Source: Thermoplasmata archaeon
GTDB taxonomy: Archaea > Thermoplasmatota > Thermoplasmata > GCA-020350865
Length of the DNA stretch: 64,000 nt
Reading direction: 5' to 3'
Assembly: GCA_020348445.1 (NCBI GenBank)
Contig: CP070751.1
Coordinates: 2,149,186 to 2,213,185, forward strand
Shown: in pieces, positions 1-64,000 of the stretch
Position numbering within the stretch: the stretch's first letter is position 1
Layout of the letters: the number at the start of each line of letters is the position of its first letter
Program-made: the position numbers and the translations under genes
Notes under the pieces: model-generated
Seen by the model: only the letters and a program-made list of their open reading frames with translations
The model's database searches: none
What the model was told of the DNA's origin: nothing

Positions 1-2
1 AC

Positions 3-1256
3 TTTGATATCTACTACTCAGGAGGTAAATGGAAAATCGAATTTACACCCCCCAAATTGAAAACATTTACTGTGGGTGATTATTCGTTTAGGATAAAGTT
101 CGAAGATGACGAAGAGGATGAAAGTGAATGGGTAACAGTGAACAATTTAGTAACAGTCAAAAATGTAAAACCAGAGGTAACGGACCTTGAAATTTCTGAG
201 GAAGAGGGGTATCGCGGAGAGGAGATAACAATCACGGCCAATGGCCAGGATGTGGATTTTGCCCCCAGTTCTGAATCCCATTTTACAGTGGAATTTCAAT
301 ATAGAGGGCCTAAAGGAGACTGGAAAACCGATAGCACTCTTAAAGGTCTAAAATATATAAATGAGGAGTGGGAAATCACATTTGCTCCCACCTTTGACAT
401 GGATGTTGGCGATTACGATTTCCAGGTGCGGTTTTACGATGGTGATGATTGGAGCGATTGGAAGATAAAGAATAATGTTTTTGAATTGAAGAACAAGGAT
501 CCTGTGGTAACTATTCTAACCCAGGGTGGAACGCAAGATTCCTATAGAGTTGATTTCGTAGCGGATGGCTCCGACGACGAGACTCCACCCAATGAATTAG
601 TGTGGTTATGGGATTTCGGCGACGGTGACACCTCTTCCGAGCCATCTCCATCATATGAATATAAAGAATCGGGCACCTATACTGTTACTGTAACTCTGAA
701 AGATACCGACGAAGGTGAGGGCACAGCCACAATAACCATAACAATTCCAAAAGACGGAGACGACGGGGACGGAGATGGCGATGGAGACGGAGATGGCGAT
801 GGCGATGGAGACGGAGACGGTGATGGAGATGGAGACGGTGATGGTGATGGAGATCCAGGCACAGGAGCGGGTGAGGAAGGAGAGGATGACATGATGATGT
901 GGCTCCTTCTCATAATCATCATTATCGTCGTTGTTGTTCTTCTTTTGGTGTTCCTGCTCACAAGGAAAAAGAAGGCTGAGGAAGGGGTACCTCCAGCAGC
1001 ACCAATGGCACCTGCTGCCACGGGACCACCTGCTGCAGCCCCTGTCGCAGCCCCTGCTCAAGAAGTACCACAGGCCGTAGCCCCAGCTGCAGCTATTCCA
1101 GCAGCCGCCCCTGTCGCGGCTCCACCCAAAGCGGCAGCCAAGGCAGGACAGAAGATAAAATGCCCCAAGTGCGGCACGGCATTTACGGTTGAGAGCACAG
1201 AAAGACCCATTACAATAGAGTGCCCCAGCTGCCACGCAAAGGGTAAGCTAACTTAA
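3..1256 (+). CDS. 5'-truncated surface protein: Ig-like repeats, PKD domain, (DG)n linker, single TM helix, Ala/Pro-rich tail, C-terminal Zn ribbon
   Basis: Frame is open from position 3 (FDIYYSGGKWKIEFTPPKL), so the TTG at 57 is not the true start. PKD motif WDFGDG..SEPSPSYEY..SGTYTVTVT; hydrophobic MWLLLIIIIIVVVVLLLVFLL followed by RKKK; tail CPKC-x16-CPSC. Confidence 0.8.
   Translation, partial: FDIYYSGGKWKIEFTPPKLKTFTVGDYSFRIKFEDDEEDESEWVTVNNLVTVKNVKPEVTDLEISEEEGYRGEEITITANGQDVDFAPSSESHFTVEFQYRGPKGDWKTDSTLKGLKYINEEWEITFAPTFDMDVGDYDFQVRFYDGDDWSDWKIKNNVFELKNKDPVVTILTQGGTQDSYRVDFVADGSDDETPPNELVWLWDFGDGDTSSEPSPSYEYKESGTYTVTVTLKDTDEGEGTATITITIPKDGDDGDGDGDGDGDGDGDGDGDGDGDGDGDGDGDPGTGAGEEGEDDMMMWLLLIIIIIVVVVLLLVFLLTRKKKAEEGVPPAAPMAPAATGPPAAAPVAAPAQEVPQAVAPAAAIPAAAPVAAPPKAAAKAGQKIKCPKCGTAFTVESTERPITIECPSCHAKGKLT
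753..854 (+). repeat. Coding (Asp-Gly)n low-complexity repeat
   Basis: GAYGGN hexamer array encoding a long DGDGDG run between the PKD domain and the TM helix; third positions vary. Confidence 0.9.
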
Positions 1257-1332
1257 ATGAGGGGCTGCGTAAGAACCCCTCTTAAAGATTTTTATTCTCG
1301 GAACGCATTACGCCAAGTGCTGGGGGAATTTA

Positions 1333-2115
1333 TTGCCGGCAATTCGCGCAGACAGGCTCAAAGAGGACAGAATGGAGAGGTCCAAGAGGATAAAGTGGCT
1401 GGACTTAGCATCCATTGGAAAATCCAAGGTTCTGGTTGTGGGTGCAGGTGCCATAGGCAACGAGGTCTGTAAGAACCTGTTGCTTTCTGGGTATCAAAAC
1501 ATCACGATCGTGGACATGGACCAAATCGAGCGCTCGAACCTGAACAGATGTCTATTCTTCTCGGATCTGGATGCAGAAAACAAACGATCGAAGGCCGAGG
1601 TCGTAGCCCAGAAACTCAAGACGCTAAATGACAGCGTGAAGGTCGCATACCACACAGAAAAAATCCAAAATCTGCCTGAGGACTTCATCCCTTCTTTTGA
1701 TTTGGTCTTCGGATGCCTCGACAATGTTGCGGCCCGACTTCATGTGAATGCGTTTTGTTATCATCACAAGGTTCCCTATATCGATGGGGCCACGGATGGT
1801 TTCATAGGAAAGGTTCAGGTTGTCATGGCTCCAAATACTCCATGCCTTGAGTGCACTATGAACAAAACACATATGAAGGTGATGGAGATGCGTTTTTCCT
1901 GCACAGGAAAAGATGTGACGTTCTTCCAACAAAAACTTCCTGCAGAGATAACCACAACGAGCATAATCGCTGCAGTGGCGGTGAGAGAAGGATTGAAGAT
2001 CTCATCTAATATCGAATCTCACTTTTCGAAGAAGATATTCTACTACAACGGCGCAAAGAACATACAAGAGGTTTTAGAAATAGAAATCAATCCCAACTGT
2101 CCGCATCATGTTTAA
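1333..2115 (+). CDS. E1-like activating enzyme (ThiF/MoeB/UBA family), E1a
   Basis: VLVVGAGAIGNE nucleotide-binding motif, D.D.IERSNLNR, GCLDN, IDGATDG, Zn site CLEC...CPHH, candidate catalytic Cys in RFSCTG. Confidence 0.9.
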   Translation: MPAIRADRLKEDRMERSKRIKWLDLASIGKSKVLVVGAGAIGNEVCKNLLLSGYQNITIVDMDQIERSNLNRCLFFSDLDAENKRSKAEVVAQKLKTLNDSVKVAYHTEKIQNLPEDFIPSFDLVFGCLDNVAARLHVNAFCYHHKVPYIDGATDGFIGKVQVVMAPNTPCLECTMNKTHMKVMEMRFSCTGKDVTFFQQKLPAEITTTSIIAAVAVREGLKISSNIESHFSKKIFYYNGAKNIQEVLEIEINPNCPHHV

Positions 2116-2121
2116 CAGGGA

Positions 2122-2874
2122 TTACAATCCAGAGAGGGCTCCTGCCAAGGCGATGGAGTTCGAATAGTCCTTTTTAGAACGGGATGTATCGATAAAGACC
2201 TTGTTGATGTTGACGATGGGGGCTCCAATTGCTTTTCCTCCGCCCATGAAGTGCAATGCCCTGAACATCAGATTTCCAGTGATTCCATCAGGAGCCACTA
2301 TGATATTGGAGGATTCAAGGGCCTCCTCGAGCTGGATTCCGAAATGTTTCGAAGAGATGCCCTTCTTGTTTGCCATTTTAGTGAGTTTCTCCCCCTGTTG
2401 GAGGGTCTTATCCACTGTTTCGTCCCTGCCCATGTCCTCGAATCTTCCCCCAGAGAGCACACCTGCCTTAGTCTCGACATTGAACTTCGAAAGAAGTTCA
2501 GATCCCAAGGATATGATTTTCAGTTTCTCTTCCAGGCTTACTCCTTCATCAACACCCACTGGCGCAAGTAGTATCAATTTCTCGTCACCCATGACCAAAA
2601 AGGCGATTCTGAGGATATTCTTAACCTCCAATCTGGATTTTACGTTGGTAAGCACGGTTTTCGCCTCTAAAGAGCCCCTGACTGCGGCATTTATTTCACC
2701 CTTTTTTAAGGCTTCCACAAGGCTAAGGGCATCGTTGTAAACTGTAACATCCGCAAAACCCTCGCGCTCTGCTGTCTTTACGCTACTTTCGACAGCAAAG
2801 CCTCCACCATCGCCTATTCCGATCTTTGCCTTATTATTCTTAGCCATTTCCTGTAATTGAGATATAGCGAACAT
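2122..2874 (-). CDS. mtxX: MtxX / methanogenesis marker protein 4 family (phosphate acyltransferase-like fold)
   Basis: Motifs AAVRGSL, LLAPVGVDEG, GVLSGGR.ED.GR, APDGITGNL.FRALHF, FIDTSR resemble the MtxX family as I recall it. Confidence 0.7.
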   Translation of the reverse strand: MFAISQLQEMAKNNKAKIGIGDGGGFAVESSVKTAEREGFADVTVYNDALSLVEALKKGEINAAVRGSLEAKTVLTNVKSRLEVKNILRIAFLVMGDEKLILLAPVGVDEGVSLEEKLKIISLGSELLSKFNVETKAGVLSGGRFEDMGRDETVDKTLQQGEKLTKMANKKGISSKHFGIQLEEALESSNIIVAPDGITGNLMFRALHFMGGGKAIGAPIVNINKVFIDTSRSKKDYSNSIALAGALSGL

Positions 2875-2973
2875 GACCTCACCTTTATGATTGATATCGG
2901 TTGACGAAACTCCCCCAATACCATGTCAACTGCTGGGTTTGTACCGTTGCGTTAATATTTATTTATTTCGGGT

Positions 2974-3429
2974 TCATTGGGCAAAATCAGCACTGTTTTG
3001 GTACTCCTCAGATGGATAATAGGCACCAGACAAGCCACAGAAGGGGCAAATGACGTCTGTAAAATAAGATTCACTCACAAAAAAGATACAGTTACATCTT
3101 GGACATATTATATCCTCTCCAAGATAATATGAACGTGTATAATCCAATATTTGATCATTTTGCTCAATTATATACATACTCGGCTTCACAGTCTTTTTCC
3201 AGTCGAAAAAGGAGAAGGCTGTTGTAAACAAAAAGAGTGGAAGGAGAATGAATAAAAGAAGTATCATCTCGATTTGTGCCTCACCGTATTTATTGATATT
3301 GATTATGGCAGAATAGTGGTTGTTTGAATACGCACAAACAAAGAGCCAAACCATGAGCAGAAAAATCCCCAGCATCAGAGAATCCCCAAACAATCTTATC
3401 ATCTTGATGGTGCAGACAGTTTTTGGCAA
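2974..3429 (-). CDS. 2-TM membrane protein with C-terminal Zn ribbon (paralog of 7462..7935)
   Basis: Two hydrophobic helices around NIN.YGEA..EMI; tail CPRC-x15-CPFCGLSG; start could be the ATG at 3402. Confidence 0.75.
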   Translation of the reverse strand: MPKTVCTIKMIRLFGDSLMLGIFLLMVWLFVCAYSNNHYSAIININKYGEAQIEMILLLFILLPLFLFTTAFSFFDWKKTVKPSMYIIEQNDQILDYTRSYYLGEDIICPRCNCIFFVSESYFTDVICPFCGLSGAYYPSEEYQNSADFAQ

Positions 3430-3643
3430 GGCTTCACTCCCAATTATTCTGACTCAGAAATATATATGGCCATGGAATATTTTAGAATTGTTGGTTTACA
3501 AGTAAACCTTTTTAAAAATAAATAAATACATTGTGATTTTAAAAAAGGCCTCCCCCCCACCAATACCCCCTCCTCCCACCCTATATTAAAATATGGATTT
3601 AGAAATGAAGTATATTCATTAGTTGGTATTCAACACGTCATAT

Positions 3644-4612
3644 CTACTGGATCTTTACATCCTTTCTTATTTCTTTACCGCATACAAAACAGGAGTCATT
3701 TCTTTCAAGGGGCAGAACCGAGTAATTATTATTCAGAAAATCCATCAAAAGTACGCCTTTTAAAGTGGGCAGCCCACATACGATCTTCATTGCCTCGTTG
3801 GCCTGCACGCCACCCACTATTGAGGCTACACTTGAAAACGATGCTACAGCCCCAACATCGTACCCATCACAGGGATTTGAAAGCTCCATGATCTCGGCGT
3901 ACCGATCCAAGGGTATGGTGCATGCAAGACAAGCTCCATCTGGCAAATATGTCTGGACTCTGCCCTGAAACTCAGAAATCCCACCATCCACCAGTGGAGT
4001 GGAATTTTTTACACAGAAAGATGCAAGCCAGACCCTTGCCGGCATGTTGTCCAGGCCACTTAAAATCACATCAGCATTCAGTTTTTGCTCATCACATTCC
4101 TCGATCCTTTTTGGAATCGATTCAATTTTTGTATAAGGACTGTTTTCTTTTATCTTCTTTGCCAGAACCTCAGCCTTGTTCCTTCCAACATCCTCCTTCT
4201 TAAACAGGCTCCTGCTCACATTTGAGAGCTCCACAGTGTCGTAATCCACGATTTTTATGGTTCCGAATCCAAGATAGGCAAGGTTCTTTACTATCTCGTT
4301 TCCAAGAGCTCCGGCCCCCACAACCAAAGCATTGGCTTTCCTCAGCTTTTTCTGCCTATCTCCAAGTGAGATCATCTGCCTTGCCCAAATATAATCTACG
4401 ATGACCTCGTATGAAGGTTTGATATCTTCCTCAAAAGACGCTTCCTCCTCATCCTTCTTTACAAATATCAGGTTCGTTAGTTCGGGCTCGATTTCTAATT
4501 TACTGCAGATCTTATTCTTTAGTTCCTCCTCATCCTCATATTCAACTTCAAAAGATGAAACTGAAGGCAAAACAACTTTTACCCTCTTCTTACTTCTATC
4601 ACCGTGGGACAT
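3644..4612 (-). CDS. E1-like activating enzyme with N-terminal ubiquitin-like (beta-grasp) domain, E1b
   Basis: ARQ, LVVGAGALGNE, DYD.VELSNVSR, GLDN, LVDGG, Zn site CLAC...CFVC, candidate catalytic Cys in SNPCDG. About 70 extra N-terminal residues (KVVLP..SFEVE...LKNKICSKLEIEPELTNLIF) resemble the ubiquitin helix/strand pattern. Confidence 0.88.
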   Translation of the reverse strand: MSHGDRSKKRVKVVLPSVSSFEVEYEDEEELKNKICSKLEIEPELTNLIFVKKDEEEASFEEDIKPSYEVIVDYIWARQMISLGDRQKKLRKANALVVGAGALGNEIVKNLAYLGFGTIKIVDYDTVELSNVSRSLFKKEDVGRNKAEVLAKKIKENSPYTKIESIPKRIEECDEQKLNADVILSGLDNMPARVWLASFCVKNSTPLVDGGISEFQGRVQTYLPDGACLACTIPLDRYAEIMELSNPCDGYDVGAVASFSSVASIVGGVQANEAMKIVCGLPTLKGVLLMDFLNNNYSVLPLERNDSCFVCGKEIRKDVKIQ

Positions 4613-4651
4613 GAAAGCCCTCTATATACATAAATCGATTGTTGAATATAA

Positions 4652-4903
4652 TTATTCGTCTTTTCCGCCAACGATGTCCAAGGGCATGATGGCAAGCTGA
4701 GAGTTCTCCACGATACCAAGTTCCTCTACAGTCCTGTTTTCATCCAAAACCTCGCCGCCGTACATAAGGGCCACCGCTGCGCTGTTTATGCCAAATGCCC
4801 TACATACCTCCCTTTTCACCATATTGATGGTGTGTCTTGGATCCACATCGATTTCAGCAAGGCCGGCCTCTTCGCCAATGGGTGCTTGTACCATTACCTT
4901 CAT
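4652..4903 (-). CDS. Ubiquitin-like protein precursor (mature end G79-G80, KDE pro-peptide)
   Basis: Aligns by eye to ubiquitin (DVDPRHTINMVK ~ EVEPSDTIENVK; LMYGGEVLDENRTVEELGI ~ LIFAGKQLEDGRTLSDYNI). The DNA reads ATC GTT GGC GGA AAA GAC GAA TAA. Confidence 0.9.
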   Translation of the reverse strand: MKVMVQAPIGEEAGLAEIDVDPRHTINMVKREVCRAFGINSAAVALMYGGEVLDENRTVEELGIVENSQLAIMPLDIVGGKDE

Positions 4904-4941
4904 ATCTTTTATCCCCCTATTTTCTTGTATTTCTTTAACAT

Positions 4942-6228
4942 CTATCCACCATGGGATACATTTACCGTGATTGCAACCTCGGCAATATATAGATTCCTAT
5001 CTTCAGCCCTTATTTTTATTTGATAGGTGCCGTTTGTAAGTAATTCTGTATCAAAGTAAGTGAGGTAAACGAGCTGATCATAATGGGTTTCGTTTACATG
5101 GGTCCAATCAACACTCCCGTTCCGAAAGAAAAACTGCACTTCATGAACATTATTCTCCACATCTGCAACCACTGCATAAACAGGGATGACACCGTCGATT
5201 TCATCACCATCGCGGGGTTCTAAAAATCTCGGCTCTGGTATATCTGGAGTATTATCTATAACGAACAGTTCCGACATCCCTTCAAAAGTCCTTCCCTTGG
5301 TATCTGTGAAGTTCACTTTGATATGATAGGTACCCTCATTGTGTAACCTTGTGTCAAATGCGAGGTGGTAACTGTTTTCAGAATAAGTGCCAACATTTCC
5401 AAGGTAATTCCATCCCAGACTAGTCTGACCCAAATAGAACCTCAATCCTTCGGCGGTAATCCTCCCGTCTAAGACAGTAATATTCGCAAAAACATTCATT
5501 TGATCCCTGAAAATCGGTGTTCCCAGTTGGTTTTTATACAACTCTCCGAAAAGCAGGACGTCATCCACACTTGAATGCTTCGAATTCTCATTTTGGTTTT
5601 TCGGGACAAACGGGCCTCCTATGAGCATGCTCAAAAGTACAGCAATGGTTACAAAGGCTATGATTTTTCTATATGAATTCTTTGGCTCTTCTCGCAAGGG
5701 TTTGACCTCCCCCTCATTATCTTCCGTTTGAAAAGTGGGCTTTGGTGGTTTGGGAGGAGACGAGAAAGAATCAGGAATCTTCTCCTTTTCATCGGAAAAA
5801 ACATGCACCTGGTCATCTTCGAGTTGGATCACATTTTCGTTTTTGTCAAGTGTAAAAAATGCCAATTCCTCCTTCTTGGGATCCACTATCAAGGCCGTTA
5901 CATAGTCTGAGAACTGCTGAAAGTTCCTTTGGGTGATGATATCGATTGGAGACATGAACAAACCAAAACCTGGATGGGAATGGTACCAACCCATTATCCT
6001 TCCCTGAATCTCCCCGGATAGTATCCTGTCTGTTATTTCTGCTATGCTTTTGGGATGCAACGAGGCCATTGTGGATTGCGAATCCTGCTCCCCGGTAATG
6101 GCCTCCTCAATTAAAATTGTATGATTCTCAGCATATCCTACGAGGAGTCCTATTATCTCGAAATCAGTGGCCTTGGCCTTCTCCATAATACTGTCAAGAA
6201 CCTTTTTCGGGATGCTGACATAAAACAT
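4942..6228 (-). CDS. Membrane-anchored Rpn11-like JAB/MPN+ (JAMM) isopeptidase with extracellular Ig-like domains
   Basis: FEIIGLLVG (catalytic Glu) and GWYHSHPGFGLFMSPIDIITQ (JAMM motif, about 5930-5990); TM IIAFVTIAVLLSMLIGGPF preceded by YRK; C-terminal Ig repeat FDT.LLTNGTYQIKIRAED. Confidence 0.88.
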   Translation of the reverse strand: MFYVSIPKKVLDSIMEKAKATDFEIIGLLVGYAENHTILIEEAITGEQDSQSTMASLHPKSIAEITDRILSGEIQGRIMGWYHSHPGFGLFMSPIDIITQRNFQQFSDYVTALIVDPKKEELAFFTLDKNENVIQLEDDQVHVFSDEKEKIPDSFSSPPKPPKPTFQTEDNEGEVKPLREEPKNSYRKIIAFVTIAVLLSMLIGGPFVPKNQNENSKHSSVDDVLLFGELYKNQLGTPIFRDQMNVFANITVLDGRITAEGLRFYLGQTSLGWNYLGNVGTYSENSYHLAFDTRLHNEGTYHIKVNFTDTKGRTFEGMSELFVIDNTPDIPEPRFLEPRDGDEIDGVIPVYAVVADVENNVHEVQFFFRNGSVDWTHVNETHYDQLVYLTYFDTELLTNGTYQIKIRAEDRNLYIAEVAITVNVSHGG

Positions 6229-6424
6229 ATGAACACATCTTTGCGACTACAATCTCTTCTAAAGCTTTACCTCAATAAATAGTTTTTTCCTGGCTTTCTG
6301 AGAATAATGAACTATCCCCTCCTCTGCACCCCTCCTCCCACCCTACGGCTATGTCATTAACAGTCAGTATCTTAAGCCTAGGGGCTCCCAATAACCCCAC
6401 CAACCTTATATCCCCTCCACCCCC

Positions 6425-6568
6425 CCCAAGAACAATATTTGTAGGTACGAATGCCTATCTATAGGGAAGATTCCCTCCACCGCTCCCCTCCGCCCACCCA
6501 AGAACAATATTTGTAGGTACGAATACTCCTTTATAGGGAAGATTCCTTCCACCACTCCCCTCCGCCCA
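6425..6568. repeat. 72-bp tandem direct repeat, 2 copies (6425-6496, 6497-6568)
   Basis: Manual alignment gives 65/72 identity, with the first 28 nt (cccaagaacaatatttgtaggtacgaat) identical. Confidence 0.9.
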
Positions 6569-6652
6569 CCCTATTCTGGTAATATGTTAGAAAAAAAGTT
6601 CTTTAAAATTGATAACCTCGATCCTCTCATCTATTCTCAATCACCCATGGGT

Positions 6653-7342
6653 CTATCCGCGTTTTATGGGAAATCCGAACATCCTGCAGATCTTGGCAAC
6701 CTCCTGGCATTTTTTTGTCTTGTAGGCGCTGTAAGGATTTGGGTCAGAGAGAAGGAAATAGAGGGCATTTATCACGGCTGCCAGTTTGGTGTTGGGTAGC
6801 CACTTCTTGCCTAGAATACTAACGCAGACCTTCCCTTTTTTGTGGGCAATGATATTGGGATGGGAAATATCTGTCAGCCATGTCACAGATGGAGGCTTGT
6901 AGGGATGTAGGTAAGACAGGGTCATTTTGAACTCATGCCATTTCACATACTCGACAAAGGGCCAGACACCCCTGTCGGCAAGATCCTTGACATAACCTCT
7001 TTCACATCTCAGCTTTCCGGTGTAAGTCATGAGATCCACCATTTTCACAAGGGGGAACTGGGTTCTCAGATAGTTGTACTCCTCGATCAACTCAGCCTCG
7101 TCTATTGCGGCAAAAATTCCAAGGGGCATAAGCCCCAGAACATCCGAATCTCCCATCTTCAGGTCACCTAGGGTAACCTCTTCAGAAATGACATTACCAT
7201 GCTGTACAAAACAAAGGTTTTTACTCTTAAGATTCATTGAGTTGCAAATATAATGCTTGAGCTTCCATAATGGGCAAGATGGTTTTATGTCCAAAGCTAT
7301 GGAAAACCCGTCACCTATTGGTGCGTAAACTACAAGCTGCAT
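6653..7342 (-). CDS. Ubl-E2 fusion: N-terminal ubiquitin-like domain plus ubiquitin-conjugating (UBC) domain
   Basis: UBC signature HPYKPPSVTWLTDISHPNI...GKVCVSIL...W.P...VINALYFLLSDPNP with the active-site Cys codon at 6824-6826. The N-terminus MQLVVYAPIG...MPLGIFAA parallels the free Ubl MKVMVQAPIG...MPLDIVGG. Confidence 0.9.
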   Translation of the reverse strand: MQLVVYAPIGDGFSIALDIKPSCPLWKLKHYICNSMNLKSKNLCFVQHGNVISEEVTLGDLKMGDSDVLGLMPLGIFAAIDEAELIEEYNYLRTQFPLVKMVDLMTYTGKLRCERGYVKDLADRGVWPFVEYVKWHEFKMTLSYLHPYKPPSVTWLTDISHPNIIAHKKGKVCVSILGKKWLPNTKLAAVINALYFLLSDPNPYSAYKTKKCQEVAKICRMFGFPIKRG

Positions 7343-7377
7343 TACAACTCACTTTCGGGCATTTTGTACGAAAGCCT

Positions 7378-7394
7378 GCATATTTATATATTTC
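7378..7394 (-). promoter_or_regulatory. Putative BRE/TATA promoter of the Ubl-E2 gene
   Basis: Minus strand reads GAAATATATAAATA about 40 nt upstream of the ATG at 7342. Confidence 0.45.
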
Positions 7395-7461
7395 GCAGTC
7401 TGTTAATCAATCTGGTAGCTTACAAATATTAGTAAAAAGATCGAGCAAGCAGGCCCGGTTA

Positions 7462-7935
7462 TCATCGCCTGATGTTCCTTATGATCCTTACACTTGGTCT
7501 TGCCTCATCTTGGGAATGGGTCCCTGTCAAACCGCAATTCGGACAGGTTATAAGCCCGTTTGAACACGTTAAATTCGAATCAAATATGAATTGACATCTG
7601 GGACATACTGCAACTTTCTCTTGGAGGAATTGATAGGTGGTTGGGGTGTCAATCAGCAAATACTTATGGGACATAATCTTTCCCTTGGCCTTCCATGTCT
7701 GCCTCCAATCCATAAAGGATAATGCAACCGTGAGCATGAACAAAGGTAATAGAAAGAAAACCAGGACTATCATCTCGACATGGGCCTCGCCGTAGTTGTT
7801 GATATTTACAGTTGTGCGGTAATCATTGGAGAGATAAGCCGATAAAAACAGCCAAATCAACATAAGAAAAGAACCGAGCATTAAAAAATCCCCGACCAGT
7901 CTTAGACGTTTCATCTTATCGATTTTGCCTGCCAT
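7462..7935 (-). CDS. 2-TM membrane protein with C-terminal Zn ribbon (paralog of 2974..3429)
   Basis: RLVGDFLMLG..L...WLF..AY..N.Y....NIN.YGEAHVEMI shared with the paralog; tail CPRC-x16-CPNCGLTG. Confidence 0.75.
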   Translation of the reverse strand: MAGKIDKMKRLRLVGDFLMLGSFLMLIWLFLSAYLSNDYRTTVNINNYGEAHVEMIVLVFFLLPLFMLTVALSFMDWRQTWKAKGKIMSHKYLLIDTPTTYQFLQEKVAVCPRCQFIFDSNLTCSNGLITCPNCGLTGTHSQDEARPSVRIIRNIRR

Positions 7936-8160
7936 GATTTACACCTAGATGAGATTCTCCCAAGGAGGTATTTGTCTTGAAGATTCTTTATTTTTACGGT
8001 TGACTTGTAAACCTACCCTACGATGGGCAATAGGTCGTAACACCTATTAAAACGTTATTTGGTTATTACCCTAAATATACCATTTTACCTCATTCATAGC
8101 TATATGTAAATTAACGAAAATTTTCTAATACCCAAAAACCATAAGGGGCTCTGTGGGAAG

Positions 8161-9180
8161 ATGGGAGTTAATATATCTGATATAGTTCCAAAAAAGAAAA
8201 GAAGTCTATCTGATTTTGCGGGCAAGTGGGTGGCAATCGACGCCTACAATACCCTTTATCAGTTCCTTTCGATAATAAGGCAGCCTGACGGCACACCCCT
8301 TTCGGACTCCAAGGGAAGATGCACATCCCATCTTGCGGGTTTACTGTACAGAACCACCAATCTCATGGAAATGGGTGTGAAGCCGGTTTATGTTTTCGAC
8401 GGGAAGCCCCATGAGCTTAAAAGTGACACCCTAGAAGAAAGAAGATCTGCAAAGGAACAGGCCAAGAAGGAGTGGGAGCAGGCATTGGCAGAAGGCGACC
8501 TGGAGAGGGCAAAATCCAAGGCCCAAAGAACCTCAGTGCTAACCCAGGAAATGGTGGATGCTTCAAAGGAGCTATTGGGATACCTGGGAATCCCATGCGT
8601 CCAATCACCTAGTGATGGTGAGGCTCAAGCAAGCTACATGGCGAGCAAAGGACACGTTTGGGCAGCTGCATCACAAGATTTTGATTCACTGCTTTTCGGT
8701 GCCCCCACACTTATTAGAAATCTCACAATAACAGGTAAGCGAAAACTTCCCAAGCGAAGGGAGTATGTAAATGTGGAGATTGAAGAGGTAAGATTGGACG
8801 AAGCCTTGGATACCTTAGAGATAACAAGAGAGCAGCTTGTGGACATCGCGATTTTAATCGGAACTGACTTCAACGAGGGAATAAAGGGAATTGGTCCCAA
8901 AAAGGCATTAAAACTGATAAAGAAACATAAGGATCTTGAATCCGTGATGACTGAAAAGGAACTTGAGATCGAGGACTTCCAGGAGATAAGAAACATTTTT
9001 TTATCTCCAGATGTTACAGATGATTATAAAATATCCCTGGGAAAAATCCAAAATGAGAAGGTTGCGCAAATACTTGTTAATGAATATGAATTCTCTGAGA
9101 GCAGGGTGAAAAGCGCCCTAGATAAGGTTATATCTGCAAGAAGCGATGAGGTGCAAAAAAGTTTGGATGAATGGTCATAG
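8161..9180 (+). CDS. fen: Flap endonuclease 1
   Basis: MGV.I..., AIDAYNTLYQFLSIIRQPDGTPL, VFDG, DGEAQA, SQDFDSLLFG, H3TH GTDFN.GIKGIGPKKAL, C-terminal PIP box QKSLDEW. Confidence 0.97.
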   Translation: MGVNISDIVPKKKRSLSDFAGKWVAIDAYNTLYQFLSIIRQPDGTPLSDSKGRCTSHLAGLLYRTTNLMEMGVKPVYVFDGKPHELKSDTLEERRSAKEQAKKEWEQALAEGDLERAKSKAQRTSVLTQEMVDASKELLGYLGIPCVQSPSDGEAQASYMASKGHVWAAASQDFDSLLFGAPTLIRNLTITGKRKLPKRREYVNVEIEEVRLDEALDTLEITREQLVDIAILIGTDFNEGIKGIGPKKALKLIKKHKDLESVMTEKELEIEDFQEIRNIFLSPDVTDDYKISLGKIQNEKVAQILVNEYEFSESRVKSALDKVISARSDEVQKSLDEWS

Positions 9181-9671
9181 AGGGTGATAATACGGACGAA
9201 ACTAATAGAATATTGACTTTCTTTCAAAGCAAGAAAGACGAGATTTTCACGCCAAAGGACATTGCGAAGGCCTGCGCAGTAGATATCCATCGTGTGAGGA
9301 GCATCCTTTCCAAGTTATCGAAGCAAAATAAGATAGAACGTGTAGAGAGAGGTAAATACCGCTTTGCAGAGCATGTTAAATCCAAAATGGATGATAAGGT
9401 AAAACGCTACCTTTCCACCCTCGAAAAGACCTGTGCCATCGCCATTCACGAGCTGATGTTGACTGAGCCACTGGTGGGGAAGAAGGATAAAGCAGAAATC
9501 GAGCATCAAATCGCATATTTTGCCAGAATCCTGGTAAGATCACGATGGGAGCTTGAGCACGGAACAAGCGAGGATTTTGATGTGGATGAGAAGGTTTTCA
9601 AGAGGGCGAGAAAGATCCATGAGTGGTCCAAGATGGTGTTCGAGAAGAGCTTGGCCGAAAAGAAGAAATGA
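9171..9671 (+). CDS. Winged-helix HTH protein
   Basis: IFTPKDIAKA..VD..RVRSILSKL.KQNKIERVERGKYR wHTH pattern; overlaps the fen stop by 10 nt. Confidence 0.6.
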   Translation: MVIEGDNTDETNRILTFFQSKKDEIFTPKDIAKACAVDIHRVRSILSKLSKQNKIERVERGKYRFAEHVKSKMDDKVKRYLSTLEKTCAIAIHELMLTEPLVGKKDKAEIEHQIAYFARILVRSRWELEHGTSEDFDVDEKVFKRARKIHEWSKMVFEKSLAEKKK

Positions 9672-9693
9672 AGTTATGAATTTCTTATGTGGA

Positions 9694-11478
9694 TTAAAGG
9701 GGGACATCCCAGATACATTCTGTTTTTACATGGACGTAATATCCTCTCCCTACCTCGAAATAGTCCGATTCTCCAATCTTTATCCACCTTTGCGTTTTGG
9801 CGTCGTAGGTCCATATGGCATCAATGTGGTCACCGTAAGTGAGGTTGTTTAGGGCATTGGTTCTGTTTTTATTGGTGAGGGAAGGATAGCCAACCATGTT
9901 CCAGCCAGCGTGGAGCATGATCGTTTGGTTTTGAAACAGTCTCATCCCGCTATAGGTGAAAAGTGTCCCTCCAGGAGTTGTGATATGAATCCAGAACCCG
10001 AATTTATGGGTCAACTCATTTAAATCGTTCAAATGAGTAGGCTTTGAAATATGATGGTGTTTCCATAAATCGTTCTTATCTGAAGCGTTATAGTACTGGA
10101 GCGCATCATATTCTCCTTCAATAGATTTAAGAACCGCAGGAAGGGATGTGTTCGATTGCAGAAACGGAATTGAGATCAGATTCCAACCTTGTTGAAGGTA
10201 TGTGGAATTTTCTAAATTGGGATACATTAAAGGGTAGTTATCCCGGGAATCCGAATCAATGACATATGGATTCTTACCGCCACCTCCAATCGTACCTTTA
10301 TCGACTATACCATCACTTCCCAAAACATCTTGTCCTGGCCCAATATAATCGTCGTATGCTCCCTCTCCTGGCTCATCGAAATCTGACCAGTAATTCCCGC
10401 CACTAGGATAACTGTCGTTCCAGAGATTGTCGTTTTCATCATCTATTGCCTGGTTTGTATTGTCCATAATATTGTTGTGATATATTTGGTTGTGATGGGA
10501 TGCGAATATATAAAGGCCGTATTCGTTGTTCGAAATATTGTTGTTGGTGATGATGTTATATGATGAGTCAACGGCAAAGATACCGATTTGGGGATTTGAA
10601 AATATCCTGTTACCCATAACAATATTATATGAGGATGAGTCCAAATCGATTCCGATTGCACTCTCTGAAATATCGTTATTAATAAAGAGATTATGGTTTG
10701 AAGACGTAAAAAGATAAATATTTTCGTTGGGGTTTGAGGATAGATTGTTATTGATTATTGAATTATTTGACGAATATTCTAAATAGATGCCATAATGGCC
10801 ATTAGAATGGATATTATTACCTGCAATGCTATTATTTGATGAATGAGAGAGTCCGATACCGCTTTCAACCCCTGCCCAATAAATATTATTATCTACAATT
10901 TCATTATATGACGATGAGCCGAGATAGATGTTCCAAAACGAGTTTGAAAATATATTATTGGCTATGATGCGATTATTAAATGAATTATCCCCGTATATAC
11001 CGTAAACCCTGTTCAAGGAAATGTTGCTATTTGTTATCTTGTTGTTCGAGGAATAGTTTAAGTAAATGCTATAATTGCCATATGTGATATTGCAATAATT
11101 AATATCTGCGTGACCTGTTAAATTAACCTGAATCCTGTTCCAATCCCCTACAGATGGGGAACTCATATTGGAGGTGAAATTGATCATTCTTTCTGATAAA
11201 CCCCCTGCACTTAAACTTCCATCAATAAATAGTCCATAGTCTCCATTGAACCTCACATCCACACCAGGTTCGATTGTGAGTGTAATATTCTCATCAACAT
11301 ATATATCTCCCTCGATATAGTAGGGACTTTGGGAATGATACCATGTTGTGTTCTCTGCGATGTGTCCACCTGGAATACTAACGCCCCCACCACCGGCATT
11401 TTCCGACTCAAATGTATAAAATCCCAGTAAACTGATAAAGATTATTGAAGATATCAATGCTGACTGAATTTTTCTCAT
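9694..11478 (-). CDS. Secreted NosD/CASH-type parallel beta-helix protein
   Basis: Signal peptide; many GI.L..SS.N.I..N.I.SN repeats; GGNYWSD motif; two C-terminal L..GWN(L/M)(I/V) repeats. Confidence 0.8.
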   Translation of the reverse strand: MRKIQSALISSIIFISLLGFYTFESENAGGGGVSIPGGHIAENTTWYHSQSPYYIEGDIYVDENITLTIEPGVDVRFNGDYGLFIDGSLSAGGLSERMINFTSNMSSPSVGDWNRIQVNLTGHADINYCNITYGNYSIYLNYSSNNKITNSNISLNRVYGIYGDNSFNNRIIANNIFSNSFWNIYLGSSSYNEIVDNNIYWAGVESGIGLSHSSNNSIAGNNIHSNGHYGIYLEYSSNNSIINNNLSSNPNENIYLFTSSNHNLFINNDISESAIGIDLDSSSYNIVMGNRIFSNPQIGIFAVDSSYNIITNNNISNNEYGLYIFASHHNQIYHNNIMDNTNQAIDDENDNLWNDSYPSGGNYWSDFDEPGEGAYDDYIGPGQDVLGSDGIVDKGTIGGGGKNPYVIDSDSRDNYPLMYPNLENSTYLQQGWNLISIPFLQSNTSLPAVLKSIEGEYDALQYYNASDKNDLWKHHHISKPTHLNDLNELTHKFGFWIHITTPGGTLFTYSGMRLFQNQTIMLHAGWNMVGYPSLTNKNRTNALNNLTYGDHIDAIWTYDAKTQRWIKIGESDYFEVGRGYYVHVKTECIWDVPL

Positions 11479-11793
11479 TTATTGGCTTCCCTAAATAAGT
11501 TTAGATTTTCTTAGGATATAACCTTTTTTAATTTTTCGGTAAAATGATGATGTAATTTCGTTGTTCATTCTTTTAATACCTTACCGATTACAAATAGTGA
11601 TACATATTTTGATGATCATGCCAAAAATTCTTTATTTTAGCGGTACATCTATGAACGATCTAAATCGATGCATTTATGATTTAAGGTTATTGAAAAAAGC
11701 CATTCTATTTAATAATAATCCCCCTTCTTTGACTATCCCAGCAAAAATTTATTATGCAACCAAGGCTATAAACCTAAATCCAGAGGGATAGTC

Positions 11794-12120
11794 ATGGAAC
11801 AGGATGATGACAAATTGACAAGGGACAAGGTACTGGCCAACTACTACGGGGACGATAGGGTCACAGCCATGATAACATTGAAGGTTGATACGCAGAATGT
11901 GGAAAAGCTGGCAAGCGAACTCTCGAAAAATGAGGATGTAGAAGATGTGTTCTTGGTCACCGGGGATATCGATATAATTTTGAAGGCACATTTCAAGAAT
12001 TATGAAAGCTGCAACGAATTCGTTTTAAACTCGGTTAGGGCCTTGGAGGGAGTAAAAGACTCAAAAACCCTGATGGTTGTTACCACCTACAAGGAAAGAG
12101 GTTCCCTCAAGCAAAGGTAA
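11794..12120 (+). CDS. Stand-alone Lrp/AsnC ligand-binding (RAM) domain protein
   Basis: VEDVFLVTGDIDIILK...ALEGVKDSKTLMV pattern with no HTH. Confidence 0.75.
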   Translation: MEQDDDKLTRDKVLANYYGDDRVTAMITLKVDTQNVEKLASELSKNEDVEDVFLVTGDIDIILKAHFKNYESCNEFVLNSVRALEGVKDSKTLMVVTTYKERGSLKQR

Positions 12121-12351
12121 AATGGTAGAAAAAAGCTAAAATCCTTTTCAATCTCTTAATTTTCCCACTCTTATTTTCCATCTATCAATTACCAAATTGA
12201 TTTTACCATCCCACATAAAAAGGTCTATCATTTTGTCGGCAATTCCCCTTGTTTTTACGAAAAAACAATCATTTGGACATATACGATTCAAAAGATTTAA
12301 GTGGTGATTTGCGTTATGGGTGTCGATGCGGTTAAAATCCGAGGTGAGCTT

Positions 12352-12609
12352 ATGTCCGATACAAGCACGAGACTCAATCAAGTTATTGAAGTTCTGGACC
12401 AGCTCGCCGAAGACACGTCTGTTCCCAGGAACATAAGACGCGGGGCAACCCAAGCAAAAGAGATACTTTTGAACGCCAACGAGGCCTTGGATTTTAGGAC
12501 TGCCAGCGCGGTTTTTATTTTGGATGAATTGGCAAATGATCCAAACATACCTCTACACGGTAGAACGCTAATATGGAACATAATCTCGCAGCTTGAAACA
12601 ATTAAATAG
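12352..12609 (+). CDS. UPF0147 family protein
   Basis: DTSVPRNIRR.A...A..ILDELANDPNIPLHGRT.IW.I.SQLE; RBS GAGGTGA precedes the ATG at 12352. Confidence 0.9.
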   Translation: MSDTSTRLNQVIEVLDQLAEDTSVPRNIRRGATQAKEILLNANEALDFRTASAVFILDELANDPNIPLHGRTLIWNIISQLETIK

Positions 12610-12658
12610 CACCCAAAGACCGTTATTTATATTATTTAAGAGTGTATTTTCGGAACCG

Positions 12659-13096
12659 ATGATGTTGATTCGGGATTTTCGTGAAAAAGACCTCGTGCAT
12701 GTTTCGAACTTGGTTGTCGAGACATTCAATAGGAACTATAATCCTGAATTTTATATTTCCCTCTTCGAGAGGTGGAAACGAGGTTTTTTGGTGGTTGAAG
12801 ATGAAAGGGGTGTTGTGGGAGTTCTTGTGGCTGCTATTTCCGCACCAAAAGAAGCGAGGATATTGCTTATGGCGATTCGTCCGGAACACAGGGGGAAGGG
12901 AATAGGGACCATGTTACTTTCGGAATTCATTTCAAGATGTTTTATCGCGGATATAAAATCTGTGAGCCTGGAGGTAAGGGTTTCAAACGAAAGCGCCTTG
13001 CGATTCTACAACAACCAAGGCTTCGATGTAATATCACTTCTACCGTCCTACTATGAGGATGGCGAGGCAGGGTACCTAATGAGAAAAGCCTTGTAA
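12659..13096 (+). CDS. rimI: RimI/Ard1-like N-acetyltransferase (GNAT)
   Basis: MAIRPEHRGKGIG acetyl-CoA motif, LEVRVSN..ALRFY, YYEDGE; start moved to the ATG at 12659 to avoid overlap. Confidence 0.85.
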   Translation: MMLIRDFREKDLVHVSNLVVETFNRNYNPEFYISLFERWKRGFLVVEDERGVVGVLVAAISAPKEARILLMAIRPEHRGKGIGTMLLSEFISRCFIADIKSVSLEVRVSNESALRFYNNQGFDVISLLPSYYEDGEAGYLMRKAL

Positions 13097-13113
13097 ACTT
13101 CGATAAGTGGCCC

Positions 13114-14682
13114 TTATTCATAACCTCTTTTATCATCATACGGATATTGGTTCCAATAATGATATGGGCTCGTTTCCTTCTGTGACCTGGAAATATCCGT
13201 GGAGAGACCAGCATAGTACGAGCCGTGTCTCTCTTTTATCTGTTCTTCAATGGTCTTGCTGTGTTTCATTGCCTTTTTAATATGTTTTGCAGAAATGAAC
13301 TTTGATTCCTCTATCACCGCGATATCGCCTGCAGCCCTGATGAGCCCTCCCAACTCCCTAAGACGCAGGCTTAATGCATGGTTTCTGTTATCGATTTCCT
13401 TAGCCCTTCTTAATGATTCATCAATTATCGTCAAAACAGCGTCCTTTGTCGCGTGGGGGATCTTGCCGTCCATGGTTATCTCCTGGGCAACGAATTGAGC
13501 CATCTTGCTGCGGTTTATTTCTGAATCCTCCATTGTTGTCTCAACCAGTATCTCATATCCTGAACCTATGATTCGCGATCTTAATGGGGATAGAATACTG
13601 GGAAGATCCTGAATATTGCAGGCTCCCACAAATATGAAATCGCAGGGCACACCGTTGACCTTAACACTGGCTCCTGCGCTCTGAGGATTTCTCGCCGTTA
13701 TAGGGAAACGCTTTTCCTGCATGGCTGTGAGTATGTACCGCTGCAAATGCCCCAGATGGGGAAGTTCATCAACAAATAAAACACCCTCATGTGCCTCATG
13801 AATAGAACCTGGCACGACCCTCTCAAAGGGTGGGACACCTAGCTGAGGATGTCCTCCGTAGGGATCGTGTTTCACATCCCCCAAAAGCTCTGTTTCACTG
13901 GCCCCTGTTGCAAGGACTACGGGCTTTCTTTCCAGGGGAACCAGAACCTTCCTTGGGTCCACCTTCTCAAACTCCCTGCGTTTTTCAAGGGCTTTTTGGT
14001 CCAGTACCTTGATCCTCTTTCCTGCTCTTTCGAACACCACGACCTCTTCTTTGCCGAAACGCTTTCTTGTTGTGGTCACCCTTTCGTTCTTCTTACCCAG
14101 GGTTCCAACTGTTACTTCGATTAAGCCTCCGAAAATATCACTGAACGGATTGTCAGAGTGTTTCTGTTGTGTGATTTTAATCTCACCGCATTTTGGACAG
14201 AAACGTTCGGAGGCAGAGGAGTAAGCGCCGCAGCTCATGCACTTGTAGCCCAATTTCTCGGCAACATTGATGGGGGCCTCCTTGGGATCGATGAGCTCTC
14301 CCTCTGCAAATTCCCAAGTCTCCCGCTCCTTGTAGACATCATCTTTGCCCTTCACCTCAATAAAGGGCCTTTCAGGATTTTCGGGATTATGAACCACCCT
14401 CACCTCCTCTGTGGGGGGTTGCAATCGCAACGACAAAGCCTGAGCGATCATGGATTTTCCTGTACCGGGAGGGCCAACTAGTAGAAAATGCCTCTTTTGC
14501 GACGCCGCCACATAAGCCAGGTTCACGGCTTCATCCTGACCTATTACCCTCTGAAGCGGATCCTGGGGTATCTGAATATCAGCAGTTGTACTGATACTAT
14601 CAAGGTACAGGACTTTTGATTCGTCCGTACTTTTCTTTGCAGTCTTCGACTTCTGTGCCATTGATTCGACCCCATTTCCCAC
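13114..14682 (-). CDS. LonB-type AAA+ ATPase lacking the protease domain, with Zn-ribbon insert (Lon-2-like)
   Basis: LVGPPGTGKS, LLGDVKHDPY, HEAHEGVLFVDE, PLRSRI.G.GYE, LRLRELGGLIRAAGD; CMSC...CPKC insert; ends without a Ser-Lys protease domain. Confidence 0.85.
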   Translation of the reverse strand: MGNGVESMAQKSKTAKKSTDESKVLYLDSISTTADIQIPQDPLQRVIGQDEAVNLAYVAASQKRHFLLVGPPGTGKSMIAQALSLRLQPPTEEVRVVHNPENPERPFIEVKGKDDVYKERETWEFAEGELIDPKEAPINVAEKLGYKCMSCGAYSSASERFCPKCGEIKITQQKHSDNPFSDIFGGLIEVTVGTLGKKNERVTTTRKRFGKEEVVVFERAGKRIKVLDQKALEKRREFEKVDPRKVLVPLERKPVVLATGASETELLGDVKHDPYGGHPQLGVPPFERVVPGSIHEAHEGVLFVDELPHLGHLQRYILTAMQEKRFPITARNPQSAGASVKVNGVPCDFIFVGACNIQDLPSILSPLRSRIIGSGYEILVETTMEDSEINRSKMAQFVAQEITMDGKIPHATKDAVLTIIDESLRRAKEIDNRNHALSLRLRELGGLIRAAGDIAVIEESKFISAKHIKKAMKHSKTIEEQIKERHGSYYAGLSTDISRSQKETSPYHYWNQYPYDDKRGYE

Positions 14683-14754
14683 TCATTATATTACTATCTG
14701 ATCTATGAGGTTCATTCGATCTTATCAAGATATTGCCAATGTGCATAAGGTGTT

Positions 14755-16047
14755 TTAGTTCAAATCATTTTTGGTAATAATTTCAATAGATGTCACCTGT
14801 TTCGCCACGTTCCCCAATTTACTACCCACAATTGTGGATATACCCTTTTCTGTGGCAATGTCGATCAATCTTTGAGTGATGATTCCGTCGAATATCAGTG
14901 TTTTGACATCACTTGAGGATTTTTTCAGGGTTTCAGCCAGATTTCTTACAGGGGTCTCATCCACCACTGAACCTGATGGATTTAACATCTTGGCCTTGGA
15001 TGTGCCTGACAATTCGCCTAAAATTCCCTTGTATTTTTTCTGTTCCTCGGACAGTATCTTGGTTTTCTGATCGTTTTTTGCTGGCCTTTTACTGGTGGTA
15101 TCCCCTCTTTTGGCTGGTGGTTTTACCCCTCTGTTCTTCTGATTTTTTGTTGTTTGGGGGCCTTGTGGAACCCTTTCTTCGGATTTTGTTGTGGCTGCTG
15201 GCAATTCGATACCCTCCAGACCGTACATCTCCACATACTGCTCGGCAGGTATCTTGTTTCTCAATCCCTTCATAATCTGTTTCTGGGTTAAATCCTCTAC
15301 CTCCCTGGTCTGCGGTGCCCTTGCCACAAAGTCCACTTCAGCCACCTGAAGCAGTTCTCTTAAGATGAGTTCTCCACCTCGATCACCGTCCACAAAGGCT
15401 GTGACCACCCTCTCCTTTGAGAGGTCTTGTATGGATCTGGGGATATTGGTGCCCTCCACGGCTATGGCGTTCTTTATGCCATGTTTGAGGAGGTTCAGCA
15501 CATCAGCCCTTCCTTCCACCACTATAATGGCGTCAGAAGTGGGAACGTTCGGTCCCGCAGGGCATTTATCCTTTCCATAGTGGATGATCTCCTCCACCTG
15601 CACCGATTGTCTCACAGATGCCGTGAGGCTTTCCCCTGTATGATTCGATTCAGCCATGAGTGTGGACAGGAGACTCTTTGCCCTCTCCACTATCTTCTTC
15701 TTTTTTGCCAACCTCACATCCTCGACCTTGGTGATCTCGATGTTGGCTCTGCAGGGTCCCACCCTGTCTATTGTTTCTAAAGCTGAAGCGAGAATGACAG
15801 TTTCCACCTGATCCAGGCTTGAGGGGATGGTAATCTCACCCTCAGATTTGCCCTTGTTTTGACCTATTTCAACCTCAATCCTTCCAATTCTTCCACTTTT
15901 CTGCATATCTCTTAAATCAAGTTCGTTTCCCAAAAGCCCTTCCGTTTGTCCGAAAATAGCACCTACAACATCTGGTTTTTCAACTATACCTTCTGCGACT
16001 ATGCTAGCCCTGATTAGGTACTTTGTAGTGCTTGGGTCTATATTCAT
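14755..16047 (-). CDS. dnaG: Archaeal DnaG-type primase
   Basis: GIVEKPDVVGAIFGQTEGLLG, TOPRIM IIVVEGRADV.NLL...AFVDGDRGG; RBS GAGGTGA before the ATG at 16047. Confidence 0.96.
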   Translation of the reverse strand: MNIDPSTTKYLIRASIVAEGIVEKPDVVGAIFGQTEGLLGNELDLRDMQKSGRIGRIEVEIGQNKGKSEGEITIPSSLDQVETVILASALETIDRVGPCRANIEITKVEDVRLAKKKKIVERAKSLLSTLMAESNHTGESLTASVRQSVQVEEIIHYGKDKCPAGPNVPTSDAIIVVEGRADVLNLLKHGIKNAIAVEGTNIPRSIQDLSKERVVTAFVDGDRGGELILRELLQVAEVDFVARAPQTREVEDLTQKQIMKGLRNKIPAEQYVEMYGLEGIELPAATTKSEERVPQGPQTTKNQKNRGVKPPAKRGDTTSKRPAKNDQKTKILSEEQKKYKGILGELSGTSKAKMLNPSGSVVDETPVRNLAETLKKSSSDVKTLIFDGIITQRLIDIATEKGISTIVGSKLGNVAKQVTSIEIITKNDLN

Positions 16048-16434
16048 GTATTTCACCTCTTTTTATTGGATTTTTTCAGAAAAATGACCTCACCCAAATA
16101 CAGTGGAGACACAGATTCCACCTCCTCTTGAGAGGGAACCTTATTTTCAGTTTTTCCCAAATGAATGCGATTTATTGTCTCAAAGGGTGTAACATTAACT
16201 CATGAATGAATGAAATTGATGATAGTATCATACACTCTTAGTCATTTTCCTGCGCAACCTAATTAACCCTCTCTTTATTTAAAAGTTTCGAAATGCCGGA
16301 ATTTACCTTAGAACCGCTTAAATAATGGCATTTGCCTTGGTTCTTACCATTTAGGATGAAGATATTTTTCATGCAAATTTAATTTGATATAACAAAGAGC
16401 TAAGTTACAAAATCTCAGAAAAGGACCCATTATC

Positions 16435-16827
16435 CTAGGGTTTTCCCGCACCTTGAGTTTTTCTTAACCGAAGACGCTTACCTGCAGGAAAGAACAACCC
16501 AAGTAAAAAAAGGATCAACATACAAGGCATTATGACAAAGAGGGTGAGGATGGTAATGGCAGATGGTAAATTACCACCGATGCTCCTAAGTGCAGCCTGA
16601 ATCGCGATAATAAATATGAACATCGTGATTAGGGTCATTAACACATAGAGGGTTTCCTGAAAGGAGTACCGCCAATCCTCTTTTCCCCTGGGGTATCTCA
16701 ATCCAAGGTAAATGAGCCCAAAAAATATTATTATGCACAGGGCCCACCATAAAGGAACGCCCAGCCAAAGCAACATAACGAAGCCCCCGAGTAAGAGAAA
16801 CAGAAGCATCCAATCCAGATCATTCAC
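16435..16827 (-). CDS. Small multi-TM membrane protein
   Basis: About 4 hydrophobic helices; the start overlaps the AAA gene stop by 8 nt. Confidence 0.65.
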   Translation of the reverse strand: MNDLDWMLLFLLLGGFVMLLWLGVPLWWALCIIIFFGLIYLGLRYPRGKEDWRYSFQETLYVLMTLITMFIFIIAIQAALRSIGGNLPSAITILTLFVIMPCMLILFLLGLFFPAGKRLRLRKTQGAGKP

Positions 16828-19800
16828 CTCTATGCTCTTTGATGAAATTACTTAACCGTTTTTGTAAAACTACCTTTTTACCGTATGGTTTTAAGCCATG
16901 GCTCTTGCACTCGTTCTCCAGCTGGGATATTGTCATAATAGCTATGTCCTCGTCCGTGAGCATCACCGAGGGTGGAGGGGGGGGAGGAGGTGCGGGAGTT
17001 TGCGGGGGCCTCTCAAGGGGTTTTTGTACATTGGGGGCCTGTGGGGGAGGAGCTTGTAAGGGTGTTTGTGGCAAAGGAGGTAGGGGGACGGATTTCAATT
17101 CGGCTTTCTTGATATTTTCCTCCCATTCAATAACCGAGGGCTTGACCTTCTTTAATGCACTCTGTAGATGGGACATTTTAATGCCCAGAGGCTTTTTCTT
17201 GGATTTTTCGGGTCCAGAAAATATATCCTCTCCGCTTAAAGCCAAAAGCTTTGCTTCCTCCACAACTGCAAAAACATCCTCGCCACTGAAGCCCTCTGTT
17301 GCCTTTGCAAGGGTCTCAAAATCTATCTTGCCTATTTTCGGAACATCTTTCAGATTCATCTCAAAAATCTTCTTTCTAACAGAGATATCAGGGGGTGGTA
17401 CAAATATCTTTTTATCGAATCTTCCTCTCTTAAAAAGCGATGGATCCAGGGCATCGGGATTCTCGGACGCCCCAACAACCACAATAATATCGTTGGGCTG
17501 GATGTTATCCAACATTGACATGAATATGGACAATGCTTTTTTACCTTCATCAGTCTCAAGGTTTTGTTGCGATGCAATGGCCTCTAAATCAGAGATGAGC
17601 AAGATCGCAGGAGCCATGTCTCGAAGCGAGGACCAAAGACCTTTGATTGCCAATGTGCCTTCGGCATTTATGGCGTTTAGAAGCTCACTTCCCGTTATTT
17701 CTGAAAGGGGAATGCTATATTGATTTGAAATTGCCTTCATTAGATAGCTCTTACCGCAGCCAGGGGGGCTGTGAAGAAGAATCGCCCTGCCTGTTTTCAA
17801 CTTGAACTTCTCCACGAGCTTCCTTTTTGTTAAGGGCATAACCACCGATTCCCTAAGCTGTTTCTTGATATCTGTAAGACCAGCAACCTTATCAAGTGTT
17901 ACAATGGCCTTTTTTTCTCCCCTTACTACATCATGAACCTTTCTTTCGTAGCGCATTTTTATCCTTTCGTACTCCTCTTTCATGGTTAGTGATATGCTGG
18001 GCTTGATTCTGGGCAAAATATCAAGAAAATCCTTATGGGTTATGGTTGTAAGCTGCTTGGTTTTCATGGAGCGGCGCATGGCATTTGTTGCTCCTTCCTT
18101 TACTAAATTGGCCATGTCAGCTCCTGAAAATCCCTCTGTCCTCTTTGACAAGGTATTTAGGTTTATGTTCTCGGCAAGAGGTTTTCCAGCTAGATGCACC
18201 TTCAATATATCTATTCTTTCTTTATAATCTGGAGGAGGGACATAGATTATCTTATCGAACCTACCGGGACGAAGCAACGCGGGATCTATTAATTCTGGTT
18301 TGTTTGTGGAGCCCACGATTATTATACCTGTTGCCTTATCCATACCGTCCAGCTCGGAGAGCATAATGGACAGCAGCCTGGGCGTAACATCATCTGCAGA
18401 GTAAAGGTCCCTGCGTTTTGCTACTGCATCGATTTCATCAAAGAATATGATGGCCGGTTTTCTTTCCTTTGCAGTCTTAAACAGGGTCATCATCCTTGTT
18501 TCGCTCTCGCCGTACCACTTGGACATCAGATCCCCGCATTTAACAGTGAACATTTCCACGTTAAGTTCCGTGGCAAGGGCCTTCATAGTAAGTGTCTTTC
18601 CACACCCTGGGGCTCCAAAAAGAAGTATACCCTTTGCAGGCTCCACTCCGAATTGTTCGGCAATATCGGGTCTTAGTAGGGGAACTAGCACGCTTTCTTT
18701 TATGTCCATTTTCACATCTTCCAATCCCCCCACCTGATCGAATGTGGTCTTTCCCAAATCAGCCATTTCACTGACCCTGGCACCCACTGTACTTGCCCCC
18801 ACCTTGCTTGTGAAGTACTCCCTGAACATCTCCCTAACTACAAAGCTCGTAACAACTGTTGTGTAAATTGCACAACCTGCACCGATAAATATTAGTGTGG
18901 TTCCCATCATAACCAGCATTTCAGTTGAATTGAGGTAGCCAAACCAGTAAATTGCGGCAAAGGAAGAAAGTACTATGGTGCAGATGGAAAACATTGTAAC
19001 CTCCCTGAATTTCCAGCTTGTAAAAGGATAGGCCAGCCATTCGGTCAATTTTGTGAAGCTCAGACGCTTTTTCGAATCAATGAGGTAGGATAGCAAAAAT
19101 ATACCGAAACACCAGGCTGCGAGAACGAAGAACGGAAGCATGGATGTTGCAAAACCCTCTGCAAGAACCGAGCCTATTATATCACTTTCTGCAAGTCCTA
19201 CATCCCACATGACACTTGCTAAGGTGCCTGGGGTAAAGTTGGAGACCACGGGTTTTGAGAAAATCATGAAAGCTGTTGGGTGATCAGCTCCAGCCATAAG
19301 ACCCATCACATGATAATTGCTGGCACTAACCAGTAGAATTAGAAATACACCTGCGCACATGGAAACCGCTATTGCCAGGAATGTGGAAAAGACCATGATC
19401 GTGAATACAGGGACGATGAAGGGTACGCCGAATTTGGATAGGAAAATCATGAGAAAAACCAGATACCCGAACTTCCAATCGTAGAACGAGCAGAGCATTA
19501 CAACGAGGCTGAATACCAGAAACACCAGGCCGAACTCAGGGCTTTGATAGGCAGCGGATCCTGTAATAAACAGGCTTAACAAAAGCAGTGCTGAATATGG
19601 GAATTTATACGCAACCACGGCAACGAACAAGGAAATGATCAGAATCACCCACCAGGGATAAAATGGAATAAAAACCGCACCAAAAACGCCGAGCATGAAA
19701 AAGGCTATGGGAGTTATGATCCTGGGATGCTTTGTTTCCTTGGTAAATATGTCCCAAAACTTGGTTCTTAGGCCTTGGTTTTCCTCTTCGTTACCCTTAC

Positions 19801-20980
19801 CAAAGGTTTTTTTCTTCTCTGTAAGCTCAAGCAGCCTCTTTCGCTGTTTCTTATAGAACACCCAACAAAATGCAAGAGGAATGAACAGGGCACCTATAAT
19901 TCCCGCATAATCGTACCAATTGGGAAATCCCACAAACTCCCGCACCGGCTCAGCTTTTGCCTTGAAGGAGAATGTTATCTGGTTGTTGTTTTCATACGGA
20001 ATTGTAATCTCCCTTGTCTGCGTTCTCGAGTCATATTCCACCTCTATCACATAATCCCCAACATGGAACATTTCGGGAGCCATAAGGAGGCCCTTGGCGT
20101 TGGTCAGACCCGTATATACTATGCCTGTATCGTTCATTATTGTGACTGAGGCCCCAGATGCAGGTTGTTGGTATTGATCCAACACCTCGATTACCATGTC
20201 ATAGATGTAGATTGTATTGGACGGACCCACGGAATATCGATATATAGGGGAGGTAATTGAAGAATAATACTGATCGAACGCCGTTATATTAAATGATACA
20301 TTGGAGTCCCCCTCATACCCAAGGATTGTAGCGTTCATCAACGTTTGGCTTATGGAATTGAATGATGCATGACCATTCCGAGTTGCTCTTCCTGGAGTTT
20401 CGATTTCCCATGAAATCGTGGCGCTTGTTATGGGGACATCAGAGGATATGGATTGGATTCTGATTCCCACACTCTGATAGGGATTGGGATTCTCAGGCTC
20501 CATGTTCACAATGATATTTTCTTCAAAGGTGCCCCCGCTCCAGGAACCGTTTCTAGCCACTTCATATGAAAACTCTTGGGAGTATATTGGGACGTTTATC
20601 TCGTCATAAGCTACAGTATAGAAGTTTACAGATGTGTCGCCTGTATTTTGATAACCTGGTATTAAACAGTACATCTTAGTTTGGGCAGAATTCGCGTATT
20701 CAAAAGTGTATCCTCCCTGGGTTACGACACCATCTCTTGTGAAGTTGCAGAATAAATATGCGGAGTTGATCTGTTGGGAGGTGCTAGTAGAGGTTATGGT
20801 TACATTCACAGGTTCGAGATTATGGGGACTTGTAGGTGTAAAACTCAAAGCTAGGTTGTCGTTAAACTCCGTGCCCTGCCACATTCCCAGAACACTAAAT
20901 GAACATACAAGAATCACAGTCAATTGTGCAAGTACTGAGGTTATCACGATATTTTTCAATTTCATATTGATCTGAACCAC
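16820..20980 (-). CDS. Polytopic membrane protein fused to tandem Cdc48/VAT-like AAA+ domains; C-terminal Pro-rich linker and SAP-like domain
   Basis: Signal peptide, about 320 aa extracellular beta-rich region, many TM helices. D1: GAPGCGKT, KWYGESE, IFFDEID, DPALLRPGRFD. D2: SPPGCGKS, LISDLE, RGRFDK. Tail MTISQLENECKSHGLKPYGKKVVLQKRL. Confidence 0.88.
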   Translation of the reverse strand: MVQINMKLKNIVITSVLAQLTVILVCSFSVLGMWQGTEFNDNLALSFTPTSPHNLEPVNVTITSTSTSQQINSAYLFCNFTRDGVVTQGGYTFEYANSAQTKMYCLIPGYQNTGDTSVNFYTVAYDEINVPIYSQEFSYEVARNGSWSGGTFEENIIVNMEPENPNPYQSVGIRIQSISSDVPITSATISWEIETPGRATRNGHASFNSISQTLMNATILGYEGDSNVSFNITAFDQYYSSITSPIYRYSVGPSNTIYIYDMVIEVLDQYQQPASGASVTIMNDTGIVYTGLTNAKGLLMAPEMFHVGDYVIEVEYDSRTQTREITIPYENNNQITFSFKAKAEPVREFVGFPNWYDYAGIIGALFIPLAFCWVFYKKQRKRLLELTEKKKTFGKGNEEENQGLRTKFWDIFTKETKHPRIITPIAFFMLGVFGAVFIPFYPWWVILIISLFVAVVAYKFPYSALLLLSLFITGSAAYQSPEFGLVFLVFSLVVMLCSFYDWKFGYLVFLMIFLSKFGVPFIVPVFTIMVFSTFLAIAVSMCAGVFLILLVSASNYHVMGLMAGADHPTAFMIFSKPVVSNFTPGTLASVMWDVGLAESDIIGSVLAEGFATSMLPFFVLAAWCFGIFLLSYLIDSKKRLSFTKLTEWLAYPFTSWKFREVTMFSICTIVLSSFAAIYWFGYLNSTEMLVMMGTTLIFIGAGCAIYTTVVTSFVVREMFREYFTSKVGASTVGARVSEMADLGKTTFDQVGGLEDVKMDIKESVLVPLLRPDIAEQFGVEPAKGILLFGAPGCGKTLTMKALATELNVEMFTVKCGDLMSKWYGESETRMMTLFKTAKERKPAIIFFDEIDAVAKRRDLYSADDVTPRLLSIMLSELDGMDKATGIIIVGSTNKPELIDPALLRPGRFDKIIYVPPPDYKERIDILKVHLAGKPLAENINLNTLSKRTEGFSGADMANLVKEGATNAMRRSMKTKQLTTITHKDFLDILPRIKPSISLTMKEEYERIKMRYERKVHDVVRGEKKAIVTLDKVAGLTDIKKQLRESVVMPLTKRKLVEKFKLKTGRAILLHSPPGCGKSYLMKAISNQYSIPLSEITGSELLNAINAEGTLAIKGLWSSLRDMAPAILLISDLEAIASQQNLETDEGKKALSIFMSMLDNIQPNDIIVVVGASENPDALDPSLFKRGRFDKKIFVPPPDISVRKKIFEMNLKDVPKIGKIDFETLAKATEGFSGEDVFAVVEEAKLLALSGEDIFSGPEKSKKKPLGIKMSHLQSALKKVKPSVIEWEENIKKAELKSVPLPPLPQTPLQAPPPQAPNVQKPLERPPQTPAPPPPPPPSVMLTDEDIAIMTISQLENECKSHGLKPYGKKVVLQKRLSNFIKEHRGE

Positions 20981-22386
20981 CTTTTACTGGCTTTGCGCGC
21001 CTCCATTTCCGCCTTGACACTGGCCAGTCTATTAGCAATACCAACCCTCACCCCAAGACTTTTTACCTTGCTCACCTCCCTCAAACTCATGGCTGCAAAA
21101 GGTGCGAACAATGCCTGCCAACCTGCTGGCTGCCCAACCTGACTCAGGCTTACCTGGGTCATCATGCCTGCCGATACAGGAGGAGCTGGCATTGGGAAAA
21201 ATTCTAAGGGAGGAGGAGGAACGGCTGGAGGAGGTGGCGGTGGGGGCGGAGGGGGAGGGGGAACAGGAGGAGGCAGAACCACATAAATTCTCACATCAGG
21301 AAACGGAATAAAATCCTCCTGATAGTCCCAAGTTGTATAATGGATTCCTGCTGTGGGGTACACCCCGATTTGCACTTCCCCGCGCTGTGTCGTAGCAATT
21401 TCATATGAAACCTGCCAGGATTCAGAAAGAAGCATTCTACTTATGTTCCAAACGAAGGTTGTTATTCCATTTGGATTGTATTTTATTTGCATGCTGGTAT
21501 TTGAGAATGAACCTGGAACATATTCAATATGTGAGGGTAGAATATCAATTACTTCAATATCTCTTCCTGCAATCCTTGTCAAAAAGCGTCCTGAGATGGT
21601 CTCGTAGATTTGAAAGAGATCTTGGGCCTCTGATGCAGAAAAATACTCACCCTGGGTTTCATTTGCGATCCATCGAAGCAGATCAGAGTCCTGATCCGAG
21701 CCCAGACCAACGGTATATATCATTATATTTGAATCTTTTACAAATTGCATTGTTTCAAATGTAACATTACCGTTTTCGGGGTGTCCAGGAGCATCCGGCT
21801 TTCCATCTGTAAGCAAGATCATAAGTAGAGTTTTATGTGGATCGCCATATTCTATCAGTTCTAAGGCAGATAGATTTATAGCCTCGTCGATATTTGTTCC
21901 GGCACCTGATGTGATTATGGCCAGGTTCTTCTTTATCCCTGTATAATCTCCAGATAGATGCCCCGCATAATCGGTAACTAAAGTGGCATTGGATGCAAAA
22001 TTCACAACTGCTGCCCTGTCAGGAGCCATCATCTTGTCCACAAAATTCTGGGTGGCCTCTACCCTCAGATAGGTGGGGTCGCTTTCGCCCATGGAGCCAG
22101 AGGAGTCCATTACAAAAACAACATCAATTGCAGCGGCAGGATCACCTTTGGCATTGACCTTTATGGTAACGATTGCCTCATTGGGCTCGTTTTCGCTTTG
22201 TGCGGGCCATATAGAATCAGGCTCTGCCGATTTCTCAACTTCGAGGAATGGATGCGCTTTGGCAGGTGTGGCAAGAAGAAAACACATTAATAAAAAAAAA
22301 CAAACAACACACAGCACTGTAGCAATTAGAAAATGTCGTGAAGTTCCTGCAAATCCACTGTTCGTGCTGTATACTGAGTTCTGCAT
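20962..22386 (-). CDS. Secreted von Willebrand factor A domain protein with DUF11-like domain and poly-Pro stretch
   Basis: Signal peptide ending AKA; MIDAS DVVFVMDSSGS, GTNI, LLTDG; IYTVGLG; PPPVPPPPPPP. Confidence 0.85.
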   Translation of the reverse strand: MQNSVYSTNSGFAGTSRHFLIATVLCVVCFFLLMCFLLATPAKAHPFLEVEKSAEPDSIWPAQSENEPNEAIVTIKVNAKGDPAAAIDVVFVMDSSGSMGESDPTYLRVEATQNFVDKMMAPDRAAVVNFASNATLVTDYAGHLSGDYTGIKKNLAIITSGAGTNIDEAINLSALELIEYGDPHKTLLMILLTDGKPDAPGHPENGNVTFETMQFVKDSNIMIYTVGLGSDQDSDLLRWIANETQGEYFSASEAQDLFQIYETISGRFLTRIAGRDIEVIDILPSHIEYVPGSFSNTSMQIKYNPNGITTFVWNISRMLLSESWQVSYEIATTQRGEVQIGVYPTAGIHYTTWDYQEDFIPFPDVRIYVVLPPPVPPPPPPPPPPPPAVPPPPLEFFPMPAPPVSAGMMTQVSLSQVGQPAGWQALFAPFAAMSLREVSKVKSLGVRVGIANRLASVKAEMEARKASKRWFRSI

Positions 22387-22448
22387 GTTAATACATCATC
22401 CGTTTTTTCTTAATCCCTTCAAAATCAATTAACCATTGATTATGCCTC

Positions 22449-25400
22449 CTAATTTCCCTTCCTTTTTTTCCATAACTTCTTCTTTTTTCCATAGGACTTT
22501 GTTGTCCCGCTATCTTTATGCACATTTGAATCCTCGATATTTGCGGCCTCTACTTCCTCTGCTATGGTGGGTTTGGCCTCAGGAGAGGGAATGGATGGTC
22601 CTTTTTTGGGAACCCCTTCATCATCCCCAATCTCGATATCATTGATGGATTCCATAAGTGATTTTCCATCCTCTTCGGGAGGTGGAGGAGGAGGGTAATG
22701 CAATTTAGAGTCCTCCTCTCCTCCAAAATCCTCTGTTTCTGCAACCTTTGCCTCTGACTCTCCCCCTTTCACTTTATTTTTTCGGCTTAATCTACTTCTG
22801 AACCTTCCACCGCCTTTTCCTTCCTTTGGAGGCTTTGGGGGCTTCTTCTCCTCTCTGTACCATGCCTGTAATTTTCCCACTTTAAGCAATACGAACAAAA
22901 GTACTATGAAGAAGAGCAAAAAGAGAAAGCCGATGCCTGCCAGGTTCTCCTGAAATGCGCGCCACAGACTTTGGGGATTGTCCACATTCACTTTGGTTCT
23001 AAACATTTGCTCATTACCCAAGGTATCCACAGTTTTAATCTCGTAGTAATAGGCTCGATTATCGTCCTCTGTTGTGAACCAGCTGAATGTATAGTTACCG
23101 GTATAATTGTCATATATCATTGCCCTCCAGGTGGTGCTGTCTATGTTGATATAGACCCCAGCAATTCCCGTATCATCGCTTACATTCACAATGAATTTGA
23201 TATGACTGGCCTTGGTGGCAAAAGGAGCGGGATTTACCAACATTATCGAGGGGCCTGTATTGTCAACGAACACTGTGGTTTCACGATTTGATTCCTGGCC
23301 TGTGAAGTCAATTGAATTGACATATATCGTATGAAGGCCATCCTCAAGCTCTAAGGTATCGATGGTGGTCTCATATGGAGCATTGATTCCAACTGTAACC
23401 ATTTCAACCTCTGCATTGTCATCAATGCTCATTGTCACTCTCCGCACACCGCCGCCTGCATAGACACTAACTAAAAGTTCATCACTTACATGGGTTCCGT
23501 TGTTTGGCTCCAAGATCACAAGTTCAGGGGCGATATTATCCACTATAACTGTCACACCCCTCTCTGTTATATGACCTGCCTCATCCACGGCTTGTACAGT
23601 GATCAAATGCTCGTTGTCGCTTACCAAAGTGGTGTTAAAGGGATCTTCAATGGGCACCCAACCGCTGTCATCCACAGTGTATTTCACTGTATAATCAAAT
23701 GTATCGCTCACCAAAACATCGATTATTATCTCATCTGAGACGTATTCACCATTTGAAGGGGAGTTTATGGTCAAATCTGGGGGTGTATTATCCACGCAAA
23801 AGGAAATGGCTTCTGCGTCTGTCCATTTTCCTGAGTCATCGAAGGCCGTGGCGTTGATGACGTAGACTCCATCATCTACTGTCCGTGTATCGATGCTGTA
23901 CTCGTAATATCCGGTCTCGCTGTTGTACGGTAGCTCCATGGTTAGGCCGAACACTTCGATGTTAACGTAATCCACACCCACATAATCTGTTGCCGAGATT
24001 TCGAAAGTGTAGATCTTCTCTATGAATTGATCCTCCACAGGGGAAATTATGGAGCATTTTGGAGGTGTGTTGTCAACGTACACATTGATTGTCTGCTGTG
24101 TCAAATGTCCTATCATATCGAAAACCCGGATAGAAAGAGTGTGCCACCCGTCAATTGTGGCAGAAGTGTTCCATGGCACGACTATGGGCTCCCAACCCTT
24201 GTCATCGATGCTGTACTCCTGAGGCCCGATAAATGCATCCTGCGCAGATATGTTCACAAATATCTCGCCTGAAATGTAGTCTCCATTTTCTGGGTAGATT
24301 ATCTTCAGAACTGGTGCGTGATTGTCAACCTTGAAGCTAACAGGGCCGTCTGAAACCATCTTGCCAGAGAGATCATATGCCCAGGCCGAAACATTCCTCA
24401 CATTGTCCTCTGCTTCCAGCCTAGTATCAAGGGGGAATTCGAAGTAACCTGTCTGCATGTTGTAAGAGGCGTTTACGAGCATACCATAAACACTGATTTC
24501 AACGTAATCTATTCCCACACCGTCAATTGCTGCGATTTGGAAGATGAATGTGCCTTCAACGTACTGATCGGGGGCAGGTGAAACTATGGTGCATGTTGGA
24601 TCATTGTTGTCCACAAAGATATCGACATACTGCTCTGTTGTCCTGCCAGCATGGTCGATTGCCATGATACTGATTCTATGACCCCCATCAACTTCCAAAT
24701 TGGTGTTCCATTCCGCTTCCCAATAGCCATCAACATTGGGATTCATTGCTATCCAGTTCGTCATGTCGATTCTATATTCCACTGATAAGATGAATGTATC
24801 CGTAGCAGTAACATTTATGGTGTAATTCCCCTCTATGAACTCGCCATTTTGAGGATGATTTACCACCAAATTTGGCGCATTGTTGTCAACATTGAAATTC
24901 ACAGGTTGTGCAACTGCAGATTTGCCTGATAGATCATAGGCTGTTGCACTCACATCGTAGGGGCCGTCAGTAATAGTGTATGTGCTAGCTGTGTACTCGT
25001 AATACCCTGTTTGTGCATTGTAAGTGGCCAATTGTGTTGATCCGAAAACAGTGATTTCCACATAATCAATGCCTATATGTTCCACTTGCGGTGAGTCATC
25101 AGCAGCAATCTGGAAGGTGAATACCCCTTCCACGTATTGACCCCCAATGGGAGTATTAATGGTGATAGCAGGATCATTGTTGTCTATTATTACATCCACT
25201 GACTGCTCTGTGGTATGACCCGCAGCATCATGCGCCCTGATTGTCAGGGTATGCTCTCCATCTGTGTACAGGATCGTGTTCCAAACCTCTGTCCAGGTGG
25301 GCTCAGGTCCTGTCATGGCCACCCATTGCGTTGTATCCACCTTGTACTCCACAGCACTGATAAAGGTATCTGTAGATGTAACACTCACATCATAATTACC

Positions 25401-28400
25401 TTCGATGTACTCTCCATCCACGGGATTGTTTATTACCAATTGCGGTGCATTGTTGTCCACATAGAAGTTCCTGGGTCCAACACTTGTTGACTTACCCGAG
25501 AGATCGTAAACTGTCATGCTGACATCGTAGGATCCATCTGTCTCAGTAAATGTGTTTGCAGTATATTCATAATATCCGGTCAAGGGATTATAGGACATGG
25601 TGGTGGTCATTCCAAATACCGTTATCTCGATATAATCAACACCAACTGCATCCATTGTTGCCACCTGGAATGTATACGTTTCACCGATGTACTCATCGGG
25701 TATCGGTGCACGAATGGTCAGAGTCGGATCATTGTTGTCCACTATCAGAATAATCGATTGCTCCACTTTGTGCGAGGCATTATCTGTAACCCTGACTGTC
25801 AATGTGTGTTCTCCATCTGCATAGTTTGTTGTGTCCCAATATCCAACCCATGATGATATGGGAAGCATCAGCACCCAGTTGGTGTTGTCTATCTTATACT
25901 CCACCTTTTCCAAAAATGTGTCGTTGGCATCCACAATAACCGGGCAAATATCAGAAACATACTCACCGTACAGAGGCTGGTTTATTGTCAACTGAGGTTC
26001 GTTGTTGTCGATCTTGAAAGTTACGGGGCCGTCGGTTATAGTCCTGCCTGAAAAATCATATGCTGTGGCGCTCAGATCATAAATACCGTCGACATGGGCT
26101 GACGTGCTTTCGACATATTCATAATATCCTGTGCCAGAATTGTAGGTGGCAGTTACTGTGGATCCAAAGATGGTGATATCAACATGATCGATACCAACTG
26201 TGTCCGACGCGTGGACCTTGACTGTGAGTGTACCTTCGATAAATTGACCCCAAACAGGTGAGAGTATGCTGCATATGGGATTGTTATTGTCCACAATAAC
26301 GTTCACTGTTTGTTGTGATATGTGATTCAAAGTGTCCCTGGCCCTGACTGTAATTGTATGTTCCCCTGCCCTGTATCCTGTTGTATCCCATATACTACTC
26401 CAGAGGGCAGGGCCTCCTCCCATGAGGTTCCAAGAACCTGTGTCCACCTTGTATTCTACAATGGGAGTATATGCTCCATCTGTAGCAGTTGCGTTGATGT
26501 AGCTTGTGGTATCTGATACATACTCATCGTCACTCGGGCTTGTGATGGTCAATATAGGCTCGCTGTTATCTATATAATAATCGAGAATTATTGGAGAGGC
26601 AGGATCGTTCACATTTCCAGCCCTGTCGTATATATCTATATCAACCCTTGCTACTCCATCTGTGTATTGCGTTGTTACCACTGTGAGCTCATAGTATCCT
26701 GTGAAGCTGTTGTAAGTTGCCCTTTTGGTTCCCAGGTTCCAGATGTCCGATCCACCCACATTATCGAAGGTGATTTCCACATAATCCACATCCAGGTTGT
26801 CGTTTGCCATAATGCTGAACGTATATGTGTCCTCTATATACTGGTCTGAACTGGGGAGAACAACAAAACCTGTTGGACGGCTGTTATCCACTATAACGTC
26901 AACGCTTACTATGGTGGTGATTCCATATGGACCATTATCCATCACCTCAAAATCTATGGTGTGGGTCCCTTCAGTTAACATGGTGGTATCAAACTGTCCA
27001 GAATCTGAAACATAATTTGAAGTCCCGCTAATCAAATCCAGGTCATACCAGGTTGTTCCACCGTCTACCCTGTACCTTGGTCTTGGGCTCTCATCATCCA
27101 ATATGCCATCGGTGTCAACTGCACTTACGTTCATCTCATAGATGCCTCTTATGACCTCACCTGCCTTTGGCTGGACAATGTACAGGGAAGGTTCGTTTTG
27201 GATTAGTATGGAGGTCGTGTTCACTATGGAATTGTCATAAAGGTCGTAAACCATTACCTTGAGATTATGAGCTCCATCAGAATAGCCAGTGGTTAAAAGA
27301 GAGAATTCGAAATTACCTGATCCATCCAAAACTCCGTCGAAGGCCGCAAAGGTATCATCCACATAGAGCTCTGCATAATGTGCTTCGCTTTCTGGATATG
27401 GATCAACACTCACAGTGTACATATTCTTGATATTTTCACCTGGTGCAGGATCTAGAATCACTATGGAATCCAACAGGATGTTGTCGACAATTACGTTAAC
27501 TGAACCAGTGGCAACTGCACCAGTTGCATCTGTTGCCTGGAATTCTACAACGTGTGGACCGTCACTGAGCGTGCTTGTGTCAAACGTGGCGGTATAAAAA
27601 ACAGGTGCTGCAACACCTGGAGTCACCGTTGAAACATCGGAAAGCCAGTCAGATTCCAAATCGCTGTCGATATAAGGATTGCGCTGAATGGTTCTTGTGG
27701 GGGAGGCGTAAATAGACCATCCTGGGATTACATCCTCCCAGTAAACCGAGTCCGTCGCTGCTGCAAATTCAACGAAATCCCCTGTATCATCAAGCCTCTC
27801 TGCACCCAATCCAGCATCATAGTCTGGGGGATATCCGTACACAGATTCATATGAAACTGCATTTATTGCGACCACCACTATACCATAGGCTGGTATCGTA
27901 GCACCACCAGGGAATACAAAGAAGGCACCTGCGTCATCGGAAAGTGTCAGTCCAGCTAGATTGACAACGGATGCGGTGGGATTATAAAGCTCTATCCATT
28001 CAGCTGTGGCCACGGGATGCTCGTACATTACCTCTGATATGATCACATAACCTATGGAAAGCGTGTTTGCCATATCGTACCACATGCCGTAATCAACTCG
28101 GAACTGTGGATTGTTGATGTCATCAACGATGGGATCACCGTTGGGATCAGTTACCTTGACTGTCAAAGGATAGGTTGTACCCGAAATAACCTCCCCTGAA
28201 GCAGGCTGCATTATCTGCAGCGTGGGTTCATTTACGAAGTTCACAAGGACTGTATCGGCCAGGGAGTTACCTTCGGGATCATATATCAGGGTCTTTATTG
28301 TATGGGAGCCGTCCTGGAACCATACAGTATCCAGTGTTATCTCGTAACCCCAATTGTCAACAGGCCACTCCACTTCTGTGTATTCCACCACAGCCAAAAC

Positions 28401-30662
28401 TCCGTCCACATAAAGCTCTGCGTATCCTGGTCCAGGATAAGCCGAGTTGTCCTGGTCGTCATCTTCAAAGTCAACATAAACAGTATAAACACCGCTTAGA
28501 GCCTCGCCAGCACTGGGTTGCATGATTGCCACTGATAGAAGGTCATCCCAGTTATCGAATGTGTACGTCTCGTAACCCGAACTTTCGCCTGCTCCGTTTA
28601 TTGCCCTGGCCCTTAGCTGATGGTACCCGTCATCATAATTCTTGGTATTAAGATTGTAGGAGTACTCGTCGGGATTCCCAGTGGGTGCCATATCGTTGAC
28701 ATACTCCCCGTCCACGTAAAGCTCCACCCTGTCCGCGTTTAAAGCCGTGACAATGACATTTTGCGTACCTGAGATTATTCCTGCTGGTGGGGCGTTGATC
28801 ACAACTCCTGTGGGAGGTGCAGTGGATGTGGGATTGACTATGGCAATCGTGATTGTACGCCACATGGTAACACCATCATTGTCCTGAGCCACTATTCTGA
28901 GGTTGTATATCCCGTTATCATATTTTGTGGTGTCCCAAGTTGTCTCAAATATGTAGCTTCCTGCTTGTCTCTGGGATAGGGAGGTCCATGTTGTCTCTCC
29001 CTCGATCTGGAAGCCCACGAAATTTATATCATCACCTATTGCGGGATCCTCATCATCTGCGTCTATTCTGAAGTTGTACTCGTTCCCGCTTACCGTGCTT
29101 CCATCCACAGGTGATACAAGGCGAACCCAGGCACACCCTGTCTGAAGGTAAGCCCATCCTGGAGCTATGTACAGGTCGCTTGCTGTTTCCTGGGTCTGTA
29201 TCTTATCGACATTAACTGTTCTATCCCAATAGAAGTTTTGCTCACCTGCTGGCATGTTAAAATCATAGAATCTTATGAGCATTCCAATTAAGTCATGGTT
29301 AGTAAGCCAAAGGTCGTAAACACCGTTCACAAGCTCTGCTGAGCCAGGTAGGTAAGGCACCAAAAACTCGAACTCATATCTGTCATCCTCTATTCCTGTT
29401 GGGTTGTAGTAAAGAGCATCGGCATTGCCGTCATCGGTGGCATCTGCTATCGGTGTAGTGCTGTCATCTTCCCAATCCTCGTCTGTTTGAGCATCGAACC
29501 AGCCTTCAGTGTATATACCTTGGCTTGTCACCTGCTCGTAATGCTCCCATTCGGGACCAAGGGGTCCTACATCTGCACCGCAAAGAACCCCGTTTCTTGA
29601 TCCAAAGGGTCCAGCACCACTTCCCTCCTCAAAATACAATCTCGTATAGTCATTGGGGTGGTTGTCATCATCGTAAATTATCATTCCGATATAGATGTAG
29701 CCCACAGGGCCAATCAAGTCAGGATCTTGACAGATAAATATTGTTGAATTAAGTGTGGTCCCTCTGAAATTGGACAATGTGATATCTCTTTGATAACAGT
29801 CAGACCAACCAAAATCGTTTGTAATATCACCATCAATGGTGGGTGCGGTCTCTGTATAGGTTGCATAGAAAGAGCGCTCCTTTGTCATCACACCCAGTTT
29901 CAGGTCTGCATAGTTGTTAACATCAGTTGGATCTGAACCTGTCAAATCCCAGTAATACCATTCGCCTGTACCTGGTTCATACAATTCTATGAAAAATCCG
30001 ATCTCGTCATCTCGGACCACGTTCAAATCGGAACCGGAGCCCCCTGTATCCTCCTTTCCATCCAAAGGAATTCGCCATTCCCATCTTAGATAACTTGCAC
30101 CCCAACCTATGCCGATATTTGCGTCTATTACCGCATCCGGATCATCAACCCATGAACCCCCATTCCAATAACGATCCCACATATTGCTACTCCTATCAGA
30201 TCTGAGCATGTTCTCATTTCCATTTGATAGGGTATCATCATGAGGACCATCGTACCTGCCTGCCTGATTACCCTCCTCAAAATAAAGACGGACCTCGTTG
30301 GATGCACCTGTATTTGAAGCCTGATAAACGACACCTATATAGAGAAAATTATCATCGTTTTGGATAAACAAATTACATCTAAGATAATCAGGGTCTGCTA
30401 CCTCAAAATCGTACATAGTAATCTGTCTTACATATGCGTCGTCCCATTCGGTGGCATCTGCAGGTCCTGATATCCAGGTATCCAAAGTAATGTCCGTAAA
30501 TGCTGTAGGATTGTAGTAGCTGTACAACTGCAGGGGATCTCCTGTATCATCCACTATGTGCCCTTTTGCTTGGGGCATGGTCCATTCTACAACAGCTAAT
30601 CCCGCAAAAACCATCCATATTACCAGCGCACTTGCTATTATCCTATTTAAATATTTTTTCAT
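22449..30662 (-). CDS. Giant (2737 aa) surface protein: DOMON/CBM9-like N-terminus, about 20 Ig-like repeats, lamin-tail domain, C-terminal TM anchor
   Basis: Signal peptide; about 20 units of DN..P...I..P..G..(I/V).G...DT....DG.H; LTD motif VIISEVMY...EWIELYNP; TM LAGIGFLFLLFFIVLLFVLL followed by a charged tail. Confidence 0.88.
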   Translation of the reverse strand: MKKYLNRIIASALVIWMVFAGLAVVEWTMPQAKGHIVDDTGDPLQLYSYYNPTAFTDITLDTWISGPADATEWDDAYVRQITMYDFEVADPDYLRCNLFIQNDDNFLYIGVVYQASNTGASNEVRLYFEEGNQAGRYDGPHDDTLSNGNENMLRSDRSSNMWDRYWNGGSWVDDPDAVIDANIGIGWGASYLRWEWRIPLDGKEDTGGSGSDLNVVRDDEIGFFIELYEPGTGEWYYWDLTGSDPTDVNNYADLKLGVMTKERSFYATYTETAPTIDGDITNDFGWSDCYQRDITLSNFRGTTLNSTIFICQDPDLIGPVGYIYIGMIIYDDDNHPNDYTRLYFEEGSGAGPFGSRNGVLCGADVGPLGPEWEHYEQVTSQGIYTEGWFDAQTDEDWEDDSTTPIADATDDGNADALYYNPTGIEDDRYEFEFLVPYLPGSAELVNGVYDLWLTNHDLIGMLIRFYDFNMPAGEQNFYWDRTVNVDKIQTQETASDLYIAPGWAYLQTGCAWVRLVSPVDGSTVSGNEYNFRIDADDEDPAIGDDINFVGFQIEGETTWTSLSQRQAGSYIFETTWDTTKYDNGIYNLRIVAQDNDGVTMWRTITIAIVNPTSTAPPTGVVINAPPAGIISGTQNVIVTALNADRVELYVDGEYVNDMAPTGNPDEYSYNLNTKNYDDGYHQLRARAINGAGESSGYETYTFDNWDDLLSVAIMQPSAGEALSGVYTVYVDFEDDDQDNSAYPGPGYAELYVDGVLAVVEYTEVEWPVDNWGYEITLDTVWFQDGSHTIKTLIYDPEGNSLADTVLVNFVNEPTLQIMQPASGEVISGTTYPLTVKVTDPNGDPIVDDINNPQFRVDYGMWYDMANTLSIGYVIISEVMYEHPVATAEWIELYNPTASVVNLAGLTLSDDAGAFFVFPGGATIPAYGIVVVAINAVSYESVYGYPPDYDAGLGAERLDDTGDFVEFAAATDSVYWEDVIPGWSIYASPTRTIQRNPYIDSDLESDWLSDVSTVTPGVAAPVFYTATFDTSTLSDGPHVVEFQATDATGAVATGSVNVIVDNILLDSIVILDPAPGENIKNMYTVSVDPYPESEAHYAELYVDDTFAAFDGVLDGSGNFEFSLLTTGYSDGAHNLKVMVYDLYDNSIVNTTSILIQNEPSLYIVQPKAGEVIRGIYEMNVSAVDTDGILDDESPRPRYRVDGGTTWYDLDLISGTSNYVSDSGQFDTTMLTEGTHTIDFEVMDNGPYGITTIVSVDVIVDNSRPTGFVVLPSSDQYIEDTYTFSIMANDNLDVDYVEITFDNVGGSDIWNLGTKRATYNSFTGYYELTVVTTQYTDGVARVDIDIYDRAGNVNDPASPIILDYYIDNSEPILTITSPSDDEYVSDTTSYINATATDGAYTPIVEYKVDTGSWNLMGGGPALWSSIWDTTGYRAGEHTITVRARDTLNHISQQTVNVIVDNNNPICSILSPVWGQFIEGTLTVKVHASDTVGIDHVDITIFGSTVTATYNSGTGYYEYVESTSAHVDGIYDLSATAYDFSGRTITDGPVTFKIDNNEPQLTINQPLYGEYVSDICPVIVDANDTFLEKVEYKIDNTNWVLMLPISSWVGYWDTTNYADGEHTLTVRVTDNASHKVEQSIILIVDNNDPTLTIRAPIPDEYIGETYTFQVATMDAVGVDYIEITVFGMTTTMSYNPLTGYYEYTANTFTETDGSYDVSMTVYDLSGKSTSVGPRNFYVDNNAPQLVINNPVDGEYIEGNYDVSVTSTDTFISAVEYKVDTTQWVAMTGPEPTWTEVWNTILYTDGEHTLTIRAHDAAGHTTEQSVDVIIDNNDPAITINTPIGGQYVEGVFTFQIAADDSPQVEHIGIDYVEITVFGSTQLATYNAQTGYYEYTASTYTITDGPYDVSATAYDLSGKSAVAQPVNFNVDNNAPNLVVNHPQNGEFIEGNYTINVTATDTFILSVEYRIDMTNWIAMNPNVDGYWEAEWNTNLEVDGGHRISIMAIDHAGRTTEQYVDIFVDNNDPTCTIVSPAPDQYVEGTFIFQIAAIDGVGIDYVEISVYGMLVNASYNMQTGYFEFPLDTRLEAEDNVRNVSAWAYDLSGKMVSDGPVSFKVDNHAPVLKIIYPENGDYISGEIFVNISAQDAFIGPQEYSIDDKGWEPIVVPWNTSATIDGWHTLSIRVFDMIGHLTQQTINVYVDNTPPKCSIISPVEDQFIEKIYTFEISATDYVGVDYVNIEVFGLTMELPYNSETGYYEYSIDTRTVDDGVYVINATAFDDSGKWTDAEAISFCVDNTPPDLTINSPSNGEYVSDEIIIDVLVSDTFDYTVKYTVDDSGWVPIEDPFNTTLVSDNEHLITVQAVDEAGHITERGVTVIVDNIAPELVILEPNNGTHVSDELLVSVYAGGGVRRVTMSIDDNAEVEMVTVGINAPYETTIDTLELEDGLHTIYVNSIDFTGQESNRETTVFVDNTGPSIMLVNPAPFATKASHIKFIVNVSDDTGIAGVYINIDSTTWRAMIYDNYTGNYTFSWFTTEDDNRAYYYEIKTVDTLGNEQMFRTKVNVDNPQSLWRAFQENLAGIGFLFLLFFIVLLFVLLKVGKLQAWYREEKKPPKPPKEGKGGGRFRSRLSRKNKVKGGESEAKVAETEDFGGEEDSKLHYPPPPPPEEDGKSLMESINDIEIGDDEGVPKKGPSIPSPEAKPTIAEEVEAANIEDSNVHKDSGTTKSYGKKKKLWKKRKGN

Positions 30663-30862
30663 ATTCGGGCCTCCTTCCCCCTAACAGGGGTTTTATAAAT
30701 CTGCGAAAAAGAATTCGATGTTTACATATATACGTTATTTCATAAATATGTACATTTGATAATTTTGGCAAATAAGGCAAAACATGTTTAAAATGTTAAA
30801 TTAAGCACTAATTTATGATAAATACTTGATACCGTATTTAAATTCCAATAATTATATTAAAA

Positions 30863-31687
30863 ATGAACCAGATTTTAATGGATATAAAATTCCCCAAATG
30901 CTTAAATACGCAAATACTAATCCAAAGGTCGGTTCTGGCAATGAATGGCTCCGCATGGATGATTTACATCATCCTTTTTGCAGTTGCATTTCTTCCTTCC
31001 ATAGCCTATATAATTTGGATAAGGAACACTGAAAGATATGAACGTGAACCCTGGAGTGTAATAGCTAAAACTTTTGTTTGGGGTGCTGTTTTTGGGGTGA
31101 TTCTAGGCATTCTCTTCTCTGTAATTTTGATTGTACTATTCAATATAGCCCTGCCCGACAGGTTGTACGATGCCATCTCAGAGAACGAGAGCTATTCCAC
31201 ACTGTTTTTGGTCTGTATAATCGCTCCTTTGGCCGAGGAGGCTGCAAAAGGCATCGGCGTAAGATCAGCGGGAAATGAACTGGACGAGGTTGAGGACGGT
31301 CTAATATACGGCGCTTCTGTGGGGCTGGGATTTGCTGCCACTGAGAATGTGCTCTATGGATATTTGGCACTGCAACAAGGCTACGATGTTTTTATAGCCA
31401 CTATGATCGTAAGAAGTATTTCAAGCGCACTCTTGCACGCAAGTGCAACATCTGCAACAGGCTACGGTATTGGCAAGAAGAAGATACTGGGAAAAGGACA
31501 TTACATCCTGCCATACTACTTTTTAGCTGTGCTGATGCACAGTACTTTCAACCTCTTTGCATCCATGCAATCACTATTGGGCCTAATGCTTGCCATCATG
31601 TTTGCAATCGCCGCAATCGAATTCACTAGGCATAAGATTCAACAGTTGGATGAATACCATTTGGTCCGGGGGGGTTGGGGAGGATAA
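30863..31687 (+). CDS. prsW: PrsW-family intramembrane metalloprotease
   Basis: EREP, APLAEEAAKG, GLGFAATEN, LLHA, LMHSTFN; multiple TM helices; the true start may be downstream (MNGSAW). Confidence 0.85.
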   Translation: MNQILMDIKFPKCLNTQILIQRSVLAMNGSAWMIYIILFAVAFLPSIAYIIWIRNTERYEREPWSVIAKTFVWGAVFGVILGILFSVILIVLFNIALPDRLYDAISENESYSTLFLVCIIAPLAEEAAKGIGVRSAGNELDEVEDGLIYGASVGLGFAATENVLYGYLALQQGYDVFIATMIVRSISSALLHASATSATGYGIGKKKILGKGHYILPYYFLAVLMHSTFNLFASMQSLLGLMLAIMFAIAAIEFTRHKIQQLDEYHLVRGGWGG

Positions 31688-31750
31688 TTCGAATTCCGCG
31701 ATCGTGATGATTATTATGCCAAAGATAGAATTTCAAAGGAGACACCTTTC

Positions 31751-32704
31751 ATGGGAAAAATGGCTGTGATTGCAGTTGGAGGAAATGCCATCTTGGAGGC
31801 CGATGAAACCGGCTCTGCAGAGGCCCAGCTTGAGAATATTCGAATAACGTGCAGTCATATCGCAAACATGATAAAAAAAGATTTTACTGTGGTTATAACC
31901 CACGGGAATGGCCCCCAGGTTGGCAACATTCTTCTCAGAAACGACATAGCAGAGGGCATAGCACCTGTAATGCCAATGGATGTGTGTGTTGCAGAATCAC
32001 AGGGCCAGATAGGATACATGATACAACAGACTCTGCTGAATGAGCTCAAAAAAATTGGGATCAAGGCAAGGGTTACATCCCTTATCACCCAGGTCGTGGT
32101 GGACCCAAACGATGATGCTTTTGAGAATCCAACAAAACCAATAGGCCCCTACTATCCAGAAAGCGAGGCTGAGCGATTGGCTAGAAAAAAAGGATGGACC
32201 ATGATGGAGGATGTGGCTAGACAGGGATTTAGGAGGGTGGTCCCTTCCCCAGAGCCCAAAGAAATTGTCGAGTGCGAGACAATAAAGAGACTGGTTCAGG
32301 GAGAAGATGATAGAAACATAATAATTGCCGCAGGTGGAGGCGGTGTTCCCGTTATTAAAACAGAACAGGGATTAATAGGTGCCGAGGCAGTTGTTGATAA
32401 GGATTTTGCATCTTCAGTGTTGGCAACCAGTATCAACGCCGATATGCTTATCATGCTAACAGATGTTCCGTGCGTGGCAATTAATTTTGGAAAGTCCCAG
32501 CAGGAATATCTGAGCCATATGACAGTTGCAGAAGCTACAAAGTACCTGAAAGAAGGGCATTTTCCTCCTGGTAGTATGGGCCCAAAGATAGTGTCTGCCA
32601 TCAATTTTCTGGAAAACGGTGGTAATGAGGTAATTATAACAACACCAGAGAACCTGGAAGAGGCGATGGATCAAAAGAAGGGAACGAGAATGGTTCTTGG
32701 CTGA
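31751..32704 (+). CDS. arcC: Carbamate kinase
   Basis: VIAVGGNA, THGNGPQVG, F.NPTKPIGP, RRVVPSPEP, AGGGGVPV, EAVVDKD, GSMGPK. Confidence 0.95.
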   Translation: MGKMAVIAVGGNAILEADETGSAEAQLENIRITCSHIANMIKKDFTVVITHGNGPQVGNILLRNDIAEGIAPVMPMDVCVAESQGQIGYMIQQTLLNELKKIGIKARVTSLITQVVVDPNDDAFENPTKPIGPYYPESEAERLARKKGWTMMEDVARQGFRRVVPSPEPKEIVECETIKRLVQGEDDRNIIIAAGGGGVPVIKTEQGLIGAEAVVDKDFASSVLATSINADMLIMLTDVPCVAINFGKSQQEYLSHMTVAEATKYLKEGHFPPGSMGPKIVSAINFLENGGNEVIITTPENLEEAMDQKKGTRMVLG

Positions 32705-33809
32705 TAGTATGGTTACAATTGAGGATCAGATCAAGGAAATCGAGGAGGAGATCAGAGACACTCCCTACAACAAGTCAACCCAGCATCATATAGGAAAACT
32801 GAAGGCAAAGCTCGCCAAACTCCAGGATGAGCTGGACAAACGTAAGGCCAAGAAAGGCGAGGCAAAGGGTTACGCAGTCAAAAAATCCGGTCATGCCACC
32901 GTGGCCCTTGTTGGATTGCCCAGCGTGGGTAAAAGTACACTTTTAAATCTCTTAACCAACGCTGAGAGTGAGGTGGCATCTTATTTTTTCACCACCCTGG
33001 AGGTGATTCCAGGTGTGATGAGTTACAAGGGAGCAAAGATCCAAATTCTGGATTTACCTGGCCTTGTGGAAGGTGCATCTAAGGGCAAGGGAAGAGGAAG
33101 GGAAGTTCTTTCGGTTGTAAGATCCGCGGATCTTATTCTTTTAATGGTTGATGTTTTCGCCTGCGATGTTAATCTTCTTGTGGAGGAGCTTAGAAAGGGA
33201 GGTATTAGACTGAACAAACATCCTCCTGATATAACAATAAAAAGAAAGGACAAAGGTGGTGTTTCCATCAGCTCCACAGTTAAGCTCACCAAATTGGACA
33301 AAGAAACCATAGCCGCAATTTTCAGAGAATACGGTTACATAAATGCGGATATCCTATTAAGAGAGGATATAAGCGAGGACAGGTTAATCGACTCCATGGC
33401 AGGAAACAGGGTCTACACTTCGGCCTTAGTTGTATTGAACAAGATAGATCTGGTATCAAAAAAGGAACTGGAAGGAATAAAGAAGACTATGGGAGATATG
33501 CCCATATCCATCATATCTGCCAAGGATGGCGTAGGTCTGGACGCACTAAGAAAGAACATATACGAGATGTTGGATTTTATAAGAATCTACATGAAGCCAC
33601 AGAGAAAGAAGGTGGATTTGAATGAGCCTTTGGTGATCAAGAGGAAGTCCTCGGTGGGGGATGTATGTGATATTATACATAGAACATTTCGCAAGCGCTT
33701 TAGGTATGCGAACATCTGGGGCAAAAGTGCAAAATTCCCTGGACAAACCGTGGGTATGAGGCATATTCTTAAAGATGGTGATGTTATCACTATTGTGGTT
33801 ACAAAGTAA
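32697..33809 (+). CDS. DRG/Obg-family GTPase with TGS domain
   Basis: TPYNKSTQHHIGKLKAKLA, GLPSVGKST, DLPG, NKID, WGKSAKFPGQ.VG..H.L.DGD. Confidence 0.95.
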   Translation: MADSMVTIEDQIKEIEEEIRDTPYNKSTQHHIGKLKAKLAKLQDELDKRKAKKGEAKGYAVKKSGHATVALVGLPSVGKSTLLNLLTNAESEVASYFFTTLEVIPGVMSYKGAKIQILDLPGLVEGASKGKGRGREVLSVVRSADLILLMVDVFACDVNLLVEELRKGGIRLNKHPPDITIKRKDKGGVSISSTVKLTKLDKETIAAIFREYGYINADILLREDISEDRLIDSMAGNRVYTSALVVLNKIDLVSKKELEGIKKTMGDMPISIISAKDGVGLDALRKNIYEMLDFIRIYMKPQRKKVDLNEPLVIKRKSSVGDVCDIIHRTFRKRFRYANIWGKSAKFPGQTVGMRHILKDGDVITIVVTK

Positions 33810-33959
33810 TGAACCATAAGATGGAAAGGAGAAAACGGATGTTGAGCATAAGGGGGAATAAAACGGGTATTATCCTGCAAAATCGCAATCTCAGATTCTC
33901 GACATTTATAAATAGCATTACTCATATACATTTATAAACTATGCTAAGGGGGAAATTAA

Positions 33960-36900
33960 TTGTTCGTAAGAAGAATCATATCCCTTGTATTATTAATAAC
34001 AATGCTTTTTAGCCCGACCACTGCTTTTATGGGGGAACTTCTTCTGGATGAATCAAAGAACCTTACTATTACCGATAATAATCCCCCAGATCAGGGAGAA
34101 ATTGTTGATTTAAGAGGAACTCGTGCCGAGAGCAACAACATCAATATGGTAAGCAAGATGCTGTTTGGACCTTCAACTGATGTACATGTCGTGGGAAATT
34201 ATGCTTACGTGACTGCGGGATGCAGCCTTCTGATTTTCGATGTTACAGATCCAGGTGATCCAACCCTTGAGGGATTCTATGATGCCGATTCTGCGATAAA
34301 CGGGATTTTTGTGGAGGGTAATTACGCCTATCTTGCTAACAGCTATTCAGGATTGAACATTGTGGATCTGAATGATCCTTCTTCACCTACCAGTGTTAAA
34401 ACTGTTTTCATCTATGGATCAGCTATTGATGTGTATCTCTCAGGAACTTATGCTTATGTGGCCCAAAGTTATATAATCAGCGGCTTTCGTGGGATTTCGG
34501 TTGTGAATGTACAAATTCCCCAAACAGCGGAAGTGGTGGGTACTTACGAATCAGATGGCACCCCTTACTGTTTAATGGTTTCGGGGGACTATGCATACGT
34601 GGCAAGTGAAGGTGAGGGTTTTCTGATATTGGATGTTTCCAATCCCACCGTGGATCCCACCTTTGTAGGATTGAACGATACCTATTCTGATCCCATGACA
34701 CCCTATACAAGAGATGTTTTTGTCCGGGAACCATATGCTTTTGTTGTTGATTACTTCAATGATTTTCATGTATTTAATATCACAGATCCATCTGATCCTC
34801 TAGGAGTGGCATTTGTTGAAACTGACGGCGATCCCATGGAACTAACACTGAACGGAGATTATGCATACATCGCAGATGGAGATGCGGGCCTTACTATAAT
34901 CGATATTTCGGTTCCAACCACCCCCGGCCCACCGATAAATCACGGTACACTTGACAGTGCATTTTCCATCTTTGTCGAGGGAACCTTCGCATATCTCGCA
35001 ATCTGGGGCTATGGATTGCAAATTGTGGATGTCTCAGGTTCCCCACCAGTACCAACCGACGAGGGAGGATGGATCACAGGTTATTATAGTGAGGATATTC
35101 ATGTGGTAGGGAATTACGCGTATATCGCTGATGAAGAAGGGGGATTGAAGATCCTAGATGTGAGTGATCCCAGTTATCCCGTTCTTCTGGGATTCCATGA
35201 AACAGGGGGTTGGTCATCTGCGGTTTTCGTTGAGGGTGACTACGCTTATCTGGCCGAAGGCTGGGACGGAATCACCGTGGTGGATGTTAACAATCCTACT
35301 TCCCCAACCTTTGCCTGGAGCTTCAACATACCCTTTGGAAATGCGGAAGGGATATTTGTTTTGGGTTCCTATGCCTATGCTGCCTATTATGATGATGGAC
35401 TAAGGATAATAAATATAAACACACAGGAGGAGGTGGGAGATGTTCCCGCCCACCATTACTCTTACAGTGTCCATGTGATCGATTATGGTGATTTTGTGTT
35501 CGCTTACGTGGGGGACAGCAGGGGACTTATAATAGCAAATGTTACAGACCCTGATAATCCTAGTGAAGAAGGATTTTTAGAGCTAACAACAAGTGGCTAT
35601 GTGGATATCTACGTTACAGGTTCATATGCCTATCTTGCGGATTCAGATGGAGGTTTGACCATAGTTGATATCACCAATTCCTCTAATCCTACCCTTGTAG
35701 ATACGTACGATCTATCTCTATCAAGAGGTGTTTATGCAAAAGGCACAACAGTTTATGTGACAAATTCGGATAGATTGGTTGCAGTGGACTCCTTAACACT
35801 TACGGAACTTGGATACTTCGAGCCAGGCTGCAATCCTGTCAAGGTGCAGGTTGTGGGGCAGTATGCCTATGTTGCAGCCATGCAGGGTGGATCATACATA
35901 TTGGATATCAGCCAGGTAATGGATACAACTCCGCCTCAAGTGGAATCTACACTACCTGAATCAGGTACAATCGATGTGTCAAGAGAAACTGATATCGAGA
36001 TAACATTTAACGAGAACTTGGATCATGGTTCTTCAGAGGACGCCTTTTTTATCTCGCCCACTGTAAACGGAGAATTTAACTGGAATGGAAACACATTGAT
36101 TTTTACACCTGAAATGGAGCTTGACCCAGAGACGGATTATACTGTAACAATCGAAGCAACCGCCATGGACACTGCAGACAACACATTGGATGGTAACAAA
36201 AATGGTAATGAGGAGGGCTCACCAACGGATGATGCATCTTTTGGATTCACAACAAGTGCTATACCTCCGACAGTTGAGACTGTATTTCCTGATGATGGCT
36301 CAACCTCGGTCATAATAAACACGCACATGAACATTACCTTCAGTAAGCCCATGGATCAGACATCAACACGAAATGCCTTCAGTTACTCAGACGGTGTATC
36401 TACATGGACCGCCACAAGCGGTGATATCACCTGGAGCGATGGGGATAGAACCATGATCTTTACGCCCGACAACTTATTAGAAAACGATAAGATGTTCAAC
36501 GTCACAGTTGCATCCACTGCCCAGGACACAGGGGGTACGCCCTTGGACGGAGATGGCGATGGAATCGGAGGAGAAGAAGGTGAAGACGATTATACCTGGT
36601 CCTTTACAACAGCTAAACCTCCACCGCAGATTCTATCAACTCAACCGAAGGATGGAGCCCTCAATCAACCTGTGGACATTACAATCATCATTAACTTCTC
36701 AAAGACCATGAACAGGATGTCAGTTGAAGATGCTTTCAATTATACGAATGGTCTCACCGTCTGGGACGCTGGGGATGGGATCGTCAGCTGGAGCGACAAC
36801 GATAAAAAGTTTTCTTTTATTGCTTCATCTGCGTTCGGATGGGGTATGAAATATGAGGTAGGGATTGCACACACTGCCATGGATATAACCGGTATCTTTT

Positions 36901-38705
36901 TGGATGGAGATGAGGATCTGATCCCAGGAGAGGTTGGCCAAGATGATTATTCATTCTCGTTTACGACCATTCCCTTACCTCCTAGGATTTTTTCCACATC
37001 ACCAGGACACGGCTCCTCAAATATCATGCCAAATACAGAGATCATAATAGACTTCAGCACGAGCATGGACAGAACTTCAACTCGTAATGCGTTCAGCTAC
37101 ACTGATGGCTTTACAACGTTCAAATCTTCAAGTGGCCAGATTTCGTGGAGCAACGGTGATAGAACCATGACCTTTGAATCTGCAACCGAATTCGCCTATG
37201 AGCAAACTTATATTTTCACGATAGCACACACGGCAACAGATTCTGAGGGTGCACCTTTAGATGGAGATTATGATGGCGTCGGAGGTGAAGGAGTGCAGGA
37301 TGATTATTCCTGGAGCTTCACCACAATACCCACTCCACCTAAGGTGTTATCAGTCACCCCAGGATTCGGTGCCAATAAGGTCGAGGCTGATACTGACATA
37401 GTGATCAGGTTTTCTAAATCCATGGATCATTCATCAGTTGAGGGGGCTTTCAGCTATGAATACCCTGGCCTTCTTTGGCCTTATGATATAGATGATGGTA
37501 ATGTATCGTGGAGTTCAGACTCAAGGACCATGACCTTTGAGCCAGATGAACAATTAGATTATGAAACAGTATATACAGTGATTATAGATTCCTCGGCAAA
37601 GGATGAGGACGGAATAACCCTAGATGGCAATCGCAATGGATTGCCAGAGGCAGACGATGACTATTCGTGGACCTTTACCACGATCAAGGAACCGCCAAAG
37701 CTTGTATCTGTTGAACCTGATGAGGACGCAGAAGATGTGGCTGTTGATGCAGATATCGTGATAACTTTTAACAGATCCATGGACAAGGATGCAACCGAGA
37801 GTGCCTTTAGCTATACATACGAGGGCTCTGATGAAGTTTATGAAATCAGGACAGGAACCCCTGAGTGGACTGATAGCGATAAAACATTAACATTCACCCC
37901 TGATGCGGATTTTGCAGAAGGGGTGACCTATACCATAACCATCGATGACTCCGCAAAGGACGCCGAGGGCGTTATTTTCGAGGGCTTTGAATGGGAATTC
38001 ACCACAAAGGTCAACTCACCCCCGGTTTTGAAGACGGGAGGTGTTAATCCCGATAGCGGAGATGCCAGTGAGCCTTACACGTTCAGCGTGGTTTATAGCG
38101 ACGCAGATGACGACGAACCCAGATTTGTAAAAGTGGTGATAGACGGAGCTGCTTGGAAGATGCAGGAGAGCGATACCTCCACAGGTGACTTTATAGAGGG
38201 CAAAGTGTACGAATTGGAAATTGAACTGGATGCAGGTGATCACACCTACTATTTCGAGGCCGAAAATGAGCAGCATGTTGTTCGCCTTCCCTCAGGAGAG
38301 AGTGTAAGGTCATTGAATGTAACTGGTAAAGAAAAAGAGCTCATTATGGGTATTTTCGAGGAGGAATACTCTGGTATACCAACCATGGTCTGCGGTGCCT
38401 TGGGCATTATAATCCTTATTGCGATAATCATCAGCGTTATTTTAATTACAAAAAGACGCAGGGCAGGCAGAGCCGGAGAAGCTGGCGAGGAGATGATGAC
38501 CTTCGAGACCTTCGATGCGGAAGGCGGAGAGACCATGACATTCTTGCCAGAAGACGAGGAAGACCTCATGTCCTTTACAGCCTTTGAGGAGGAAGAACCT
38601 GTCATAATACAGTGCCCCGAATGTAATCAGCATTTGAAAGTGACCCCTTCTGTGCGCCCCTTCATGTTCCCATGCAAGTGCGGGGCCAAGTTGATGTTGA
38701 AGTGA
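33960..38705 (+). CDS. Surface protein: 14 LVIVD repeats, six SbsA/Big_5-like Ig repeats, a further Ig domain, TM anchor, acidic tail, Zn ribbon
   Basis: 14 counted V.G.YAY.A....GL.I.D units; six PP.(V/I)....P repeats, five with LDG..(D/N)-type loops; TM GALGIIILIAIIISVILI; tail CPEC-x16-CKC. Confidence 0.85.
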   Translation: MFVRRIISLVLLITMLFSPTTAFMGELLLDESKNLTITDNNPPDQGEIVDLRGTRAESNNINMVSKMLFGPSTDVHVVGNYAYVTAGCSLLIFDVTDPGDPTLEGFYDADSAINGIFVEGNYAYLANSYSGLNIVDLNDPSSPTSVKTVFIYGSAIDVYLSGTYAYVAQSYIISGFRGISVVNVQIPQTAEVVGTYESDGTPYCLMVSGDYAYVASEGEGFLILDVSNPTVDPTFVGLNDTYSDPMTPYTRDVFVREPYAFVVDYFNDFHVFNITDPSDPLGVAFVETDGDPMELTLNGDYAYIADGDAGLTIIDISVPTTPGPPINHGTLDSAFSIFVEGTFAYLAIWGYGLQIVDVSGSPPVPTDEGGWITGYYSEDIHVVGNYAYIADEEGGLKILDVSDPSYPVLLGFHETGGWSSAVFVEGDYAYLAEGWDGITVVDVNNPTSPTFAWSFNIPFGNAEGIFVLGSYAYAAYYDDGLRIININTQEEVGDVPAHHYSYSVHVIDYGDFVFAYVGDSRGLIIANVTDPDNPSEEGFLELTTSGYVDIYVTGSYAYLADSDGGLTIVDITNSSNPTLVDTYDLSLSRGVYAKGTTVYVTNSDRLVAVDSLTLTELGYFEPGCNPVKVQVVGQYAYVAAMQGGSYILDISQVMDTTPPQVESTLPESGTIDVSRETDIEITFNENLDHGSSEDAFFISPTVNGEFNWNGNTLIFTPEMELDPETDYTVTIEATAMDTADNTLDGNKNGNEEGSPTDDASFGFTTSAIPPTVETVFPDDGSTSVIINTHMNITFSKPMDQTSTRNAFSYSDGVSTWTATSGDITWSDGDRTMIFTPDNLLENDKMFNVTVASTAQDTGGTPLDGDGDGIGGEEGEDDYTWSFTTAKPPPQILSTQPKDGALNQPVDITIIINFSKTMNRMSVEDAFNYTNGLTVWDAGDGIVSWSDNDKKFSFIASSAFGWGMKYEVGIAHTAMDITGIFLDGDEDLIPGEVGQDDYSFSFTTIPLPPRIFSTSPGHGSSNIMPNTEIIIDFSTSMDRTSTRNAFSYTDGFTTFKSSSGQISWSNGDRTMTFESATEFAYEQTYIFTIAHTATDSEGAPLDGDYDGVGGEGVQDDYSWSFTTIPTPPKVLSVTPGFGANKVEADTDIVIRFSKSMDHSSVEGAFSYEYPGLLWPYDIDDGNVSWSSDSRTMTFEPDEQLDYETVYTVIIDSSAKDEDGITLDGNRNGLPEADDDYSWTFTTIKEPPKLVSVEPDEDAEDVAVDADIVITFNRSMDKDATESAFSYTYEGSDEVYEIRTGTPEWTDSDKTLTFTPDADFAEGVTYTITIDDSAKDAEGVIFEGFEWEFTTKVNSPPVLKTGGVNPDSGDASEPYTFSVVYSDADDDEPRFVKVVIDGAAWKMQESDTSTGDFIEGKVYELEIELDAGDHTYYFEAENEQHVVRLPSGESVRSLNVTGKEKELIMGIFEEEYSGIPTMVCGALGIIILIAIIISVILITKRRRAGRAGEAGEEMMTFETFDAEGGETMTFLPEDEEDLMSFTAFEEEEPVIIQCPECNQHLKVTPSVRPFMFPCKCGAKLMLK

Positions 38706-38874
38706 TTGTGAGATCTTTCATTTCATACATTTTAACCAAAAAATTCTTAAATCCTATAACATCATTATGGCCTTCCGATAGACCCAAAAGAAAGCAATGG
38801 TATTTCCAACTGTTGTATGGGAGAATCCATGGCAAATGATAAATTCGTAACCTAAGAATCAAAAGGTCGAGACA

Positions 38875-40278
38875 ATGGAGAAAAAAGAGAATTTCTCAGA
38901 ATGGTATGCCGAAGTCGTGGAGCTGGCCGGTTTAACTGATAAAAGGTATCCAGTCAAAGGACTGAATGTATGGACACCTTACGGCTGGAAGCTCATGCGA
39001 TTAATTGATGAAATAATCAGATGCGAAATGGAAAAAACGCAACATCAGGAGGTATGCTTTCCATTGCTCATCGCAGAGGATCAATTTGCCAAGGAGGCCG
39101 ATCATATCAGGGGTTTCGGCGATGAGGTGTATTGGGTTACGAAGGCGGGTGGCGAGGATCTGGATAAGAAACTTCTACTTCGCCCCACCTCGGAGACGGC
39201 AATGTATCCGATATTTAACCTCTGGGTGCGTTCCCATGCCGATTTACCTCTTAAGACATTCCAGCTCGTAAACACCTTCAGATACGATACAAAACAAACA
39301 AGGGCTTTTATCAGGGTCAGGGAAATCCATTTCTTCGAGGCTCATACCTGCCATATCGATTTTGAGGATGCTGAAGGACAGATAGAAGAGGATCTTAAAA
39401 TCATGGAAAGCCTGGCGAAAAAGCTTTGTATACCGTATCTTGTCTTAAAACGACCTGAGTGGGACAAGTTCCCAGGAGCTTTCTATTCCCTGGCTGCAGA
39501 TTCCCTGCTGCCCAGCGGAAAAACCATGCAAATAGGTACAATACATCAGTACAAGGAAAATTTTGCCAAACCCTACGAAATCACATACGAGGATGAAAAG
39601 GGGGAACATCGGTATGTGCATCAGACTACATACGGTATGAGCGAGAGGCTAGTAGGTGCCATCGTCGGGGTGCACGGCGATGATCTGGGACTGATAATAC
39701 CCCCGGATGTTGCACCATATCAAATCGTAATCGTCCCTATCCTGGCAAAGGGACTACAGGATAAAGTAACATTGGAGTGCGAAAAGTTAAAGGAAGAGCT
39801 TTTAAAGGCAGGATTCAGGGTTCACCTTGATTTACGTGATGTAAGGCCTGGTAGTAAATATTTTGACTGGGAGATAAGGGGCGTGCCCCTGCGCATAGAG
39901 CTGGGCCAAAGGGACATGGAAAAAGGTGTAGTGACCTTTGTAAGAAGGGATACAGGTCAGAAAAAGGAGATCGACAGGGCCAAATTAGTAGAACATGTAT
40001 CAGAAACTCTCAGAGAAATTGCCGAAAATCTTTTGGATATGGCTTCCAAATTTCTTTTAGAAAACACCAAATCCGCGGCCTCACTGGAAGATATAAAAGG
40101 TAAAGCCGGTATCTTCAAGGTAGGATGGTGCGAGGGTGAGGGATGTGGCCTGGAAATGGAGGAAACCACAGACATGAAAGTTCTGGGAACACCGATGGAG
40201 AAGGAAGAATACAAAGGGGAATGTCTGGTGTGTAAAAAATCCACTGAGATCGTGGTTTACCTGGCAAAAACCTATTGA
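38875..40278 (+). CDS. proS: Prolyl-tRNA synthetase (archaeal/eukaryotic type)
   Basis: FSEWY, YPVKG..VW.PYG, LRPTSETAMYP, FIRVREI.FFEAHT, TTYGMSERL, WEIRGVPLRIELG, C-terminal AKTY. Confidence 0.97.
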   Translation: MEKKENFSEWYAEVVELAGLTDKRYPVKGLNVWTPYGWKLMRLIDEIIRCEMEKTQHQEVCFPLLIAEDQFAKEADHIRGFGDEVYWVTKAGGEDLDKKLLLRPTSETAMYPIFNLWVRSHADLPLKTFQLVNTFRYDTKQTRAFIRVREIHFFEAHTCHIDFEDAEGQIEEDLKIMESLAKKLCIPYLVLKRPEWDKFPGAFYSLAADSLLPSGKTMQIGTIHQYKENFAKPYEITYEDEKGEHRYVHQTTYGMSERLVGAIVGVHGDDLGLIIPPDVAPYQIVIVPILAKGLQDKVTLECEKLKEELLKAGFRVHLDLRDVRPGSKYFDWEIRGVPLRIELGQRDMEKGVVTFVRRDTGQKKEIDRAKLVEHVSETLREIAENLLDMASKFLLENTKSAASLEDIKGKAGIFKVGWCEGEGCGLEMEETTDMKVLGTPMEKEEYKGECLVCKKSTEIVVYLAKTY

Positions 40279-40511
40279 TCTTCCTCTTCAATCTCTTTTC
40301 TTGTGTATAGGAATATGCCCACAAGTCCAAATCCTATAATGGGAGCTGAGATCGCATATAGGCCTATATCGGTCCAAGCATCATATGAAGCTGCCCAGTA
40401 TAAATAGAGGCCGAGGCCTGCTAATAATACCAAAAAGGAGAATATAAGCTTGAATTTCTGGGGTAGCTCTACTTCTTGCTCCATATAATCGAGTCGCAAA
40501 TATTGTACCAC
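40272..40511 (-). CDS. Small 2-TM membrane protein
   Basis: Two hydrophobic helices, acidic C-terminus; lies directly downstream of rnp4 on the same strand. Confidence 0.55.
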   Translation of the reverse strand: MVQYLRLDYMEQEVELPQKFKLIFSFLVLLAGLGLYLYWAASYDAWTDIGLYAISAPIIGFGLVGIFLYTRKEIEEEDQ

Positions 40512-40554
40512 TATTAAAGGGTTTCTAAGAAAATTCCAATTTAAAAAGGTATTT

Positions 40555-40890
40555 TCAATCCATTTTTTTCTCCCTAAATTGTGGCATCCTCATGTAACTT
40601 CCGCAGTTCTCACAAAAAATCACGATTTTCTTGTACTTGATCCTTACCCTGCTGTTTACTGAGGGAACAAGGTAGGAATGGCAGAATTTGCAGTATCTTC
40701 TTTTGAAATGGCTGGGTACCCTGACATTATATCTCATTCCAATCTTTCTTGCTAGCTCAACGTACCTGTTCGCCCTTTGGAGGTTGTAGGCTCTGGCTTC
40801 CTTCTCCGCAAGATCAAACAAGATATCGATTCTCTCCTTTGCGATGTTCAACATACCCTTGGTTCTTCTGCCTCTTCTTCCCTGTGACAT
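40555..40890 (-). CDS. rnp4: Ribonuclease P protein component 4 (Rpp21)
   Basis: IAKERIDILF..A, RYVELARKI, KRRYCKFCHS...CENCG..MR.P. Confidence 0.93.
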   Translation of the reverse strand: MSQGRRGRRTKGMLNIAKERIDILFDLAEKEARAYNLQRANRYVELARKIGMRYNVRVPSHFKRRYCKFCHSYLVPSVNSRVRIKYKKIVIFCENCGSYMRMPQFREKKMD

Positions 40891-41001
40891 CGGTTGCCTA
40901 ATGGAATTTACATGTTAATACTTTGCTATGGTTTTATTTCCAAAAACATATGATGTTGCATGCATATTTTTTTATCATGGAACAACTATACCCATGGCTT
41001 G

Positions 41002-42090
41002 ATGCTAACGTCAAGAATAGGCAAAATATTCCAGGGTTGCGATGAAATAGATGCTGCAGTGTTCATCAACGGCGCAGAACCGCTTTTAGACATGGGCTTT
41101 TTCTACGTCACAGGACTTATGGAGGGACTGTTTGAGGGCGGCATGGCAATCATTTACCCCGACAGTTCAATAGAAGTGGTGACGTCTTTGTTGGAAGCAG
41201 AGAGCGCCAAAAAAGGGGATTTCGAGATAACCATATTCAAATCCAAGGCCGAGAGGAAAGAGATATTCAAGGACAAGCTCTCGAAATTCAAGAAGATAGG
41301 AATTAACTCCCAGGGATTGATTCACAAGAATTACCTGGAATTAAAGGAGCTTCTGCCTGAAATCGAATTTGTGGATGTCACAGAAGCTGTAAATTCGGCA
41401 AGGATGATCAAGGATGAAAAGGAAATGGAAATCCTGAAAAAAGCCTGCCAGATGGTATCAGAGGTTGCAGATGGCATAGTGGATTTCTTCAAGGAAGGAG
41501 TCAAAGAGTATGAAGTGGCTGCAGAACTCTCCTATATGATGCAGAAGTTAGGGGCCACAGGGCCCAGTTTCGATACCATATCCTCCTTTGGAAAGAACAC
41601 GGCAGAGCCCCATTATACTGCAGGGGATGTTGCATTAAAGCAGGGGGATTTCATTCTCCTGGATTTCGGCGCAAAATACAGGAGGTACTGCTCAGACATT
41701 ACAAGGACATATTTTTTAGGAGAGGCATCAGAGAAACAGAAGGGTATGTATACCACTGTATTGCAGGCTCAAAAGGTGGCATTGGACATGATCAAACCGG
41801 GTGTAAATGGAAAGGATGTTCACCAGGCTGTTGCTGATTTTATCGAAGGGACAAAATACAAGGGCCTTTTTACACATTCCACTGGTCACTCCATTGGACT
41901 TTCTGTACATGATGGTGTGGCACTTACAAAAGAAATTGATAACACCCTTGAAGAGAATATGGTTTTTACAGTGGAGCCTGGTATATACGAACCTGGCTAT
42001 GGGGGAGTGCGGATAGAGGATAACGTGCGGGTAACATCAGACGGCTGCGAGATTTTAACCACAGCTAAAAAGGAATTAATTGAGGTTTGA
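41002..42090 (+). CDS. pepQ: Xaa-Pro aminopeptidase / prolidase (M24B)
   Basis: LLDFGA..Y.SDITRT, HSTGHSIGL.VHD, FTVEPGIY, GGVRIEDNV; the ORF track starts at 40960. Confidence 0.92.
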   Translation: MLTSRIGKIFQGCDEIDAAVFINGAEPLLDMGFFYVTGLMEGLFEGGMAIIYPDSSIEVVTSLLEAESAKKGDFEITIFKSKAERKEIFKDKLSKFKKIGINSQGLIHKNYLELKELLPEIEFVDVTEAVNSARMIKDEKEMEILKKACQMVSEVADGIVDFFKEGVKEYEVAAELSYMMQKLGATGPSFDTISSFGKNTAEPHYTAGDVALKQGDFILLDFGAKYRRYCSDITRTYFLGEASEKQKGMYTTVLQAQKVALDMIKPGVNGKDVHQAVADFIEGTKYKGLFTHSTGHSIGLSVHDGVALTKEIDNTLEENMVFTVEPGIYEPGYGGVRIEDNVRVTSDGCEILTTAKKELIEV

Positions 42091-42104
42091 TAGATTTTTC
42101 ACAT

Positions 42105-42491
42105 TTAGATTTTTTTTACCCTAATTACCTCCCCATCCTTGACCTTTTTCAGAATCTTGGCATCCCCTATGATCTTGGCGAATAGGTTCACAGGACTATA
42201 GGCCTTTGGCTTTTCAGTATCTGAAACAGGTGTGGGGCCAAAGAATATGCACATGGCATTTCCCATGGGCCAGAATGCGATGTCTCCCACCTCCATCTCC
42301 TGCTGGGAATCTTCCTCTGATGCTGAGGCAGGGATGTTGAAGTATATCTCCTCTCCCCAGACATTAGCTGTGCCTTCGAAGGGAAGGGCCTTTAGGATGG
42401 TGTCCACAGTGTCGAGATTCTTATCTATAAATTCTGCCTGGATTTCTCCGATGCTTTCACTGCTGATTAGAAATTTTTCTGCCTCGCTCAT
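42105..42491 (-). CDS. Cyclophilin-like fold protein (DUF369-like)
   Basis: LPF.G.AN.WGEEIYF, VGDIAFWPMGNA.CIFFG.TP.S, SPVN..KI.G. Confidence 0.8.
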   Translation of the reverse strand: MSEAEKFLISSESIGEIQAEFIDKNLDTVDTILKALPFEGTANVWGEEIYFNIPASASEEDSQQEMEVGDIAFWPMGNAMCIFFGPTPVSDTEKPKAYSPVNLFAKIIGDAKILKKVKDGEVIRVKKI

Positions 42492-42725
42492 GATATCCTA
42501 AATCCATTCTGGGGTATTAATCGTTTCTACCTTTTTTTTATCATCCAAAATATTTGAGAATGATATCTCTTCCTTCCCCTACGCTTACCCCCACCATCGT
42601 GGCCTATTATGTATTCTAAATAGTAAATTCATAGACCACTTTGCCCTTCGGTTATGCTATAAAATAAATATATCTTAAGCCTCAGGACTCCCACCCTTTA
42701 ATTTAACTTGCGACATAGGATTCCT

Positions 42726-42741
42726 AAAAACATTATATATC
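42726..42741 (+). promoter_or_regulatory. BRE/TATA promoter of tRNA-Val
   Basis: AAAAACATTATATATC about 30-45 nt upstream of the tRNA 5' end. Confidence 0.55.
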
Positions 42742-42771
42742 ATGGATAGAATACAGGAGACAACCCGTGGT

Positions 42772-42898
42772 GGGCCGATGGTCTAGGGGTTAGCGGGTGA
42801 TCCCTGCCCTCAGATGACGTCGCGCTTACAACCGCAGAAATATCATTTACCTGCGGAAGGAAACGCGGAGGTCGCCGGTTCAATTCCGGCTCGGCCCA
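42772..42898 (+). tRNA. tRNA-Val(UAC) with two introns (D-loop 42792-42813; anticodon loop 37/38, 42831-42862)
   Basis: Acceptor stem GGGCCGA/TCGGCCC, T-arm GCCGG-TTCAATT-CCGGC, anticodon stem TCGCG/CGCGG with anticodon TAC. Both inserts fold into bulge-helix-bulge motifs. CCA is not encoded. Confidence 0.9.
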
Positions 42899-43045
42899 TT
42901 CTAATTTTTTAACACCATTATACATGAGCCTCACCTGGACATGATCGAAATTAATTTATGTGAAAGGTGTTGTGAAATGCTTATTATCTCCTTTCATCCT
43001 CTTGCGAATTTACACTCATAAATACTTGGATCTTAAGCTTCGCAA

Positions 43046-43059
43046 TCCGGCTCGGCCCA
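43046..43059 (+). repeat. 14-bp direct repeat of the tRNA-Val 3' end
   Basis: TCCGGCTCGGCCCA at 42885-42898 and again at 43046-43059. Confidence 0.85.
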
Positions 43060-43193
43060 CTCTGTTTTAATATTCATTTATTCGTGGGTCGAGCCTCGAA
43101 TATGAATTCATGATAAGAATATCGAAAACTAAATAAGGCACAATACCCGTTTATTATATGCAATATCAAGACAATATTCCTTGAAAATATAAA

Positions 43194-43751
43194 ATGGGGA
43201 AGGAAAAGTATATGTCTCCAGCACGAAAAATCAAAACTCTAAAAACAAAAATAATCATCGCAGGTGCCCCTGGTGCCGGTAAATCCTTCATTGCCCGGGC
43301 AGCCGATACCTGCATCCCCTCCCAAGAAATCGGGGTTTCTATTGGAAAGATATCCGAGACAATCGAGGATACATCAAGGGAAATAACACTGATGACCTGG
43401 GCCATCACCGAAGGGAGGCCAAGGGAGAGCACCCATTTAAAACATGCTCAGGCAGCCATAGTAGTGTGTGACTTGAATAAACCGGAAACCGTAGTTCAAA
43501 CTCCAGAGTGGGCAAATAGGATACTCAATTATGCCGGAGATATTCCTATTTTCTTTGCAGCAAACAATGTCAATCAAGGTTCACGAGATACTTACCGCCT
43601 TCTAAGAAGGGTGGCTAATAAATACAACTCCGCTTGTTTTCCCATTCTCGCAAAAGATCGGGAATCTGCAAGAGACCTTCTTGGGATAATCGCCTGGGAA
43701 TTATCTGATTATCTAGAGAGTGAAGGACAAGAGGAACTTGTGTCTTGGTAA
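43194..43751 (+). CDS. Ras/Rab/Roc-like small P-loop protein with degenerate G3/G4
   Basis: IIIAGAPGAGKS, EIGV, L.TW, AQAAIVVCDL..PET, W...I, IPIFFAANN follow the order of the small GTPase fold. Confidence 0.65.
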   Translation: MGKEKYMSPARKIKTLKTKIIIAGAPGAGKSFIARAADTCIPSQEIGVSIGKISETIEDTSREITLMTWAITEGRPRESTHLKHAQAAIVVCDLNKPETVVQTPEWANRILNYAGDIPIFFAANNVNQGSRDTYRLLRRVANKYNSACFPILAKDRESARDLLGIIAWELSDYLESEGQEELVSW

Positions 43752-43868
43752 ATACATCTATGGTGTATGGAGGACCTTATTGTCCCTTTCATTTTTCAAC
43801 CAGATATATTATTACCAAAACGAAATCATTTTATTCTGAAATCCCATTCCCAGCCCGAGGTGCGGATC

Positions 43869-44339
43869 GTGAAAGAATATCAAAAAATACTCATTCCAAC
43901 GGACGGCTCAGAAGATGCCAATTACGCTGCCTTAAGGGGTTTGAGCCTGGCCAAGCTCATCGGGGCCAAGGTAACGGCCTTGCATGTTCTCGAGCATCCT
44001 CACTACCTGGGGGAGGTGCTAGCAGTAGGAGACATGATTCCTGTGGAGCCCCCTGAAATGAAGGAGTCTGATATGTACAAAGGCCTGGAAAGGATAGGTC
44101 AAGAGGCTGTGGATTTTATAAAAGAGGAAGGGGAGAAGCTAGGAGTCGAAGTGGAGACAAAAATCATCGAAGGGCATGCCGCAGATCAGATCTCCAAACT
44201 CTCTGAGAAGTACGATCTTATCGTGCTCTCAGCTCTGGGAAGAAGCTGCATGACAGACCTTCTTTTAGGCGGCGTGGCTGACAAGGTGGCAAGGCATGCC
44301 AAATGCCCTGTTCTTTTGGTAAGGAAAAAGAAGGATTGA
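43869..44339 (+). CDS. Universal stress protein (UspA family)
   Basis: KILIPTDGS, VTALHV, EGHAADQI, DLIVL...GR...LLGGVADKVARHAKCPVLLV; GTG start after RBS GAGGTG. Confidence 0.92.
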   Translation: MKEYQKILIPTDGSEDANYAALRGLSLAKLIGAKVTALHVLEHPHYLGEVLAVGDMIPVEPPEMKESDMYKGLERIGQEAVDFIKEEGEKLGVEVETKIIEGHAADQISKLSEKYDLIVLSALGRSCMTDLLLGGVADKVARHAKCPVLLVRKKKD

Positions 44340-44360
44340 AGATATTTTTTAATTGCAGAT

Positions 44361-45680
44361 GTGATGGATATGACGTCATGTATTGGAATTCGCAGAGAGG
44401 ATAAGAATAAATGGGAGCGGAGGGTTCCCTTAACTCCAGATCATGTGAAGAAACTCAAAAATGAGCATCTTGTGGATGTAGTTGTACAGCCCTCTGAGAT
44501 ACGCGCCTTTTCAAATGAAGATTATGAAAATGCAGGGAGCAAGGTTAATGAGAACCTTTCAGAATGCCCCACGATATTTGCAATAAAAGAGGTACCAATT
44601 CCTCTTCTAGAACCTAAAAAGACGTACGTATTTTTCGCACATGTCATCAAAGGTCAAGAGCACAACATGCCCATGCTGCGCAAGATGATGGAGCTTGGAT
44701 GCAATCTCATAGACTATGAAAAAATCGTAAACGAAAAAGGTTTCCGCCTGATATTCTTTGGAAAGTGGGCAGGCCTTGCAGGAATGACAGACACCTTAAC
44801 TGCCTTTGGATTGAGACTCCAAAACCAGGGTATATCCAATCCCTTTACTGATATTCAGTACGCCCATAATTACAAGGATCATCAAAAGATGCTAGCGGCA
44901 ATAACCCAGGTCGGAGAAAATATCAAGAATAACGGTCTTCCCAAAGAGCTAGTTCCCATGGTGGTGGGTCTTGCCGGTTACGGAAATGTATCCAAGGGCT
45001 GCCAGGAGGTTTTATCCTATCTCCCGGTACAGGAAATTCCCCCAGAAGAGCTGGCCTCCTTCTTCGGAAATGGAGATTTCTCAAAGAACTTGATATACAA
45101 AGTGGTCTTCAAGGAGGAGCATATGGTGGAACCCATCTCACCTGATAACAAATTCGAACTGTACGATTACTACGACCATCCACAAAAGTACAAGGGGACA
45201 TTTCGTAATCATGTTCCATACCTCACAATACTCATGAATTGTATCTATTGGGACAAACAGTATCCCAGGCTGGTTACCATTGAACTGGCAAAAGAGCTAT
45301 TTAAGGAGGGTAAGCAGCCAAAGCTGAGGGCAATAGGAGATATCAGCTGCGATATGGACGGTGCAATCCAGTTTACGAAAAAGTCAACCTCCATTGACCA
45401 ACCAACCTTTGTCTATGACCCAATGGAGGACAAGATAATAGATGGAATTGAGGGTAAGGGCATACTGGTTATGGCAGTGGACAACCTTCCCTGTGAATTA
45501 CCAAGAGAGTCTTCTACGCAGTTCGGAGATTCCCTTTTTGATTTCGTATCTTCCATAGCAGAAGCGGACTTTTCCTTGCCTTTTGGGGAGCTGGAACTTC
45601 CACCCCCAATCAAAAAAGCAGTGATTTTACAGAATGGCAAATTGACCCCTGATTATGAATATCTGAATAAGTTTTTATAA
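44361..45680 (+). CDS. Lysine-ketoglutarate reductase / saccharopine dehydrogenase (AlaDH/PNT fold), AASS LKR-like
   Basis: IGIRRED.NKWERRVPLTP, FFAHVIKGQ..NM, LIDYEKI, FGKWAGLAGM, IGDISCD..G, MAVDNLPCELP.ESS.QFG. Confidence 0.88.
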   Translation: MMDMTSCIGIRREDKNKWERRVPLTPDHVKKLKNEHLVDVVVQPSEIRAFSNEDYENAGSKVNENLSECPTIFAIKEVPIPLLEPKKTYVFFAHVIKGQEHNMPMLRKMMELGCNLIDYEKIVNEKGFRLIFFGKWAGLAGMTDTLTAFGLRLQNQGISNPFTDIQYAHNYKDHQKMLAAITQVGENIKNNGLPKELVPMVVGLAGYGNVSKGCQEVLSYLPVQEIPPEELASFFGNGDFSKNLIYKVVFKEEHMVEPISPDNKFELYDYYDHPQKYKGTFRNHVPYLTILMNCIYWDKQYPRLVTIELAKELFKEGKQPKLRAIGDISCDMDGAIQFTKKSTSIDQPTFVYDPMEDKIIDGIEGKGILVMAVDNLPCELPRESSTQFGDSLFDFVSSIAEADFSLPFGELELPPPIKKAVILQNGKLTPDYEYLNKFL

Positions 45681-45773
45681 ACATGCTTTCATCAAGAGAT
45701 TCAAAATATGTGATAAAAAATACTATTTATGAAAAACCCATACGGGCGCTTAAAATTGGTTGGAGGTAAAAAA

Positions 45774-47102
45774 ATGAGTGGAATTCTGGTATTGGGAGCA
45801 GGAATGGTGGCAGGGCCTCTAGTAAGATATCTTTTGGATCAGGACTTTGAAGTCAAGGTGGCAAGCAGAACCATAAGTAAAGCAGAAAAATTGGTGGAGG
45901 GTTATCCCAAGGGCAGTGCTGAATCATTGGACGTTGAAAAACCAGATGCCGAAAAGAAACTGGAGGAGCTTATATCTTCTTCTGATTTGGCTGTGAGCCT
46001 TCTACCCTATATTCATCATGTAATGGTCGCCAAACTTTGTATCAAACACAAGAAGAACATGGTAACGACATCTTATGTTAGTGATGCAATGAGGGCCTTG
46101 GATGAGGATGCCAAGAAAGCAGGGATTATCATAATAAACGAGTCTGGTGTGGATCCCGGAATCGATCACATGTCTGCAATGAGGATCATCCATAAAGTGG
46201 AGGAAGAAGGAGGTAAAGTGATCAGCTTCAAATCTACAACTGGAGCACTACCTGCGCAAGAGTCAAATAACAATCCCTTTGGATACAAGTTTTCCTGGGC
46301 CCCAAAAGGTGTCCTTCTTGCCTCCCGCAATGCTGCGAAGTGGCTGGAGGATGGTAAAGAAGTATCCATCCCGGGTGAGCAGTTATTTGAGAATTATTAT
46401 ATTCAGGATGTACCTAGTGTTGGGGCTTTTGAAAATTACCCTAATAGAAATTCCATACCTTACAAGGAAGTATACGGTCTTTCAGATGCCAAAACCGTTT
46501 ACCGCGGGACCTTCAGAAATGTCGGGTGGTGTGAGACCCTAAGATGTATCGTGGCCCTGGGCTGGCTTGCTGATGAGCCAGTTGAGAATTTTACAGGTGG
46601 AACCTATGGAGAGCTAACAGGGAAATTAATAGGTGCAGGTTCATCTGATAATATTGTCAATGATGTTGCAGCCTTTCTCGGTTTAAAGCCCTACTCAGCA
46701 GCGATCAAGAGGTTGAATTGGCTTGGTCTTTTTAGTGATGAGCCATTACCAGCAGACAAAAATAATCCATTGGATTATCTAAATGTCTTAACCCTTAAAA
46801 AGATGTCCATGGATAAAAAGGACAAAGATATGATTGTAATGCTTCATGAATTCGTAGCCGAGTTTCCCGATAAAAAGGAGTACATAACCTCCACATTGTT
46901 GGACTATGGAATTCCCGGTGGTGATACCTCAGTTGCAAGAACTGTGGGCCTTCCTGCAGCAATTGCAGTCAAGATGGTACTACAGGGGAAAATCGACCTA
47001 ATTGGGGTTCATATTCCAACAAAACCAGAAATTTATAATCCAATTCTAGATGAACTAGAAGAAATAGGGATAAGATTTTTAGAAAACCGCATCCCTATTT
47101 GA
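45774..47102 (+). CDS. Saccharopine dehydrogenase (L-glutamate-forming, Lys9/AASS SDH-like)
   Basis: LVLGAGMVA, SLLPY..H..VAK.CI, VTTSYVS, NESGVDPGIDHM, YKFSWAPKGV, YPNRNS, RGTFR, VARTVG.PAA; RBS GGAGGT before the ATG at 45774. Confidence 0.92.
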   Translation: MSGILVLGAGMVAGPLVRYLLDQDFEVKVASRTISKAEKLVEGYPKGSAESLDVEKPDAEKKLEELISSSDLAVSLLPYIHHVMVAKLCIKHKKNMVTTSYVSDAMRALDEDAKKAGIIIINESGVDPGIDHMSAMRIIHKVEEEGGKVISFKSTTGALPAQESNNNPFGYKFSWAPKGVLLASRNAAKWLEDGKEVSIPGEQLFENYYIQDVPSVGAFENYPNRNSIPYKEVYGLSDAKTVYRGTFRNVGWCETLRCIVALGWLADEPVENFTGGTYGELTGKLIGAGSSDNIVNDVAAFLGLKPYSAAIKRLNWLGLFSDEPLPADKNNPLDYLNVLTLKKMSMDKKDKDMIVMLHEFVAEFPDKKEYITSTLLDYGIPGGDTSVARTVGLPAAIAVKMVLQGKIDLIGVHIPTKPEIYNPILDELEEIGIRFLENRIPI

Positions 47103-48420
47103 CGGATTTAAGGGCCTTTTCGAAGATATCCAGTCCCTGATCTAGTTGCGATTCTTCAATAACTAGCGGAGGAATAAACCTTATTCCAGAGGTACCACAT
47201 GGAAGGAGGACAAGGCCGTTTTTGTAGCTCTTTACCAGTATCTTATCAACCTCTTTTTCTGCAGGTTGCTTGGTCTTTATGTTTTTGACAAGCTCAACAG
47301 CCTGCATCAAGCCGATTCCCCGAACATCTCCTATCAATGGGTATTTATCTTTCATTTCGTAAAGACGCTTTGAAACATGCTTTCCCAATTTCTCTGCCCT
47401 CTGACTCAATTTCCCCTTCTTTATCACTTCTATGGTGGCCAGGGCAGAAGCACAGGCAACGAGGTTACCTCCGTAGGTATTGGAATGGGCACCCGATACA
47501 CCAAAATCGTATTGCGCGTTGAAAACGGTGGCACCGATTGGCATTCCAGAACCCATACCCTTGGCAAGGCAAAGGATTTCGGGTTCAATTCCATGATGTT
47601 CCACTGCGAACATCTTACCAGTCCTTCCAAAACCTGCCTGGACTTCATCGTCAACCATGATTATTTCATGCTTTTTTGTAATCTTTCTTATCTCCTCTAT
47701 GAACTTTTTGGGAGGAACTATATACCCTCCTTCCCCCTGGACAGGCTCGAAGAACAGGGCTGCCACTTCGCCTGGGGGAACAAGAGAATTGAAATAAACC
47801 TCATCCAATATCTTGGCACACCATACGTCGCAATCAGGATATTCCATCTTGTATGCGCAGCGATAACAATAGGCATATGGAATATGGGTCACCCCAGGCA
47901 TCATGGGAAAGTATCTTTCCCTATGAACTGTTTTACTGGCAGTTAGTGTAAGGGAGCCCATGGTCCTTCCATGAAATGCCTTTATAAAGGAAATAAAACG
48001 GCTGCGTTTTGTCGACCACTTTGCCAGCTTGATCGCGCATTCATTTGCTTCGGTTCCGCTGTTTGTGAAGAACACCTTCTTTGCGAACTTACCAGGAGTG
48101 ATATTCACCAGTGTCTCGGCAAGATCGTTTTGGACATCATAGTAAAAATCGGTACCAGCAAAATGCATGAGTTCGCCTGCCTGCTTCTGCACTGATTCCA
48201 CGATTTTTGGGTGGCAGTGGCCGCAATTGACCACGCCCACACCGCTTGTAAAATCTATGTATGTATTTCCGTCCACATCCTCGATTATTGCTCCTTTTGC
48301 CTGCTTTGCCGCAATGGGTGAGGTCTTTGTGGCCGTTGCTATTAATTTATGGTCCTTGGATACGATTTTCCGGGCCTTTGGCCCTGGAGGAGTAATCTTT
48401 ATTTTTGCCTTCTTTTGCAT
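47095..48420 (-). CDS. Class III PLP aminotransferase (4-aminobutyrate/ornithine/acetylornithine-like)
   Basis: DVDGNTYIDFTSG, NSGTEANE, AFHGRT, FEPVQGEGG, DDEVQAGFGRTG, LAKGMGSG, HSNTYGGN. Confidence 0.92.
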   Translation of the reverse strand: MQKKAKIKITPPGPKARKIVSKDHKLIATATKTSPIAAKQAKGAIIEDVDGNTYIDFTSGVGVVNCGHCHPKIVESVQKQAGELMHFAGTDFYYDVQNDLAETLVNITPGKFAKKVFFTNSGTEANECAIKLAKWSTKRSRFISFIKAFHGRTMGSLTLTASKTVHRERYFPMMPGVTHIPYAYCYRCAYKMEYPDCDVWCAKILDEVYFNSLVPPGEVAALFFEPVQGEGGYIVPPKKFIEEIRKITKKHEIIMVDDEVQAGFGRTGKMFAVEHHGIEPEILCLAKGMGSGMPIGATVFNAQYDFGVSGAHSNTYGGNLVACASALATIEVIKKGKLSQRAEKLGKHVSKRLYEMKDKYPLIGDVRGIGLMQAVELVKNIKTKQPAEKEVDKILVKSYKNGLVLLPCGTSGIRFIPPLVIEESQLDQGLDIFEKALKSVK

Positions 48421-48698
48421 TTCACCACCCCTTGGGTGTGGCACTCCGTATATAATTGCAAGATAAAAGATTTATGTTGGATTATACTCTTATTATAGAC
48501 TTTCACAAGTATTCATCTTTTATCGGATAACTTCATCTTCCTGCTATCCCCCTATTACCGGTATTAATTGATAGGACACGATTTAAACACTGGATTATCG
48601 TCCGATTTATCATTAAAAACGCTATTTAACGCAATATTGCTAATTTTCAAGGAAAATTTATAAAATAATAACAAAATTTATAAAGATAAAATCTTATA

Positions 48699-49772
48699 AT
48701 GTCATCGATGTATACGAAGAGACTCACTAAAAAAGAGCAGCTCACGCTGTGGGGTTTGATAAACCACCCGAGTTTAAATGACAAGGAATTGGCTAAAAAA
48801 ACTCGCTTGAAGCTCTCAACAGTCACAGCGATAAGGAGAAGGCTGAGGGACAAGGGATATTACCAGACAGTGAATATACCTAATTTCTATCGCCTTGGAT
48901 ATGAATTGTTCAGTGTAATGTATGGGACTTTCAATGAGGCGGTTCCCATCGAGGCAAGAATCGAGAATTTTAGAAATTTCTCGAATAAATACCCCAATAC
49001 CATCTTTTCCATGATGAGTAGAAGCAACGGCATTGTTTTCAATGTTGCGAAAAATTACGCCGAGGCCAACTCACAATACGAGGAACTGGAAATGTTCTTC
49101 ACAAGCCATCATCTTACAGATGAAACAGGTTGGAGTAGGTTGATTTTCCCCTTCCAAACATCCATTTTCTGGAATTTTTTTAACTTTTCCCCTGTATTCC
49201 GCAACTCCTATGACATAAAAAGGAAAATCAACTTACAGGAGTTTTCATCACAAAAGAAATTGGACGTTATTAGATTGAGTAAAAAGGAGAAAAAGGTCCT
49301 ATTTGGGCTAGTTAAATATCCTGAGGAATCGGACAACAGCATAGCAGATAGATTCAACTTATCGCGGCAAGCTGTTTCGAACATTAAAAAGAGATTCATA
49401 AGTGATGATCTGATATTAACGAGAAGAATTTTAAATTTTGAACATACTGGGTGCGATCTGATAACGTTCGCGTACACCTTCTTTGGAACGAGAGCACCCA
49501 TCGAATCAAGGGGAGATGGTCTTAACTATACGAAAAAGTATGTACCAGCCTTTATTGGAATCTCAAGTAACTTTGAGAATATTTTACTTGCGGCCATAAG
49601 AAATTATTCTGAATATGAAAAACTGAAGGAAAAGATTCTTTCGTTCTATAAAACTCATCTTTCAATTGCAAGGCAACCTGAGATATTATTGTTCCCGGTG
49701 GATGATATTCGTTATAGCGAAATCCCTACATTCCATGATCTTTTGGGCGGGATGCTGGGAATGGAAGAATAA
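48699..49772 (+). CDS. Transcription regulator with two tandem Lrp/AsnC-like HTH modules
   Basis: LTKKEQLTLWGLI.HP.LND.ELA....LSTVTAIRRRL and LSKKEKKVLFGLVKYPEESDNSIA....SRQAVSNIKKRF internal duplication. Confidence 0.7.
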   Translation: MSSMYTKRLTKKEQLTLWGLINHPSLNDKELAKKTRLKLSTVTAIRRRLRDKGYYQTVNIPNFYRLGYELFSVMYGTFNEAVPIEARIENFRNFSNKYPNTIFSMMSRSNGIVFNVAKNYAEANSQYEELEMFFTSHHLTDETGWSRLIFPFQTSIFWNFFNFSPVFRNSYDIKRKINLQEFSSQKKLDVIRLSKKEKKVLFGLVKYPEESDNSIADRFNLSRQAVSNIKKRFISDDLILTRRILNFEHTGCDLITFAYTFFGTRAPIESRGDGLNYTKKYVPAFIGISSNFENILLAAIRNYSEYEKLKEKILSFYKTHLSIARQPEILLFPVDDIRYSEIPTFHDLLGGMLGMEE

Positions 49773-49817
49773 TAGAATAACTGAGTCCAATTTTGGCGGT
49801 TTGATTCTGCAAGACCA

Positions 49818-52800
49818 CTATAAGATCACATCTACCTCTCTTTCTAAAAGTTTCAGTTGACTGCCTTCTAATATGGAGGGGTTGACAGGGATAATCAAAA
49901 TCGAGTTTGCCACAGCCACTTGATCTCTCATGGACTGTATCAATCTAAGCACGGTAATGAAATTGTTGTTCGTAATAAGATATTCGATGCCAGAAAGCAG
50001 TATAACACCATTTTCGTCCCTCGAAAGGAACTGCTCCATGGAAAGGCTCAGTTTTTCCAGATTTTTAGGACGGATGGTATCCTTCTTTCCTATGTTGGAG
50101 AGCCAGTATACCTTAGTCTCGCCGAAGTTGAATTCGTCTTTCAATTTCTTGGGAAAGTCCCTTGTGAAACAGATCGCGCTATGGCCTTTTTCCACTGCCT
50201 GTTCGATAAGTTTGTAATGCTCATCAGTGGTTTCGCTTTTTATAAGATGTGTCCCTCCCCATTTCAGCTTCTCAATGTCCATGGCTTCCTCTTCTTCCTC
50301 TTCGGCTTCAACTGGTTCCTCTGCAACAGCTTCCTCGGATATAGGCTCCTCATAAACTGGCTCTTCAGGTAATACCTCTTCTGGCAATTCTTCCAGAAGA
50401 GGTGCTCCACATCTACTACACACTATTGCATTCTCTGGAAGCTGGGCCCCGCACAGAGGACAGAACTGCGGTTGCCCTTCCATCACCTTCTCTTCAACAG
50501 GGACCTCCTCCCTCTCCTCTGAGGCATATTTCTTGCAGCTGTAGCAGTACCACCGCTTATACTCCTCGATATAATTCAATACATTACCGCAAAATTCACA
50601 TAAGTTCACTGGCAGTTCTTTGGCCTTCTTCCTCGCCTCCATTTCTGCTATTGCCCTCTCAGTGACAATACTGATAGTGAAGCTCTCACCTTCAGCATTC
50701 CATTCGACGATGTAACCTTCTGAAAGCTCATCGGTAACAAAATCGAGATTCTGGGATCTGGTTTCCCTGGTAATGTAATCCTTCTTCCCCTCTAAAATAT
50801 CATAGAGTTCGTCGCTGATTTTAATCTTCGTATGTATTTCCTCTTCCACATGCAAATTCATTTCCTTTCGCATCTCCTGAATCCGCCTGATCATCTCTTT
50901 TGCGAAGCCTTCAGATCTAATCTCGTCTGTAATCTCCGTATCAAGGAATATAAAACCATCTGAGAACTCCTCCTGAAGAACACCCTTGGGCAAGGTCTCC
51001 ATGAAGGAGACCATGTTGGGCATGATTCTCACCTGCTGTCCCTCTATGCCAAGGCTGTACTCACCTTTTTCAATACCTTCTTTGATTCTCCTTGCGGATT
51101 GGTACTGAAGGAGGGCAGCAATTTTACTGGCCCATTGTCTGAAAACAGGACCAATGACCTCCATGTTGGGTTTTACCTCAAGCTCCATACCGCCCCATTG
51201 TTCCCCCATCCTGACGATCTCCAAAGCCTTGGCATTGGTTTGACGCAAGATTACGCTCTCCAAGGCCTCCACCGCATCTTCCACCTCGGGAGAGCCGGCC
51301 TTGACCACCACCAGCTTCACAGGCCATCTCAACTTTATTTTGGCCTTCTGTCTGGCACTTGCTACCCGTTCCACGATCTCCCGAGCTATATCCATCTGTC
51401 TGTTCAATTCTGAATCAACAAGAGCTTTGTCGTACTTTACAACAGGTGACATAAAAATCGTGGGCAGCTTCCCATCCAGATTCTGATAAGCCTCTTCTGC
51501 AAAATGGGGGGTGAGGGGCGCCATCAGGTTGAAGACGGTCATTAGCACCTCGTGCAGGACCTTGTATACGGCCAGTTTATCTGGCTCTTCGCTTTCCACC
51601 CATGTTCTATCCCGAACTAGTCTGACATACCATCTCGATAGATCTTCTAAAATGAATTCTTCCAGTTTACGACACGCGACGTGCACATCATAATTATTCA
51701 TGGCTGCAATCACATCTTTTTTAAGGCTTTCAGCCTTTGAAAGCAACCACTTATCTTCAATCCTCATGTACTTTCTAATGGACCGAAACGATGCTTTATC
51801 TGGCTCAAATTTATCTATGGACATGTAAGTTGTGCTGAATACATATACATTCCATAGTATGTTCAATGTCCTTTTAGCGTTTTTCACACCCTCCTCCGAA
51901 AACGAAAGATCGTCCCAAGGGGCAGATGTTTTGAGTAGATAGAACCGCAGCGAATCCACACCGTAATCCTTGATAATATCGAAAGGCTCGACTATGTTCC
52001 CAGAGCTTTTTGACATCCTTTTTCCCGCATCGTCCAATGCCCACCCATGCATAAGTACCGACTTATAGGGAATTTCGTCAAAGGCTATCACTCCAGCACC
52101 AAGTTGCGAATAGAACCAACCCCGGGTTTGATCATGGGCTTCGGTTATCCATTTACACGGCCACCACTTCTGAAATTCTTTTTTATCACCGGGGAATCCA
52201 AGCTGTGCCCATGCACATACGGCGGAATCGAACCAAACGTCCATTACATCTGGCACCCTTTTCATGGTGTTGTTACAATCGGGGCATGGAAATGTAATGG
52301 CATCTATCCATGGTCTATGAAGGTCCAGATCGCCTTTATAATTATCTCCTTCCGAAAGATCGTCAATAGAACCTATCACACGGATATTACCGCATTCGCA
52401 TTTCCATATTGGCAAAGGAGTGCCCCAGTATCTCTGCCTTGATATGCACCAATCCCTTGCATTGGATACCCAATCGTGCATTCTCGAAGAACCTGCCCAA
52501 TCAGGATACCAGGGGATATCCGCGATTTCCTCCAGCATATCATCCTTTATTTCTGTCACCTTTAAGAACCATTGATCTGTGGCGCGATAAATGATGGGGA
52601 TTTTGCAGCGCCAGCAGTGCCCGTACCTGTGGGTTACTTCATCATCGAAGAGCATCAAGCCCTTTCTCTTAAGTTCTGCAATAATGTAATCATTACCCTT
52701 TTTAATATCGATACCTGCGTATCTACCCGTCTCCTCGGAAAACCTCCCGTCCTCGGTCACGGGGCAGAAGGGTGGGATATCGAACTCCTTTCCAATTTCG

Positions 52801-53816
52801 AAATCCTCGGGGCCATGCCCGGGTGCGATATGAACGACACCAGTGTATTCTTCTGTAACAGTATCAGAAAGCAGCACTTTATGTATCCACTCACCTTCTA
52901 AGTTCTGATGATATTTCATCTCACGAAGGAAGGGGTGCATGTATTCGAGTTCCGCTAGTTGGCTTCCACCTAAAAGATCCAGAACTTCGAAGTCTCTACA
53001 GCCGATTAAGGCCATAACGTCCTCCACCCTTTCCTCAAATAAGTACATGATTTCCTCCTTTCCTTTCATATTGAGCTTTACCTTCGCATAGATGAACTCT
53101 GGATTAACAGCTATAGCCAAATTTGCCAGTAAGGTCCATGGTGTGGTAGTCCAAATGAGGATGGACTCATTATCCTTACCTTTTAGAGGGAATCTAACAT
53201 AAATGGACGGGTCCGTTTCATCCCAGTACTCAACCTCAGCCTCGGCAAGGGCGGTCTGACATCTCGGGCACCAGGTTAAAACTCTCTCGGATTGTATCAA
53301 GAGCCCTTTATCATGTGCCTTGCTTAGGGTCCACCATTCCGATTCGATGTAATTGTTCTTTATTGTGAGATAGGGATTTTCCCAGTCCAACCAAATCCCG
53401 AGTTTTTTAAATTGATCCACCATCTTCACTTTAAAATCTTGTGCAAATTCCCGGCATTTGTCAACGAAAGTATCAATGCCCATCTCCTCAATTTGGCGTT
53501 TATCCTTTATTCCCATGGATTTTTCAACAAGAACCTCGATGGGAAGACCGTGCATATCGAAGCCTGCCTGGTCCCTGACATTGTATTTCTGCATCCTGCG
53601 GTATCTGAGTACGACATCCTTCAATATCTTGTTCCAGGCGGTTCCGAGATGGATATAGCCAGTGGTATACGGTGGGCCGTCGATGAAGTAATATTCCTTC
53701 CCGGTTTTGCATTGCTCCTTTGTCTTCTCGTACGCCTTGCTCTTAATCCACAGTTCCTGGATGTACTTCTCCATTTCATTTGGTTGATACTTTTTCTCAG
53801 CCTGATGAATCATCAC
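49818..53816 (-). CDS. ileS: Isoleucyl-tRNA synthetase with C-terminal Zn fingers, acidic linker and DUF835 domain
   Basis: DGPPYTTG.IHLG (HIGH), WTTTPWTL, DWCISRQRYWG, RMSKS (KMSKS); extension CEFC..CYSC, CPLC..CSRC, then WLS...P..L....GVILLSGIEYLI.NN.F..V..I..MRD. Confidence 0.95.
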   Translation of the reverse strand: MMIHQAEKKYQPNEMEKYIQELWIKSKAYEKTKEQCKTGKEYYFIDGPPYTTGYIHLGTAWNKILKDVVLRYRRMQKYNVRDQAGFDMHGLPIEVLVEKSMGIKDKRQIEEMGIDTFVDKCREFAQDFKVKMVDQFKKLGIWLDWENPYLTIKNNYIESEWWTLSKAHDKGLLIQSERVLTWCPRCQTALAEAEVEYWDETDPSIYVRFPLKGKDNESILIWTTTPWTLLANLAIAVNPEFIYAKVKLNMKGKEEIMYLFEERVEDVMALIGCRDFEVLDLLGGSQLAELEYMHPFLREMKYHQNLEGEWIHKVLLSDTVTEEYTGVVHIAPGHGPEDFEIGKEFDIPPFCPVTEDGRFSEETGRYAGIDIKKGNDYIIAELKRKGLMLFDDEVTHRYGHCWRCKIPIIYRATDQWFLKVTEIKDDMLEEIADIPWYPDWAGSSRMHDWVSNARDWCISRQRYWGTPLPIWKCECGNIRVIGSIDDLSEGDNYKGDLDLHRPWIDAITFPCPDCNNTMKRVPDVMDVWFDSAVCAWAQLGFPGDKKEFQKWWPCKWITEAHDQTRGWFYSQLGAGVIAFDEIPYKSVLMHGWALDDAGKRMSKSSGNIVEPFDIIKDYGVDSLRFYLLKTSAPWDDLSFSEEGVKNAKRTLNILWNVYVFSTTYMSIDKFEPDKASFRSIRKYMRIEDKWLLSKAESLKKDVIAAMNNYDVHVACRKLEEFILEDLSRWYVRLVRDRTWVESEEPDKLAVYKVLHEVLMTVFNLMAPLTPHFAEEAYQNLDGKLPTIFMSPVVKYDKALVDSELNRQMDIAREIVERVASARQKAKIKLRWPVKLVVVKAGSPEVEDAVEALESVILRQTNAKALEIVRMGEQWGGMELEVKPNMEVIGPVFRQWASKIAALLQYQSARRIKEGIEKGEYSLGIEGQQVRIMPNMVSFMETLPKGVLQEEFSDGFIFLDTEITDEIRSEGFAKEMIRRIQEMRKEMNLHVEEEIHTKIKISDELYDILEGKKDYITRETRSQNLDFVTDELSEGYIVEWNAEGESFTISIVTERAIAEMEARKKAKELPVNLCEFCGNVLNYIEEYKRWYCYSCKKYASEEREEVPVEEKVMEGQPQFCPLCGAQLPENAIVCSRCGAPLLEELPEEVLPEEPVYEEPISEEAVAEEPVEAEEEEEEAMDIEKLKWGGTHLIKSETTDEHYKLIEQAVEKGHSAICFTRDFPKKLKDEFNFGETKVYWLSNIGKKDTIRPKNLEKLSLSMEQFLSRDENGVILLSGIEYLITNNNFITVLRLIQSMRDQVAVANSILIIPVNPSILEGSQLKLLEREVDVIL

Positions 53817-53984
53817 TTTCCCCCAATGTTTTTGTTGTATTTATTACTTATTAAGATATTCTCATGCAGTTTTTTTTCACTCCCAATAAAACCTCAGATA
53901 ACTTTAAAATATTTAAAACCATTTGAAGATATAACCTAAGGCTAAGCATTTATTATGGTTCACTCATATATAGGGGGGATATAT

Positions 53985-55280
53985 ATGGGCACGACAGCTA
54001 TTGTGGGAACGCAGTGGGGTGACGAAGGTAAAGGCAAGATCACGGATGTATATGCAGAGGATGCGGACATAATTGCTCGGTTCCAGGGGGGAAACAACGC
54101 GGGGCATACGATAGTTGTTAAAGATGAGGTCTATAAATTCCATCTTTTGCCTTCCGGAATAATAAGACCTGAGAAAACAGTTGTAATAGGCAATGGCGTT
54201 GTAATCGATCCAGAGGTATTGTTAAAGGAATTGGGTGATATCGAGGCAAGGGGCTTTAAGGTGAACAACCTTCTAATAAGCGATAGGGCACATGTTATCA
54301 TGTCTTACCATAAATTACTTGATGGATTGCAGGAGCAATCATTGGGTGAAGCAAAGAAAATTGGAACCACGAAAAGGGGTATCGGACCTACATACGGTGA
54401 TAAGATTGGACGATACGGTATTCGAATCCACGATTTGATAGATGAAAAGGACCTTTCAGAGAGACTGGACGCCCTTGTACCCCTGAGACAGAGGATGATA
54501 TTTGCCTACGACGGCGAATCTAAGATATCGAAAGAAGAACTATTGGATAAATATACTGAATATGGCAGAAAACTGTCAAAATATGTGACAGATACATCCG
54601 TTTTTTTGAACAAGGCAATAGACGAAGGGAAAAACGTGCTTTTTGAAGGTGCCCAGGGTGCAATGCTGGATGTGGATTTCGGCACTTACCCATATACGAC
54701 TTCCTCCCATACTGTTTCCGGTGGTGTGTGTATAGGTCTAGGTATTGGCCCAAAAAAAGTCCATCGGGTGATAGGGGTTGTCAAAGCCTACACAACAAGG
54801 GTCGGGGGCGGTCCCTTGCCTACAGAGCTTACAGATGAGATTGGGGAGCACTTGTTAAATAAAGGTGGGGAGTATGGCACCACCACAGGAAGGCCTAGAA
54901 GGTGCGGGTGGTTGGATCTGGTTGTTGTTAGACATGCGGTTCGATTGAACTCATTGGATGCAGTGGTGATAACGAAAATAGATGTTTTGAATGGATTAAA
55001 GAATATCAAGGTGTGCAGGGCCTACGAATTGGACGGTAAGGAAACAGTGAATTTTCCATCCAACCTGAAGGTCTTGGCACGTTGTAAGCCTGTTTACGAT
55101 GAGCTTGCCTCTTGGGACGATTTCTCAAAGGAGGAAGGCCTTAAAATGGCAGAGGAAGGTTATGATGCTCTTCCAAATGAGATGAAGGTCTACTTAAAAT
55201 ATATCGAGAAGAACCTTGGGGTGCCCATTGAAATGGTTTCCCTTGGGCCGGGAAGGGGGGAGACTGTGGATCTACGATAA
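53985..55280 (+). CDS. purA: Adenylosuccinate synthetase
   Basis: GTQWGDEGKGK, RFQGGNNAGHT, IGTTKRGIGP, EGAQG, GTYPYTTSS, TRVG.GP, TTGRPRRCGW. Confidence 0.97.
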   Translation: MGTTAIVGTQWGDEGKGKITDVYAEDADIIARFQGGNNAGHTIVVKDEVYKFHLLPSGIIRPEKTVVIGNGVVIDPEVLLKELGDIEARGFKVNNLLISDRAHVIMSYHKLLDGLQEQSLGEAKKIGTTKRGIGPTYGDKIGRYGIRIHDLIDEKDLSERLDALVPLRQRMIFAYDGESKISKEELLDKYTEYGRKLSKYVTDTSVFLNKAIDEGKNVLFEGAQGAMLDVDFGTYPYTTSSHTVSGGVCIGLGIGPKKVHRVIGVVKAYTTRVGGGPLPTELTDEIGEHLLNKGGEYGTTTGRPRRCGWLDLVVVRHAVRLNSLDAVVITKIDVLNGLKNIKVCRAYELDGKETVNFPSNLKVLARCKPVYDELASWDDFSKEEGLKMAEEGYDALPNEMKVYLKYIEKNLGVPIEMVSLGPGRGETVDLR

Positions 55281-55284
55281 TTAT

Positions 55285-56211
55285 CTAAGTTTTTGCTATG
55301 GCCTTTATTTCTTTGATCATACTGCATGATTTGCATATTTTACTGAGTGTTGGCTCTCCACAATCTTTGCATTTTAAAAGTTTTGCAGGCGGGAATGATT
55401 TAAGAAGAGCATCGGAAATGGAATCATAACTTTGAAGTAGGGCGTGTCGTGTTCCTGGGGTATCCTTTTCCAGGTTGTTTATGATATCCCGAAACCTTCC
55501 CCGTTGTGCTCTTTCGGAATAAGGGCATTCGCCATGGTAGAATTCGATTCTGTTGAGCATGGCATAAAGGTAGCTCTCCTTTTCTGGAATAAGCCTCAGG
55601 GGTTGGATTCTGGGAACGAGACCCTCCTGCACCCTTTCATGTGGCCCCAGTCTTGCGAGCTTGGCTATATCTCCTCTCATGATGTTCATGAGTATGGATT
55701 GGGCTGTATCGTCCAGATTAAGGCCAGTGGCAAGCCTTGTAGCATTAAGTTCCTTTGCCTTCATATTCAGGCATTTTCTTCTGAATACACCGCAGTAAGA
55801 GCAAGGGGTTGTTTTAATTGGAAGTTTCGAGATATCGTCCATTGTGATGTCCACTGCATCCTTGAAGCTGACGATATGCAGAGGGATATCCATAAGTTCA
55901 CAGTTTTTCTTGGCAAATTCCATGCTCTCGGGCCTGTAATCTGATATTCCCTCATTTACGCAAATTGCGTGTATCTCGGTGTCCTTTCTTTCTTCCAGAA
56001 TATTATTCAGGATATGCATGGCCACGACGCTGTCCTTTCCACCTGATAGAGCAACTGCGAAGACTTCATCCCTCTCTAATTTGAACTGCTTCCTCAACTC
56101 CTTCTTCACCCTTTTTTCCACGAATTCGGTGAGGTGGAGCTTACAAAGGTGCGCGCCGCTGTATCTGATGAAAGTCACGGCATTCTTGCCGCATTTGTCG
56201 CATGCCTTCAT
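55285..56211 (-). CDS. ttuA: tRNA 2-thiolation protein (TtuA/Ncs6/CTU1 family)
   Basis: N-terminal CxxC..LCxxH, PP-loop ALSGGKDS, CSYCGVFRR, GLNLDD, CPY, C-terminal CxxC..CxxC. Confidence 0.9.
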   Translation of the reverse strand: MKACDKCGKNAVTFIRYSGAHLCKLHLTEFVEKRVKKELRKQFKLERDEVFAVALSGGKDSVVAMHILNNILEERKDTEIHAICVNEGISDYRPESMEFAKKNCELMDIPLHIVSFKDAVDITMDDISKLPIKTTPCSYCGVFRRKCLNMKAKELNATRLATGLNLDDTAQSILMNIMRGDIAKLARLGPHERVQEGLVPRIQPLRLIPEKESYLYAMLNRIEFYHGECPYSERAQRGRFRDIINNLEKDTPGTRHALLQSYDSISDALLKSFPPAKLLKCKDCGEPTLSKICKSCSMIKEIKAIAKT

Positions 56212-56384
56212 TAGAAGATGTGAAAGGTTTGGCGTTATTTAGAGGTTGGGATTGATAAATTATTTCATCACGCTATTTGAATACTTTTTTAAGTTCCCCT
56301 TTTTGGGCATTATCGCTTTTATTTACAGTTAATAGTACTCCATCACCAAAAGCTATATAACCCCCAAGAATAATCTATGAGTAT

Positions 56385-56711
56385 ATGGAAAATGAATCCA
56401 GCCAGGAACAGGAAGAAACAGACCAAGAAACTCCTGTAAAAACCGTTGATTCTGCAAAAGAGCCCAAGAAAGCAAGCACCGCCATACCTTTGATGATCAC
56501 GCTCATCGGGATATTCTGCTACTTGGGAGTGATTATACCCTCGGTCTTTGGATCCTCCAACAGATTATTTGATTATTCCATTTTTGATATACTTCTTATG
56601 GTGGGAGGAGCTGCTTTAGTGGGTTTGGGTGCATACTTCTGGTTCAGTGTTAAAGCTGAGATGCTCGAAGTTATGGAAGAAGAGGACAAGAAGTCCCTAG
56701 AGGCGGCCTGA
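56385..56711 (+). CDS. Small 2-TM membrane protein
   Basis: Two hydrophobic helices with charged termini. Confidence 0.55.
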   Translation: MENESSQEQEETDQETPVKTVDSAKEPKKASTAIPLMITLIGIFCYLGVIIPSVFGSSNRLFDYSIFDILLMVGGAALVGLGAYFWFSVKAEMLEVMEEEDKKSLEAA

Positions 56712-57824
56712 GTGGGATACCTTTTTTAAAAGACCTTTAATTTCCATCAGCTGACAAATTATACAGTGATTAATAGTGGGGGAGTCAATATCTCCAAATT
56801 TCCCACTCTTTATCATATGACATTTATGTCCAGTCTCCCAGGGACAGTTCAATTCCCCAGGTTCTAATACAGGCTTTGCCACTATTTCTTCTGCCTCCTC
56901 CAATAATGATTCCCCAAAATGTATGGCATCTTCTATTTGCCGATAAAAATCAGGGGAAATCTCATCTTCAGCTACAACAACGGAAGTGAGGGGTTCAGAA
57001 TCAGGCTCAGAAGCTGATTCTAGAATGGATGCAGAATCTATCTCAGATACCACCTTTTCCTTTGGCAATTTCGACTTCTGTTTTTTGGCTTCGACCATCA
57101 TTGGCTCTGAGACCGGCGTTCCCGATTCCATTTCGCCAGATATCCTCTTCTCCTTCACCCTTTTTTCCAATTTAGTGGCCTTGTCCACCTCTATTCTGCC
57201 TTCTCTATCATCTTTAAGTATAGCTTCATCGGATTTGATTTGGATTACCTCTCCCTCTTCTGTGAGGGTGCTTTCCAACTCCCCAGATACAGTTTTTATT
57301 TTGATGCCTTTTTCCTGCTCAGCATCATCATCTTCTATTACTTCCTCCAGTGCTGGGACACCGATACTTCCCGTGTTATTAACTTCAGATGATGATATCC
57401 GTTCTGCTTTTATATGTTCATCAATGCCCTCGATGATCTCATTTGAAAGGTTACCAACCTCAGCCACATGAATTTTTTCCTCCAGTAACTTGGAATAATC
57501 CACCTTCTGGGTGAAGATGCTCTTTTTTGCGTGCTTTGCCTTGTTGAGGACTTCCAATGCCTTGATGTCCTTATGCCATACATCCTCATCAAAGGTTTTT
57601 ACGAGTTCCACCCCTTTGGGGGTGATGGTCACCGTAAAATTACTGGGTCCCACCCATTCGATGGAGATGTAACCTTCCCTTTCAAGTGCCAATACTTCCT
57701 TTTCCAAATCACTATATCTAATACCCCTTATATTGTGGAAAAAGACCTCTCTGTCTGCTCCGGTATAGCCCCTTTTGGCTACGATTATGAGAATCTTGTT
57801 TCCCATTTCGGAAGTCATCGGCAC
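56697..57824 (-). CDS. Hypothetical protein: N-terminal wHTH-like domain, acidic disordered middle, Cys/His-rich C-terminus
   Basis: LEKEVLALEREGYISI...ITPKG; E/D/S-rich middle; CPW..GHKCH...HCIICQ. Confidence 0.6.
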   Translation of the reverse strand: MPMTSEMGNKILIIVAKRGYTGADREVFFHNIRGIRYSDLEKEVLALEREGYISIEWVGPSNFTVTITPKGVELVKTFDEDVWHKDIKALEVLNKAKHAKKSIFTQKVDYSKLLEEKIHVAEVGNLSNEIIEGIDEHIKAERISSSEVNNTGSIGVPALEEVIEDDDAEQEKGIKIKTVSGELESTLTEEGEVIQIKSDEAILKDDREGRIEVDKATKLEKRVKEKRISGEMESGTPVSEPMMVEAKKQKSKLPKEKVVSEIDSASILESASEPDSEPLTSVVVAEDEISPDFYRQIEDAIHFGESLLEEAEEIVAKPVLEPGELNCPWETGHKCHMIKSGKFGDIDSPTINHCIICQLMEIKGLLKKVSHSGRL

Positions 57825-57910
57825 CTCCCCTCATATCAATAATGTACTTTCGTATATTAGGATTTTTGCATTATAAAATCAATAAGCATAAGGAAAAAAA
57901 TCGTAAGAAA

Positions 57911-58675
57911 TTATAACTTTTTCACTTCTTTTACAATATTTGGTAGTATATCCTCAACCTTACCTTTTATAATCCAATCCGAAATAAGACCTGTTAAAAA
58001 GGTCTCTTCTAAATTGATCTCAAGCACTTTCGCACCATTCTCACCTGCCATAACAGGCATATGGGACATGGGTGAAACAACAGAAGAGGTCCCAACAACT
58101 AGCATCAATTCACATTCCCTGGCAAGGGCATAGGAGCCAAAAAGAACTTCCTGGGACAGCTGCTCTCCGAAAAGCACAACATCGGGTCTTAGGGCAAATC
58201 CGCATTCACATCTTGGAGGTATCTCTATTTGGTATCGCTCTATGGGATAGGTCTTGTTGCATTTCATACAAATTAAGGTGCGATTGCTACCGTGCAGCTC
58301 CCAAACGTTCTTGCTGCCTGCGGCCTGATGCAGGGAGTCAACGTTTCCTGTGATGATGCCAGAAAGAAGTCCCATTTCCTCCAGCTCAAAAAGGGCAATA
58401 TGCGCGGGATTTGGCTTCGCAGGTAATATGGTATCTATCATCTCTTTCAGCATTATCCATACCTTTTTGGGATCTTCCAAAAATGCAGCGACATGAGCAT
58501 ACTCGTCAGGGTTGTACTTCTCCCAAAGTCCCCCCTTTCCTCTGAAAGGTGGAATCCCGCTTGCTACAGAGATTCCCGCTCCTGTGAGGGCAATGGTGTT
58601 TTCTGACACGATGATCGCTTTTGCAGTCCTCTTTATTAATTCATCTTGGTTATTCAAGTGAGTTTCTGTGTTCAT
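57911..58675 (-). CDS. cobB: NAD-dependent deacylase (sirtuin)
   Basis: LTGAGISVASGIPPFRG..GLW, PNPAH, ITGNVDSLHQAAG, ELHG, CxxC..C.C, RPDVVLFGE, VGTS; the usual TQN motif reads TGN. Confidence 0.93.
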   Translation of the reverse strand: MNTETHLNNQDELIKRTAKAIIVSENTIALTGAGISVASGIPPFRGKGGLWEKYNPDEYAHVAAFLEDPKKVWIMLKEMIDTILPAKPNPAHIALFELEEMGLLSGIITGNVDSLHQAAGSKNVWELHGSNRTLICMKCNKTYPIERYQIEIPPRCECGFALRPDVVLFGEQLSQEVLFGSYALARECELMLVVGTSSVVSPMSHMPVMAGENGAKVLEINLEETFLTGLISDWIIKGKVEDILPNIVKEVKKL

Positions 58676-58787
58676 TATAAATCCTCTTTTGTCGTCTTAA
58701 TATAGTGATGGGGCCCCCTAGATCATAAACCCTACAAGTATTGTCTGTGCATCCTACTCAAGGTCATCTATTAAGAGTGCGAATTCC

Positions 58788-59672
58788 TCAGCTCGTCTTA
58801 GAAAAATCACTGATAAGATCGATTACGATCTCTCCTATGCGGCCCATGTTCTCGTATGTTTGGGCACCGAGATGTGGTATCAGAAGCACATTTTCAGCGC
58901 CCAGAAGTGGGGAGCCCTCTGGCGGCTCGGCATGATAGACATCAATTCCCGCGTATCTTACCTTCCCTGATTTCAGAGCCTCTGCCAGATCCCCATCAAC
59001 AATGAGTTTTCCCCGTGCTGTGTTTATTAACACGACACCATCCTTCATCTTTGCTATTGTATCCTTGTTGATAATTCCCTTTGTCTCATCTGTAATGGGA
59101 GTGTGAAGTGAGATAATATCTGATTGTGAAAGAAGCTCATTTAAGCTTACGATTTTTGCGTAATCAGATGGTTTGTCTGATTTTCTGTATGCGATCACGT
59201 TCATACCAAATGCCTGAGCCCTTTTTGCCACCTCGGTCCCAATCAACCCTATTCCTATAAGACCCAATGTCTTTTTGTAAAGCTCCTGCCCTTTTAACTG
59301 CTTTTTTATCCACTCGCCATTTTTGGTGGTATTGTGGGCCCTTACAATGTTTCTCTGAATTGCAAGCATCATTGCAAAGGCAAGCTCTGCAACTGCAATG
59401 GAAGATGCCTCGGGTGTGTTGTGAACCCTGATGCCCTTTGATTTGGCATATTCCACATCGATGTTGTCTATTCCCACACCACCTCTTATTATCATCTTAA
59501 GGTTCTTTGCCTCATCAATATATTCCTTTCTGGCCTTGGTTGCGCTTCTCACCAGAATGATATCTGCGTCCGTATACTCTTCTTTATTATCAGTGACTTC
59601 ACCAAACTTCTTCAACTTATCTGGAAGATCCTTTGAAAATGGATCCGATATTAATATCTTCATATTTTTCAC
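58788..59672 (-). CDS. serA: D-3-phosphoglycerate dehydrogenase (no ACT domain)
   Basis: VRSAT, RGGVG.DNID, AVAEL, GLIG.G.IG, SLHTP, INTARG, IDVY..EP, PHLGAQT; coupled to serC. Confidence 0.85.
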   Translation of the reverse strand: MKNMKILISDPFSKDLPDKLKKFGEVTDNKEEYTDADIILVRSATKARKEYIDEAKNLKMIIRGGVGIDNIDVEYAKSKGIRVHNTPEASSIAVAELAFAMMLAIQRNIVRAHNTTKNGEWIKKQLKGQELYKKTLGLIGIGLIGTEVAKRAQAFGMNVIAYRKSDKPSDYAKIVSLNELLSQSDIISLHTPITDETKGIINKDTIAKMKDGVVLINTARGKLIVDGDLAEALKSGKVRYAGIDVYHAEPPEGSPLLGAENVLLIPHLGAQTYENMGRIGEIVIDLISDFSKTS

Positions 59673-60760
59673 CCCTCTACCTTATTGTTTTCCTGAAATT
59701 CCTTTAAAAATTCAGCAAGTTTCTTTGCCCCCTCAACTGGCATTGCATTGTACATCGAGGCCCTCATGCCTCCAACTGACCTGTGGCCTTTAAGCCCGGT
59801 CAATCCCTGGGCTTTTGCCTCCTCTATGCACTTTGCACCCAGCTCATCTGAAGGCAGCCTGAATGTCACGTTCATCAAGGAGCGCGAATCCAATTCGGCA
59901 TGGCCTTTATAGTAACCATCTGATTCATCAATTACCTTGTAGATCGCCTCAGCCTTCTGTTTGTTCCGATTCTCAGCACCTTCAATTCCACCGTTTTCCT
60001 TGAGCCATTCCATAACCAGCTTGCATATGTATATTGGGAAACACGGAGGTGTGTTAAAGAGCGAATCTTTTTCGGCATGGGTCTTGTACTTGAGCATAGT
60101 GGGGAGCTCATCAGGGCCACTTTCAATAAGATCCTCTCTTATGATCACGGCTGTAACTCCAGAAGGGCCCATGTTCTTTTGAGCTCCAGCATATATCAGG
60201 CCAAATTTCCCCACATCTATTTTTCTGGCCATGATATCAGAGGACATATCTGTAATCAGTGGGACATCGCCTGTATCAGGATAAGTTAGCCATTGGGTTC
60301 CGAAGATCGTATTGTTGGAAGTTATATGCACATAAGATGCGCCCTGGCTGAATTTTATGTCCCTTGGAATATACGAGAAATTCTTGTCTTCTGAGGACGC
60401 AACGACGTTCACATTGCCAAGAAGCTTAGCCTCCTTTATTGCTTTCTTTGACCACGTTCCTGTATTTACATAGTCGGCACCTTGTTCAGATTTCATCAGG
60501 TTCTTGGGAATCATAAAAAACTGTGTTGATGCGCCTCCCGTAAGCCATAGGACCTTGTAGTTGTCTGGTATTCCGTAGACCTCTTTCATTAGTGAAGAAG
60601 CCTCTTTTATCACGTCATCAAATTCCTTTGCCCTGTGGCTTGTTTCCATAATTGATATGCCTGTGCCCTTGTAATCCAAAAGCTCGCTTTGTGCTTTCTC
60701 TAAAACCGGCAATGGTAATGTGGCCGGCCCAGCATTGAAATTATACACTCTCTTCACCAA
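59669..60760 (-). CDS. serC: Phosphoserine aminotransferase
   Basis: YNFNAGPA.LP, METSHR, GGASTQF, TGTWS.KA, NNTIFG, DMSS, YAGAQKN.GPSG, NTPP, GHRSVGG.RAS.YNA. Confidence 0.96.
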   Translation of the reverse strand: MVKRVYNFNAGPATLPLPVLEKAQSELLDYKGTGISIMETSHRAKEFDDVIKEASSLMKEVYGIPDNYKVLWLTGGASTQFFMIPKNLMKSEQGADYVNTGTWSKKAIKEAKLLGNVNVVASSEDKNFSYIPRDIKFSQGASYVHITSNNTIFGTQWLTYPDTGDVPLITDMSSDIMARKIDVGKFGLIYAGAQKNMGPSGVTAVIIREDLIESGPDELPTMLKYKTHAEKDSLFNTPPCFPIYICKLVMEWLKENGGIEGAENRNKQKAEAIYKVIDESDGYYKGHAELDSRSLMNVTFRLPSDELGAKCIEEAKAQGLTGLKGHRSVGGMRASMYNAMPVEGAKKLAEFLKEFQENNKVEG

Positions 60761-60875
60761 ATTTTCAACCTCCTATTTCGTTTTCTTACTCTCCCTTTTT
60801 TATTTCTCTTTCACCGAGTATTTATCTCTCGGTTTTCTACCTCCACCCGACCAAGAGGGAAAGCCCCTTGATCAT

Positions 60876-62228
60876 TTACAGTTTGTTTATCACGAACCCC
60901 GTATATACCTTGGGATAGAAAAAGGTTGACTTCTGTGGCATTGTCTCGTGATTGGTTGCCACGTCCTCAACCTCCTTAACCTTGGTGGGGTTCATGAAGA
61001 ATACGGCCTGGTAGCCTTTTTCGTTGACCTTGTACACTGACTCCGCAACGGCATCACCAATGGCCTTGATGTACTCCACGTACGAACCGCCCTCTATTGT
61101 TCCGCTGGCCACCTTTTCCTTGGTGATACCTAGGATGTCCTCTAGTATAAACTTGTGAAGTATGGTCACATCCAGGTTTTTCCAGGCCTCTGAATGATCC
61201 TGAATTTCATCCATTTTATTTACGTTTTCAAGAACCATTGAATAATATTTGCCATCATTGCAGTACAGTCCTAGGGCATGTTTTCCCTCGGTAAAATGCT
61301 CGTTTAATCTTTTGAACATGGCTTGCTGTGCTTCCTTATCAGATCCTGGTTCATATGGAAATTCCTCTATTGCAAAATCCTCAGAAAGATCAGAAATCAA
61401 TTTCCCGCATTCAAAATTCTCAACACCCTGAATTAGCCTGTGTGTGGGCAGAATCACAAGTCCCTTGTTCATTGTATTTACAAAGGCCAACATCCTGTAT
61501 TGGGCTGAGGTAAAATCAGGATTTTCCTGGCTGTATCTGAGCGCGGTTTTGTAACGGTGATGACCGTCTGCTATAATTATGTATTTTTTCTCCATGACAT
61601 CCTGGATATTCTTGATTTCATTTTCATCATCTATGGCCCAAAGCCTGTGGGTGATATTATCATCATCTGCAACCTCCATGAGAGGAGGTTCATTCATTTT
61701 GTTCTCCATTATGGAATCGATTGTCATTGCTTCGTCTGAATAAATCGAGAATATCAGGCCGAAATTGGCCTTTGTGGCTGAAAGACAATTGAGCCTATCC
61801 TCGATGTCCTTGGGAAGTGTCTCCTCGTGCTGATGGACCCCATTACACACTCCGCCTTCCCCTGTGGTCGCACACATATTCTCAAGCTCAATGAGGGCGA
61901 TAAAGCCAGATCGTGTCATCTTCTTTTTCGCAACCTCGAAGTCCTGGGCAAGAACATATATCGATGGTTTTTCCTCCTTCTTAAGTGCCCCCGATCCGAT
62001 CCAGGTACCAAGTAATTTTGAGGCACGAATGTACTCATTGTTTTCCCTCGTGTCGCTTTCGAATTTCTCACCTTTTATCAAATGTGCCACATTGTATTGA
62101 GAACCTTCATGAAGTTTCTTTTGCAGTTCTTTGTTTATGACATCGTAAGGGGGAGAGACAACGAGCTTGAAATCACCTACCGTATTTTTATCGTATCTGT
62201 ACCCTTGAAACGGAGCAACTTTTACCAT
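60876..62228 (-). CDS. DUF1015 family protein
   Basis: PFQG.RY, SPPYDVI, HEET, IADGHHRY.TA, ILPTHR, MPQKSTFFYPK...G.VI. Confidence 0.9.
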   Translation of the reverse strand: MVKVAPFQGYRYDKNTVGDFKLVVSPPYDVINKELQKKLHEGSQYNVAHLIKGEKFESDTRENNEYIRASKLLGTWIGSGALKKEEKPSIYVLAQDFEVAKKKMTRSGFIALIELENMCATTGEGGVCNGVHQHEETLPKDIEDRLNCLSATKANFGLIFSIYSDEAMTIDSIMENKMNEPPLMEVADDDNITHRLWAIDDENEIKNIQDVMEKKYIIIADGHHRYKTALRYSQENPDFTSAQYRMLAFVNTMNKGLVILPTHRLIQGVENFECGKLISDLSEDFAIEEFPYEPGSDKEAQQAMFKRLNEHFTEGKHALGLYCNDGKYYSMVLENVNKMDEIQDHSEAWKNLDVTILHKFILEDILGITKEKVASGTIEGGSYVEYIKAIGDAVAESVYKVNEKGYQAVFFMNPTKVKEVEDVATNHETMPQKSTFFYPKVYTGFVINKL

Positions 62229-62295
62229 GGAGGGCCGATAATGAAATCTGTGGATAAATAATTTATGATATTTTCTGTGTTATTAAGAAGAAATA

Positions 62296-63750
62296 TCACC
62301 GTTTCCTAAAAGGCACAGCCAACAGGGTCAGCACAGGGAATATCTCCAGTCTTCCCACCCACATTTCAATTATCAAAACCACCTTCAGATGACCGGGCAT
62401 CGCAGCGTTGGTGATGCCCGTACTTAACCCAACATTCCCCTCAGCAGAGGCAACCTCAAAGAGGGAATCTGCTGCAGTGTAGGTCTCTGGCCCGTTTGCA
62501 CCATAAAAACCTTCTGGTGCCTGGGTTGCCATGAAAACCAGGGCTCCAAGACAGAGCACCAAGATGTAAAGAATTGAGTAAAGAGTCGCAATACGGATTT
62601 CTTCCACAGGATAGGTGTTTCTTCCGATTTTAAATGGGATTACAGCTTTTCTGGAGTACAGGAACTTCTTAACAACCCATGCCACTGCGTAAATTATGAT
62701 GACCACCCGGATCATCTTCAATGCAGATGATGTGGAGCCGTAACCTCCTCCTAGAACCATTAAAATGCTGAGGATGAATTTGGAGAAATCATCCCATTCT
62801 CTTATGGTGGCCGTGGAAAATCCAGTTCCTGTGAGGGCAGAGGCTGTCTGGAAAAAGGAATCCAGGCCACCCAGTCTTGTCATCAGTAAAATGCTAGCAA
62901 GGAATATAATCAGAAGGATGGCCTTGACCTCGATTGTGAAGAATTCCTTGAAATTTCTTTTCAAAAGGTGCCTGTGGGAAGCAAAGGATATCCCACCTAA
63001 AATCATGAACGGAATGATGAAGGTCGCGATGTAACCAGGGTACGCCGCAATGCTGTCGTTGGTCACAGCAAAACCACCTGTAGCAAGGCATGTCATACTG
63101 ACGTTAACTGCGTCAAAGGTTTTGCCCACACCCATGAGAGCAATGAGGCCGATTATACACAAAACTGTGTACAATATATAAATTCCCCATATTCTTCTTG
63201 CCGTGCTTACGATGTTGGTGGCGATTCTATCGGTCCTTCCCTCTGCTTTATAAAGCTTTGCAGCAATTCCCGAGCTTCGAATCAAAATGGATAGAAACAG
63301 CACGATGACCCCAACTCCTCCGATCCACTGTGTAAAAGATCGCCAGAATAATATGGCCCGCGGGAGGGATTCCACATCAGAGAACATGGTGAGTCCAGTT
63401 GCTGTAAATCCTGACATGGACTCAAAAAAGCCGTCCAGACCGGAGAGATATCCAGATAATGAGAAGGGCAGAGAGCCTACAAAGGTCAAAAGTAGCCAAC
63501 CAAATGCGGCTATACTCAGAGCCTCATCATAACCCAGTCTGGAAGGTTTCCCAAGGAGGATCATCGATAGAAAACCCAAAATCAATGAGAGACCACCCAC
63601 AGAAAAGAAGATTACACTCAGGTCATAATCAGAGTCCACATATGCCAAGAGGCCTGGGAGAAACAGGGCCATGCCCTCTATAACTAGTAGTACAGAGGAA
63701 TAATACCAAATCTTTCCGAATTTAGTCTCACCAAGACCCAACGCCTTCAC
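62296..63750 (-). CDS. trkH: Trk potassium uptake membrane subunit
   Basis: FESMSGFTATG, WRSFTQWIGG.G, ATGGF, TGTGFS, GGG.GST, SAEGNVG, MWVGRLEI. Confidence 0.95.
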   Translation of the reverse strand: MKALGLGETKFGKIWYYSSVLLVIEGMALFLPGLLAYVDSDYDLSVIFFSVGGLSLILGFLSMILLGKPSRLGYDEALSIAAFGWLLLTFVGSLPFSLSGYLSGLDGFFESMSGFTATGLTMFSDVESLPRAILFWRSFTQWIGGVGVIVLFLSILIRSSGIAAKLYKAEGRTDRIATNIVSTARRIWGIYILYTVLCIIGLIALMGVGKTFDAVNVSMTCLATGGFAVTNDSIAAYPGYIATFIIPFMILGGISFASHRHLLKRNFKEFFTIEVKAILLIIFLASILLMTRLGGLDSFFQTASALTGTGFSTATIREWDDFSKFILSILMVLGGGYGSTSSALKMIRVVIIIYAVAWVVKKFLYSRKAVIPFKIGRNTYPVEEIRIATLYSILYILVLCLGALVFMATQAPEGFYGANGPETYTAADSLFEVASAEGNVGLSTGITNAAMPGHLKVVLIIEMWVGRLEIFPVLTLLAVPFRKR

Positions 63751-63840
63751 TTCCCATCCATATTCTCAAACTCGCCTCACAAAGCCAAAATAGGCTAGTT
63801 ATATAATAATTTTATGGGTTTTATATATGTAGAATTTACT

Positions 63841-63999
63841 TTAGAACAACTTCACCAGCTTAGGTATTGTATCAGTTCTTGCAAACACTATAAGGCTATC
63901 TCCCACGTTAACAACATCTTCGCCACCTGGAATGATAACGTTGCCGTTGCGCACTATCGCTCCCACCAGTGTGTTCTTGGGGAAATTGGTCCTTTTCAG
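63841..63999 (-). CDS. trkA: TrkA C-terminal (RCK-C) fragment, truncated by the window end
   Basis: Manual translation LKRTNFPKNTLVGAIVRNGNVIIPGGEDVVNVGDSLIVFARTDTIPKLVKLF*; upstream of trkH. Confidence 0.85.
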   Translation of the reverse strand: MKRTNFPKNTLVGAIVRNGNVIIPGGEDVVNVGDSLIVFARTDTIPKLVKLF

Positions 64000-64000
64000 C

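Follow-up and report, generated by a model that had tools for sequence, protein, structure and literature searches.

A probable membrane-proximal ubiquitin-like conjugation cascade in a Thermoplasmata genome

Among the closest described systems is the operon of Caldiarchaeum subterraneum, which encodes ubiquitin (Ub), an E2-like protein, an E1-like protein and a small RING finger protein, with an adjacent Rpn11 homologue (PMC3082918, PMC5654768, PMC6043591). Processing of pro-ubiquitin by Rpn11 has been demonstrated experimentally in Caldiarchaeum (PMC5654768), and an E2 clade of Thermoplasmatota has been mentioned (bioRxiv 10.1101/2023.07.25.550441). The window analysed here is a stretch of 64,000 nucleotides whose host is, judging from its named relatives (every one a Thermoplasmata MAG), a member of the Thermoplasmata. 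ORF calls and Pfam place between positions 1333 and 7935 a ubiquitin-like protein (Ubl), two ThiF-type E1s, a Ubl-E2 fusion and an Rpn11-like JAMM protease, and this core is flanked by two paralogous zinc-ribbon proteins with two transmembrane (TM) helices each, at 2974-3429 and 7462-7935. By its domains, the parts list for Ubl conjugation and deconjugation is complete in this locus, which we read, with a probability of about 0.62, as a resident, eukaryote-type and membrane-proximal cascade that would attach and remove the Ubl at the cytoplasmic face of the membrane. The features are as follows.

57..1256, plus strand: PKD-domain surface protein, a context gene (PKD_4 3.7e-15, weak Zn_ribbon_4)
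1333..2115, plus strand: E1a, 260 aa, Ub-type E1 adenylation domain (ThiF 2.6e-54)
2122..2874, minus strand: MtxX/Mmp4-like protein, phosphotransacetylase-like fold (TIGR03270 1.1e-61, above the family cut-off)
2974..3429, minus strand: TM-ZnR-A, 151 aa, TM helices 13-31 and 56-74, predicted cytoplasmic C-terminal Cys4 zinc ribbon (CPRC109...CPFC128)
3644..4612, minus strand: E1b, a 322-aa E1 (ThiF 4.7e-54)
4652..4903, minus strand: Ubl precursor, 83 aa, ubiquitin-family beta-grasp (PF00240 7.3e-9, Rad60-SLD 3.7e-8)
4942..6228, minus strand: Rpn11-like JAMM (PF01398 1.1e-10, Big_7 3.3e-7)
6229..6652, no strand: genome-specific intergenic spacer of 424 bp, with a 72-bp tandem repeat at 6411-6571 (2.2 copies, TRF)
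6653..7342, minus strand: Ubl-E2 fusion, 229 aa (UQ_con 1e-16, weak PF00240 on residues 11-72)
7462..7935, minus strand: TM-ZnR-B, 157 aa, TM helices 13-31 and 56-74, zinc ribbon (CPRC111...CPNC131)

An earlier note on this DNA had listed the five core components, with a masked GG on the Ubl, intact motifs in both E1s, HPN and the active Cys in the E2, gaps of 38-39 bp around the Ubl gene and a membrane-tethered deubiquitinase. All of these were recovered, although its list had missed the two zinc-ribbon paralogues. Domains, catalytic residues and TM segments can be read directly in the encoded proteins. The Ubl ends in ...IVGG-KDE, with the GG at 79-80 followed by the KDE cap, and its gene lies 38 bp from that of the JAMM and 39 bp from that of E1b. 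Caldiarchaeum Ub (2mqj) aligns along its full length (9.5e-5). Its homologues keep the end ...MPLDI(V/I)GG and carry variable tails or none beyond it, which fits the Rpn11-processed pro-ubiquitin of Caldiarchaeum (PMC5654768). The JAMM protein opens with a protease domain (1 to about 130); a Pro/charged linker and a TM helix (189-207) come next and lead to an Ig-like ectodomain of about 220 aa. Its catalytic residues E24, H83, H85, S93 and D96 are intact and conserved in homologues. In the PDB, the Caldiarchaeum Rpn11 homologue (6fjv, 7.5e-17) matches it best, ahead of Rpn11/CSN5 (about 1e-12).

The Ubl-E2 fusion joins a beta-grasp N-domain (1 to about 79) to a UBC core (about 82-229) with the motifs KPP149-151, HPN161-163 and Cys173, of which the HPN and the cysteine are invariant across alignments of 16 and 32 sequences. 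UBE2L3 is the best PDB match (5.6e-11), and in the AF2 model (pLDDT 78, with the active-site loop 166-183 below 50) helices and strands follow one another as in UBC folds. The locus is not a product of chance: a search of 14 control prokaryote genomes with PF00179 gave no match, and independent assemblies show the same gene order. The claim that both E1 and E2 bear Ubl domains stood for the E2, whose N-domain is 29% identical to the free Ubl (BLASTP, E 4e-12), with Ala-Ala in place of its Gly-Gly, and is modelled as a beta-grasp fold (Z 11-12 against Ub/SUMO). It weakened for E1b, whose N-terminus reaches a 72% hhalign probability over 24 columns against the Ubl profile, at best a partial beta-grasp.

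E1b is otherwise built of this N-terminal extension of ~55 residues, an acidic linker and an adenylation domain with GAGALG99 (the GxGxxG motif), Arg134, LDNMPAR187, two CxxC motifs (CLAC228 and CFVC308) and Cys248. These motifs are kept in 12 relatives, and the crossover-loop Cys248 in 12/12, its counterpart in E1a being Cys190. The best PDB match of E1b is the active adenylation domain of UBA1 (6e-27). E1a carries GxGxxG at 37, Arg72, CLEC171, Cys190 in its crossover loop and a C-terminal CPHH, and is closest to UBA1 (6e-30) and SAE2 (2e-28), compared with 5e-16 for MoeB. It is transcribed convergently to the remainder of the locus. Judged by their distribution, the two E1s are not equivalent: orthologues of E1a (43-64% identity) occur in 86 of the 401 sampled Thermoplasmatota genomes, an E2 being present in 85 of these, whereas E1b is found in two (E<=1e-45). 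E1a is thus, by this count, the common Ub-type E1 of the phylum. In two class-level relatives (L027 and L028) its orthologue, about 50% identical, heads a compact E1-Ubl-E2-JAMM operon, and in several other genomes (L029, L030 and L032) it stands alone. Its usual operon partners include an E2 from another subfamily (E 7e-11 against the E2 of the window), and E1a may merely be a syntenic neighbour of the system.

TM-ZnR-A and TM-ZnR-B are 44% identical (E 2e-41). Neither has an informative Pfam or PDB match, and TM-ZnR-A has no Pfam match at E<=0.01. Basic residues flank the hydropathy-predicted hairpin on both sides, which would place the ribbon in the cytoplasm. The minus-strand cluster begins with TM-ZnR-B, divergent from fen1, and two relatives (L001 and L002) hold a TM-ZnR-A orthologue at the same position. 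The family is tiny, with nine representative clusters (E<1e-10) among 1.84 billion. Full-length matches occur in four of the 401 phylum genomes, all four with an E2, and TM-ZnR adjoins the E2 in two of the other three (G008 and G138). Linkage of zinc ribbon and E2 is recurrent: the ribbon is fused to the E2 itself in P0050-P0058, P0063 and P0064, and the distant operons L006, L012 and L013 contain a TM-ZnR gene. Systems without TM-ZnR carry the ribbon on their E2, except for the type-B cassettes (L010, L014 and L015), where TM-ZnR lies elsewhere in the genome, at a second locus. Since the ribbon is thus on the E2 or at a second locus wherever an operon is without TM-ZnR, its presence is not incidental, and we read it as a core partner of the E2. 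To our knowledge, no E3 activity has been established for a Cys4 zinc ribbon.

The whole arrangement recurs beside fen1 in independent assemblies of related Thermoplasmata, which indicates a resident locus and not the chimera that the earlier note had asked to be excluded. JGI contigs with an E2 of 67% identity keep exactly the same order of genes. The Thermoplasmatota host and the setting beside fen1 had also been foreseen in that note, as had the absence of mobility genes, none being seen among the annotated neighbours. It had set the locus against most archaea, which use SAMP/UbaA without an E2. E2-bearing systems are, however, not exceptional in Thermoplasmatota, as 96 of the 401 sampled genomes have an E2, although the window's own E2 family is rare in the phylum. 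No second E2 of this family was found in the genome, an absence that is not absolute given the 35,300 N in the assembly. The genome holds a UFC1-type system and, 410 kb away, a second ubiquitin operon of Ubl, E1, E2 and JAMM with a RING/RWD protein. The reported lack of a RING gene therefore applies to the locus, where Pfam found no RING, HECT or U-box, and not to the genome.

Three MAGs of the same genus have the parts divided between two loci. The first locus of these sister species holds fen1, then TM-ZnR, Ubl-E2 and MtxX, then E1a; the other holds the JAMM with its TM and Ig parts, the Ubl, a short E2 and E1b. In the E2 tree the Ubl-E2 fusions form a clade (100/97 support), with the cassette's short E2 apart (100/99). 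In evolutionary terms, the second cassette sits inside the first in the window and in one sister lineage, having lost its own short E2, which implies that the free Ubl relies on the Ubl-E2. The system is dispensable, since TM-ZnR and this type of E2 are both missing from one species of the genus (G401).

Neither a short E2 nor a third zinc-ribbon gene has left a remnant in the spacers. With lengths of 424 and 214 bp, these probably split the cluster into several transcription units. The larger one, which has no Rfam match and corresponds to a junction of 81 bp in L001, contains on the coding strand three copies of the G-rich 15-mer GGGTGGGNGGAGGGG, seen 19 times in the genome against about 0.006 expected, always outside long ORFs. 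The MtxX/Mmp4-like gene is single-copy and a conserved neighbour, placed 4-22 bp after the Ubl-E2 gene in L007-L009, and no McrA was found in the genome. The PKD gene adjoins E1a in all close relatives (L001, L002, L007, L008 and L009); its product has one TM helix (283-301) and a predicted cytoplasmic C-terminal zinc ribbon (CPKC369...CPSC389; custom zinc-ribbon HMM 1.9e-8). A weak AbiEi-type wHTH gene lies beyond fen1.

From these features we infer the biochemical steps, the direction of transfer, the role of the ribbon and the targets as follows. The membrane-tethered JAMM domain would trim the KDE cap off the 83-aa precursor and expose Gly80. An E1 would then adenylate the Ubl and load it on its crossover-loop cysteine, E1b (Cys248) being the cassette's own E1 and E1a a second possible entry point, and the Ubl would be handed to Cys173 of the Ubl-E2. 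The two TM-ZnR proteins may keep the charged E2 at the membrane or steer it there, acting as its receptor, as an E3-like adaptor or as the first substrate, so that the Ubl would be attached to lysines of membrane-proximal targets, from which the same tethered JAMM could take it off.

A genuine cascade could also serve soluble targets, for instance by delivering proteins to Cdc48 or the proteasome, as happens in Caldiarchaeum or in SAMPylation, with its membrane parts secondary: the TM-ZnR proteins as regulators or mere neighbours, and the JAMM anchor only localising recycling. We consider this rather unlikely. The TM helix of the JAMM, conserved within the genus (L001, L010, L014 and L015), is absent from the distant JAMMs of L003, L006 and L013; TM-ZnR is entirely absent from L003, L005 and L011; and the common E1-Ubl-E2-JAMM operon of the phylum is wholly soluble. 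However, three of the seven proteins of the cluster are membrane proteins by hydropathy, with their active domains in the cytoplasm, and both the restriction of TM-ZnR to E2-bearing genomes and the ribbon carried by the E2 elsewhere favour the membrane-proximal reading.

Antiviral defence in the manner of Bil or type II CBASS would put the Ubl on virus proteins while the membrane parts sense or block infection; the component set of E1, E2, Ubl and JAMM equals BilABCD (PMC10557695), the E1s and the JAMM weakly match the PADLOC CBASS E1-E2 and JAB models, presence varies within the genus, and the wHTH gene past fen1 would be in keeping with it. We nevertheless hold defence to be improbable, as the PADLOC matches of the E1s are confined to the generic adenylation domain and are lacking for the E2, the Ubl and both TM-ZnR proteins, the annotated neighbours include no other defence genes, and the housekeeping surroundings (fen1, GNAT, LonB-like AAA, primase Toprim) keep their synteny where the E2 is 67-72% identical. 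In addition, the nearest solved relatives of the JAMM, the E2, both E1s and the Ubl are eukaryotic or Caldiarchaeum ubiquitin-pathway proteins and not sulfur-carrier enzymes. This last point also bears on a pathway of the ThiS/MoaD type (SAMP/UbaA-like), where cofactor or tRNA thiolation would draw on a thiocarboxylated Ubl. Such a role seems very improbable: both E1s do score on NCBIfam ThiF/MoeB/UbaA models and have a short, MoeB/ThiF-like crossover loop, but the scores fall far under the curated cut-offs (for UbaA, 89-117 bits versus 450), Pfam finds no rhodanese domain, the Ubl matches PF00240 and not ThiS/MoaD, and a better ThiF/MoeB candidate exists elsewhere in the genome, at 2,604,521 (2.8e-74). 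Sulfur transfer, moreover, needs neither a UBC-fold E2 with HPN and cysteine nor a pro-peptide after the GG.

The proposed membrane-proximal cascade shares with the Caldiarchaeum and Asgard operons a ubiquitin-family modifier whose precursor has a tail after the GG, an E1 that is compact and the size of MoeB, an E2 of the UBC fold with HPN and cysteine, and clustered genes with an Rpn11-like JAMM, for which CsRpn11 is the best solved match. Unlike them, it has two E1s, a Thermoplasmata host, a JAMM with a TM helix and Ig-like ectodomain, an E2 with an N-terminal Ubl domain devoid of GG and, instead of a RING, the two 2-TM zinc-ribbon proteins. TM-ZnR holds the accessory slot where Caldiarchaeum has the small RING protein. 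Like BilABCD, type II CBASS Cap2/Cap3 and Bub, it clusters a prokaryotic E1, E2 and Ubl with a JAB peptidase for maturation and removal, but its E2 and Ubl lack PADLOC matches, its proteins most closely resemble eukaryotic and Caldiarchaeum ones, its setting is housekeeping and syntenic, and it has membrane components. Haloferax SAMP/UbaA/HvJAMM1 offers an archaeal beta-grasp modifier with C-terminal GG, a ThiF-family E1 and a JAMM desampylase; SAMPylation works without an E2, whereas the window has a UBC-fold E2 and a ubiquitin-family Ubl, and its proteins score far under the cut-offs of the UbaA and desampylase models. Membrane-recruited E2 modules are familiar from ERAD, as Cue1-Ubc7 and the tail-anchored Ubc6. 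The role proposed for TM-ZnR would be of this kind, that of a small membrane protein holding an E2 at the cytoplasmic face, although TM-ZnR has a Cys4 zinc ribbon and not CUE/U7BR, and the analogy is one of topology and gene linkage, with no sequence relationship. With the common Thermoplasmatota operon, whose E2 clade is the one mentioned in bioRxiv 10.1101/2023.07.25.550441, the locus finally shares the same four functions, the phylum and the E1a orthologue. That operon is compact, soluble and co-directional and its E2 and Ubl are distant (E 7e-11 and 4e-4), whereas the window's Ubl, E2 family, E1b and TM-ZnR belong to a separate, rare system, an offshoot of the uncharacterised tagging systems that are widespread in Thermoplasmatota.

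Between positions 2122 and 7935 of the window, ORF calling places seven genes on the minus strand together with one convergent plus-strand gene. The minus-strand genes, their two longer spacers and the neighbouring E1a and fen1 genes are arranged as follows.

Genes and spacers of the Ubl locus (window positions)
7935-7462, minus strand: TM-ZnR-B, zinc-ribbon protein with two TM helices, first in transcription order
7342-6653, minus strand: Ubl-E2 fusion, second in transcription order
424-bp spacer between the Ubl-E2 and JAMM-TM-Ig genes
6228-4942, minus strand: JAMM-TM-Ig, Rpn11-like protease with a TM helix and an Ig-like ectodomain, third gene
4903-4652, minus strand: Ubl, free modifier, fourth gene
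4612-3644, minus strand: E1b, ThiF-family E1, fifth gene
214-bp spacer between E1b and TM-ZnR-A
3429-2974, minus strand: TM-ZnR-A, paralogue of TM-ZnR-B, sixth gene
2874-2122, minus strand: MtxX/Mmp4-like gene, seventh gene
1333-2115, opposite in direction to the minus-strand cluster: E1a, ThiF-family E1
8161-9180, divergent from TM-ZnR-B: fen1

All the protein families that the earlier note had named for checking (ubiquitin, UBC, ThiF and JAMM) were matched at the locus. In Pfam, E1a and E1b match ThiF at about 1e-54 each, Ubl matches PF00240 at 7.3e-9, the protease matches JAB (PF01398) at 1.1e-10 together with Big_7, and the Ubl-E2 fusion gives a UQ_con match of 1e-16 and a weak ubiquitin match. 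None of the 14 control prokaryote genomes was matched by PF00179, so the E2 match in the window is not background. The nearest solved relatives mark the JAMM protease, the E2, both E1s and Ubl as ubiquitin-pathway proteins: CsRpn11, the Caldiarchaeum Rpn11 homologue (7.5e-17), followed by Rpn11 and CSN5 for the protease; UBE2L3 (5.6e-11) and Rad6-type E2s (about 1e-10) for Ubl-E2; Caldiarchaeum Ub (9.5e-5, across the full length) for Ubl; the UBA1 active adenylation domain (6e-27, against 1e-23 for ThiF) for E1b; and UBA1 (6e-30, against 5e-16 for MoeB) for E1a. The locus is a real and conserved form of the archaeal eukaryote-type Ubl system that is associated with the membrane, with a mechanism that we infer. 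What had originally been observed of its components stands, with all catalytic residues conserved, and the interpretation stands in part.

Several further features of the region deserve mention. Scans for tRNAs and Rfam families gave no match in the locus. The 424-bp spacer between the E2 and JAMM genes is peculiar to the source genome (the equivalent junction measures 81 bp in L001, a related locus), and between the same genes lies a 72-bp tandem repeat of 2.2 copies with 88% match (window 6411-6571). The genome contains 19 copies of the 15-mer GGGTGGGNGGAGGGG, where about 0.006 would be expected, and none of them is inside a long ORF; 4 of the 19 fall in the locus (window 3567, 6329, 6485 and 6557), with the minus strand as their G-rich strand. 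A T-rich run usually comes before the 15-mer and GT..TGGAKGG after it; candidate explanations are a G-quadruplex, a small repeat element and a regulator site. The MtxX/methanogenesis-marker-4 homologue (window 2122-2874) scores above its family cut-off and is the sole copy in the genome, in which McrA was sought and not found; in three sister MAGs, the MtxX-like gene lies 3′ of Ubl-E2 after a gap of 4-22 bp. About 9 kb from the locus, beyond a stretch of housekeeping genes, window 16820-20980 encodes a protein of 1386 aa in which a large N-terminal part accompanies two AAA modules (PF00004 at 9.6e-65, AAA_lid_3); a VWA-domain protein follows (window 20962-22386).

The free Ubl carries Gly-Gly at positions 79-80, followed by KDE. 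Arg57 is its last Arg/Lys ahead of GG, and trypsin would therefore leave a branch of 23 residues (TVEE...DIVGG) that the usual anti-diGly enrichment would miss. In the alignment of its homologues the end ...MPLDI(V/I)GG is kept and the tails after GG vary (KDE, TSA, NCVY, AD or none), which is the pattern expected for a pro-peptide cut off by the neighbouring protease; in Caldiarchaeum, removal of the ubiquitin pro-peptide by the Rpn11 homologue has been shown experimentally (PMC5654768). All the relatives aligned retain the E...HxH...S..D residues of the window protease (E24, H83, H85, S93 and D96). Hydropathy predicts a single TM helix, at 189-207, separating the cytoplasmic JAMM domain from the Ig-like C-terminal part, in agreement with the earlier claim of a membrane-tethered deubiquitinase.

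In the Ubl-E2 fusion, HPN161-163, Cys173 and the KPP motif are invariant across alignments of 16 and 32 homologues. The free Ubl and residues 1-79 of the fusion align from end to end (29% identity, BLASTP E 4e-12), with Ala-Ala in the fusion at the position of the Gly-Gly, and in the AF2 model (pLDDT 78) this N-domain forms a clean beta-grasp (Z 11-12 vs Ub/SUMO), so the Ubl domain proposed on the E2 is borne out. The active-site loop of the E2 is poorly modelled, and fold searches were filled by Ub/SUMO matches of the N-domain, which placed the E2 core outside their reach; the support for the predicted UBC fold of this core comes solely from its sequence and from the order in which secondary-structure elements follow one another in the model. 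Some distant fusions of Ubl, E2 and zinc ribbon retain GG at the Ubl/E2 junction (P0050 at L005:7106-7903, P0055 and the fusion of L011). P0050, with an AF2 model of pLDDT 84.5, represents single-chain loci with neither a separate Ubl nor a JAMM gene nearby, and such a chain may be a precursor complete in itself, from which cleavage releases the Ubl.

The arrangement is not confined to one assembly. Two JGI contigs, with an E2 67% identical, have the same gene order from fen1 to E1a and a giant PKD protein, and in three MAGs of the same genus the parts are divided between a type A locus (fen1, TM-ZnR, Ubl-E2, MtxX, E1a and PKD protein) and a type B locus (JAMM-TM-Ig, Ubl, a short E2 and E1b). 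The neighbourhood survey across relatives suggested at the outset thus recovered the locus in both an undivided and a two-locus form. Because the arrangement recurs in several independent assemblies, a chimeric contig is ruled out and, with Thermoplasmata MAGs as the only named relatives, the host can be accepted as a member of this class and not as an Asgard or Aigarchaeota archaeon. In a tree of E2 cores, the Ubl-E2 fusions form one clade (100/97 support) and the short cassette E2s another (100/99). No short E2 of the cassette kind was found in the source genome, and neither a decayed short E2 nor a third zinc-ribbon gene was found in the 424-bp and 214-bp spacers. In the window, type B lacks an E2 of its own and is inserted in type A, which argues, from gene content, that Ubl-E2 would serve the free Ubl.

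The two E1s differ in their distribution. E1b has a nucleotide loop (GAGALG99), Arg134, the two CxxC pairs CLAC228 and CFVC308 and a crossover-loop Cys248, all kept in 12 relatives; the equivalent positions are present in E1a, with Cys190 as the counterpart of Cys248. Full-length E1a orthologues (43-64% identity) occur in 86 of 401 Thermoplasmatota genomes, and an E2 is present in 85 of these 86, against 11 of the 315 genomes without E1a. In complete genomes of class-level relatives (L027 and L028), E1a heads a compact E1-Ubl-E2-JAMM operon. This spread, the co-occurrence with E2 and the operon position identify E1a as the common Ub-type E1 of the phylum. At E<=1e-45, E1b is found in one other genome only; E1b, the window E2 family, Ubl and TM-ZnR are a rare system. 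The role of a housekeeping MoeB/UbaA protein was considered for E1a and rejected: its UBA1-type match is 14 orders of magnitude above that to MoeB, E2 accompanies nearly all its orthologues, and the genome encodes a better MoeB candidate elsewhere. An obligate E1a/E1b heterodimer was judged unlikely, given that E1b is the sole E1 of the type B cassettes in sister MAGs and that the distant operons have one E1. As to the Ubl domain claimed for E1b, its N-terminal extension resembles Ubl with 72% probability in hhalign over 24 columns that cover a helix and the next strand only, and it is not regarded here as a Ubl domain.

The single 5.16-Mb contig encodes five ThiF genes and two JAMMs. About 410 kb away lies a second ubiquitin operon, L026 (G000:C1:2559000-2569000), whose genes occupy L026:2969-8387 on the minus strand.

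Genes of the second ubiquitin operon, L026
Minus strand: Ubl, ending GG-WIFQ
Minus strand: E1, 440 aa, its crossover region carrying an insertion
Minus strand: E2, 178 aa, UQ_con 2.6e-22
Minus strand: JAMM, 401 aa, with a C-terminal zinc ribbon
Minus strand: RING/RWD protein, 694 aa, with weak RING_2 and RWD matches

A third Ubl-type system, at G000:C1:4170827-4172064, consists of a UFC1-like E2 (PF08694 at 1.8e-9, above cut-off) adjoining a ThiF-family E1. No RING, U-box or HECT match was obtained among the ORFs of window 1333-7935, which upholds the statement that the locus has no RING gene; the weak RING/RWD protein belongs to the separate L026 operon.

TM-ZnR-A and TM-ZnR-B, 44% identical, each have two TM helices (13-31 and 56-74, from hydropathy), and the basic residues on both cytoplasmic flanks of these helices put the Cys4 ribbon inside the cell. 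The ribbon follows the pattern CPxC-x(16-20)-CPxC and gives no Pfam match at E<=0.01, the MJ0042-type models PF13717 and PF13719 included. The family is small, with nine representative clusters below 1e-10 among 1.84 billion, and full-length members occur in 4 of the 401 Thermoplasmatota genomes, all four with an E2 and two with the genes adjacent. A Cys4 ribbon of the same pattern is found at the C-terminus of the E2 of distant relatives (P0050-P0058, P0063 and P0064). The distant operons comprise JAMM, Ubl, E2-ZnR, E1 and a small Zn/B-box protein in UBA280; E2-ZnR, E1, TM-ZnR and JAMM in L006; and Ubl, E2, E1, TM-ZnR and JAMM in L012 and L013. Among the loci examined, every version has an E2 or a membrane protein that bears a zinc ribbon, except the type B cassettes L010, L014 and L015, whose genomes encode TM-ZnR at the type A locus instead. 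We read the ribbon as a probable core part of the system, in the slot of Caldiarchaeum's small RING protein.

TM-ZnR-B matches TIGR00155 (PqiA/YebS) at 4.8e-5, scoring 22.6 bits where the cut-off is 260, and TM-ZnR-A at 3e-3; an Atlas search with TM-ZnR-B gave no score >=0.9 and a PqiA cluster as structural neighbour (TM 0.41), and a PDB sequence search with it gave a single insignificant match (E 0.4). As a lead only, the hairpin-plus-ribbon module may be remotely related to the PqiA/LetA-like one. A custom zinc-ribbon HMM groups TM-ZnR-A/B with the tail of the PKD protein adjoining E1a (window 57-1256), which itself matches PF13717 at 4.5e-5, below cut-off. Genome-wide, this HMM detects about 30 or more membrane proteins, the PKD protein included, whose cytoplasmic end is such a ribbon. 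Many of them are giant surface proteins, 900-3900 aa long, that combine a signal sequence with one TM helix at the C-terminus, and some of the set have two or three ribbons in tandem. The large surface proteins adjoining the distant loci L003, L005 and L006 were rejected as operon partners, being weak PKD-protein matches without a zinc ribbon.

In a more speculative scheme, the TM-ZnRs would be a new non-RING membrane receptor for E2 or E3-like adaptor. The targets of tagging would be the cytoplasmic ribbon tails of many giant surface proteins, the PKD protein beside E1a among them, and the JAMM ectodomain would link tagging to extracellular events. We consider the whole scheme unlikely, at a probability of roughly 15%; if true, it would represent ubiquitin-controlled membrane-protein turnover, a counterpart of ERAD or endocytic sorting, in a non-Asgard archaeon. 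Apart from it, Thermoplasmatota hold several distinct E2-based systems, with E2 in 96 of the 401 sampled genomes and three systems in the source genome alone, and one rare system among them has moved to the membrane. Should the zinc-ribbon proteins recruit or activate the E2, they would offer a RING-independent route to substrate choice and, for the control of membrane proteins by ubiquitin-type tagging, a precedent in prokaryotes. Being made of small and separable parts, the cascade is directly testable in vitro.

Discussion of eukaryote-like ubiquitin cascades in archaea has usually centred on Aigarchaeota and Asgard archaea. Operons with E1, E2, RING and Rpn11 have been described in Caldiarchaeum and Asgard archaea (PMC3082918, PMC5654768, PMC6043591), RING and UCH genes are recorded in a marine group II euryarchaeote (PMC4327156), and, according to a preprint, archaeal E2s have a ‘Ca. 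Thermoplasmatota E2’ clade at their base (bioRxiv 10.1101/2023.07.25.550441). Our literature search found no account of a membrane-tethered Rpn11-like protease, TM-zinc-ribbon partners or E2-zinc-ribbon fusions. The SAMP/UbaA system pairs a UbaA-type E1 with a MoaD/ThiS-type modifier and has no E2, unlike the window, whose proteins score far below the cut-offs of the NCBIfam MoeB, UbaA and desampylase models (89 and 117 bits for the E1s against 450 in NF047750 UbaA; 27 bits against 130 in the desampylase model). Antiviral systems of the Bil/CBASS type are expected in defence islands or mobile contexts, whereas the window context is housekeeping and syntenic, and PADLOC matched none of the window E2, Ubl and TM-ZnR, giving only generic E1 and weak JAB matches. 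The cascade of the Caldiarchaeum/Asgard type is the closest parallel, its GG-ended ubiquitin-family modifier, E1, UBC E2 with HPN and Cys, and Rpn11-like JAMM all being present in the window; the Caldiarchaeum operon also includes a small RING finger protein, whereas this rare membrane system has a zinc ribbon at the place where the RING would be expected.

What the first reader, a model, noticed from the sequence alone, without database searches (positions are those of the whole stretch)
4652..4903. Acidic ubiquitin-like modifier with a KDE pro-peptide and no K48/K63 equivalents
Seen: the mature form has only K2 and K30 (K30 aligns with ubiquitin K27). Positions matching K48 and K63 are E51 and E66. 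It has 13 D/E versus 6 K/R. GG is masked by KDE. Established: masked Ubls need a protease before activation. Inference: activation is gated by the adjacent membrane JAMM enzyme, and the modifier probably acts as a mono-tag or via atypical chains rather than as a K48-like degradation signal.
Basis: partly seen in the sequence, partly recalled or inferred. Interest (0 to 1): 0.72.

Follow-up and report, generated by a model that had tools for sequence, protein, structure and literature searches.

The report
Lysine-poor archaeal ubiquitin precursor
This 83-residue gene encodes a true ubiquitin-family protein of an uncultured archaeon, made with three extra residues behind its reactive Gly-Gly end and sitting between a ubiquitin-type protease and an activating enzyme; it belongs to a sizeable, apparently undescribed archaeal ubiquitin family that is strikingly poor in lysine, but it works by a principle already shown in other archaea and bacteria.

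Summary
Window 4652-4903 (-) encodes an 83-aa protein ending in VGG-KDE. The mature form has Lys only at K2 and K30, with 13 D/E against 6 K/R. HMMER aligns K30, E51 and E66 with ubiquitin K27, K48 and K63.

It is a real ubiquitin-clade protein: Pfam ubiquitin scores above the cut-off, and the model's best structural matches are Caldiarchaeum ubiquitin bound to Rpn11 and human ubiquitin. No MoaD, ThiS or SAMP chains were among the rows listed.

It belongs to a family of at least 145 distinct sequences, mostly from Bathyarchaeia and rare in its own class. The family sits in a conserved JAMM-Ubl-E2-E1 cassette.

- **Lysines and charge:** K30 is invariant and no member has Lys at positions 51 or 66. 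Mean net charge is -5.3.
- **C-terminal tails:** they are 0-13 aa long and unconserved; 43% of members end at GG yet keep the JAMM neighbour.

So JAMM trimming is needed here, with experimental precedent in CsRpn11 and BilC, but it is not the family's defining gate. K30 is probably structural. Reduced chain-building capacity is plausible but unproven, and K2 remains a candidate acceptor.

I rate it a new member of a known kind. The scan had already noted neighbouring genes of this locus.

The parts
4652..4903 (-). Ubiquitin-family precursor gene: 83 aa, made of an 80-aa mature core, a KDE tail and a stop codon
   Evidence: ORF. Pfam PF00240 35.7 bits against a cut-off of 25.4. AlphaFold model pLDDT 86.3 with a beta-grasp order of elements. 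Top fold matches are CsUb and ubiquitin.
4664..4669 (-). Codons of G79-G80, the reactive di-glycine
   Evidence: Read from the sequence. GG is present in 142 of 145 family sequences and AG in 3.
4655..4663 (-). Codons of the K81-D82-E83 pro-peptide
   Evidence: Read from the sequence. Family tails are 0-13 aa long and not conserved. The E2's fused Ubl copy reads AA-IDE at the same place.
4814..4816 (-). Codon of K30, the equivalent of ubiquitin K27 and invariant in the family
   Evidence: Alignment. Present in 144 of 144 sequences. Also conserved in the Ubl domains of the E2 and E1. Its partner position 55 is D or E in 143 of 144.
4898..4900 (-). Codon of K2, the only other lysine of the mature form
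   Evidence: Read from the sequence. Lys in 126 and Arg in 18 of 144 family sequences.
4911..4917 (-). GGGGGAT ribosome-binding-like run, 7 nt before the ATG
   Evidence: Read from the sequence. This is an inference only.
4942..6228 (-). Rpn11-like JAMM protease with one membrane helix (residues 189-207) and Ig-like outer domains. It is the presumed trimming and deconjugating enzyme.
   Evidence: Pfam JAB 41.8 bits. The HSHx7SxxD motif is conserved. The profile's best solved match is CsRpn11, 104.6 bits. Hydropathy scan. It lies directly upstream of the Ubl in 43 of 52 loci with room for it.
3644..4612 (-). E1 (ThiF-fold adenylating enzyme) with an N-terminal extension of about 85 aa, starting 39 nt after the Ubl
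   Evidence: Pfam ThiF 183.5 bits. Its best solved match is the active adenylation domain of Uba1, 97.8 bits, above ThiF at 87 bits. An orthologue lies in the cassette in 56 loci.
6653..7342 (-). E2 (UBC fold with HPN and Cys) carrying a degenerate N-terminal copy of the Ubl
   Evidence: Pfam UQ_con 61.3 bits and ubiquitin 23.1 bits. 29% identical to the Ubl over 83 residues. Best solved matches are UBE2L3 and Rad6.
7462..7935 (-). Zinc-ribbon protein with two membrane helices; possible adaptor, E3 or substrate
   Evidence: ORF. Two hydrophobic helices. No RING or other Pfam hit above threshold. A homologue sits next to the JAMM in L006.
2974..3429 (-). Paralogue of that membrane zinc-ribbon protein
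   Evidence: 44% identical to the 7462-7935 product. Two hydrophobic helices.
1333..2115 (+). Second ThiF-type E1-like gene on the opposite strand; its link to the Ubl is open
   Evidence: Pfam ThiF 184.4 bits. No separate orthologue was found in related loci.

Best explanation
The gene encodes the conjugatable modifier of a ubiquitin-type E1-E2-JAMM system.

**Proposed steps**
1. The protein is made as a precursor with three residues (KDE) behind Gly80.
2. The cytoplasmic Rpn11-like domain of the membrane-anchored JAMM encoded 38 nt upstream cuts after G80.
3. The E1 encoded 39 nt downstream adenylates the freed glycine.
4. The UBC-type E2 takes the modifier over on its cysteine and passes it to lysines of targets. 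Given the membrane anchors of the JAMM and of the flanking zinc-ribbon proteins, this probably happens at or near the membrane.
5. The same JAMM takes the tag off again.

The modifier has few basic residues. Its one invariant lysine (K30) most likely holds the fold together, as K27 does in ubiquitin. It is therefore expected to act mainly as a single tag, or at most in short chains through K2 or the N-terminus. Ubiquitin-like K48 or K63 chains are not expected.

**Shown here:** ubiquitin-family membership, fold, conserved GG, conserved gene neighbourhood, intact catalytic motifs of the partners, and family-wide lysine poverty.

**Inferred:** every biochemical step, the membrane site of action and the mono-tag mode.
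For: **Identity and fold**
- Pfam ubiquitin scores above its cut-off.
- The model has pLDDT 86. Its top Foldseek match is Caldiarchaeum ubiquitin in complex with its Rpn11 homologue (TM 0.81, rmsd 1.5), followed by human ubiquitin and NEDD8.
- VIA-align gives Z 13-14 for ubiquitin.
- In the profile search of the PDB, the best 60 of 428 matches are all ubiquitin, Rad23, Dsk2, NEDD8 or Caldiarchaeum ubiquitin chains.

**Gene neighbourhood**
- The order JAMM-Ubl-E2-E1 recurs in more than 50 loci of two archaeal classes.

**Partner enzymes**
- The nearest solved relative of the JAMM is CsRpn11.
- The E2 is nearest to eukaryotic UBCs.
- The E1 is nearest to the active adenylation domain of Uba1.

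**Experimental precedent**
- CsRpn11 cuts its pro-ubiquitin exactly after GG, and E1 cannot activate the uncut form (PMC5654768; PMC6043591).
- BilC does the same for BilA, whose conserved Gly is followed by up to nine unconserved residues (10.1101/2023.09.26.559546).

**Tails**
- 23 of 24 sequences in the window's subclade carry a tail, and all the tails differ.

**Lysines and charge**
- No Lys at positions 51 or 66 in 144 sequences. K30 is present in all 144, paired with D or E at position 55 in 143.
- K30 is also kept in the non-conjugated Ubl domains of the E2 and E1.
- Ubiquitin K27-D52 is a recognised salt bridge (10.1101/2024.12.07.627332).
- The Ubl is acidic (mean net charge -5.3), while its E1 (+9.9) and E2 (+4.6) are basic.
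Against: No experiment exists for any member of this family.

- 43% of the family has no tail, so trimming cannot be the reason the JAMM is conserved.
- K2 is Lys in 87.5% of sequences. In Caldiarchaeum ubiquitin a lysine on the first strand (K4) was an acceptor in vitro (PMC5654768). Chains are therefore not excluded.
- K27-linked chains exist in eukaryotes, so a largely buried lysine is not proof against use (my own knowledge).
- Arg is depleted along with Lys. The low lysine count may be a by-product of selection for an acidic surface.
- The genome has other JAMM and E1 paralogues. Cognate pairing rests on gene adjacency alone.
Confidence: 0.62

Rival explanations
1. The modifier does build chains and serves as a degradation signal. 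Chains would form through K2, K30 or the N-terminal amine. They would hand substrates, for example membrane proteins, to an unfoldase and the proteasome.
For: K2 is Lys in 126 of 144 sequences and K30 in all 144. Caldiarchaeum ubiquitin was self-modified at three lysines in vitro, including one on strand 1 (PMC5654768).
Against: K30 is conserved equally in Ubl domains that are never conjugated. It also pairs with a conserved acid like the structural K27-D52 pair of ubiquitin. K2 is replaced by Arg in 18 sequences, and 11 sequences have K30 as their only lysine. The AAA gene is not syntenic with the cassette in any related locus.
Confidence: 0.2
2. The cassette is an antiviral defence module of the Bil type (Ubl, E2, JAB, E1). 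The Ubl would be attached to virus proteins rather than to host proteins.
For: It has the same four components as BilABCD, including a conserved Gly followed by an unconserved tail that the JAB removes (10.1101/2023.09.26.559546).

Its distribution is patchy. It was found in 5 of 301 genomes of the window's own class, was not found in a closed genome of the same genus, and was found in 54 of 301 Bathyarchaeia.

The flanking genes of the window are not shared with related loci. A small Hjc/Mrr-like nuclease gene lies about 4.5 kb downstream in 25 loci.
Against: The gene order differs: JAMM-Ubl-E2-E1 rather than Ubl-E2-DUB-E1. PADLOC gave no match for the Ubl or the E2, although that library may predate the Bil models.

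All four proteins are nearer to eukaryotic and Caldiarchaeum forms than to the solved Bil proteins; for example the Bil Ubl 8tyz_B scores Z 10.8 against 14 for ubiquitin.

The Ubl is unusually conserved for a defence gene, at 55-61% identity between classes, with one cassette copy in every genome with a match but one. The membrane anchoring of the JAMM and zinc-finger proteins has no Bil counterpart that I know of.
Confidence: 0.15
3. It is a sulfur-carrier or SAMP-type beta-grasp protein (MoaD/ThiS/Urm1-like). It would be activated by a ThiF-type enzyme for cofactor or tRNA thiolation.
For: The two E1-like neighbours also match the ThiF, MoeB and UbaA models, though below their cut-offs. The protein has a C-terminal GG.
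Against: There was no ThiS or MoaD Pfam hit at E <= 0.1. All leading sequence and fold matches are ubiquitin-type. A UBC-fold E2 is part of the conserved cassette. The genome has five separate ThiS-family genes elsewhere.
Confidence: 0.02

Closest known systems
Caldiarchaeum subterraneum ubiquitin (CsUb) with its E1, E2, small RING protein and CsRpn11 (PDB 2MQJ, 6FNN; PMC5654768, PMC6043591)
   Same: Both are single-domain ubiquitin-clade proteins. CsUb is the top fold match (TM 0.81) and scores 36.9 bits against the family profile. Both have a GG followed by a removable extension (9 aa there, 3 aa here). Both lie next to an Rpn11-like JAMM, which is the best solved match of the window's JAMM. 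Both come with a UBC-type E2 and a eukaryote-like E1.
   Different: Only 24% identical. CsUb has several lysines that were used in vitro (K4, K53, K68), while this family has none at the K48 or K63 positions. Here the JAMM is membrane-anchored. The E1 is short, with an N-terminal rather than a C-terminal extra domain. No RING protein is in the locus. The E2 carries a fused Ubl copy.
Eukaryotic ubiquitin, NEDD8 and the Rad23/Dsk2 UBL domains
   Same: They share the fold (Z 13-14, rmsd 1.0-1.6 over 71-75 residues). The K27 equivalent and its acidic partner are conserved. Hydrophobic-patch positions are conserved (I9, M47, M73 against L8, I44, V70). All have a GG end, and ubiquitin is likewise made as a precursor.
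   Different: About 25% identity. The family is acidic (net -7 here), whereas ubiquitin is near neutral. It has no Lys at the K6, K11, K29, K33, K48 or K63 positions. The tail reads LDIVGG rather than LRLRGG, so the Arg contacts used by Uba1 are missing. The beta1-beta2 loop is three residues longer.
Bacterial BilABCD (Ubl BilA, E2 BilB, JAB BilC, E1 BilD; PDB 8TYZ; 10.1101/2023.09.26.559546)
   Same: It has the same four-component set. A conserved Gly is followed by up to nine unconserved residues that the operon's JAB enzyme removes. No E3 is in the operon.
   Different: The gene order differs. The fold match is lower (Z 10.8). Bil Ubls often have two or three beta-grasp domains. Bil is a bacterial anti-phage system, whereas this family is archaeal and tied to membrane-anchored partners.
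SAMP, Urm1, MoaD and ThiS beta-grasp modifiers of archaea
   Same: All are small beta-grasp proteins with a C-terminal GG that are activated by ThiF-fold enzymes. A JAMM enzyme removes SAMPs.
   Different: Those systems have no E2. They belong to a different sequence family, and there was no Pfam ThiS hit here. None of them appears among the listed fold matches. The genome has its own ThiS-family genes elsewhere.

Membership tests
Ubiquitin family (Pfam PF00240; ubiquitin clade of the beta-grasp fold) | Sequence match above the curated family threshold | tested here: met
   35.7 bits against a cut-off of 25.4, E 7.3e-9. The precomputed PF00240 domain is present on nearly all 102 homologues.
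Ubiquitin family (Pfam PF00240; ubiquitin clade of the beta-grasp fold) | Beta-grasp fold whose nearest structures are ubiquitin-type rather than MoaD/ThiS-type | tested here: met
   The model has pLDDT 86.3. Foldseek's top matches are CsUb, ubiquitin and NEDD8 at TM 0.77-0.81. VIA-align gives ubiquitin Z 13-14, and no MoaD, ThiS, SAMP or Urm1 chain is among the 50 rows with Z >= 10.8.
Ubiquitin family (Pfam PF00240; ubiquitin clade of the beta-grasp fold) | C-terminal di-glycine used for activation | tested here: met
   G79-G80 are read from the sequence. GG is present in 142 of 145 family members. Its use in activation was not testable.
Ubiquitin family (Pfam PF00240; ubiquitin clade of the beta-grasp fold) | Covalent attachment to target lysines through E1 and E2 | not testable with these tools
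   Only the conserved neighbourhood with E1 and E2 genes can be shown.
Caldiarchaeum/Asgard-type archaeal ubiquitin operon | Rpn11-like JAMM encoded beside the ubiquitin gene | tested here: met
   The JAMM gene lies 38 nt upstream. The profile's best solved match is CsRpn11, 104.6 bits, E 4e-29.
Caldiarchaeum/Asgard-type archaeal ubiquitin operon | UBC-fold E2 with HPN motif and catalytic Cys | tested here: met
   Pfam UQ_con 61.3 bits. HPN and a downstream Cys are read in the translation. Best solved matches are eukaryotic E2s.
Caldiarchaeum/Asgard-type archaeal ubiquitin operon | E1 with a C-terminal ubiquitin-fold domain (clusters I and II of PMC5654768) | tested here: not met
   E1b has 322 aa and its ThiF match runs to residue 308. 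The extra domain is N-terminal. In bathyarchaeial orthologues that domain scores as ubiquitin, 28 bits.
Caldiarchaeum/Asgard-type archaeal ubiquitin operon | Small RING-finger E3 in the operon | tested here: not met
   The two flanking zinc proteins gave no RING hit at E <= 0.1. Bathyarchaeial cassettes carry weak B-box-like proteins instead, 17-19 bits and below the cut-off.
BilABCD bacterial ubiquitin-like defence system | Operon of Ubl, E2, JAB and E1 in the order Ubl-E2-DUB-E1 | tested here: not met
   All four components are present, but the order is JAMM-Ubl-E2-E1 in more than 50 loci. In the window the E2 has moved upstream of the JAMM.
BilABCD bacterial ubiquitin-like defence system | Match to defence-system protein models | tested here: inconclusive
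   PADLOC 2.0 gave no hit for the Ubl or the E2, and only generic E1 and JAB hits. The library dates from 2023 and may lack Bil models.
MoaD/ThiS/SAMP sulfur-carrier type modifiers | Match to the ThiS/MoaD family and pairing with an E1 without an E2 | tested here: not met
   No ThiS hit at E <= 0.1. An E2 is part of the cassette. Five ThiS-family genes lie elsewhere in the genome.

The most novel reading that the evidence does not exclude
The family could be a naturally chain-poor ubiquitin that serves a membrane-tethered conjugation system without a RING E3 in Bathyarchaeia and a few Thermoplasmata.

In this genome it would coexist with a second, separate ubiquitin operon. That operon has a lysine-rich Ubl (11 Lys in 87 residues), a longer E1, an E2, an Rpn11-like JAMM and a RING/RWD protein.

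One archaeal cell would then run two distinct ubiquitin codes: a single-tag code at the membrane and a chain-capable one in the cytoplasm. That would show that the split between mono-ubiquitin signalling and chain signalling arose outside eukaryotes.
Probability: 0.18. Interest if true: 0.8.

Novelty: new member of a known kind. Interest (0 to 1): 0.5.

Why it matters
Eukaryote-like ubiquitin systems with an E2 have been worked out in archaea only for Caldiarchaeum, and described for Asgard archaea.

This gene belongs to a conserved family that places such a system in Bathyarchaeia, one of the most abundant archaeal groups in sediments, and in a few Thermoplasmata. The family was found in 54 of 301 sampled bathyarchaeial species. 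I found no paper on it in the searchable library.

Its modifier is a natural low-lysine ubiquitin. That makes it a convenient test case for two questions:
- whether chain building is needed for an early ubiquitin system to work;
- what a membrane-anchored deubiquitinase does in a cell without endomembranes.

Tried and rejected
No binding prediction exists.
- **PADLOC** gave nothing for the Ubl or the E2.
- **NCBIfam** gave only a sub-threshold Rad23 hit for the Ubl.
- **Rfam** found no RNA family in the window.
- **The profile search of 1.84 billion representatives** was swamped by eukaryotic polyubiquitins, whose repeats add up. It showed only a handful of single-domain family clusters and added little.
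- **Six literature searches** found no description of a bathyarchaeial or Thermoplasmata ubiquitin family. Subscription journals are not covered, so this is weak evidence of novelty.
- **A family tree** to show the direction of transfer between Bathyarchaeia and Thermoplasmata was not attempted. 80 residues and no safe outgroup would not support one.
- **A functional link to the membrane AAA protein** at 16820-20980 was rejected for now. Neither it nor any other flanking gene is syntenic with the cassette in related loci.
- **Two calls failed for formal reasons:** a search term that was too short and a locus given where a genome handle was needed.

Full report
**Observation**

The minus strand of window 4652-4903 holds an 83-codon ORF.
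- It starts at ATG 4901-4903, seven bases after a GGGGGAT run.
- It ends in Val-Gly-Gly-Lys-Asp-Glu followed by TAA.
- A residue count gives 6 K/R (K2, R23, K30, R31, R35, R57) and 13 D/E in residues 1-80, plus K81, D82 and E83 in the tail.
- HMMER aligns residues 17-73 with ubiquitin 14-70 without a gap, so K30, E51 and E66 stand at the places of ubiquitin K27, K48 and K63.

**What it is**

The protein passes Pfam's own threshold for the ubiquitin family: 35.7 bits against 25.4. It has no hit to ThiS or MoaD.

An AlphaFold model built on 37 family sequences has mean pLDDT 86.3 and the beta-grasp order of elements.
- Foldseek ranks Caldiarchaeum ubiquitin bound to its Rpn11 homologue first (6FNN chain C, TM 0.81, rmsd 1.5). 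Human ubiquitin and NEDD8 follow.
- An independent all-against-all structural search gives ubiquitin Z 13-14, ISG15 and Dsk2 about 13, SUMO about 11.5 and the bacterial Bil Ubl 10.8. No MoaD, ThiS, SAMP or Urm1 chain appears in the 50 rows shown.
- A family profile searched against PDB sequences lists, among its best 60 of 428 matches, only ubiquitin-type chains. The best single domains are Rad23 UBL (39.6 bits) and Caldiarchaeum ubiquitin (36.9 bits).

This is a ubiquitin-clade protein, roughly equidistant (about 25% identity) from eukaryotic ubiquitin and from the one characterised archaeal ubiquitin.

**The family**

The protein has more than 100 homologue clusters in public data and 62 loci in species-representative genomes.
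- Three loci are from MAGs labelled Thermoplasmata at 83-84% identity, and one more is at 63%.
- Nearly all the rest are from Bathyarchaeia at 53-61% identity.

145 distinct sequences were pooled.
- The core is 80 residues in 144 of them and ends in GG in 142.
- K30 is invariant (144 of 144).
- Position 2 is Lys in 126 and Arg in 18.
- No sequence has Lys at position 51 or 66. Position 66 is always Glu or Asp.
- The mean is 2.4 Lys and 1.0 Arg against 8.7 Asp plus Glu, for a mean net charge of -5.3.

For the window's sequence alone, two lysines in 80 residues is only mildly unusual: P 0.11 against the window's proteins and 0.02 against its lysine-rich neighbours. Persistence across the family is what makes the trait real.

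**Surroundings**

In more than 50 loci the gene sits in the same four-gene order on one strand: JAMM, Ubl, E2, E1.
- *JAMM.* Its domain keeps the HSHx7SxxD motif. Its profile is closest to CsRpn11 (104.6 bits), ahead of CSN5 and Rpn11.
- *E2.* It is closest to UBE2L3, Rad6 and UbcH5.
- *E1.* It is closest to the active adenylation domain of Uba1 (97.8 bits), above ThiF at 87 bits.
- *In the window.* The JAMM ends 38 nt before the Ubl and the E1 starts 39 nt after it. The E2 has moved upstream of the JAMM and carries a degenerate copy of the Ubl, 29% identical, with AA in place of GG and IDE where the free Ubl has KDE.
- *Membrane association.* The JAMM has one hydrophobic helix (residues 189-207) followed by Ig-like domains. 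Two paralogous proteins with two membrane helices and a zinc ribbon flank the set.
- *In Bathyarchaeia.* The JAMM is instead fused to a multi-pass DUF998 domain. The E1 carries an N-terminal domain that itself scores as ubiquitin. The cassette is flanked by zinc-ribbon proteins with a weak B-box-like signature, one of them membrane-bound.

Membrane association of the system is thus a recurring theme. Earlier notes of this scan on the neighbouring genes say the same, and I confirmed those points only as far as stated here.

**The tail and the JAMM**

Established precedent is strong.
- CsRpn11 removes the nine-residue extension of Caldiarchaeum pro-ubiquitin exactly after GG. The uncut form cannot be activated by E1, and the same enzyme also removes ubiquitin from conjugates (PMC5654768; PMC6043591).
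- In bacterial Bil systems the conserved glycine is followed by up to nine unconserved residues, which the operon's JAB enzyme removes (10.1101/2023.09.26.559546).

The present family shows the same picture.
- Tails are 0-13 residues long with no conserved sequence.
- 63 of 145 sequences have no tail at all.
- Among loci with enough upstream DNA, 24 of 30 tail-less genes and 19 of 22 tailed genes keep the JAMM next door.

The conserved reason for the JAMM is therefore more likely deconjugation, with trimming as a second duty where a tail exists. In the window's own subclade (core ending in MPLDIVGG), 23 of 24 sequences carry a tail of 1-6 residues, and every one differs. So a cap is kept there even though its sequence is free.

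I conclude that the KDE tail must be removed before activation, and that the adjacent JAMM is the best candidate to do it. Calling this a regulatory gate goes beyond the evidence. The genome holds one more Rpn11-like JAMM and three further Prok-JAB matches (one below the family cut-off), so the pairing rests on adjacency.

**Lysines**

K30 is invariant, but three observations point to a structural role.
1. Ubiquitin K27 forms a recognised salt bridge with D52 (10.1101/2024.12.07.627332). It is, to my knowledge, the least exposed lysine of ubiquitin.
2. The D52-equivalent position 55 is Asp or Glu in 143 of 144 sequences.
3. The same lysine is kept in the E2's built-in Ubl domain and in the N-terminal Ubl domain of a bathyarchaeial E1, neither of which is a conjugated modifier.

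K2 is the only other common lysine. It lies on strand 1. In Caldiarchaeum ubiquitin a strand-1 lysine (K4), next to K68 in space, was modified in vitro (PMC5654768). K2 is therefore a plausible acceptor, but 18 sequences have Arg there and 11 have K30 as their only lysine.

Arg is as scarce as Lys, and the partner E1 and E2 are basic (mean net +9.9 and +4.6). The simplest reading is selection for an acidic surface that also leaves few acceptor sites, not a Lys-to-Arg 'lysine desert'.

The mono-tag idea is thus reasonable but unproven. I put it at roughly even odds within the main explanation.

**Distribution and role**

- In the window's own class the family was found in 5 of 301 sampled genomes (2 of 88 genera).
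- It was not found in a closed 3.2-Mb genome of the same genus.
- In the bathyarchaeial class it was found in 54 of 301 genomes, one copy each.
- None of the window's flanking genes is shared with related loci.

The cassette therefore behaves as an accessory, transferable module whose main home is Bathyarchaeia. This keeps a Bil-like antiviral role alive as a rival, at about 0.15. Against that rival stand the different gene order, the high conservation of the Ubl and the closer likeness to eukaryotic-type enzymes.

The same genome holds a second, unrelated ubiquitin operon about 410 kb away (L065). It consists of:
- a 91-aa Ubl ending in GG-WIFQ, with 11 lysines;
- a 440-aa E1;
- an E2;
- an Rpn11-like JAMM with a C-terminal zinc ribbon;
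- a 694-aa protein with RING-like and RWD-like parts.

Its E2 was found in all five genomes of the genus and nowhere else in the class sample. The contrast between a lysine-rich and a lysine-poor modifier in one cell is suggestive, but I did not pursue it further.

**Comparison and novelty**

In kind, this is what has been shown for Caldiarchaeum: a ubiquitin precursor, an Rpn11-like trimming and deconjugating enzyme, an E1 and an E2.

It fails two features of that operon type: the C-terminal ubiquitin-fold domain of the E1 and the small RING protein. It adds membrane anchoring, an N-terminal Ubl domain on the E1 and, in this genome, a Ubl-E2 fusion.

I found no paper on a bathyarchaeial or Thermoplasmata ubiquitin family in the searchable library. 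That library lacks most subscription journals.

For the gene in question I rate it a new member of a known kind. The system around it is a variant of that kind.

**Not done**

Model coordinates could not be read, so burial of K30 is argued by homology only.

Noticed in passing
L065:3969-9387 (G000:C1, about 410 kb downstream of the window): There is a second complete ubiquitin-type operon on one strand. It has a 91-aa Ubl ending in GG-WIFQ with 11 Lys, a 440-aa E1, a 178-aa E2, a 401-aa Rpn11-like JAMM with a C-terminal zinc ribbon, and a 694-aa protein with RING-like and RWD-like parts. Its E2 was found in all 5 genomes of the genus and in no other of 296 genomes of the class.
   Followed up: partly
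L023:5807-6580 and L023:10213-10647 (likewise in most bathyarchaeial loci): Bathyarchaeial cassettes are flanked by two related zinc-ribbon proteins with a weak B-box-like signature (17-19 bits, below the cut-off). The upstream one ends in several membrane helices. These are possible E3-like partners and differ from the window's zinc-ribbon proteins with two membrane helices.
   Followed up: partly
L023:6636-7790: In Bathyarchaeia the JAMM domain is fused to a multi-pass DUF998 membrane domain, where the window's JAMM has a single helix plus Ig-like domains. The protease is the same but the membrane part has been swapped.
   Followed up: partly
window 4802-4804 (C34) and 4832-4834 (H24): Cys34 and His24 are invariant in the Ubl family. 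The K-x3-C spacing (K30, C34) is also kept in the Ubl domains of the E2 and the E1. No explanation was sought.
   Followed up: no
window 6653-7342 against 4652-4663: The linker of the Ubl-E2 fusion reads AA-IDE where the free Ubl reads GG-KDE. The tail seems to have been present already when the Ubl gene was copied and fused.
   Followed up: partly
window 2122-2874 (-): A homologue of methanogenesis marker protein 4 (MtxX) scores above the NCBIfam cut-off (207.7 against 190 bits). It sits between the two E1 genes.
   Followed up: no
G000:C1:4170447-4171600: A further ThiF-type gene lies directly beside a Prok-JAB gene, possibly a third modifier system. The genome also has five ThiS-family genes.
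   Followed up: no
L015, L018, L033, L036: Four cassettes lie on contigs of MAGs labelled as bacteria (Methylomirabilota, Acidoferrum, Nitrospiraceae, Acidiferrales). Their Ubls are typical of Bathyarchaeia, so these are probably mis-binned archaeal contigs. Transfer was not excluded.
   Followed up: no
P0174 (286 aa), P0227 (295 aa), P0175 (190 aa): These are longer proteins in the representative library that carry a full family Ubl, at the start in P0174 and a little inside in P0175 and P0227. They may be further fusions or read-through gene calls.
   Followed up: no
L056:8232-8537 and 24 other loci, about 4.5 kb downstream of the Ubl: A small Hjc/Mrr-like nuclease gene of about 101 aa recurs downstream of the cassette in 25 loci.
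   Followed up: no

Follow-up and report, generated by a model that had tools for sequence, protein, structure and literature searches.

The gene designated here as Ubl'-E2' probably encodes an active E2 enzyme of the UBC type, with predicted thioester activity, to which a degenerate copy of the ubiquitin-like modifier (Ubl) of the same locus is attached as an integral N-terminal domain (Ubl'), a fossil of a Ubl-E2 fusion. The gene lies in a 64,000-nucleotide stretch of the genome of a Thermoplasmata archaeon (GenBank assembly GCA_020348445.1, contig CP070751.1, positions 2,149,186 to 2,213,185), and the whole of this stretch is called the window below. Positions are those of the window unless a protein is named.

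Organization of the locus

The genes on the minus strand are arranged in the order ZnR, Ubl'-E2', JAB, free Ubl, E1b and second ZnR, with the MtxX-like gene and E1a beyond (Table 1). The open reading frame of Ubl'-E2' starts with the first ATG following a stop. The free Ubl is the actual modifier of the system, and the free Ubls are 76-86% identical among relatives. The genome consists of a single 5.16-Mb contig and contains only two E2s, namely, Ubl'-E2' and one in a separate, classical operon. Since Ubl'-E2' is the sole E2 of its family in the genome, it most likely works with the free Ubl and E1b; as implied by this gene content, E2' would be charged by E1b with the free Ubl.

Table 1. Features of the Ubl'-E2' locus, with their positions in the window
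Feature	Positions	Strand	Evidence or remarks
ZnR, two-TM protein with cytosolic zinc ribbon	7462..7935	-	directly upstream of Ubl'-E2'
Ubl'-E2' fusion gene, 229 aa	6653..7342	-	ORF, Pfam, 56 full-length homologs
Ubl', degenerate Ubl domain, residues 1-77, beta-grasp (predicted)	7112..7342	-	BLASTP, AlphaFold2, Foldseek
Ala78-Ala79 (GCC GCA) at the Gly-Gly position of the modifier	7106..7111	-	A78, 7109-7111; A79, 7106-7108
UBC-fold E2 core, residues 80-229	6656..7105	-	HPN, 6854-6862; catalytic Cys173, 6824-6826
JAB/JAMM protease with TM helix and Ig-like C-terminal part	4942..6228	-	Pfam JAB 1e-10, Big_7
Free Ubl, 83 aa, ending in GG-KDE	4652..4903	-	Pfam ubiquitin 7e-9
E1b, ThiF-type adenylation domain after its own beta-grasp domain	3644..4612	-	Pfam ThiF 5e-54
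Beta-grasp domain of E1b, residues about 9-74	4391-4588	-	AlphaFold2
Second ZnR paralog, downstream of E1b	2974..3429	-	phmmer 3e-36 to the other ZnR
MtxX-like protein (methanogenesis marker Mmp4/MtxX), 250 aa	2122-2874		TIGR03270, 1e-61, 207.7 bits (cut-off, 190)
E1a, second ThiF-type gene	1333-2115	opposite strand	far side of the locus

The classical ubiquitin operon is located about 410 kb from the window (L055:5969-11387; G000:C1, about 2,561,968-2,567,386). It encodes a Ubl of 91 aa (ending in AGG-WIFQ), an E1 of 440 aa, an E2 of 178 aa, a JAB protein of 401 aa with a CxxC...CxxC motif at its end, and a 694-aa protein that contains RING-like Cys/His clusters as well as an internal repeat of a sequence segment. 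Therefore, with the classical operon and the locus in the window, the genome contains two distinct E1-E2 systems.

The spacer between Ubl'-E2' and JAB (6229-6652) is unusually long (424 bp; 60-80 bp in the related loci L001 and L061) and includes a 72-bp tandem repeat (6411-6571; 2.2 copies, 88% matches), of which one weaker copy was present about 16 kb upstream in the genome. An Rfam search of the spacer gave no match. PADLOC and NCBIfam held no family for the E2, Ubl or ZnR proteins, and there was thus no sign of a catalogued defence system.

Sequence and predicted fold of Ubl'-E2'

In the BLASTP alignment, residues 1-82 of Ubl'-E2' were matched with residues 1-83 of the free Ubl (24 of 83 positions identical, 29%; one gap; E-value, 4e-12), and Ala78-Ala79 was placed opposite Gly79-Gly80 of the free Ubl. 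As judged from the sequences, the similarity is far beyond chance. With Pfam, UQ_con was assigned to residues 137-216 (1e-16; 61.3 bits, with a cut-off of 27), and the ubiquitin family (PF00240) matched residues 11-72 at 6.5e-5 with a score of 23.1 bits, which is under the gathering threshold of 25.4; a precomputed match to PF00240 or PF11976 was available for many homologs.

Structure prediction was performed with AlphaFold2 using an alignment of 65 homologs. Residues 2-73 were predicted as strand-strand-helix-strand-strand-3/10-strand with pLDDT of 87-95. For the whole protein, in which the UBC core was present, the mean pLDDT was 89.2 and the pTM was 0.63, with a pLDDT of about 70 in the linker; the pTM suggests that the relative orientation of Ubl' and the E2 core is perhaps not fixed. 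When the Ubl' part was compared with known structures by Foldseek, SUMO2/3 chains were obtained (TM by target 0.73-0.78; rmsd 2.2-2.4 A over 71-74 columns), and the rest of the protein matched many UBC E2 structures (TM by target 0.58-0.68). The HPN motif (H161-P162-N163) and Cys173 were invariant in the 65 family sequences. Ubl'-E2' has the features of PF00179 E2s, namely, the UBC fold with HPN and a Cys about 10 residues downstream.

The first-pass annotation, made from the DNA letters and the translated reading frames, had proposed that the N terminus of the E2 aligns end to end with the free Ubl (MQLVVYAPIG with MKVMVQAPIG, and MPLGIFAA with MPLDIVGG) and that the Gly-Gly is replaced by Ala-Ala. 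Both pairs of segments were found in the translations, the alanines are where they had been placed, and the alignment points to a true paralog of the locus Ubl from which Gly-Gly has been lost. The same annotation would have given up its reading if the domain were not a beta-grasp; the AlphaFold2 and Foldseek results described above agree with that fold.

Residues at the Gly-Gly position

A search of 5.8 billion proteins yielded 56 full-length homologs of Ubl'-E2' (47-73% identity), and the Ubl domain was kept in all of them. Several shorter homologs (P0036, P0048 and others) were not accepted as real truncations, as they look like start-codon or contig-edge artefacts; L010 was not accepted as a Ubl-less locus, since the apparent absence was a masked run of N. 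At the position of Gly-Gly, the full-length homologs had the pairs AA (20), AG (17), GA (7), CA (4-5), GG (3), AT (1), GS (1) and SG (1). Thus, the loss of Gly-Gly holds for the protein of the window, but the Ala-Ala which the first-pass annotation had taken as its replacement is not fixed among the orthologs. The second residue of the pair was Gly in 21 of 55 homologs (about 38%) and Ala, Ser or Thr in the other 34, whereas none of the 45 free Ubls of the family had lost Gly-Gly. The substitutes Ala, Ser and Cys can each be reached from a Gly codon in a single step. The same is true of Asp, Glu, Val, Arg and Trp, none of which was observed at this site in the homologs. As only small residues occur and bulky or charged ones are absent, size is selected at this site and glycine is not.

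By its sequence, Ubl' does not belong to the conjugatable (type-1) Ubls, as it has no C-terminal Gly and the surfaces for enzyme recognition are weakly conserved. As a predicted folded domain without Gly-Gly inside a larger protein, it has the form of an integral (type-2) UBL.

Two kinds of fusion

Fusions that retain Gly-Gly (L005, L021, L063, P0213 and P0214) have the motifs of free Ubls and short branches among them. No separate Ubl gene was found in their loci, nor was any Ubl besides the fused one found in the whole genome of L021. By analogy with the bacterial system described below, these fusions are presumably precursors cleaved by JAB. A free Ubl accompanies the degenerate fusions, as seen in the window, L001, L061, genomes of the same genus and G007. 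In the Ubl-domain tree, which was used for branch lengths only (few columns, long branches), the end branches of Ubl' were about ten times longer. The mean identity among orthologs of the window clade was 29% for Ubl' and 84% for the E2 core. Synonymous sites were saturated in most pairs, leaving few usable estimates of dN/dS; omega was 0.40 for Ubl' versus 0.04 for the E2 core in the least saturated pair, and ranged, where it could be estimated, from about 0.2 to 0.5 for Ubl' and from 0.03 to 0.05 for the E2 core.

Of the 35 positions with at least 90% conservation in the free Ubls, 26 are lost in Ubl' and nine survive (P8, G10, K30, C34, L46, G50, L53, P74 and I77 in the numbering of the free Ubl). 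What is conserved in Ubl' is mainly the hydrophobic core, Gly49 (95%), the invariant Pro73, Ile76 and the small pair, and the surface is highly variable; Lys29 and Cys33 are frequent among the homologs. The small pair, the invariant Pro73 and the frequent Lys29/Cys33 point to a residual constraint, which could come from binding in a narrow groove like the JAMM cleft. In a sister clade (L003, L010 and L069, the last from G007), a Ubl' of about 65 aa with GG or GA is followed by the E2, a C-terminal zinc ribbon, and then E1. The logic is the same as in the window: one locus of G007 carries the fused E2 together with E1, and ZnR, JAB and the free Ubl are about 1.5 Mb away on the same chromosome.

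Related operons and probable origin of the fusion

A locus scan with one genome per prokaryotic species yielded 44 loci, about 35 from Bathyarchaeia and several from Thermoplasmatota; the genomes closest to the window are labelled Thermoplasmata. The standard gene order is JAB-Ubl-E2-E1, and in the Bathyarchaeia operon (L012-L050) the protein sizes are about 520 aa (JAB), 80 aa (Ubl), about 195 aa (E2) and about 415 aa (E1). The Ubl and E2 genes adjoin in about 40 loci with a stop-start gap of mostly -16 to +12 nt (extremes, -29 and +29). Because the stop of Ubl and the start of E2 are so close or overlapping, fusion needs just the loss of the stop and start at the junction. The start of the unfused E2 homologs, M(V)DE..., corresponds exactly to the residues that follow the small pair in the fused protein.

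On the E2-core tree, the window clade consists of fused proteins only (18 of 18; support, 99). Other fusions were the short-Ubl clade with GG or GA and a C-terminal zinc ribbon, the distant P0109, and L063 and the Thermoprotei pair L005/L021, which are nested in an unfused Bathyarchaeia clade. This tree requires five changes between the fused and unfused states, and well-supported branches make at least two of them necessary. Since resolution is poor in both the E2-core tree and the Ubl tree, the number and order of the fusions and the step of 'pair duplication' are inferred.

Gene neighbourhood and partner proteins

The conserved neighbourhood of the window clade is FEN1, ZnR, Ubl'-E2', the MtxX-like gene and the ThiF-type E1a. 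The presence of FEN1, along with other genes, identifies the organism as archaeal. Most relatives, including three genomes of the same genus (L015, L062 and L066), have JAB-Ubl-E2-E1b with an unfused E2 at another locus; in the window, L001 and L061, JAB-Ubl-E1b without an E2 of its own is placed between Ubl'-E2' and the MtxX-like gene. E1a was considered as a dedicated partner of Ubl'-E2' and was rejected, as E1a and the MtxX-like gene are conserved housekeeping-type neighbours in all relatives.

The N-terminal domain of E1b was predicted to be a beta-grasp (AlphaFold2 pLDDT 93-95, pTM 0.84), and among the related operons that were checked, nearly all encode an E1 with an N-terminal beta-grasp; in most of these operons the E2 is unfused. 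The E1 N-domain matched the free Ubl by phmmer at 1e-4 to 5e-6 in several loci among L012-L049, and in the ESM Atlas clusters of Bathyarchaeota ThiF+ubiquitin proteins, PF00240 was found in 72-77% of the E1 members. According to the matches with the free Ubl, both E1 and E2 have therefore acquired Ubl-derived N-terminal domains, and recruitment of E2 seems to be independent of Ubl', since the E1 domain is common in operons with a Ubl-less E2.

ZnR was directly upstream of Ubl'-E2' in all nine window-clade loci with upstream sequence. Its membrane part is 74% identical and its cytosolic zinc ribbon 42-46%, with a conserved V(R/K)IIKNIR tail. A zinc ribbon with the CPxC-x16-CPxC spacing that ZnR also has (compared by eye) was found at the C terminus of the E2 in P0050, P0058 and P0063; as the ribbon is fused to E2 in these relatives, ZnR is regarded as a general partner of E2. 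In a complex prediction for Ubl' (1-82) and ZnR (78-157), the ipSAE was 0.00 and the ZnR part was poorly folded, so that this value counts neither for nor against an interaction.

Proposed explanation and alternatives

The explanation that we prefer starts from an adjoining Ubl-E2 pair, which, as synteny and the trees suggest, would have fused through loss of the short junction. Where the fused copy is the sole Ubl, Gly-Gly and a modifier-like sequence are kept, and the protein would presumably be a precursor cleaved by JAB; in the window clade, the separate free Ubl gene would supply the modifier, and the fused copy would have lost Gly-Gly. Given this loss, Ubl' is most likely no longer released or adenylated. 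It would then have diverged about ten times faster, with mainly the core, Pro73, Ile76 and the small-small pair being kept, and may now serve as a lineage-specific tether or regulator at the N-terminal helix of the E2. A fossil of a Ubl-E2 polyprotein had been offered in the first-pass annotation as the second choice; it is the reading that fits best, with the Ubl gene directly upstream of E2 in the related operons and with fusions that retain Gly-Gly.

The first choice of that annotation was a docking module for E1, the DUB or a substrate, with the eukaryotic arrangement reversed. In a more specific form of this idea, Ubl' would hold the E2 in a site where E1b or the JAMM protease binds Ubl, acting as a pseudo-substrate or as a 'reverse UFD', and would be needed for efficient charging or for keeping the E2 at the membrane protease. 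Such a module, which we consider rather unlikely, would account for the restriction to small residues at the Gly-Gly site and for the conserved Pro73 and Ile76 tail, both of which a tail in a narrow groove needs, and it would agree with the retention of the domain in all 56 homologs and with the syntenic position of JAB, whose gene immediately follows that of Ubl'-E2' in the window, L001 and L061. However, most of the residues conserved in real modifiers are gone from Ubl', and its surface is highly variable while E1b and JAB from the same genomes are 57-78% identical, which argues against a place for Ubl' in the conserved Ubl sites of E1b or JAB; mimicry of the modifier in those E1 or JAMM sites appears unlikely from the sequences. 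JAB and E1b are also elsewhere in most genomes of the same genus, and a tail running on into a helix should not fit the adenylation pocket seen in E1-Ubl structures. The idea of a reversed UFD is further weakened by the beta-grasp that E1b itself has at its N terminus, as do the E1s of operons in which the unfused E2 works without Ubl'. It is unlikely, too, that Ubl' takes an active part in the cascade by making the protein a 'Ubl-modified E2' encoded as such in the genome. In this case, Ubl' would anchor the E2, either on the second subunit of an E1b homodimer or in the JAMM cleft of the membrane protease, or would recruit substrates that bind Ubl. If this were true, archaea would have found their own, independent way to recruit and target an E2, with fast co-evolution with the partner, like the UFD-E2 contact or the SUMO-modified Ubc9 of eukaryotes.

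It is improbable that Ubl' is a functionless remnant, kept because its deletion would harm the start or the N-terminal helix of the E2. Indeed, no other part of the locus evolves as fast as this domain (its dN is about tenfold that of the core), and the hallmark residues of the modifier are gone from it. However, the full length of the domain is retained, its hydrophobic core is intact, its fold is confidently predicted, and omega, where estimable, is below 1 and not about 1; Ubl' is not simply decaying. Pro73 and Gly49 are conserved, and, as seen from the unfused E2s, which start with M(V)DE, a leader is not required for the helix. Even less credit, to the point of being very improbable, is given to a polyprotein still in use, in which JAB would cut after residue 79 and free a second, divergent modifier. 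A precedent exists in bacterial BubAB, a pre-protein that a JAB domain cleaves behind a single conserved Gly (PMC11601596); in the window, a JAB gene adjoins, and a terminal Gly is present in a part of the homologs. However, most homologs end in Ala, Ser or Thr where the free Ubls always have Gly, a tenfold excess in evolutionary rate over its enzymes is not expected of a conjugated modifier, and a conserved free Ubl gene is present. An integral domain derived from a former fusion remains our preferred reading.

Comparison with known systems

In the bacterial BubAB system (Type I Bub), cleavage of a Ubl-E2 pre-protein by a JAB domain after a conserved Gly has been experimentally shown (PMC11601596). 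Ubl'-E2' resembles it in the direct fusion of a beta-grasp Ubl to the N terminus of an E2 fold and in an operon that also encodes a JAB/JAMM peptidase and an E1 (PMC11601596). In BubAB, the cleavage frees the sole Ubl, and BubB has Ser in place of Cys and is without the C-terminal UBC helices (PMC11601596). In contrast, Ubl'-E2' has an Ala-Ala junction, the canonical HPN...Cys, and a separate free Ubl gene. Thus, of the features that make a locus BubAB-like, the JAB/JAMM gene is encoded alongside, but a conserved junction Gly and the lack of a separate Ubl gene are not seen. L005, L021 and L063 show both a conserved junction Gly and the lack of a separate Ubl gene; these and P0213 and P0214, that is, the archaeal fusions that retain Gly-Gly, are the closer analogs of BubAB.

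The operons of the Caldiarchaeum/Asgard type contain Ub, E1, E2, RING and Rpn11, with stand-alone E2 and E1 and a small RING E3 (PMC3082918, PMC5654768, PMC6043591). Like these, the archaeal system of the window comprises, judging from its genes, an E1-E2 cascade and a JAMM protease, which would mature a C-terminally extended pro-Ubl. It differs in having an N-terminal beta-grasp on both E2 and E1, no RING, and two-TM zinc-ribbon proteins.

Integral (type-2) UBL domains are well known in eukaryotes, for example, in Rad23, Ddi1 and parkin, where they have no conjugatable Gly-Gly, are not released and take part in non-covalent interactions. Ubl' is similar to them as a built-in ubiquitin fold without a conjugatable Gly-Gly, and clusters of Ddi1 and ubiquilin were weak structural neighbours in the ESM Atlas comparison. 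Its descent from the modifier gene of its own system, in contrast, can still be traced via living intermediates. To our knowledge, no integral UBL domain is known on a canonical E2. The UFD is a beta-grasp domain on canonical E1s that binds helix 1 of E2 in E1-E2 recruitment; Ubl' is also a beta-grasp within a cascade, but it is located on the E2, is without a conserved surface, and occurs beside an E1b that already has its own beta-grasp. Bacterial YukD-E2 fusions (PF00179 and PF08817) were found in the ESM Atlas clusters. They also have a beta-grasp N-terminal to a UBC-like domain in a single polypeptide, but are bacterial, belong to another beta-grasp family, are about 350 aa in length and have no detectable sequence kinship with Ubl'.

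Thus, bacterial Ubl-E2 fusions (Bub type I) and the YukD-E2 fusions of protein-cluster databases were already known; a canonical Cys-type archaeal E2 with a non-GG integral Ubl beside a free Ubl, and the preserved evolutionary series leading to it, are new. The emergence of built-in UBLs from free modifiers is rarely visible. Here, adjacent Ubl and E2 genes, precursor-like fusions that retain Gly-Gly, and a redundant, fast-evolving domain without Gly-Gly on a conserved E2 are found side by side, and this series offers a natural setting in which to study how an E2 is affected by a tethered Ubl. No description of the archaeal JAB-Ubl-E2-E1 operon family was found in the searchable full-text literature, which is weak evidence of absence; the present analysis draws attention to this operon, which is widespread in Bathyarchaeia and Thermoplasmatota and has membrane-anchored components. 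A typical Bathyarchaeia-type operon was also present in L022, a contig labelled Candidatus Acidiferrales (Acidobacteriota); it nests in Bathyarchaeia in both trees and is probably a mis-binned contig and not a case of transfer.

Follow-up and report, generated by a model that had tools for sequence, protein, structure and literature searches.

The membrane-anchored AAA motors that we know of (FtsH, Yme1, Msp1, Bcs1, and archaeal LonB) are each held in the bilayer by one or two helices, and FtsH is, to our knowledge, absent from archaea. Classical AAA rings take up their substrates at the N-terminal face and thread them towards the C-terminal one. Here, we describe a gene from a Thermoplasmata archaeon (GCA_020348445.1) in which such a ring is joined both to an ectodomain and to a polytopic domain that is large, highly conserved, and part of an unnamed family. 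The gene lies in a window of 64,000 nucleotides (CP070751.1:2149186-2213185), itself located within a single 5.16-Mb contig. This unusual motor is probably an undescribed machine that acts from inside the cell on the surface proteins of its own operon, and a literature search found no published description of its architecture.

The original prediction had called the protein Cdc48-like. With VAT, Cdc48, and p97 (PDB 5vc7 and 5g4f), it shares two tandem classical AAA modules, each with an AAA_lid_3, and its D1 pore loop is of the Cdc48-D2 type, KW[YVF]GESE. This part of the description held, but the motor scored below the cut-off of the Cdc48/VAT model TIGR01243 (442.4 versus 802.65 bits), and PDB sequence matches to VAT (5vc7, 5g4f; D1, E = 1e-135; D2, E = 2e-71) placed both modules closest to VAT D2, not to D1 and D2, respectively. 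Furthermore, Pfam matched no CDC48_N or CDC48_2 N-domain; the first 745 residues instead comprise a signal peptide, a beta-sandwich ectodomain, and the membrane domain, with 11 transmembrane (TM) helices in the protein. Unlike in Cdc48 and VAT, the membrane-distal ring is degenerate or absent, its Walker B and aromatic pore loop are not intact, and the sequence has no HbYX-type C terminus or proteasome-docking motif.

With FtsH and the mitochondrial AAA proteases, the motor shares the layout of an extracytoplasmic domain, a membrane anchor, and an AAA ring under the membrane with its entry face to the bilayer. It differs from FtsH in having 11 TM helices instead of 2 and an additional degenerate AAA ring, and it remained below the cut-off of TIGR01241 (372.2 versus 600 bits). 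Neither the sequence nor Pfam revealed a protease domain, including Peptidase_M41. Msp1/ATAD1 and Bcs1 are likewise classical AAA rings tethered to a membrane, with membrane or translocated proteins as substrates and no fused protease to feed, but each has one TM helix and one ring and comes without an ectodomain or dedicated operon partners. They offer the nearest functional analogy, by which a single-span anchor would be extracted by its cytosolic tail. A working D1 combined with a structural D2, in the motor a prediction from motifs alone, is known from NSF, whose D2 binds ATP without hydrolysis; NSF, however, is a soluble protein that carries an N-domain and works on SNARE complexes.

The genetic surroundings resemble the predicted archaeal MoxR-vWA-Ig secretion system (Makarova, Galperin and Koonin 2015, PMC5898192). 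In these modules, as in Bat-type operons, an AAA+ ATPase gene lies by genes for secreted vWA, Ig-like surface, and small membrane proteins. At the motor locus, in contrast, the ATPase is a classical AAA protein (PF00004) fused to a polytopic domain and not a soluble MoxR (COG0714), and there is no DUF58 gene.

Architecture of the motor protein

One uninterrupted open reading frame (ORF) covers positions 16820 to 20980 of the window (minus strand), with GTG at 20980 as its first codon. The ATG at 20965 is the probable start, because it forms an ATGA overlap with the stop codon of the upstream vWA gene and agrees with the N termini of homologues. The gene then encodes 1381 amino acids (aa), as in the 100% identical protein P0002; residue numbers given here count from the GTG and are hence higher by 5. 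The predicted succession of a signal peptide, an ectodomain of about 320 aa, at least 10 TM helices, and two AAA modules was confirmed, with TM1 and the ten-helix domain adding up to 11 helices (Table 1).

Table 1. Features of the motor gene and its operon in the window
Feature	Position	Strand	Residues	Description
Motor gene, whole	16820..20965	-		Signal peptide, ectodomain, TM1, 10-TM domain, AAA D1, AAA D2, Pro-rich linker, SAP
Signal peptide	20885..20965	-	6-32	Basic n-region, 19-residue h-region, small residues at -3/-1
Ectodomain	19916..20884	-	33-355	Two FN3/Ig-like beta-sandwiches and one transthyretin/CnaB-like (CarboxypepD_reg) domain
TM1	19850..19915	-	356-377	
Basic cytoplasmic loop after TM1	19718-19849	-	378-421	
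Ten-helix membrane domain	18836..19717	-	422-715	Structure model pLDDT 88, pTM 0.88
AAA D1	17936..18733	-	750-1015	Walker A, Walker B DE, pore loop KWYG, sensor 1, two Arg fingers
AAA D2	17111..17899	-	1028-1290	Walker B SD, pore aromatic lost, sensor-1 Glu, first Arg finger Lys
Proline-rich linker ahead of SAP	16949-17110	-		
C-terminal SAP domain	16841..16936	-	1349-1380	Pfam 30.2 bits (cut-off 23.9)
Small 4-TM partner	16435..16827	-		130 aa; overlaps motor stop codon
vWA/MIDAS partner	20962..22386	-		Secreted, 474 aa; poly-proline stalk, short Gly-rich hydrophobic C-terminal anchor, charged tail
Giant surface protein	22449..30662	-		Big_7/Big_13/LTD, 2737 aa, type-I membrane protein
Giant-protein TM	22887-22943	-		
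Giant-protein cytosolic tail	22452-22886	-		145 aa, disordered; motif SLMESINDIEI

The signal peptide is cleavable, and in the homologue alignment the small residues at -1 and -3 are conserved ahead of [MILV]WQG. All nine N-x-S/T sequons of the motor fall in predicted outside segments (none in 671 cytosolic residues), and Lys and Arg in the membrane part are distributed 24 to 2 between inside and outside loops. Pfam assigned PF00004 and PF17862 (AAA_lid_3) twice each, as well as the SAP domain. This C-terminal domain had been missed in the original prediction.

In the ectodomain model (pLDDT 91), both FN3/Ig-like beta-sandwiches form a tandem repeat and resemble adhesin extenders; the ectodomain carries 7 N-glycosylation sequons. 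One clade encodes the ectodomain and TM1 in a separate adjoining gene, and the ectodomain is a separable subunit.

The ten-helix membrane domain is a new family. No Pfam (E ≤ 10) or NCBIfam model matched it, the ESM Atlas yielded no usable match, and only 39 clusters matched among 1.84 billion representatives. A Foldseek search of the model against the PDB gave a best E-value of 0.075, and a wide VIA-align search gave a best Z of 8.4 (BtuM, 8ovv; rmsd 5.0, 161 aligned), for which the guideline for helical bundles is about 13. On the basis of the model, the six-helix bundle of ECF S-components and MreD-like proteins may serve as a lead to the fold, not as a match. Conserved motifs occur in loops of the outer face (PFYPWW, AAYQxPEFG, and a beta-hairpin loop with H567) and at the inner face (YKFP, SFxDWxFG). 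An intramembrane enzyme with a Ser/His/Glu or metalloprotease site was considered and dropped, the wider alignment being invariant only at Pro, Gln, Gly, and aromatic residues.

D1 lies in the cytoplasm, about 30 residues past the final TM helix. The features of the classical AAA clade (PF00004), i.e., Walker A and B, a second region of homology with two Arg fingers, and pore loop 1, are all present in D1 and partly in D2. PF00004 was also the best model (217 bits), while AAA_5, a model of the MoxR type (COG0714; AAA_3 or AAA_5), reached only 25.5 bits, as a by-hit. D1 proved as intact as originally claimed (GAPGCGKT, SKWYGES, IIFFDEID, TN, and RPGRFD) and is canonical and nearly invariant in 42/42 family sequences, and it is predicted to be an active translocase. 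The reported degeneration of D2 was borne out as well: its motifs read SPPGCGKS, NAINAEG (without an aromatic), and ILLISDLE, with N replaced by E at sensor 1 and R by K at the first Arg finger. The pore aromatic is absent from all 28 D2 sequences, and Walker A and B are variably degenerate in most members. Since one whole clade has a single AAA module and no D2, the latter is dispensable. The motor defines a new AAA subfamily. The phylogeny proposed earlier as a check was followed in part: a quick tree gave a tight D1 clade and a long-branched D2, and with the genome's own VAT and PAN as its references it cannot place the family among all AAA subfamilies.

Operon partners and distribution of the family

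The fusion was found again in at least 40 independent Thermoplasmatota genomes, including the closed records CP070672, CP070739, and CP070629, which rules out the assembly artifact that the original prediction had named as a refutation. Its view of a membrane-integral AAA motor is supported by anatomy and conservation. The family is patchy, being present in 38 of 401 sampled Thermoplasmatota and in none of the 48 and 53 members of two large families. A defense system was rejected, as PADLOC recognized no more than a generic AAA fold (IetA, TRIP13) in the motor and nothing in its partners, and so was a link to a ubiquitin-like locus 9 kb away, which is not adjacent in any other genome examined.

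The operon runs from the giant Ig-repeat protein through the vWA/MIDAS protein and the motor to the 4-TM protein, with overlapping start and stop codons (in the window, ATGA between vWA stop and motor start and 8 nt between motor stop and 4-TM gene). The same four-gene order is kept across clades with just 30-35% identity in the membrane part, and linkage is tight at most loci. The small 4-TM protein is conserved 3' of nearly every family member; at loci L002/L031 and L045 (two genomes), it accompanies the motor and the giant gene is not adjacent.

Both the giant and the vWA partner carry ordinary N-terminal signal peptides. The vWA domain scored 60 bits, and the MIDAS residues DxSxS/T/D are kept in 7/8 vWA partners. 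The C-terminal anchor and tail of this partner are conserved even where the vWA domain has been replaced or lost, and at L002 only a 77-aa ORF with the anchor remains. Judged from these sequences, the anchor seems to matter by itself.

Wherever seen, the giant partner has type-I membrane topology and a long cytosolic tail of low complexity. Tails measure 135-187 aa in the two-ring clades, where the motif LM[EDSG]S[VI]xD[AI][ED][LI] is conserved, versus 53-86 aa in the one-ring clade, and they terminate in "knobs" that are either folded or charged, formed by an HhH domain, by basic clusters, or by acidic Trp motifs. In clade A a SAP domain sits on the motor C terminus, and in clade B an RNA_pol_A_CTD-type HhH lies in the adhesin tail, both above Pfam cut-offs; clade C has neither SAP nor HhH.

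Proposed action of the motor and alternative explanations

Our best reading, still a tentative one, is a hexameric membrane-integral AAA translocase whose D1 ring may pull the cytoplasmic tails or anchors of the co-encoded surface proteins. The gene would thus supply the motor of a cell-surface apparatus that consists of four proteins and is specific to Thermoplasmatota. Hexamers would form via the AAA rings. Six membrane domains of 11 helices each would then make up a ring with D1 right beneath it, and six stalks, each of three beta-sandwich domains, would reach out of the cell. A membrane platform for hexameric motors fits the presence in Nezhaarchaeales of a distant relative of the membrane domain that is fused to a KaiC-like ring ATPase, with a second KaiC-like gene and no surface partners in its neighborhood. 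D1 would be the working ATPase, its aromatic pore loops holding unfolded polypeptide that arrives from the membrane-facing side, whereas D2, if present, would bind ATP, probably without hydrolysis, as a scaffold or regulatory ring. The original prediction had suggested that substrates may be pulled through or out of the membrane, and candidate clients can now be named. The likeliest would be operon products, above all the giant adhesin, seized by its cytosolic tail and its only TM anchor; the tail appears a suitable handle because long low-complexity tails are used by AAA unfoldases. The vWA/MIDAS protein, with a weakly hydrophobic anchor at its C terminus, is a possible further client. By pulling on tails from inside, the motor would extract, remodel, or release the surface complex or put it under tension. 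Operon linkage does not prove a motor-client relation, and the giant and vWA proteins might instead be co-assembled partners and not substrates. The pulling model is also weakened by the two genomes with no adjacent giant gene and by a motor with neither protease domain nor HbYX-type C terminus to account for the fate of an extracted client, and the conserved outer-face loops and the ectodomain suggest an extracellular role outside it.

The large, strongly conserved 10-TM domain with conserved loops on both faces, the stalk of adhesin-extender-like beta-sandwiches, and the exclusively surface or membrane nature of the partners would also suit an assembly or export platform. Here, the membrane ring would provide a conduit or a site of insertion for the adhesin and the vWA protein, whose placing, anchoring, or maturation would be driven or chaperoned by the AAA ring, as in the AAA+/vWA/Ig surface modules already predicted in archaea (PMC5898192) or in the translocation of folded cargo by Bcs1. 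We consider this unlikely, since the ordinary signal peptides of the giant and vWA proteins mean that Sec export suffices, and N-to-C-face threading in the motor would run from membrane to cytosol, opposite to export. General membrane-protein quality control, in which an FtsH-like extractor passes misfolded proteins to soluble proteases and the operon neighbors are only occasional clients, would fit the membrane-anchored AAA layout with its extracytoplasmic domain, the lack, as far as we know, of FtsH in archaea, and the genomes that keep the motor without the giant gene. It is rendered quite improbable by a patchy presence unlike that of a housekeeping factor, by the tight operon linkage at most loci, and by a motor with neither protease nor proteasome-docking motif.

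The relation of tail length to ring number, the terminal knobs, and the MIDAS site intact in most vWA partners could be read as signs of an adhesion winch: the adhesin tail would stay in the AAA channel, and an ATP-driven pull would alter the conformation or tension of the extracellular fiber and vWA head for regulated adhesion, detachment, or surface movement of putatively wall-less cells. The tail-length contrast, however, rests essentially on one phylogenetic split, and we know of no classical AAA ring that acts as a reversible winch, which leaves this explanation doubtful at best. It is most improbable that DNA is tethered to the complex, be it to anchor the nucleoid or to transfer DNA, by the SAP domain of the motor or the HhH of the adhesin tail; the two occur complementarily in clades A and B, but clade C has neither, D1 has pore loops of the kind seen in protein translocases, and SAP and HhH folds mediate protein contacts too.

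With the likely clients of the proposed translocase encoded next door, the system is tractable: it comprises four proteins whose tails and motifs are defined, and nature supplies variants with one ring, with two rings, or split between genes. It could help to learn how AAA motors are coupled to processes in or across a membrane and what role the widespread archaeal pairing of AAA+ ATPase, vWA, and giant surface protein plays. For annotation, the membrane domain represents a new family and the motor a new subfamily of AAA proteins.

A bolder, rather unlikely extension would be a self-contained archaeal dislocation or winch machine, in which a ring of 66 TM helices surrounds the adhesin and vWA anchors and a Cdc48-type ring reels the tails in. 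It would then be either the prokaryotic equivalent of ERAD-type retrotranslocation or an engine, run on ATP, for adhesion and motility of wall-less archaea, and in both cases the membrane-domain family would be a general platform for AAA and KaiC-like hexameric ATPases.

A conserved four-gene neighbourhood

The conserved neighbourhood of the AAA protein (here called the motor) is the main new finding of this analysis. Four co-directional genes have ends that overlap or nearly abut, and the motor gene is the third in the row. This order is kept in loci whose membrane domains are only 30 to 45% identical to that of the window and also in most of 40 further genomes, all from Thermoplasmatota; one sub-lineage instead has the giant gene downstream. 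The motor family is single-copy and patchily distributed: of 401 genomes sampled from the phylum, 38 have a member. One taxonomic family accounts for 19 of 24 genomes, and two other families have it in 0 of 48 and 0 of 53.

The motor is encoded by a single open frame, for which the ATG at 20965 is the likely start; it forms an ATGA overlap with the TGA of the upstream gene and matches the N termini of all homologues. The database copy of the protein (P0002) has 1381 aa; residue numbers used here count from the GTG at 20980. Pfam matches comprise two AAA modules (PF00004), here D1 and D2, two AAA_lid_3 domains, SAP at 1349 to 1380 and a weak CarboxypepD_reg match at residues 266 to 338. Inspection of the C-terminal sequence revealed no HbYX-like motif.

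Coordinates and contents of features in the window and in related loci of other genomes (L-numbers)
Feature	Position (strand)	Content
Operon gene 1		giant Big_7/Big_13/LTD protein, 2737 aa
Operon gene 2		vWA protein, 474 aa
Operon gene 3, open frame	16820-20980 (-)	motor, 1386 codons
SAP domain of motor	16841-16936 (-)	
Operon gene 4		4-TM protein, 130 aa
Toprim/LonB-like pair	13114-14682 (-) and 14755-16056 (-)	
PrsW-family gene	30863-31687 (+)	
Ubiquitin-like conjugation locus	1333-7935	
Long ORF	33960-38705 (+)	1581 aa
Long ORF	49818-53816 (-)	1332 aa
HhH domain, giant-protein tail	L009:5780-6319	
HhH domain, giant-protein tail	L035:6741-7340	
Alanine-run frame	L002:9648-10001	
Acidic Trp motif	L055, L057-L060, L063, L065-L068	giant tails, motor C termini

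Architecture of the motor

Hydropathy analysis of the motor revealed an N-terminal signal sequence, a helix at 356 to 377 and a hydrophobic block at 419 to 715. Small residues at -3/-1 ahead of a conserved [MILV]WQG indicate that the predicted signal peptide is cleaved. A confident AlphaFold2 model of residues 345 to 745, built from 35 sequences (pLDDT 88, pTM 0.88), shows TM1 with a cytoplasmic extension, an amphipathic cytoplasmic helix and ten short membrane helices, with a beta-hairpin in the loop 554 to 614. Counted back from the cytoplasmic AAA part, the modelled topology is N-out, 11 TM, C-in. It is consistent with two independent signals: the nine N-x-S/T sequons are all in segments predicted to lie outside, with none among the 671 residues of the cytosolic part, and the membrane part carries 24 K+R in inside loops versus 2 in outside loops.

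The membrane domain constitutes a new family. Neither Pfam nor NCBIfam has a model that matched it, even at E≤10; in a set of 1.84 billion representative proteins, a profile search matched no more than 39 clusters; and Foldseek with the model gave no match below E 0.07. A Foldseek-independent structure search reached Z≤8.4, mainly with ECF S-components and MreD and with the last six helices aligned, which is under the trust level for helical bundles. The residues of highest conservation are located in the turns, with PFYPWW, AAYQxPEFG and the H567 loop on the outer face and YKFP and SFxDWxFG on the inner face. The widest alignment leaves only Pro, Gln, Gly and aromatic residues invariant, a pattern that argues for a structural or binding, not a catalytic, role of the domain. 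The domain also has distant relatives beyond the phylum: in P0056, a database protein from a Nezhaarchaeales MAG, its first ~200 columns (hhalign probability 95.9%) are joined to a KaiC/RAD55-like ATPase, and a second KaiC-like gene adjoins. It is thus found repeatedly as the membrane portion of ring ATPases.

The ectodomain model (residues 33 to 350, pLDDT 91, input of 39 sequences) consists of three beta-sandwiches. The first two form a tandem repeat and resemble, with a Foldseek E of about 1e-8, the FN3/Ig-like extender domains found in giant adhesins, for example SiiE and the ice-binding adhesin, and the third is transthyretin/CnaB-like (Z 11 to 11.6, rmsd about 2 over about 80 residues). 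No enzyme fold was found in the modelled residues, and from its predicted structure the ectodomain looks like a stalk or docking module. In one clade, the ectodomain and TM1 are encoded as a separate upstream gene.

An active D1 combined with a structural D2, as proposed in the original prediction for the window's protein, generalises across the family at the level of sequence motifs. D1 is essentially invariant over 42 members (GxxGCGKT, S[KR]WYGES, hhhhD[ED], DDVTPR, TN, RPGRFD). In D2, the aromatic pore-loop residue occurs in 0 of 28 sequences, Walker B varies (SD, TE, ED, DD and others), and Walker A is broken in one clade (GPKGCQKL); the window's D2 has Glu as sensor 1 and Lys as the first Arg finger. 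D2 is wholly absent from one clade (about 13 loci, proteins of about 1055 to 1070 aa; here called one-ring), and two loci encode it as a separate ORF. In a quick tree, for which VAT and PAN of the same genome were the only references, the D1s fall into one tight clade (support 99) and the D2s sit on long branches. In the clade with the split ectodomain (L011, L040, L048-L050, L053, L054, L056), the D1 Walker B reads DD, not DE, and Walker A, sensor 1 and the Arg fingers of D2 are all intact; in this clade, the two rings may share the work differently. P0062, a distant family member of 1080 aa, carries an intein (Intein_splicing, 444 to 614) within its first AAA module.

Partner proteins and a possible action of the motor

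The giant proteins examined have a signal peptide and, toward the C terminus, a single helix of strong hydrophobicity followed by a cytosolic tail of low complexity; the sole exception is L009, where no signal peptide was seen and the 5' end of the gene is cut by the contig edge. The tails measure 135 to 187 aa next to two-ring (D1 plus D2) motors versus 53 to 86 aa next to one-ring motors, without overlap, a contrast that rests on roughly one phylogenetic split. The motif LM[EDSG]S[VI]xD[AI][ED][LI] is conserved in the tails of the two-ring clades. In the one-ring clade, the adhesin tail and the motor C terminus both finish in a similar acidic Trp motif (..NWE..), which suggests a shared binding partner. 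Clade A, that of the window, carries the SAP domain on the motor, and clade B has an RNA_pol_A_CTD-type helix-hairpin-helix (HhH) domain, over the Pfam cut-off, in the giant tail. These small DNA-binding-type domains thus occur in a complementary manner on the cytoplasmic side, and clade C, the one-ring clade, is without both.

The vWA protein has a signal peptide and a mostly intact MIDAS site. It also has a poly-proline stalk, a Gly-rich hydrophobic segment of 11 to 15 residues and a charged tail, and the pattern of these elements is conserved across all clades. In the related locus L002, the vWA domain is lost and a 77-aa ORF retains the C-terminal anchor and tail; together with the split ectodomain gene, this natural variant helps to delimit the parts of the system. 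The stop-to-stop frame upstream of that ORF reads as a run of >30 alanines, a simple repeat rich in GC where the deletion lies.

Classical AAA proteins work as hexameric rings through which a polypeptide is threaded, entering at the N-terminal face and leaving at the C-terminal one. In the motor, the N-terminal face of D1 is directed toward the membrane and lies about 30 residues beyond the final helix; with this polarity D1 would draw chains away from the membrane and into the cytosol. The obvious handles would be the long disordered tails of the type-I giant protein encoded alongside, with the marginal anchor of the vWA protein possibly a further one. From the observed anatomy (domains, topology, motifs, operon and tails) we infer such a mechanism, and given this direction of pull and these candidate handles we tentatively favour the view that the motor is dedicated to extracting, remodelling or tensioning the surface complex. 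That the protein instead forms an assembly or export platform is unlikely, and a function in general quality control is a little less likely still. A winch-type adhesion motor appears quite improbable, and a DNA-linked role would be very surprising.

As a dedicated motor for a surface complex, the protein would come nearest to Msp1 and ERAD-type extraction in its action. Its nearest counterpart in layout is FtsH and in sequence VAT/Cdc48; the designation Cdc48-like in the original prediction holds as similarity, VAT D2 being the best match of both D1 and D2 among solved structures, but not as membership, since the top NCBIfam model, CDC48, scores 442 bits, far under its cut-off of 803. The PAN and FtsH models rank after it and are under their own cut-offs, and by the defining features tested the motor fails membership in Cdc48, FtsH and MoxR. 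In genomic theme, it is nearest to MoxR-vWA-Ig surface modules, which have been predicted in archaea (PMC5898192). A literature search found no description of an AAA protein with a polytopic membrane domain like this one. We class the motor among the membrane-anchored AAA translocases, to which it adds a membrane-domain family and a conserved four-gene system, both new.

Further genes near the operon

Downstream of the operon lie a Toprim (DnaG-like) gene and a gene for a 522-aa LonB-like AAA+ protein with Mg_chelatase, LonB lid and zinc ribbon; the Lon protease domain was not among its Pfam hits. This pair also trails the operon in the related loci L002 and L007. Upstream of the giant adhesin gene, a divergent gene encodes a PrsW-family intramembrane protease; L003, the only related locus showing that side, has other genes there. 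A membrane-anchored ubiquitin-like conjugation locus is located about 9 kb from the motor, and in no other genome examined does such a locus adjoin it. The window also contains two more very long ORFs.
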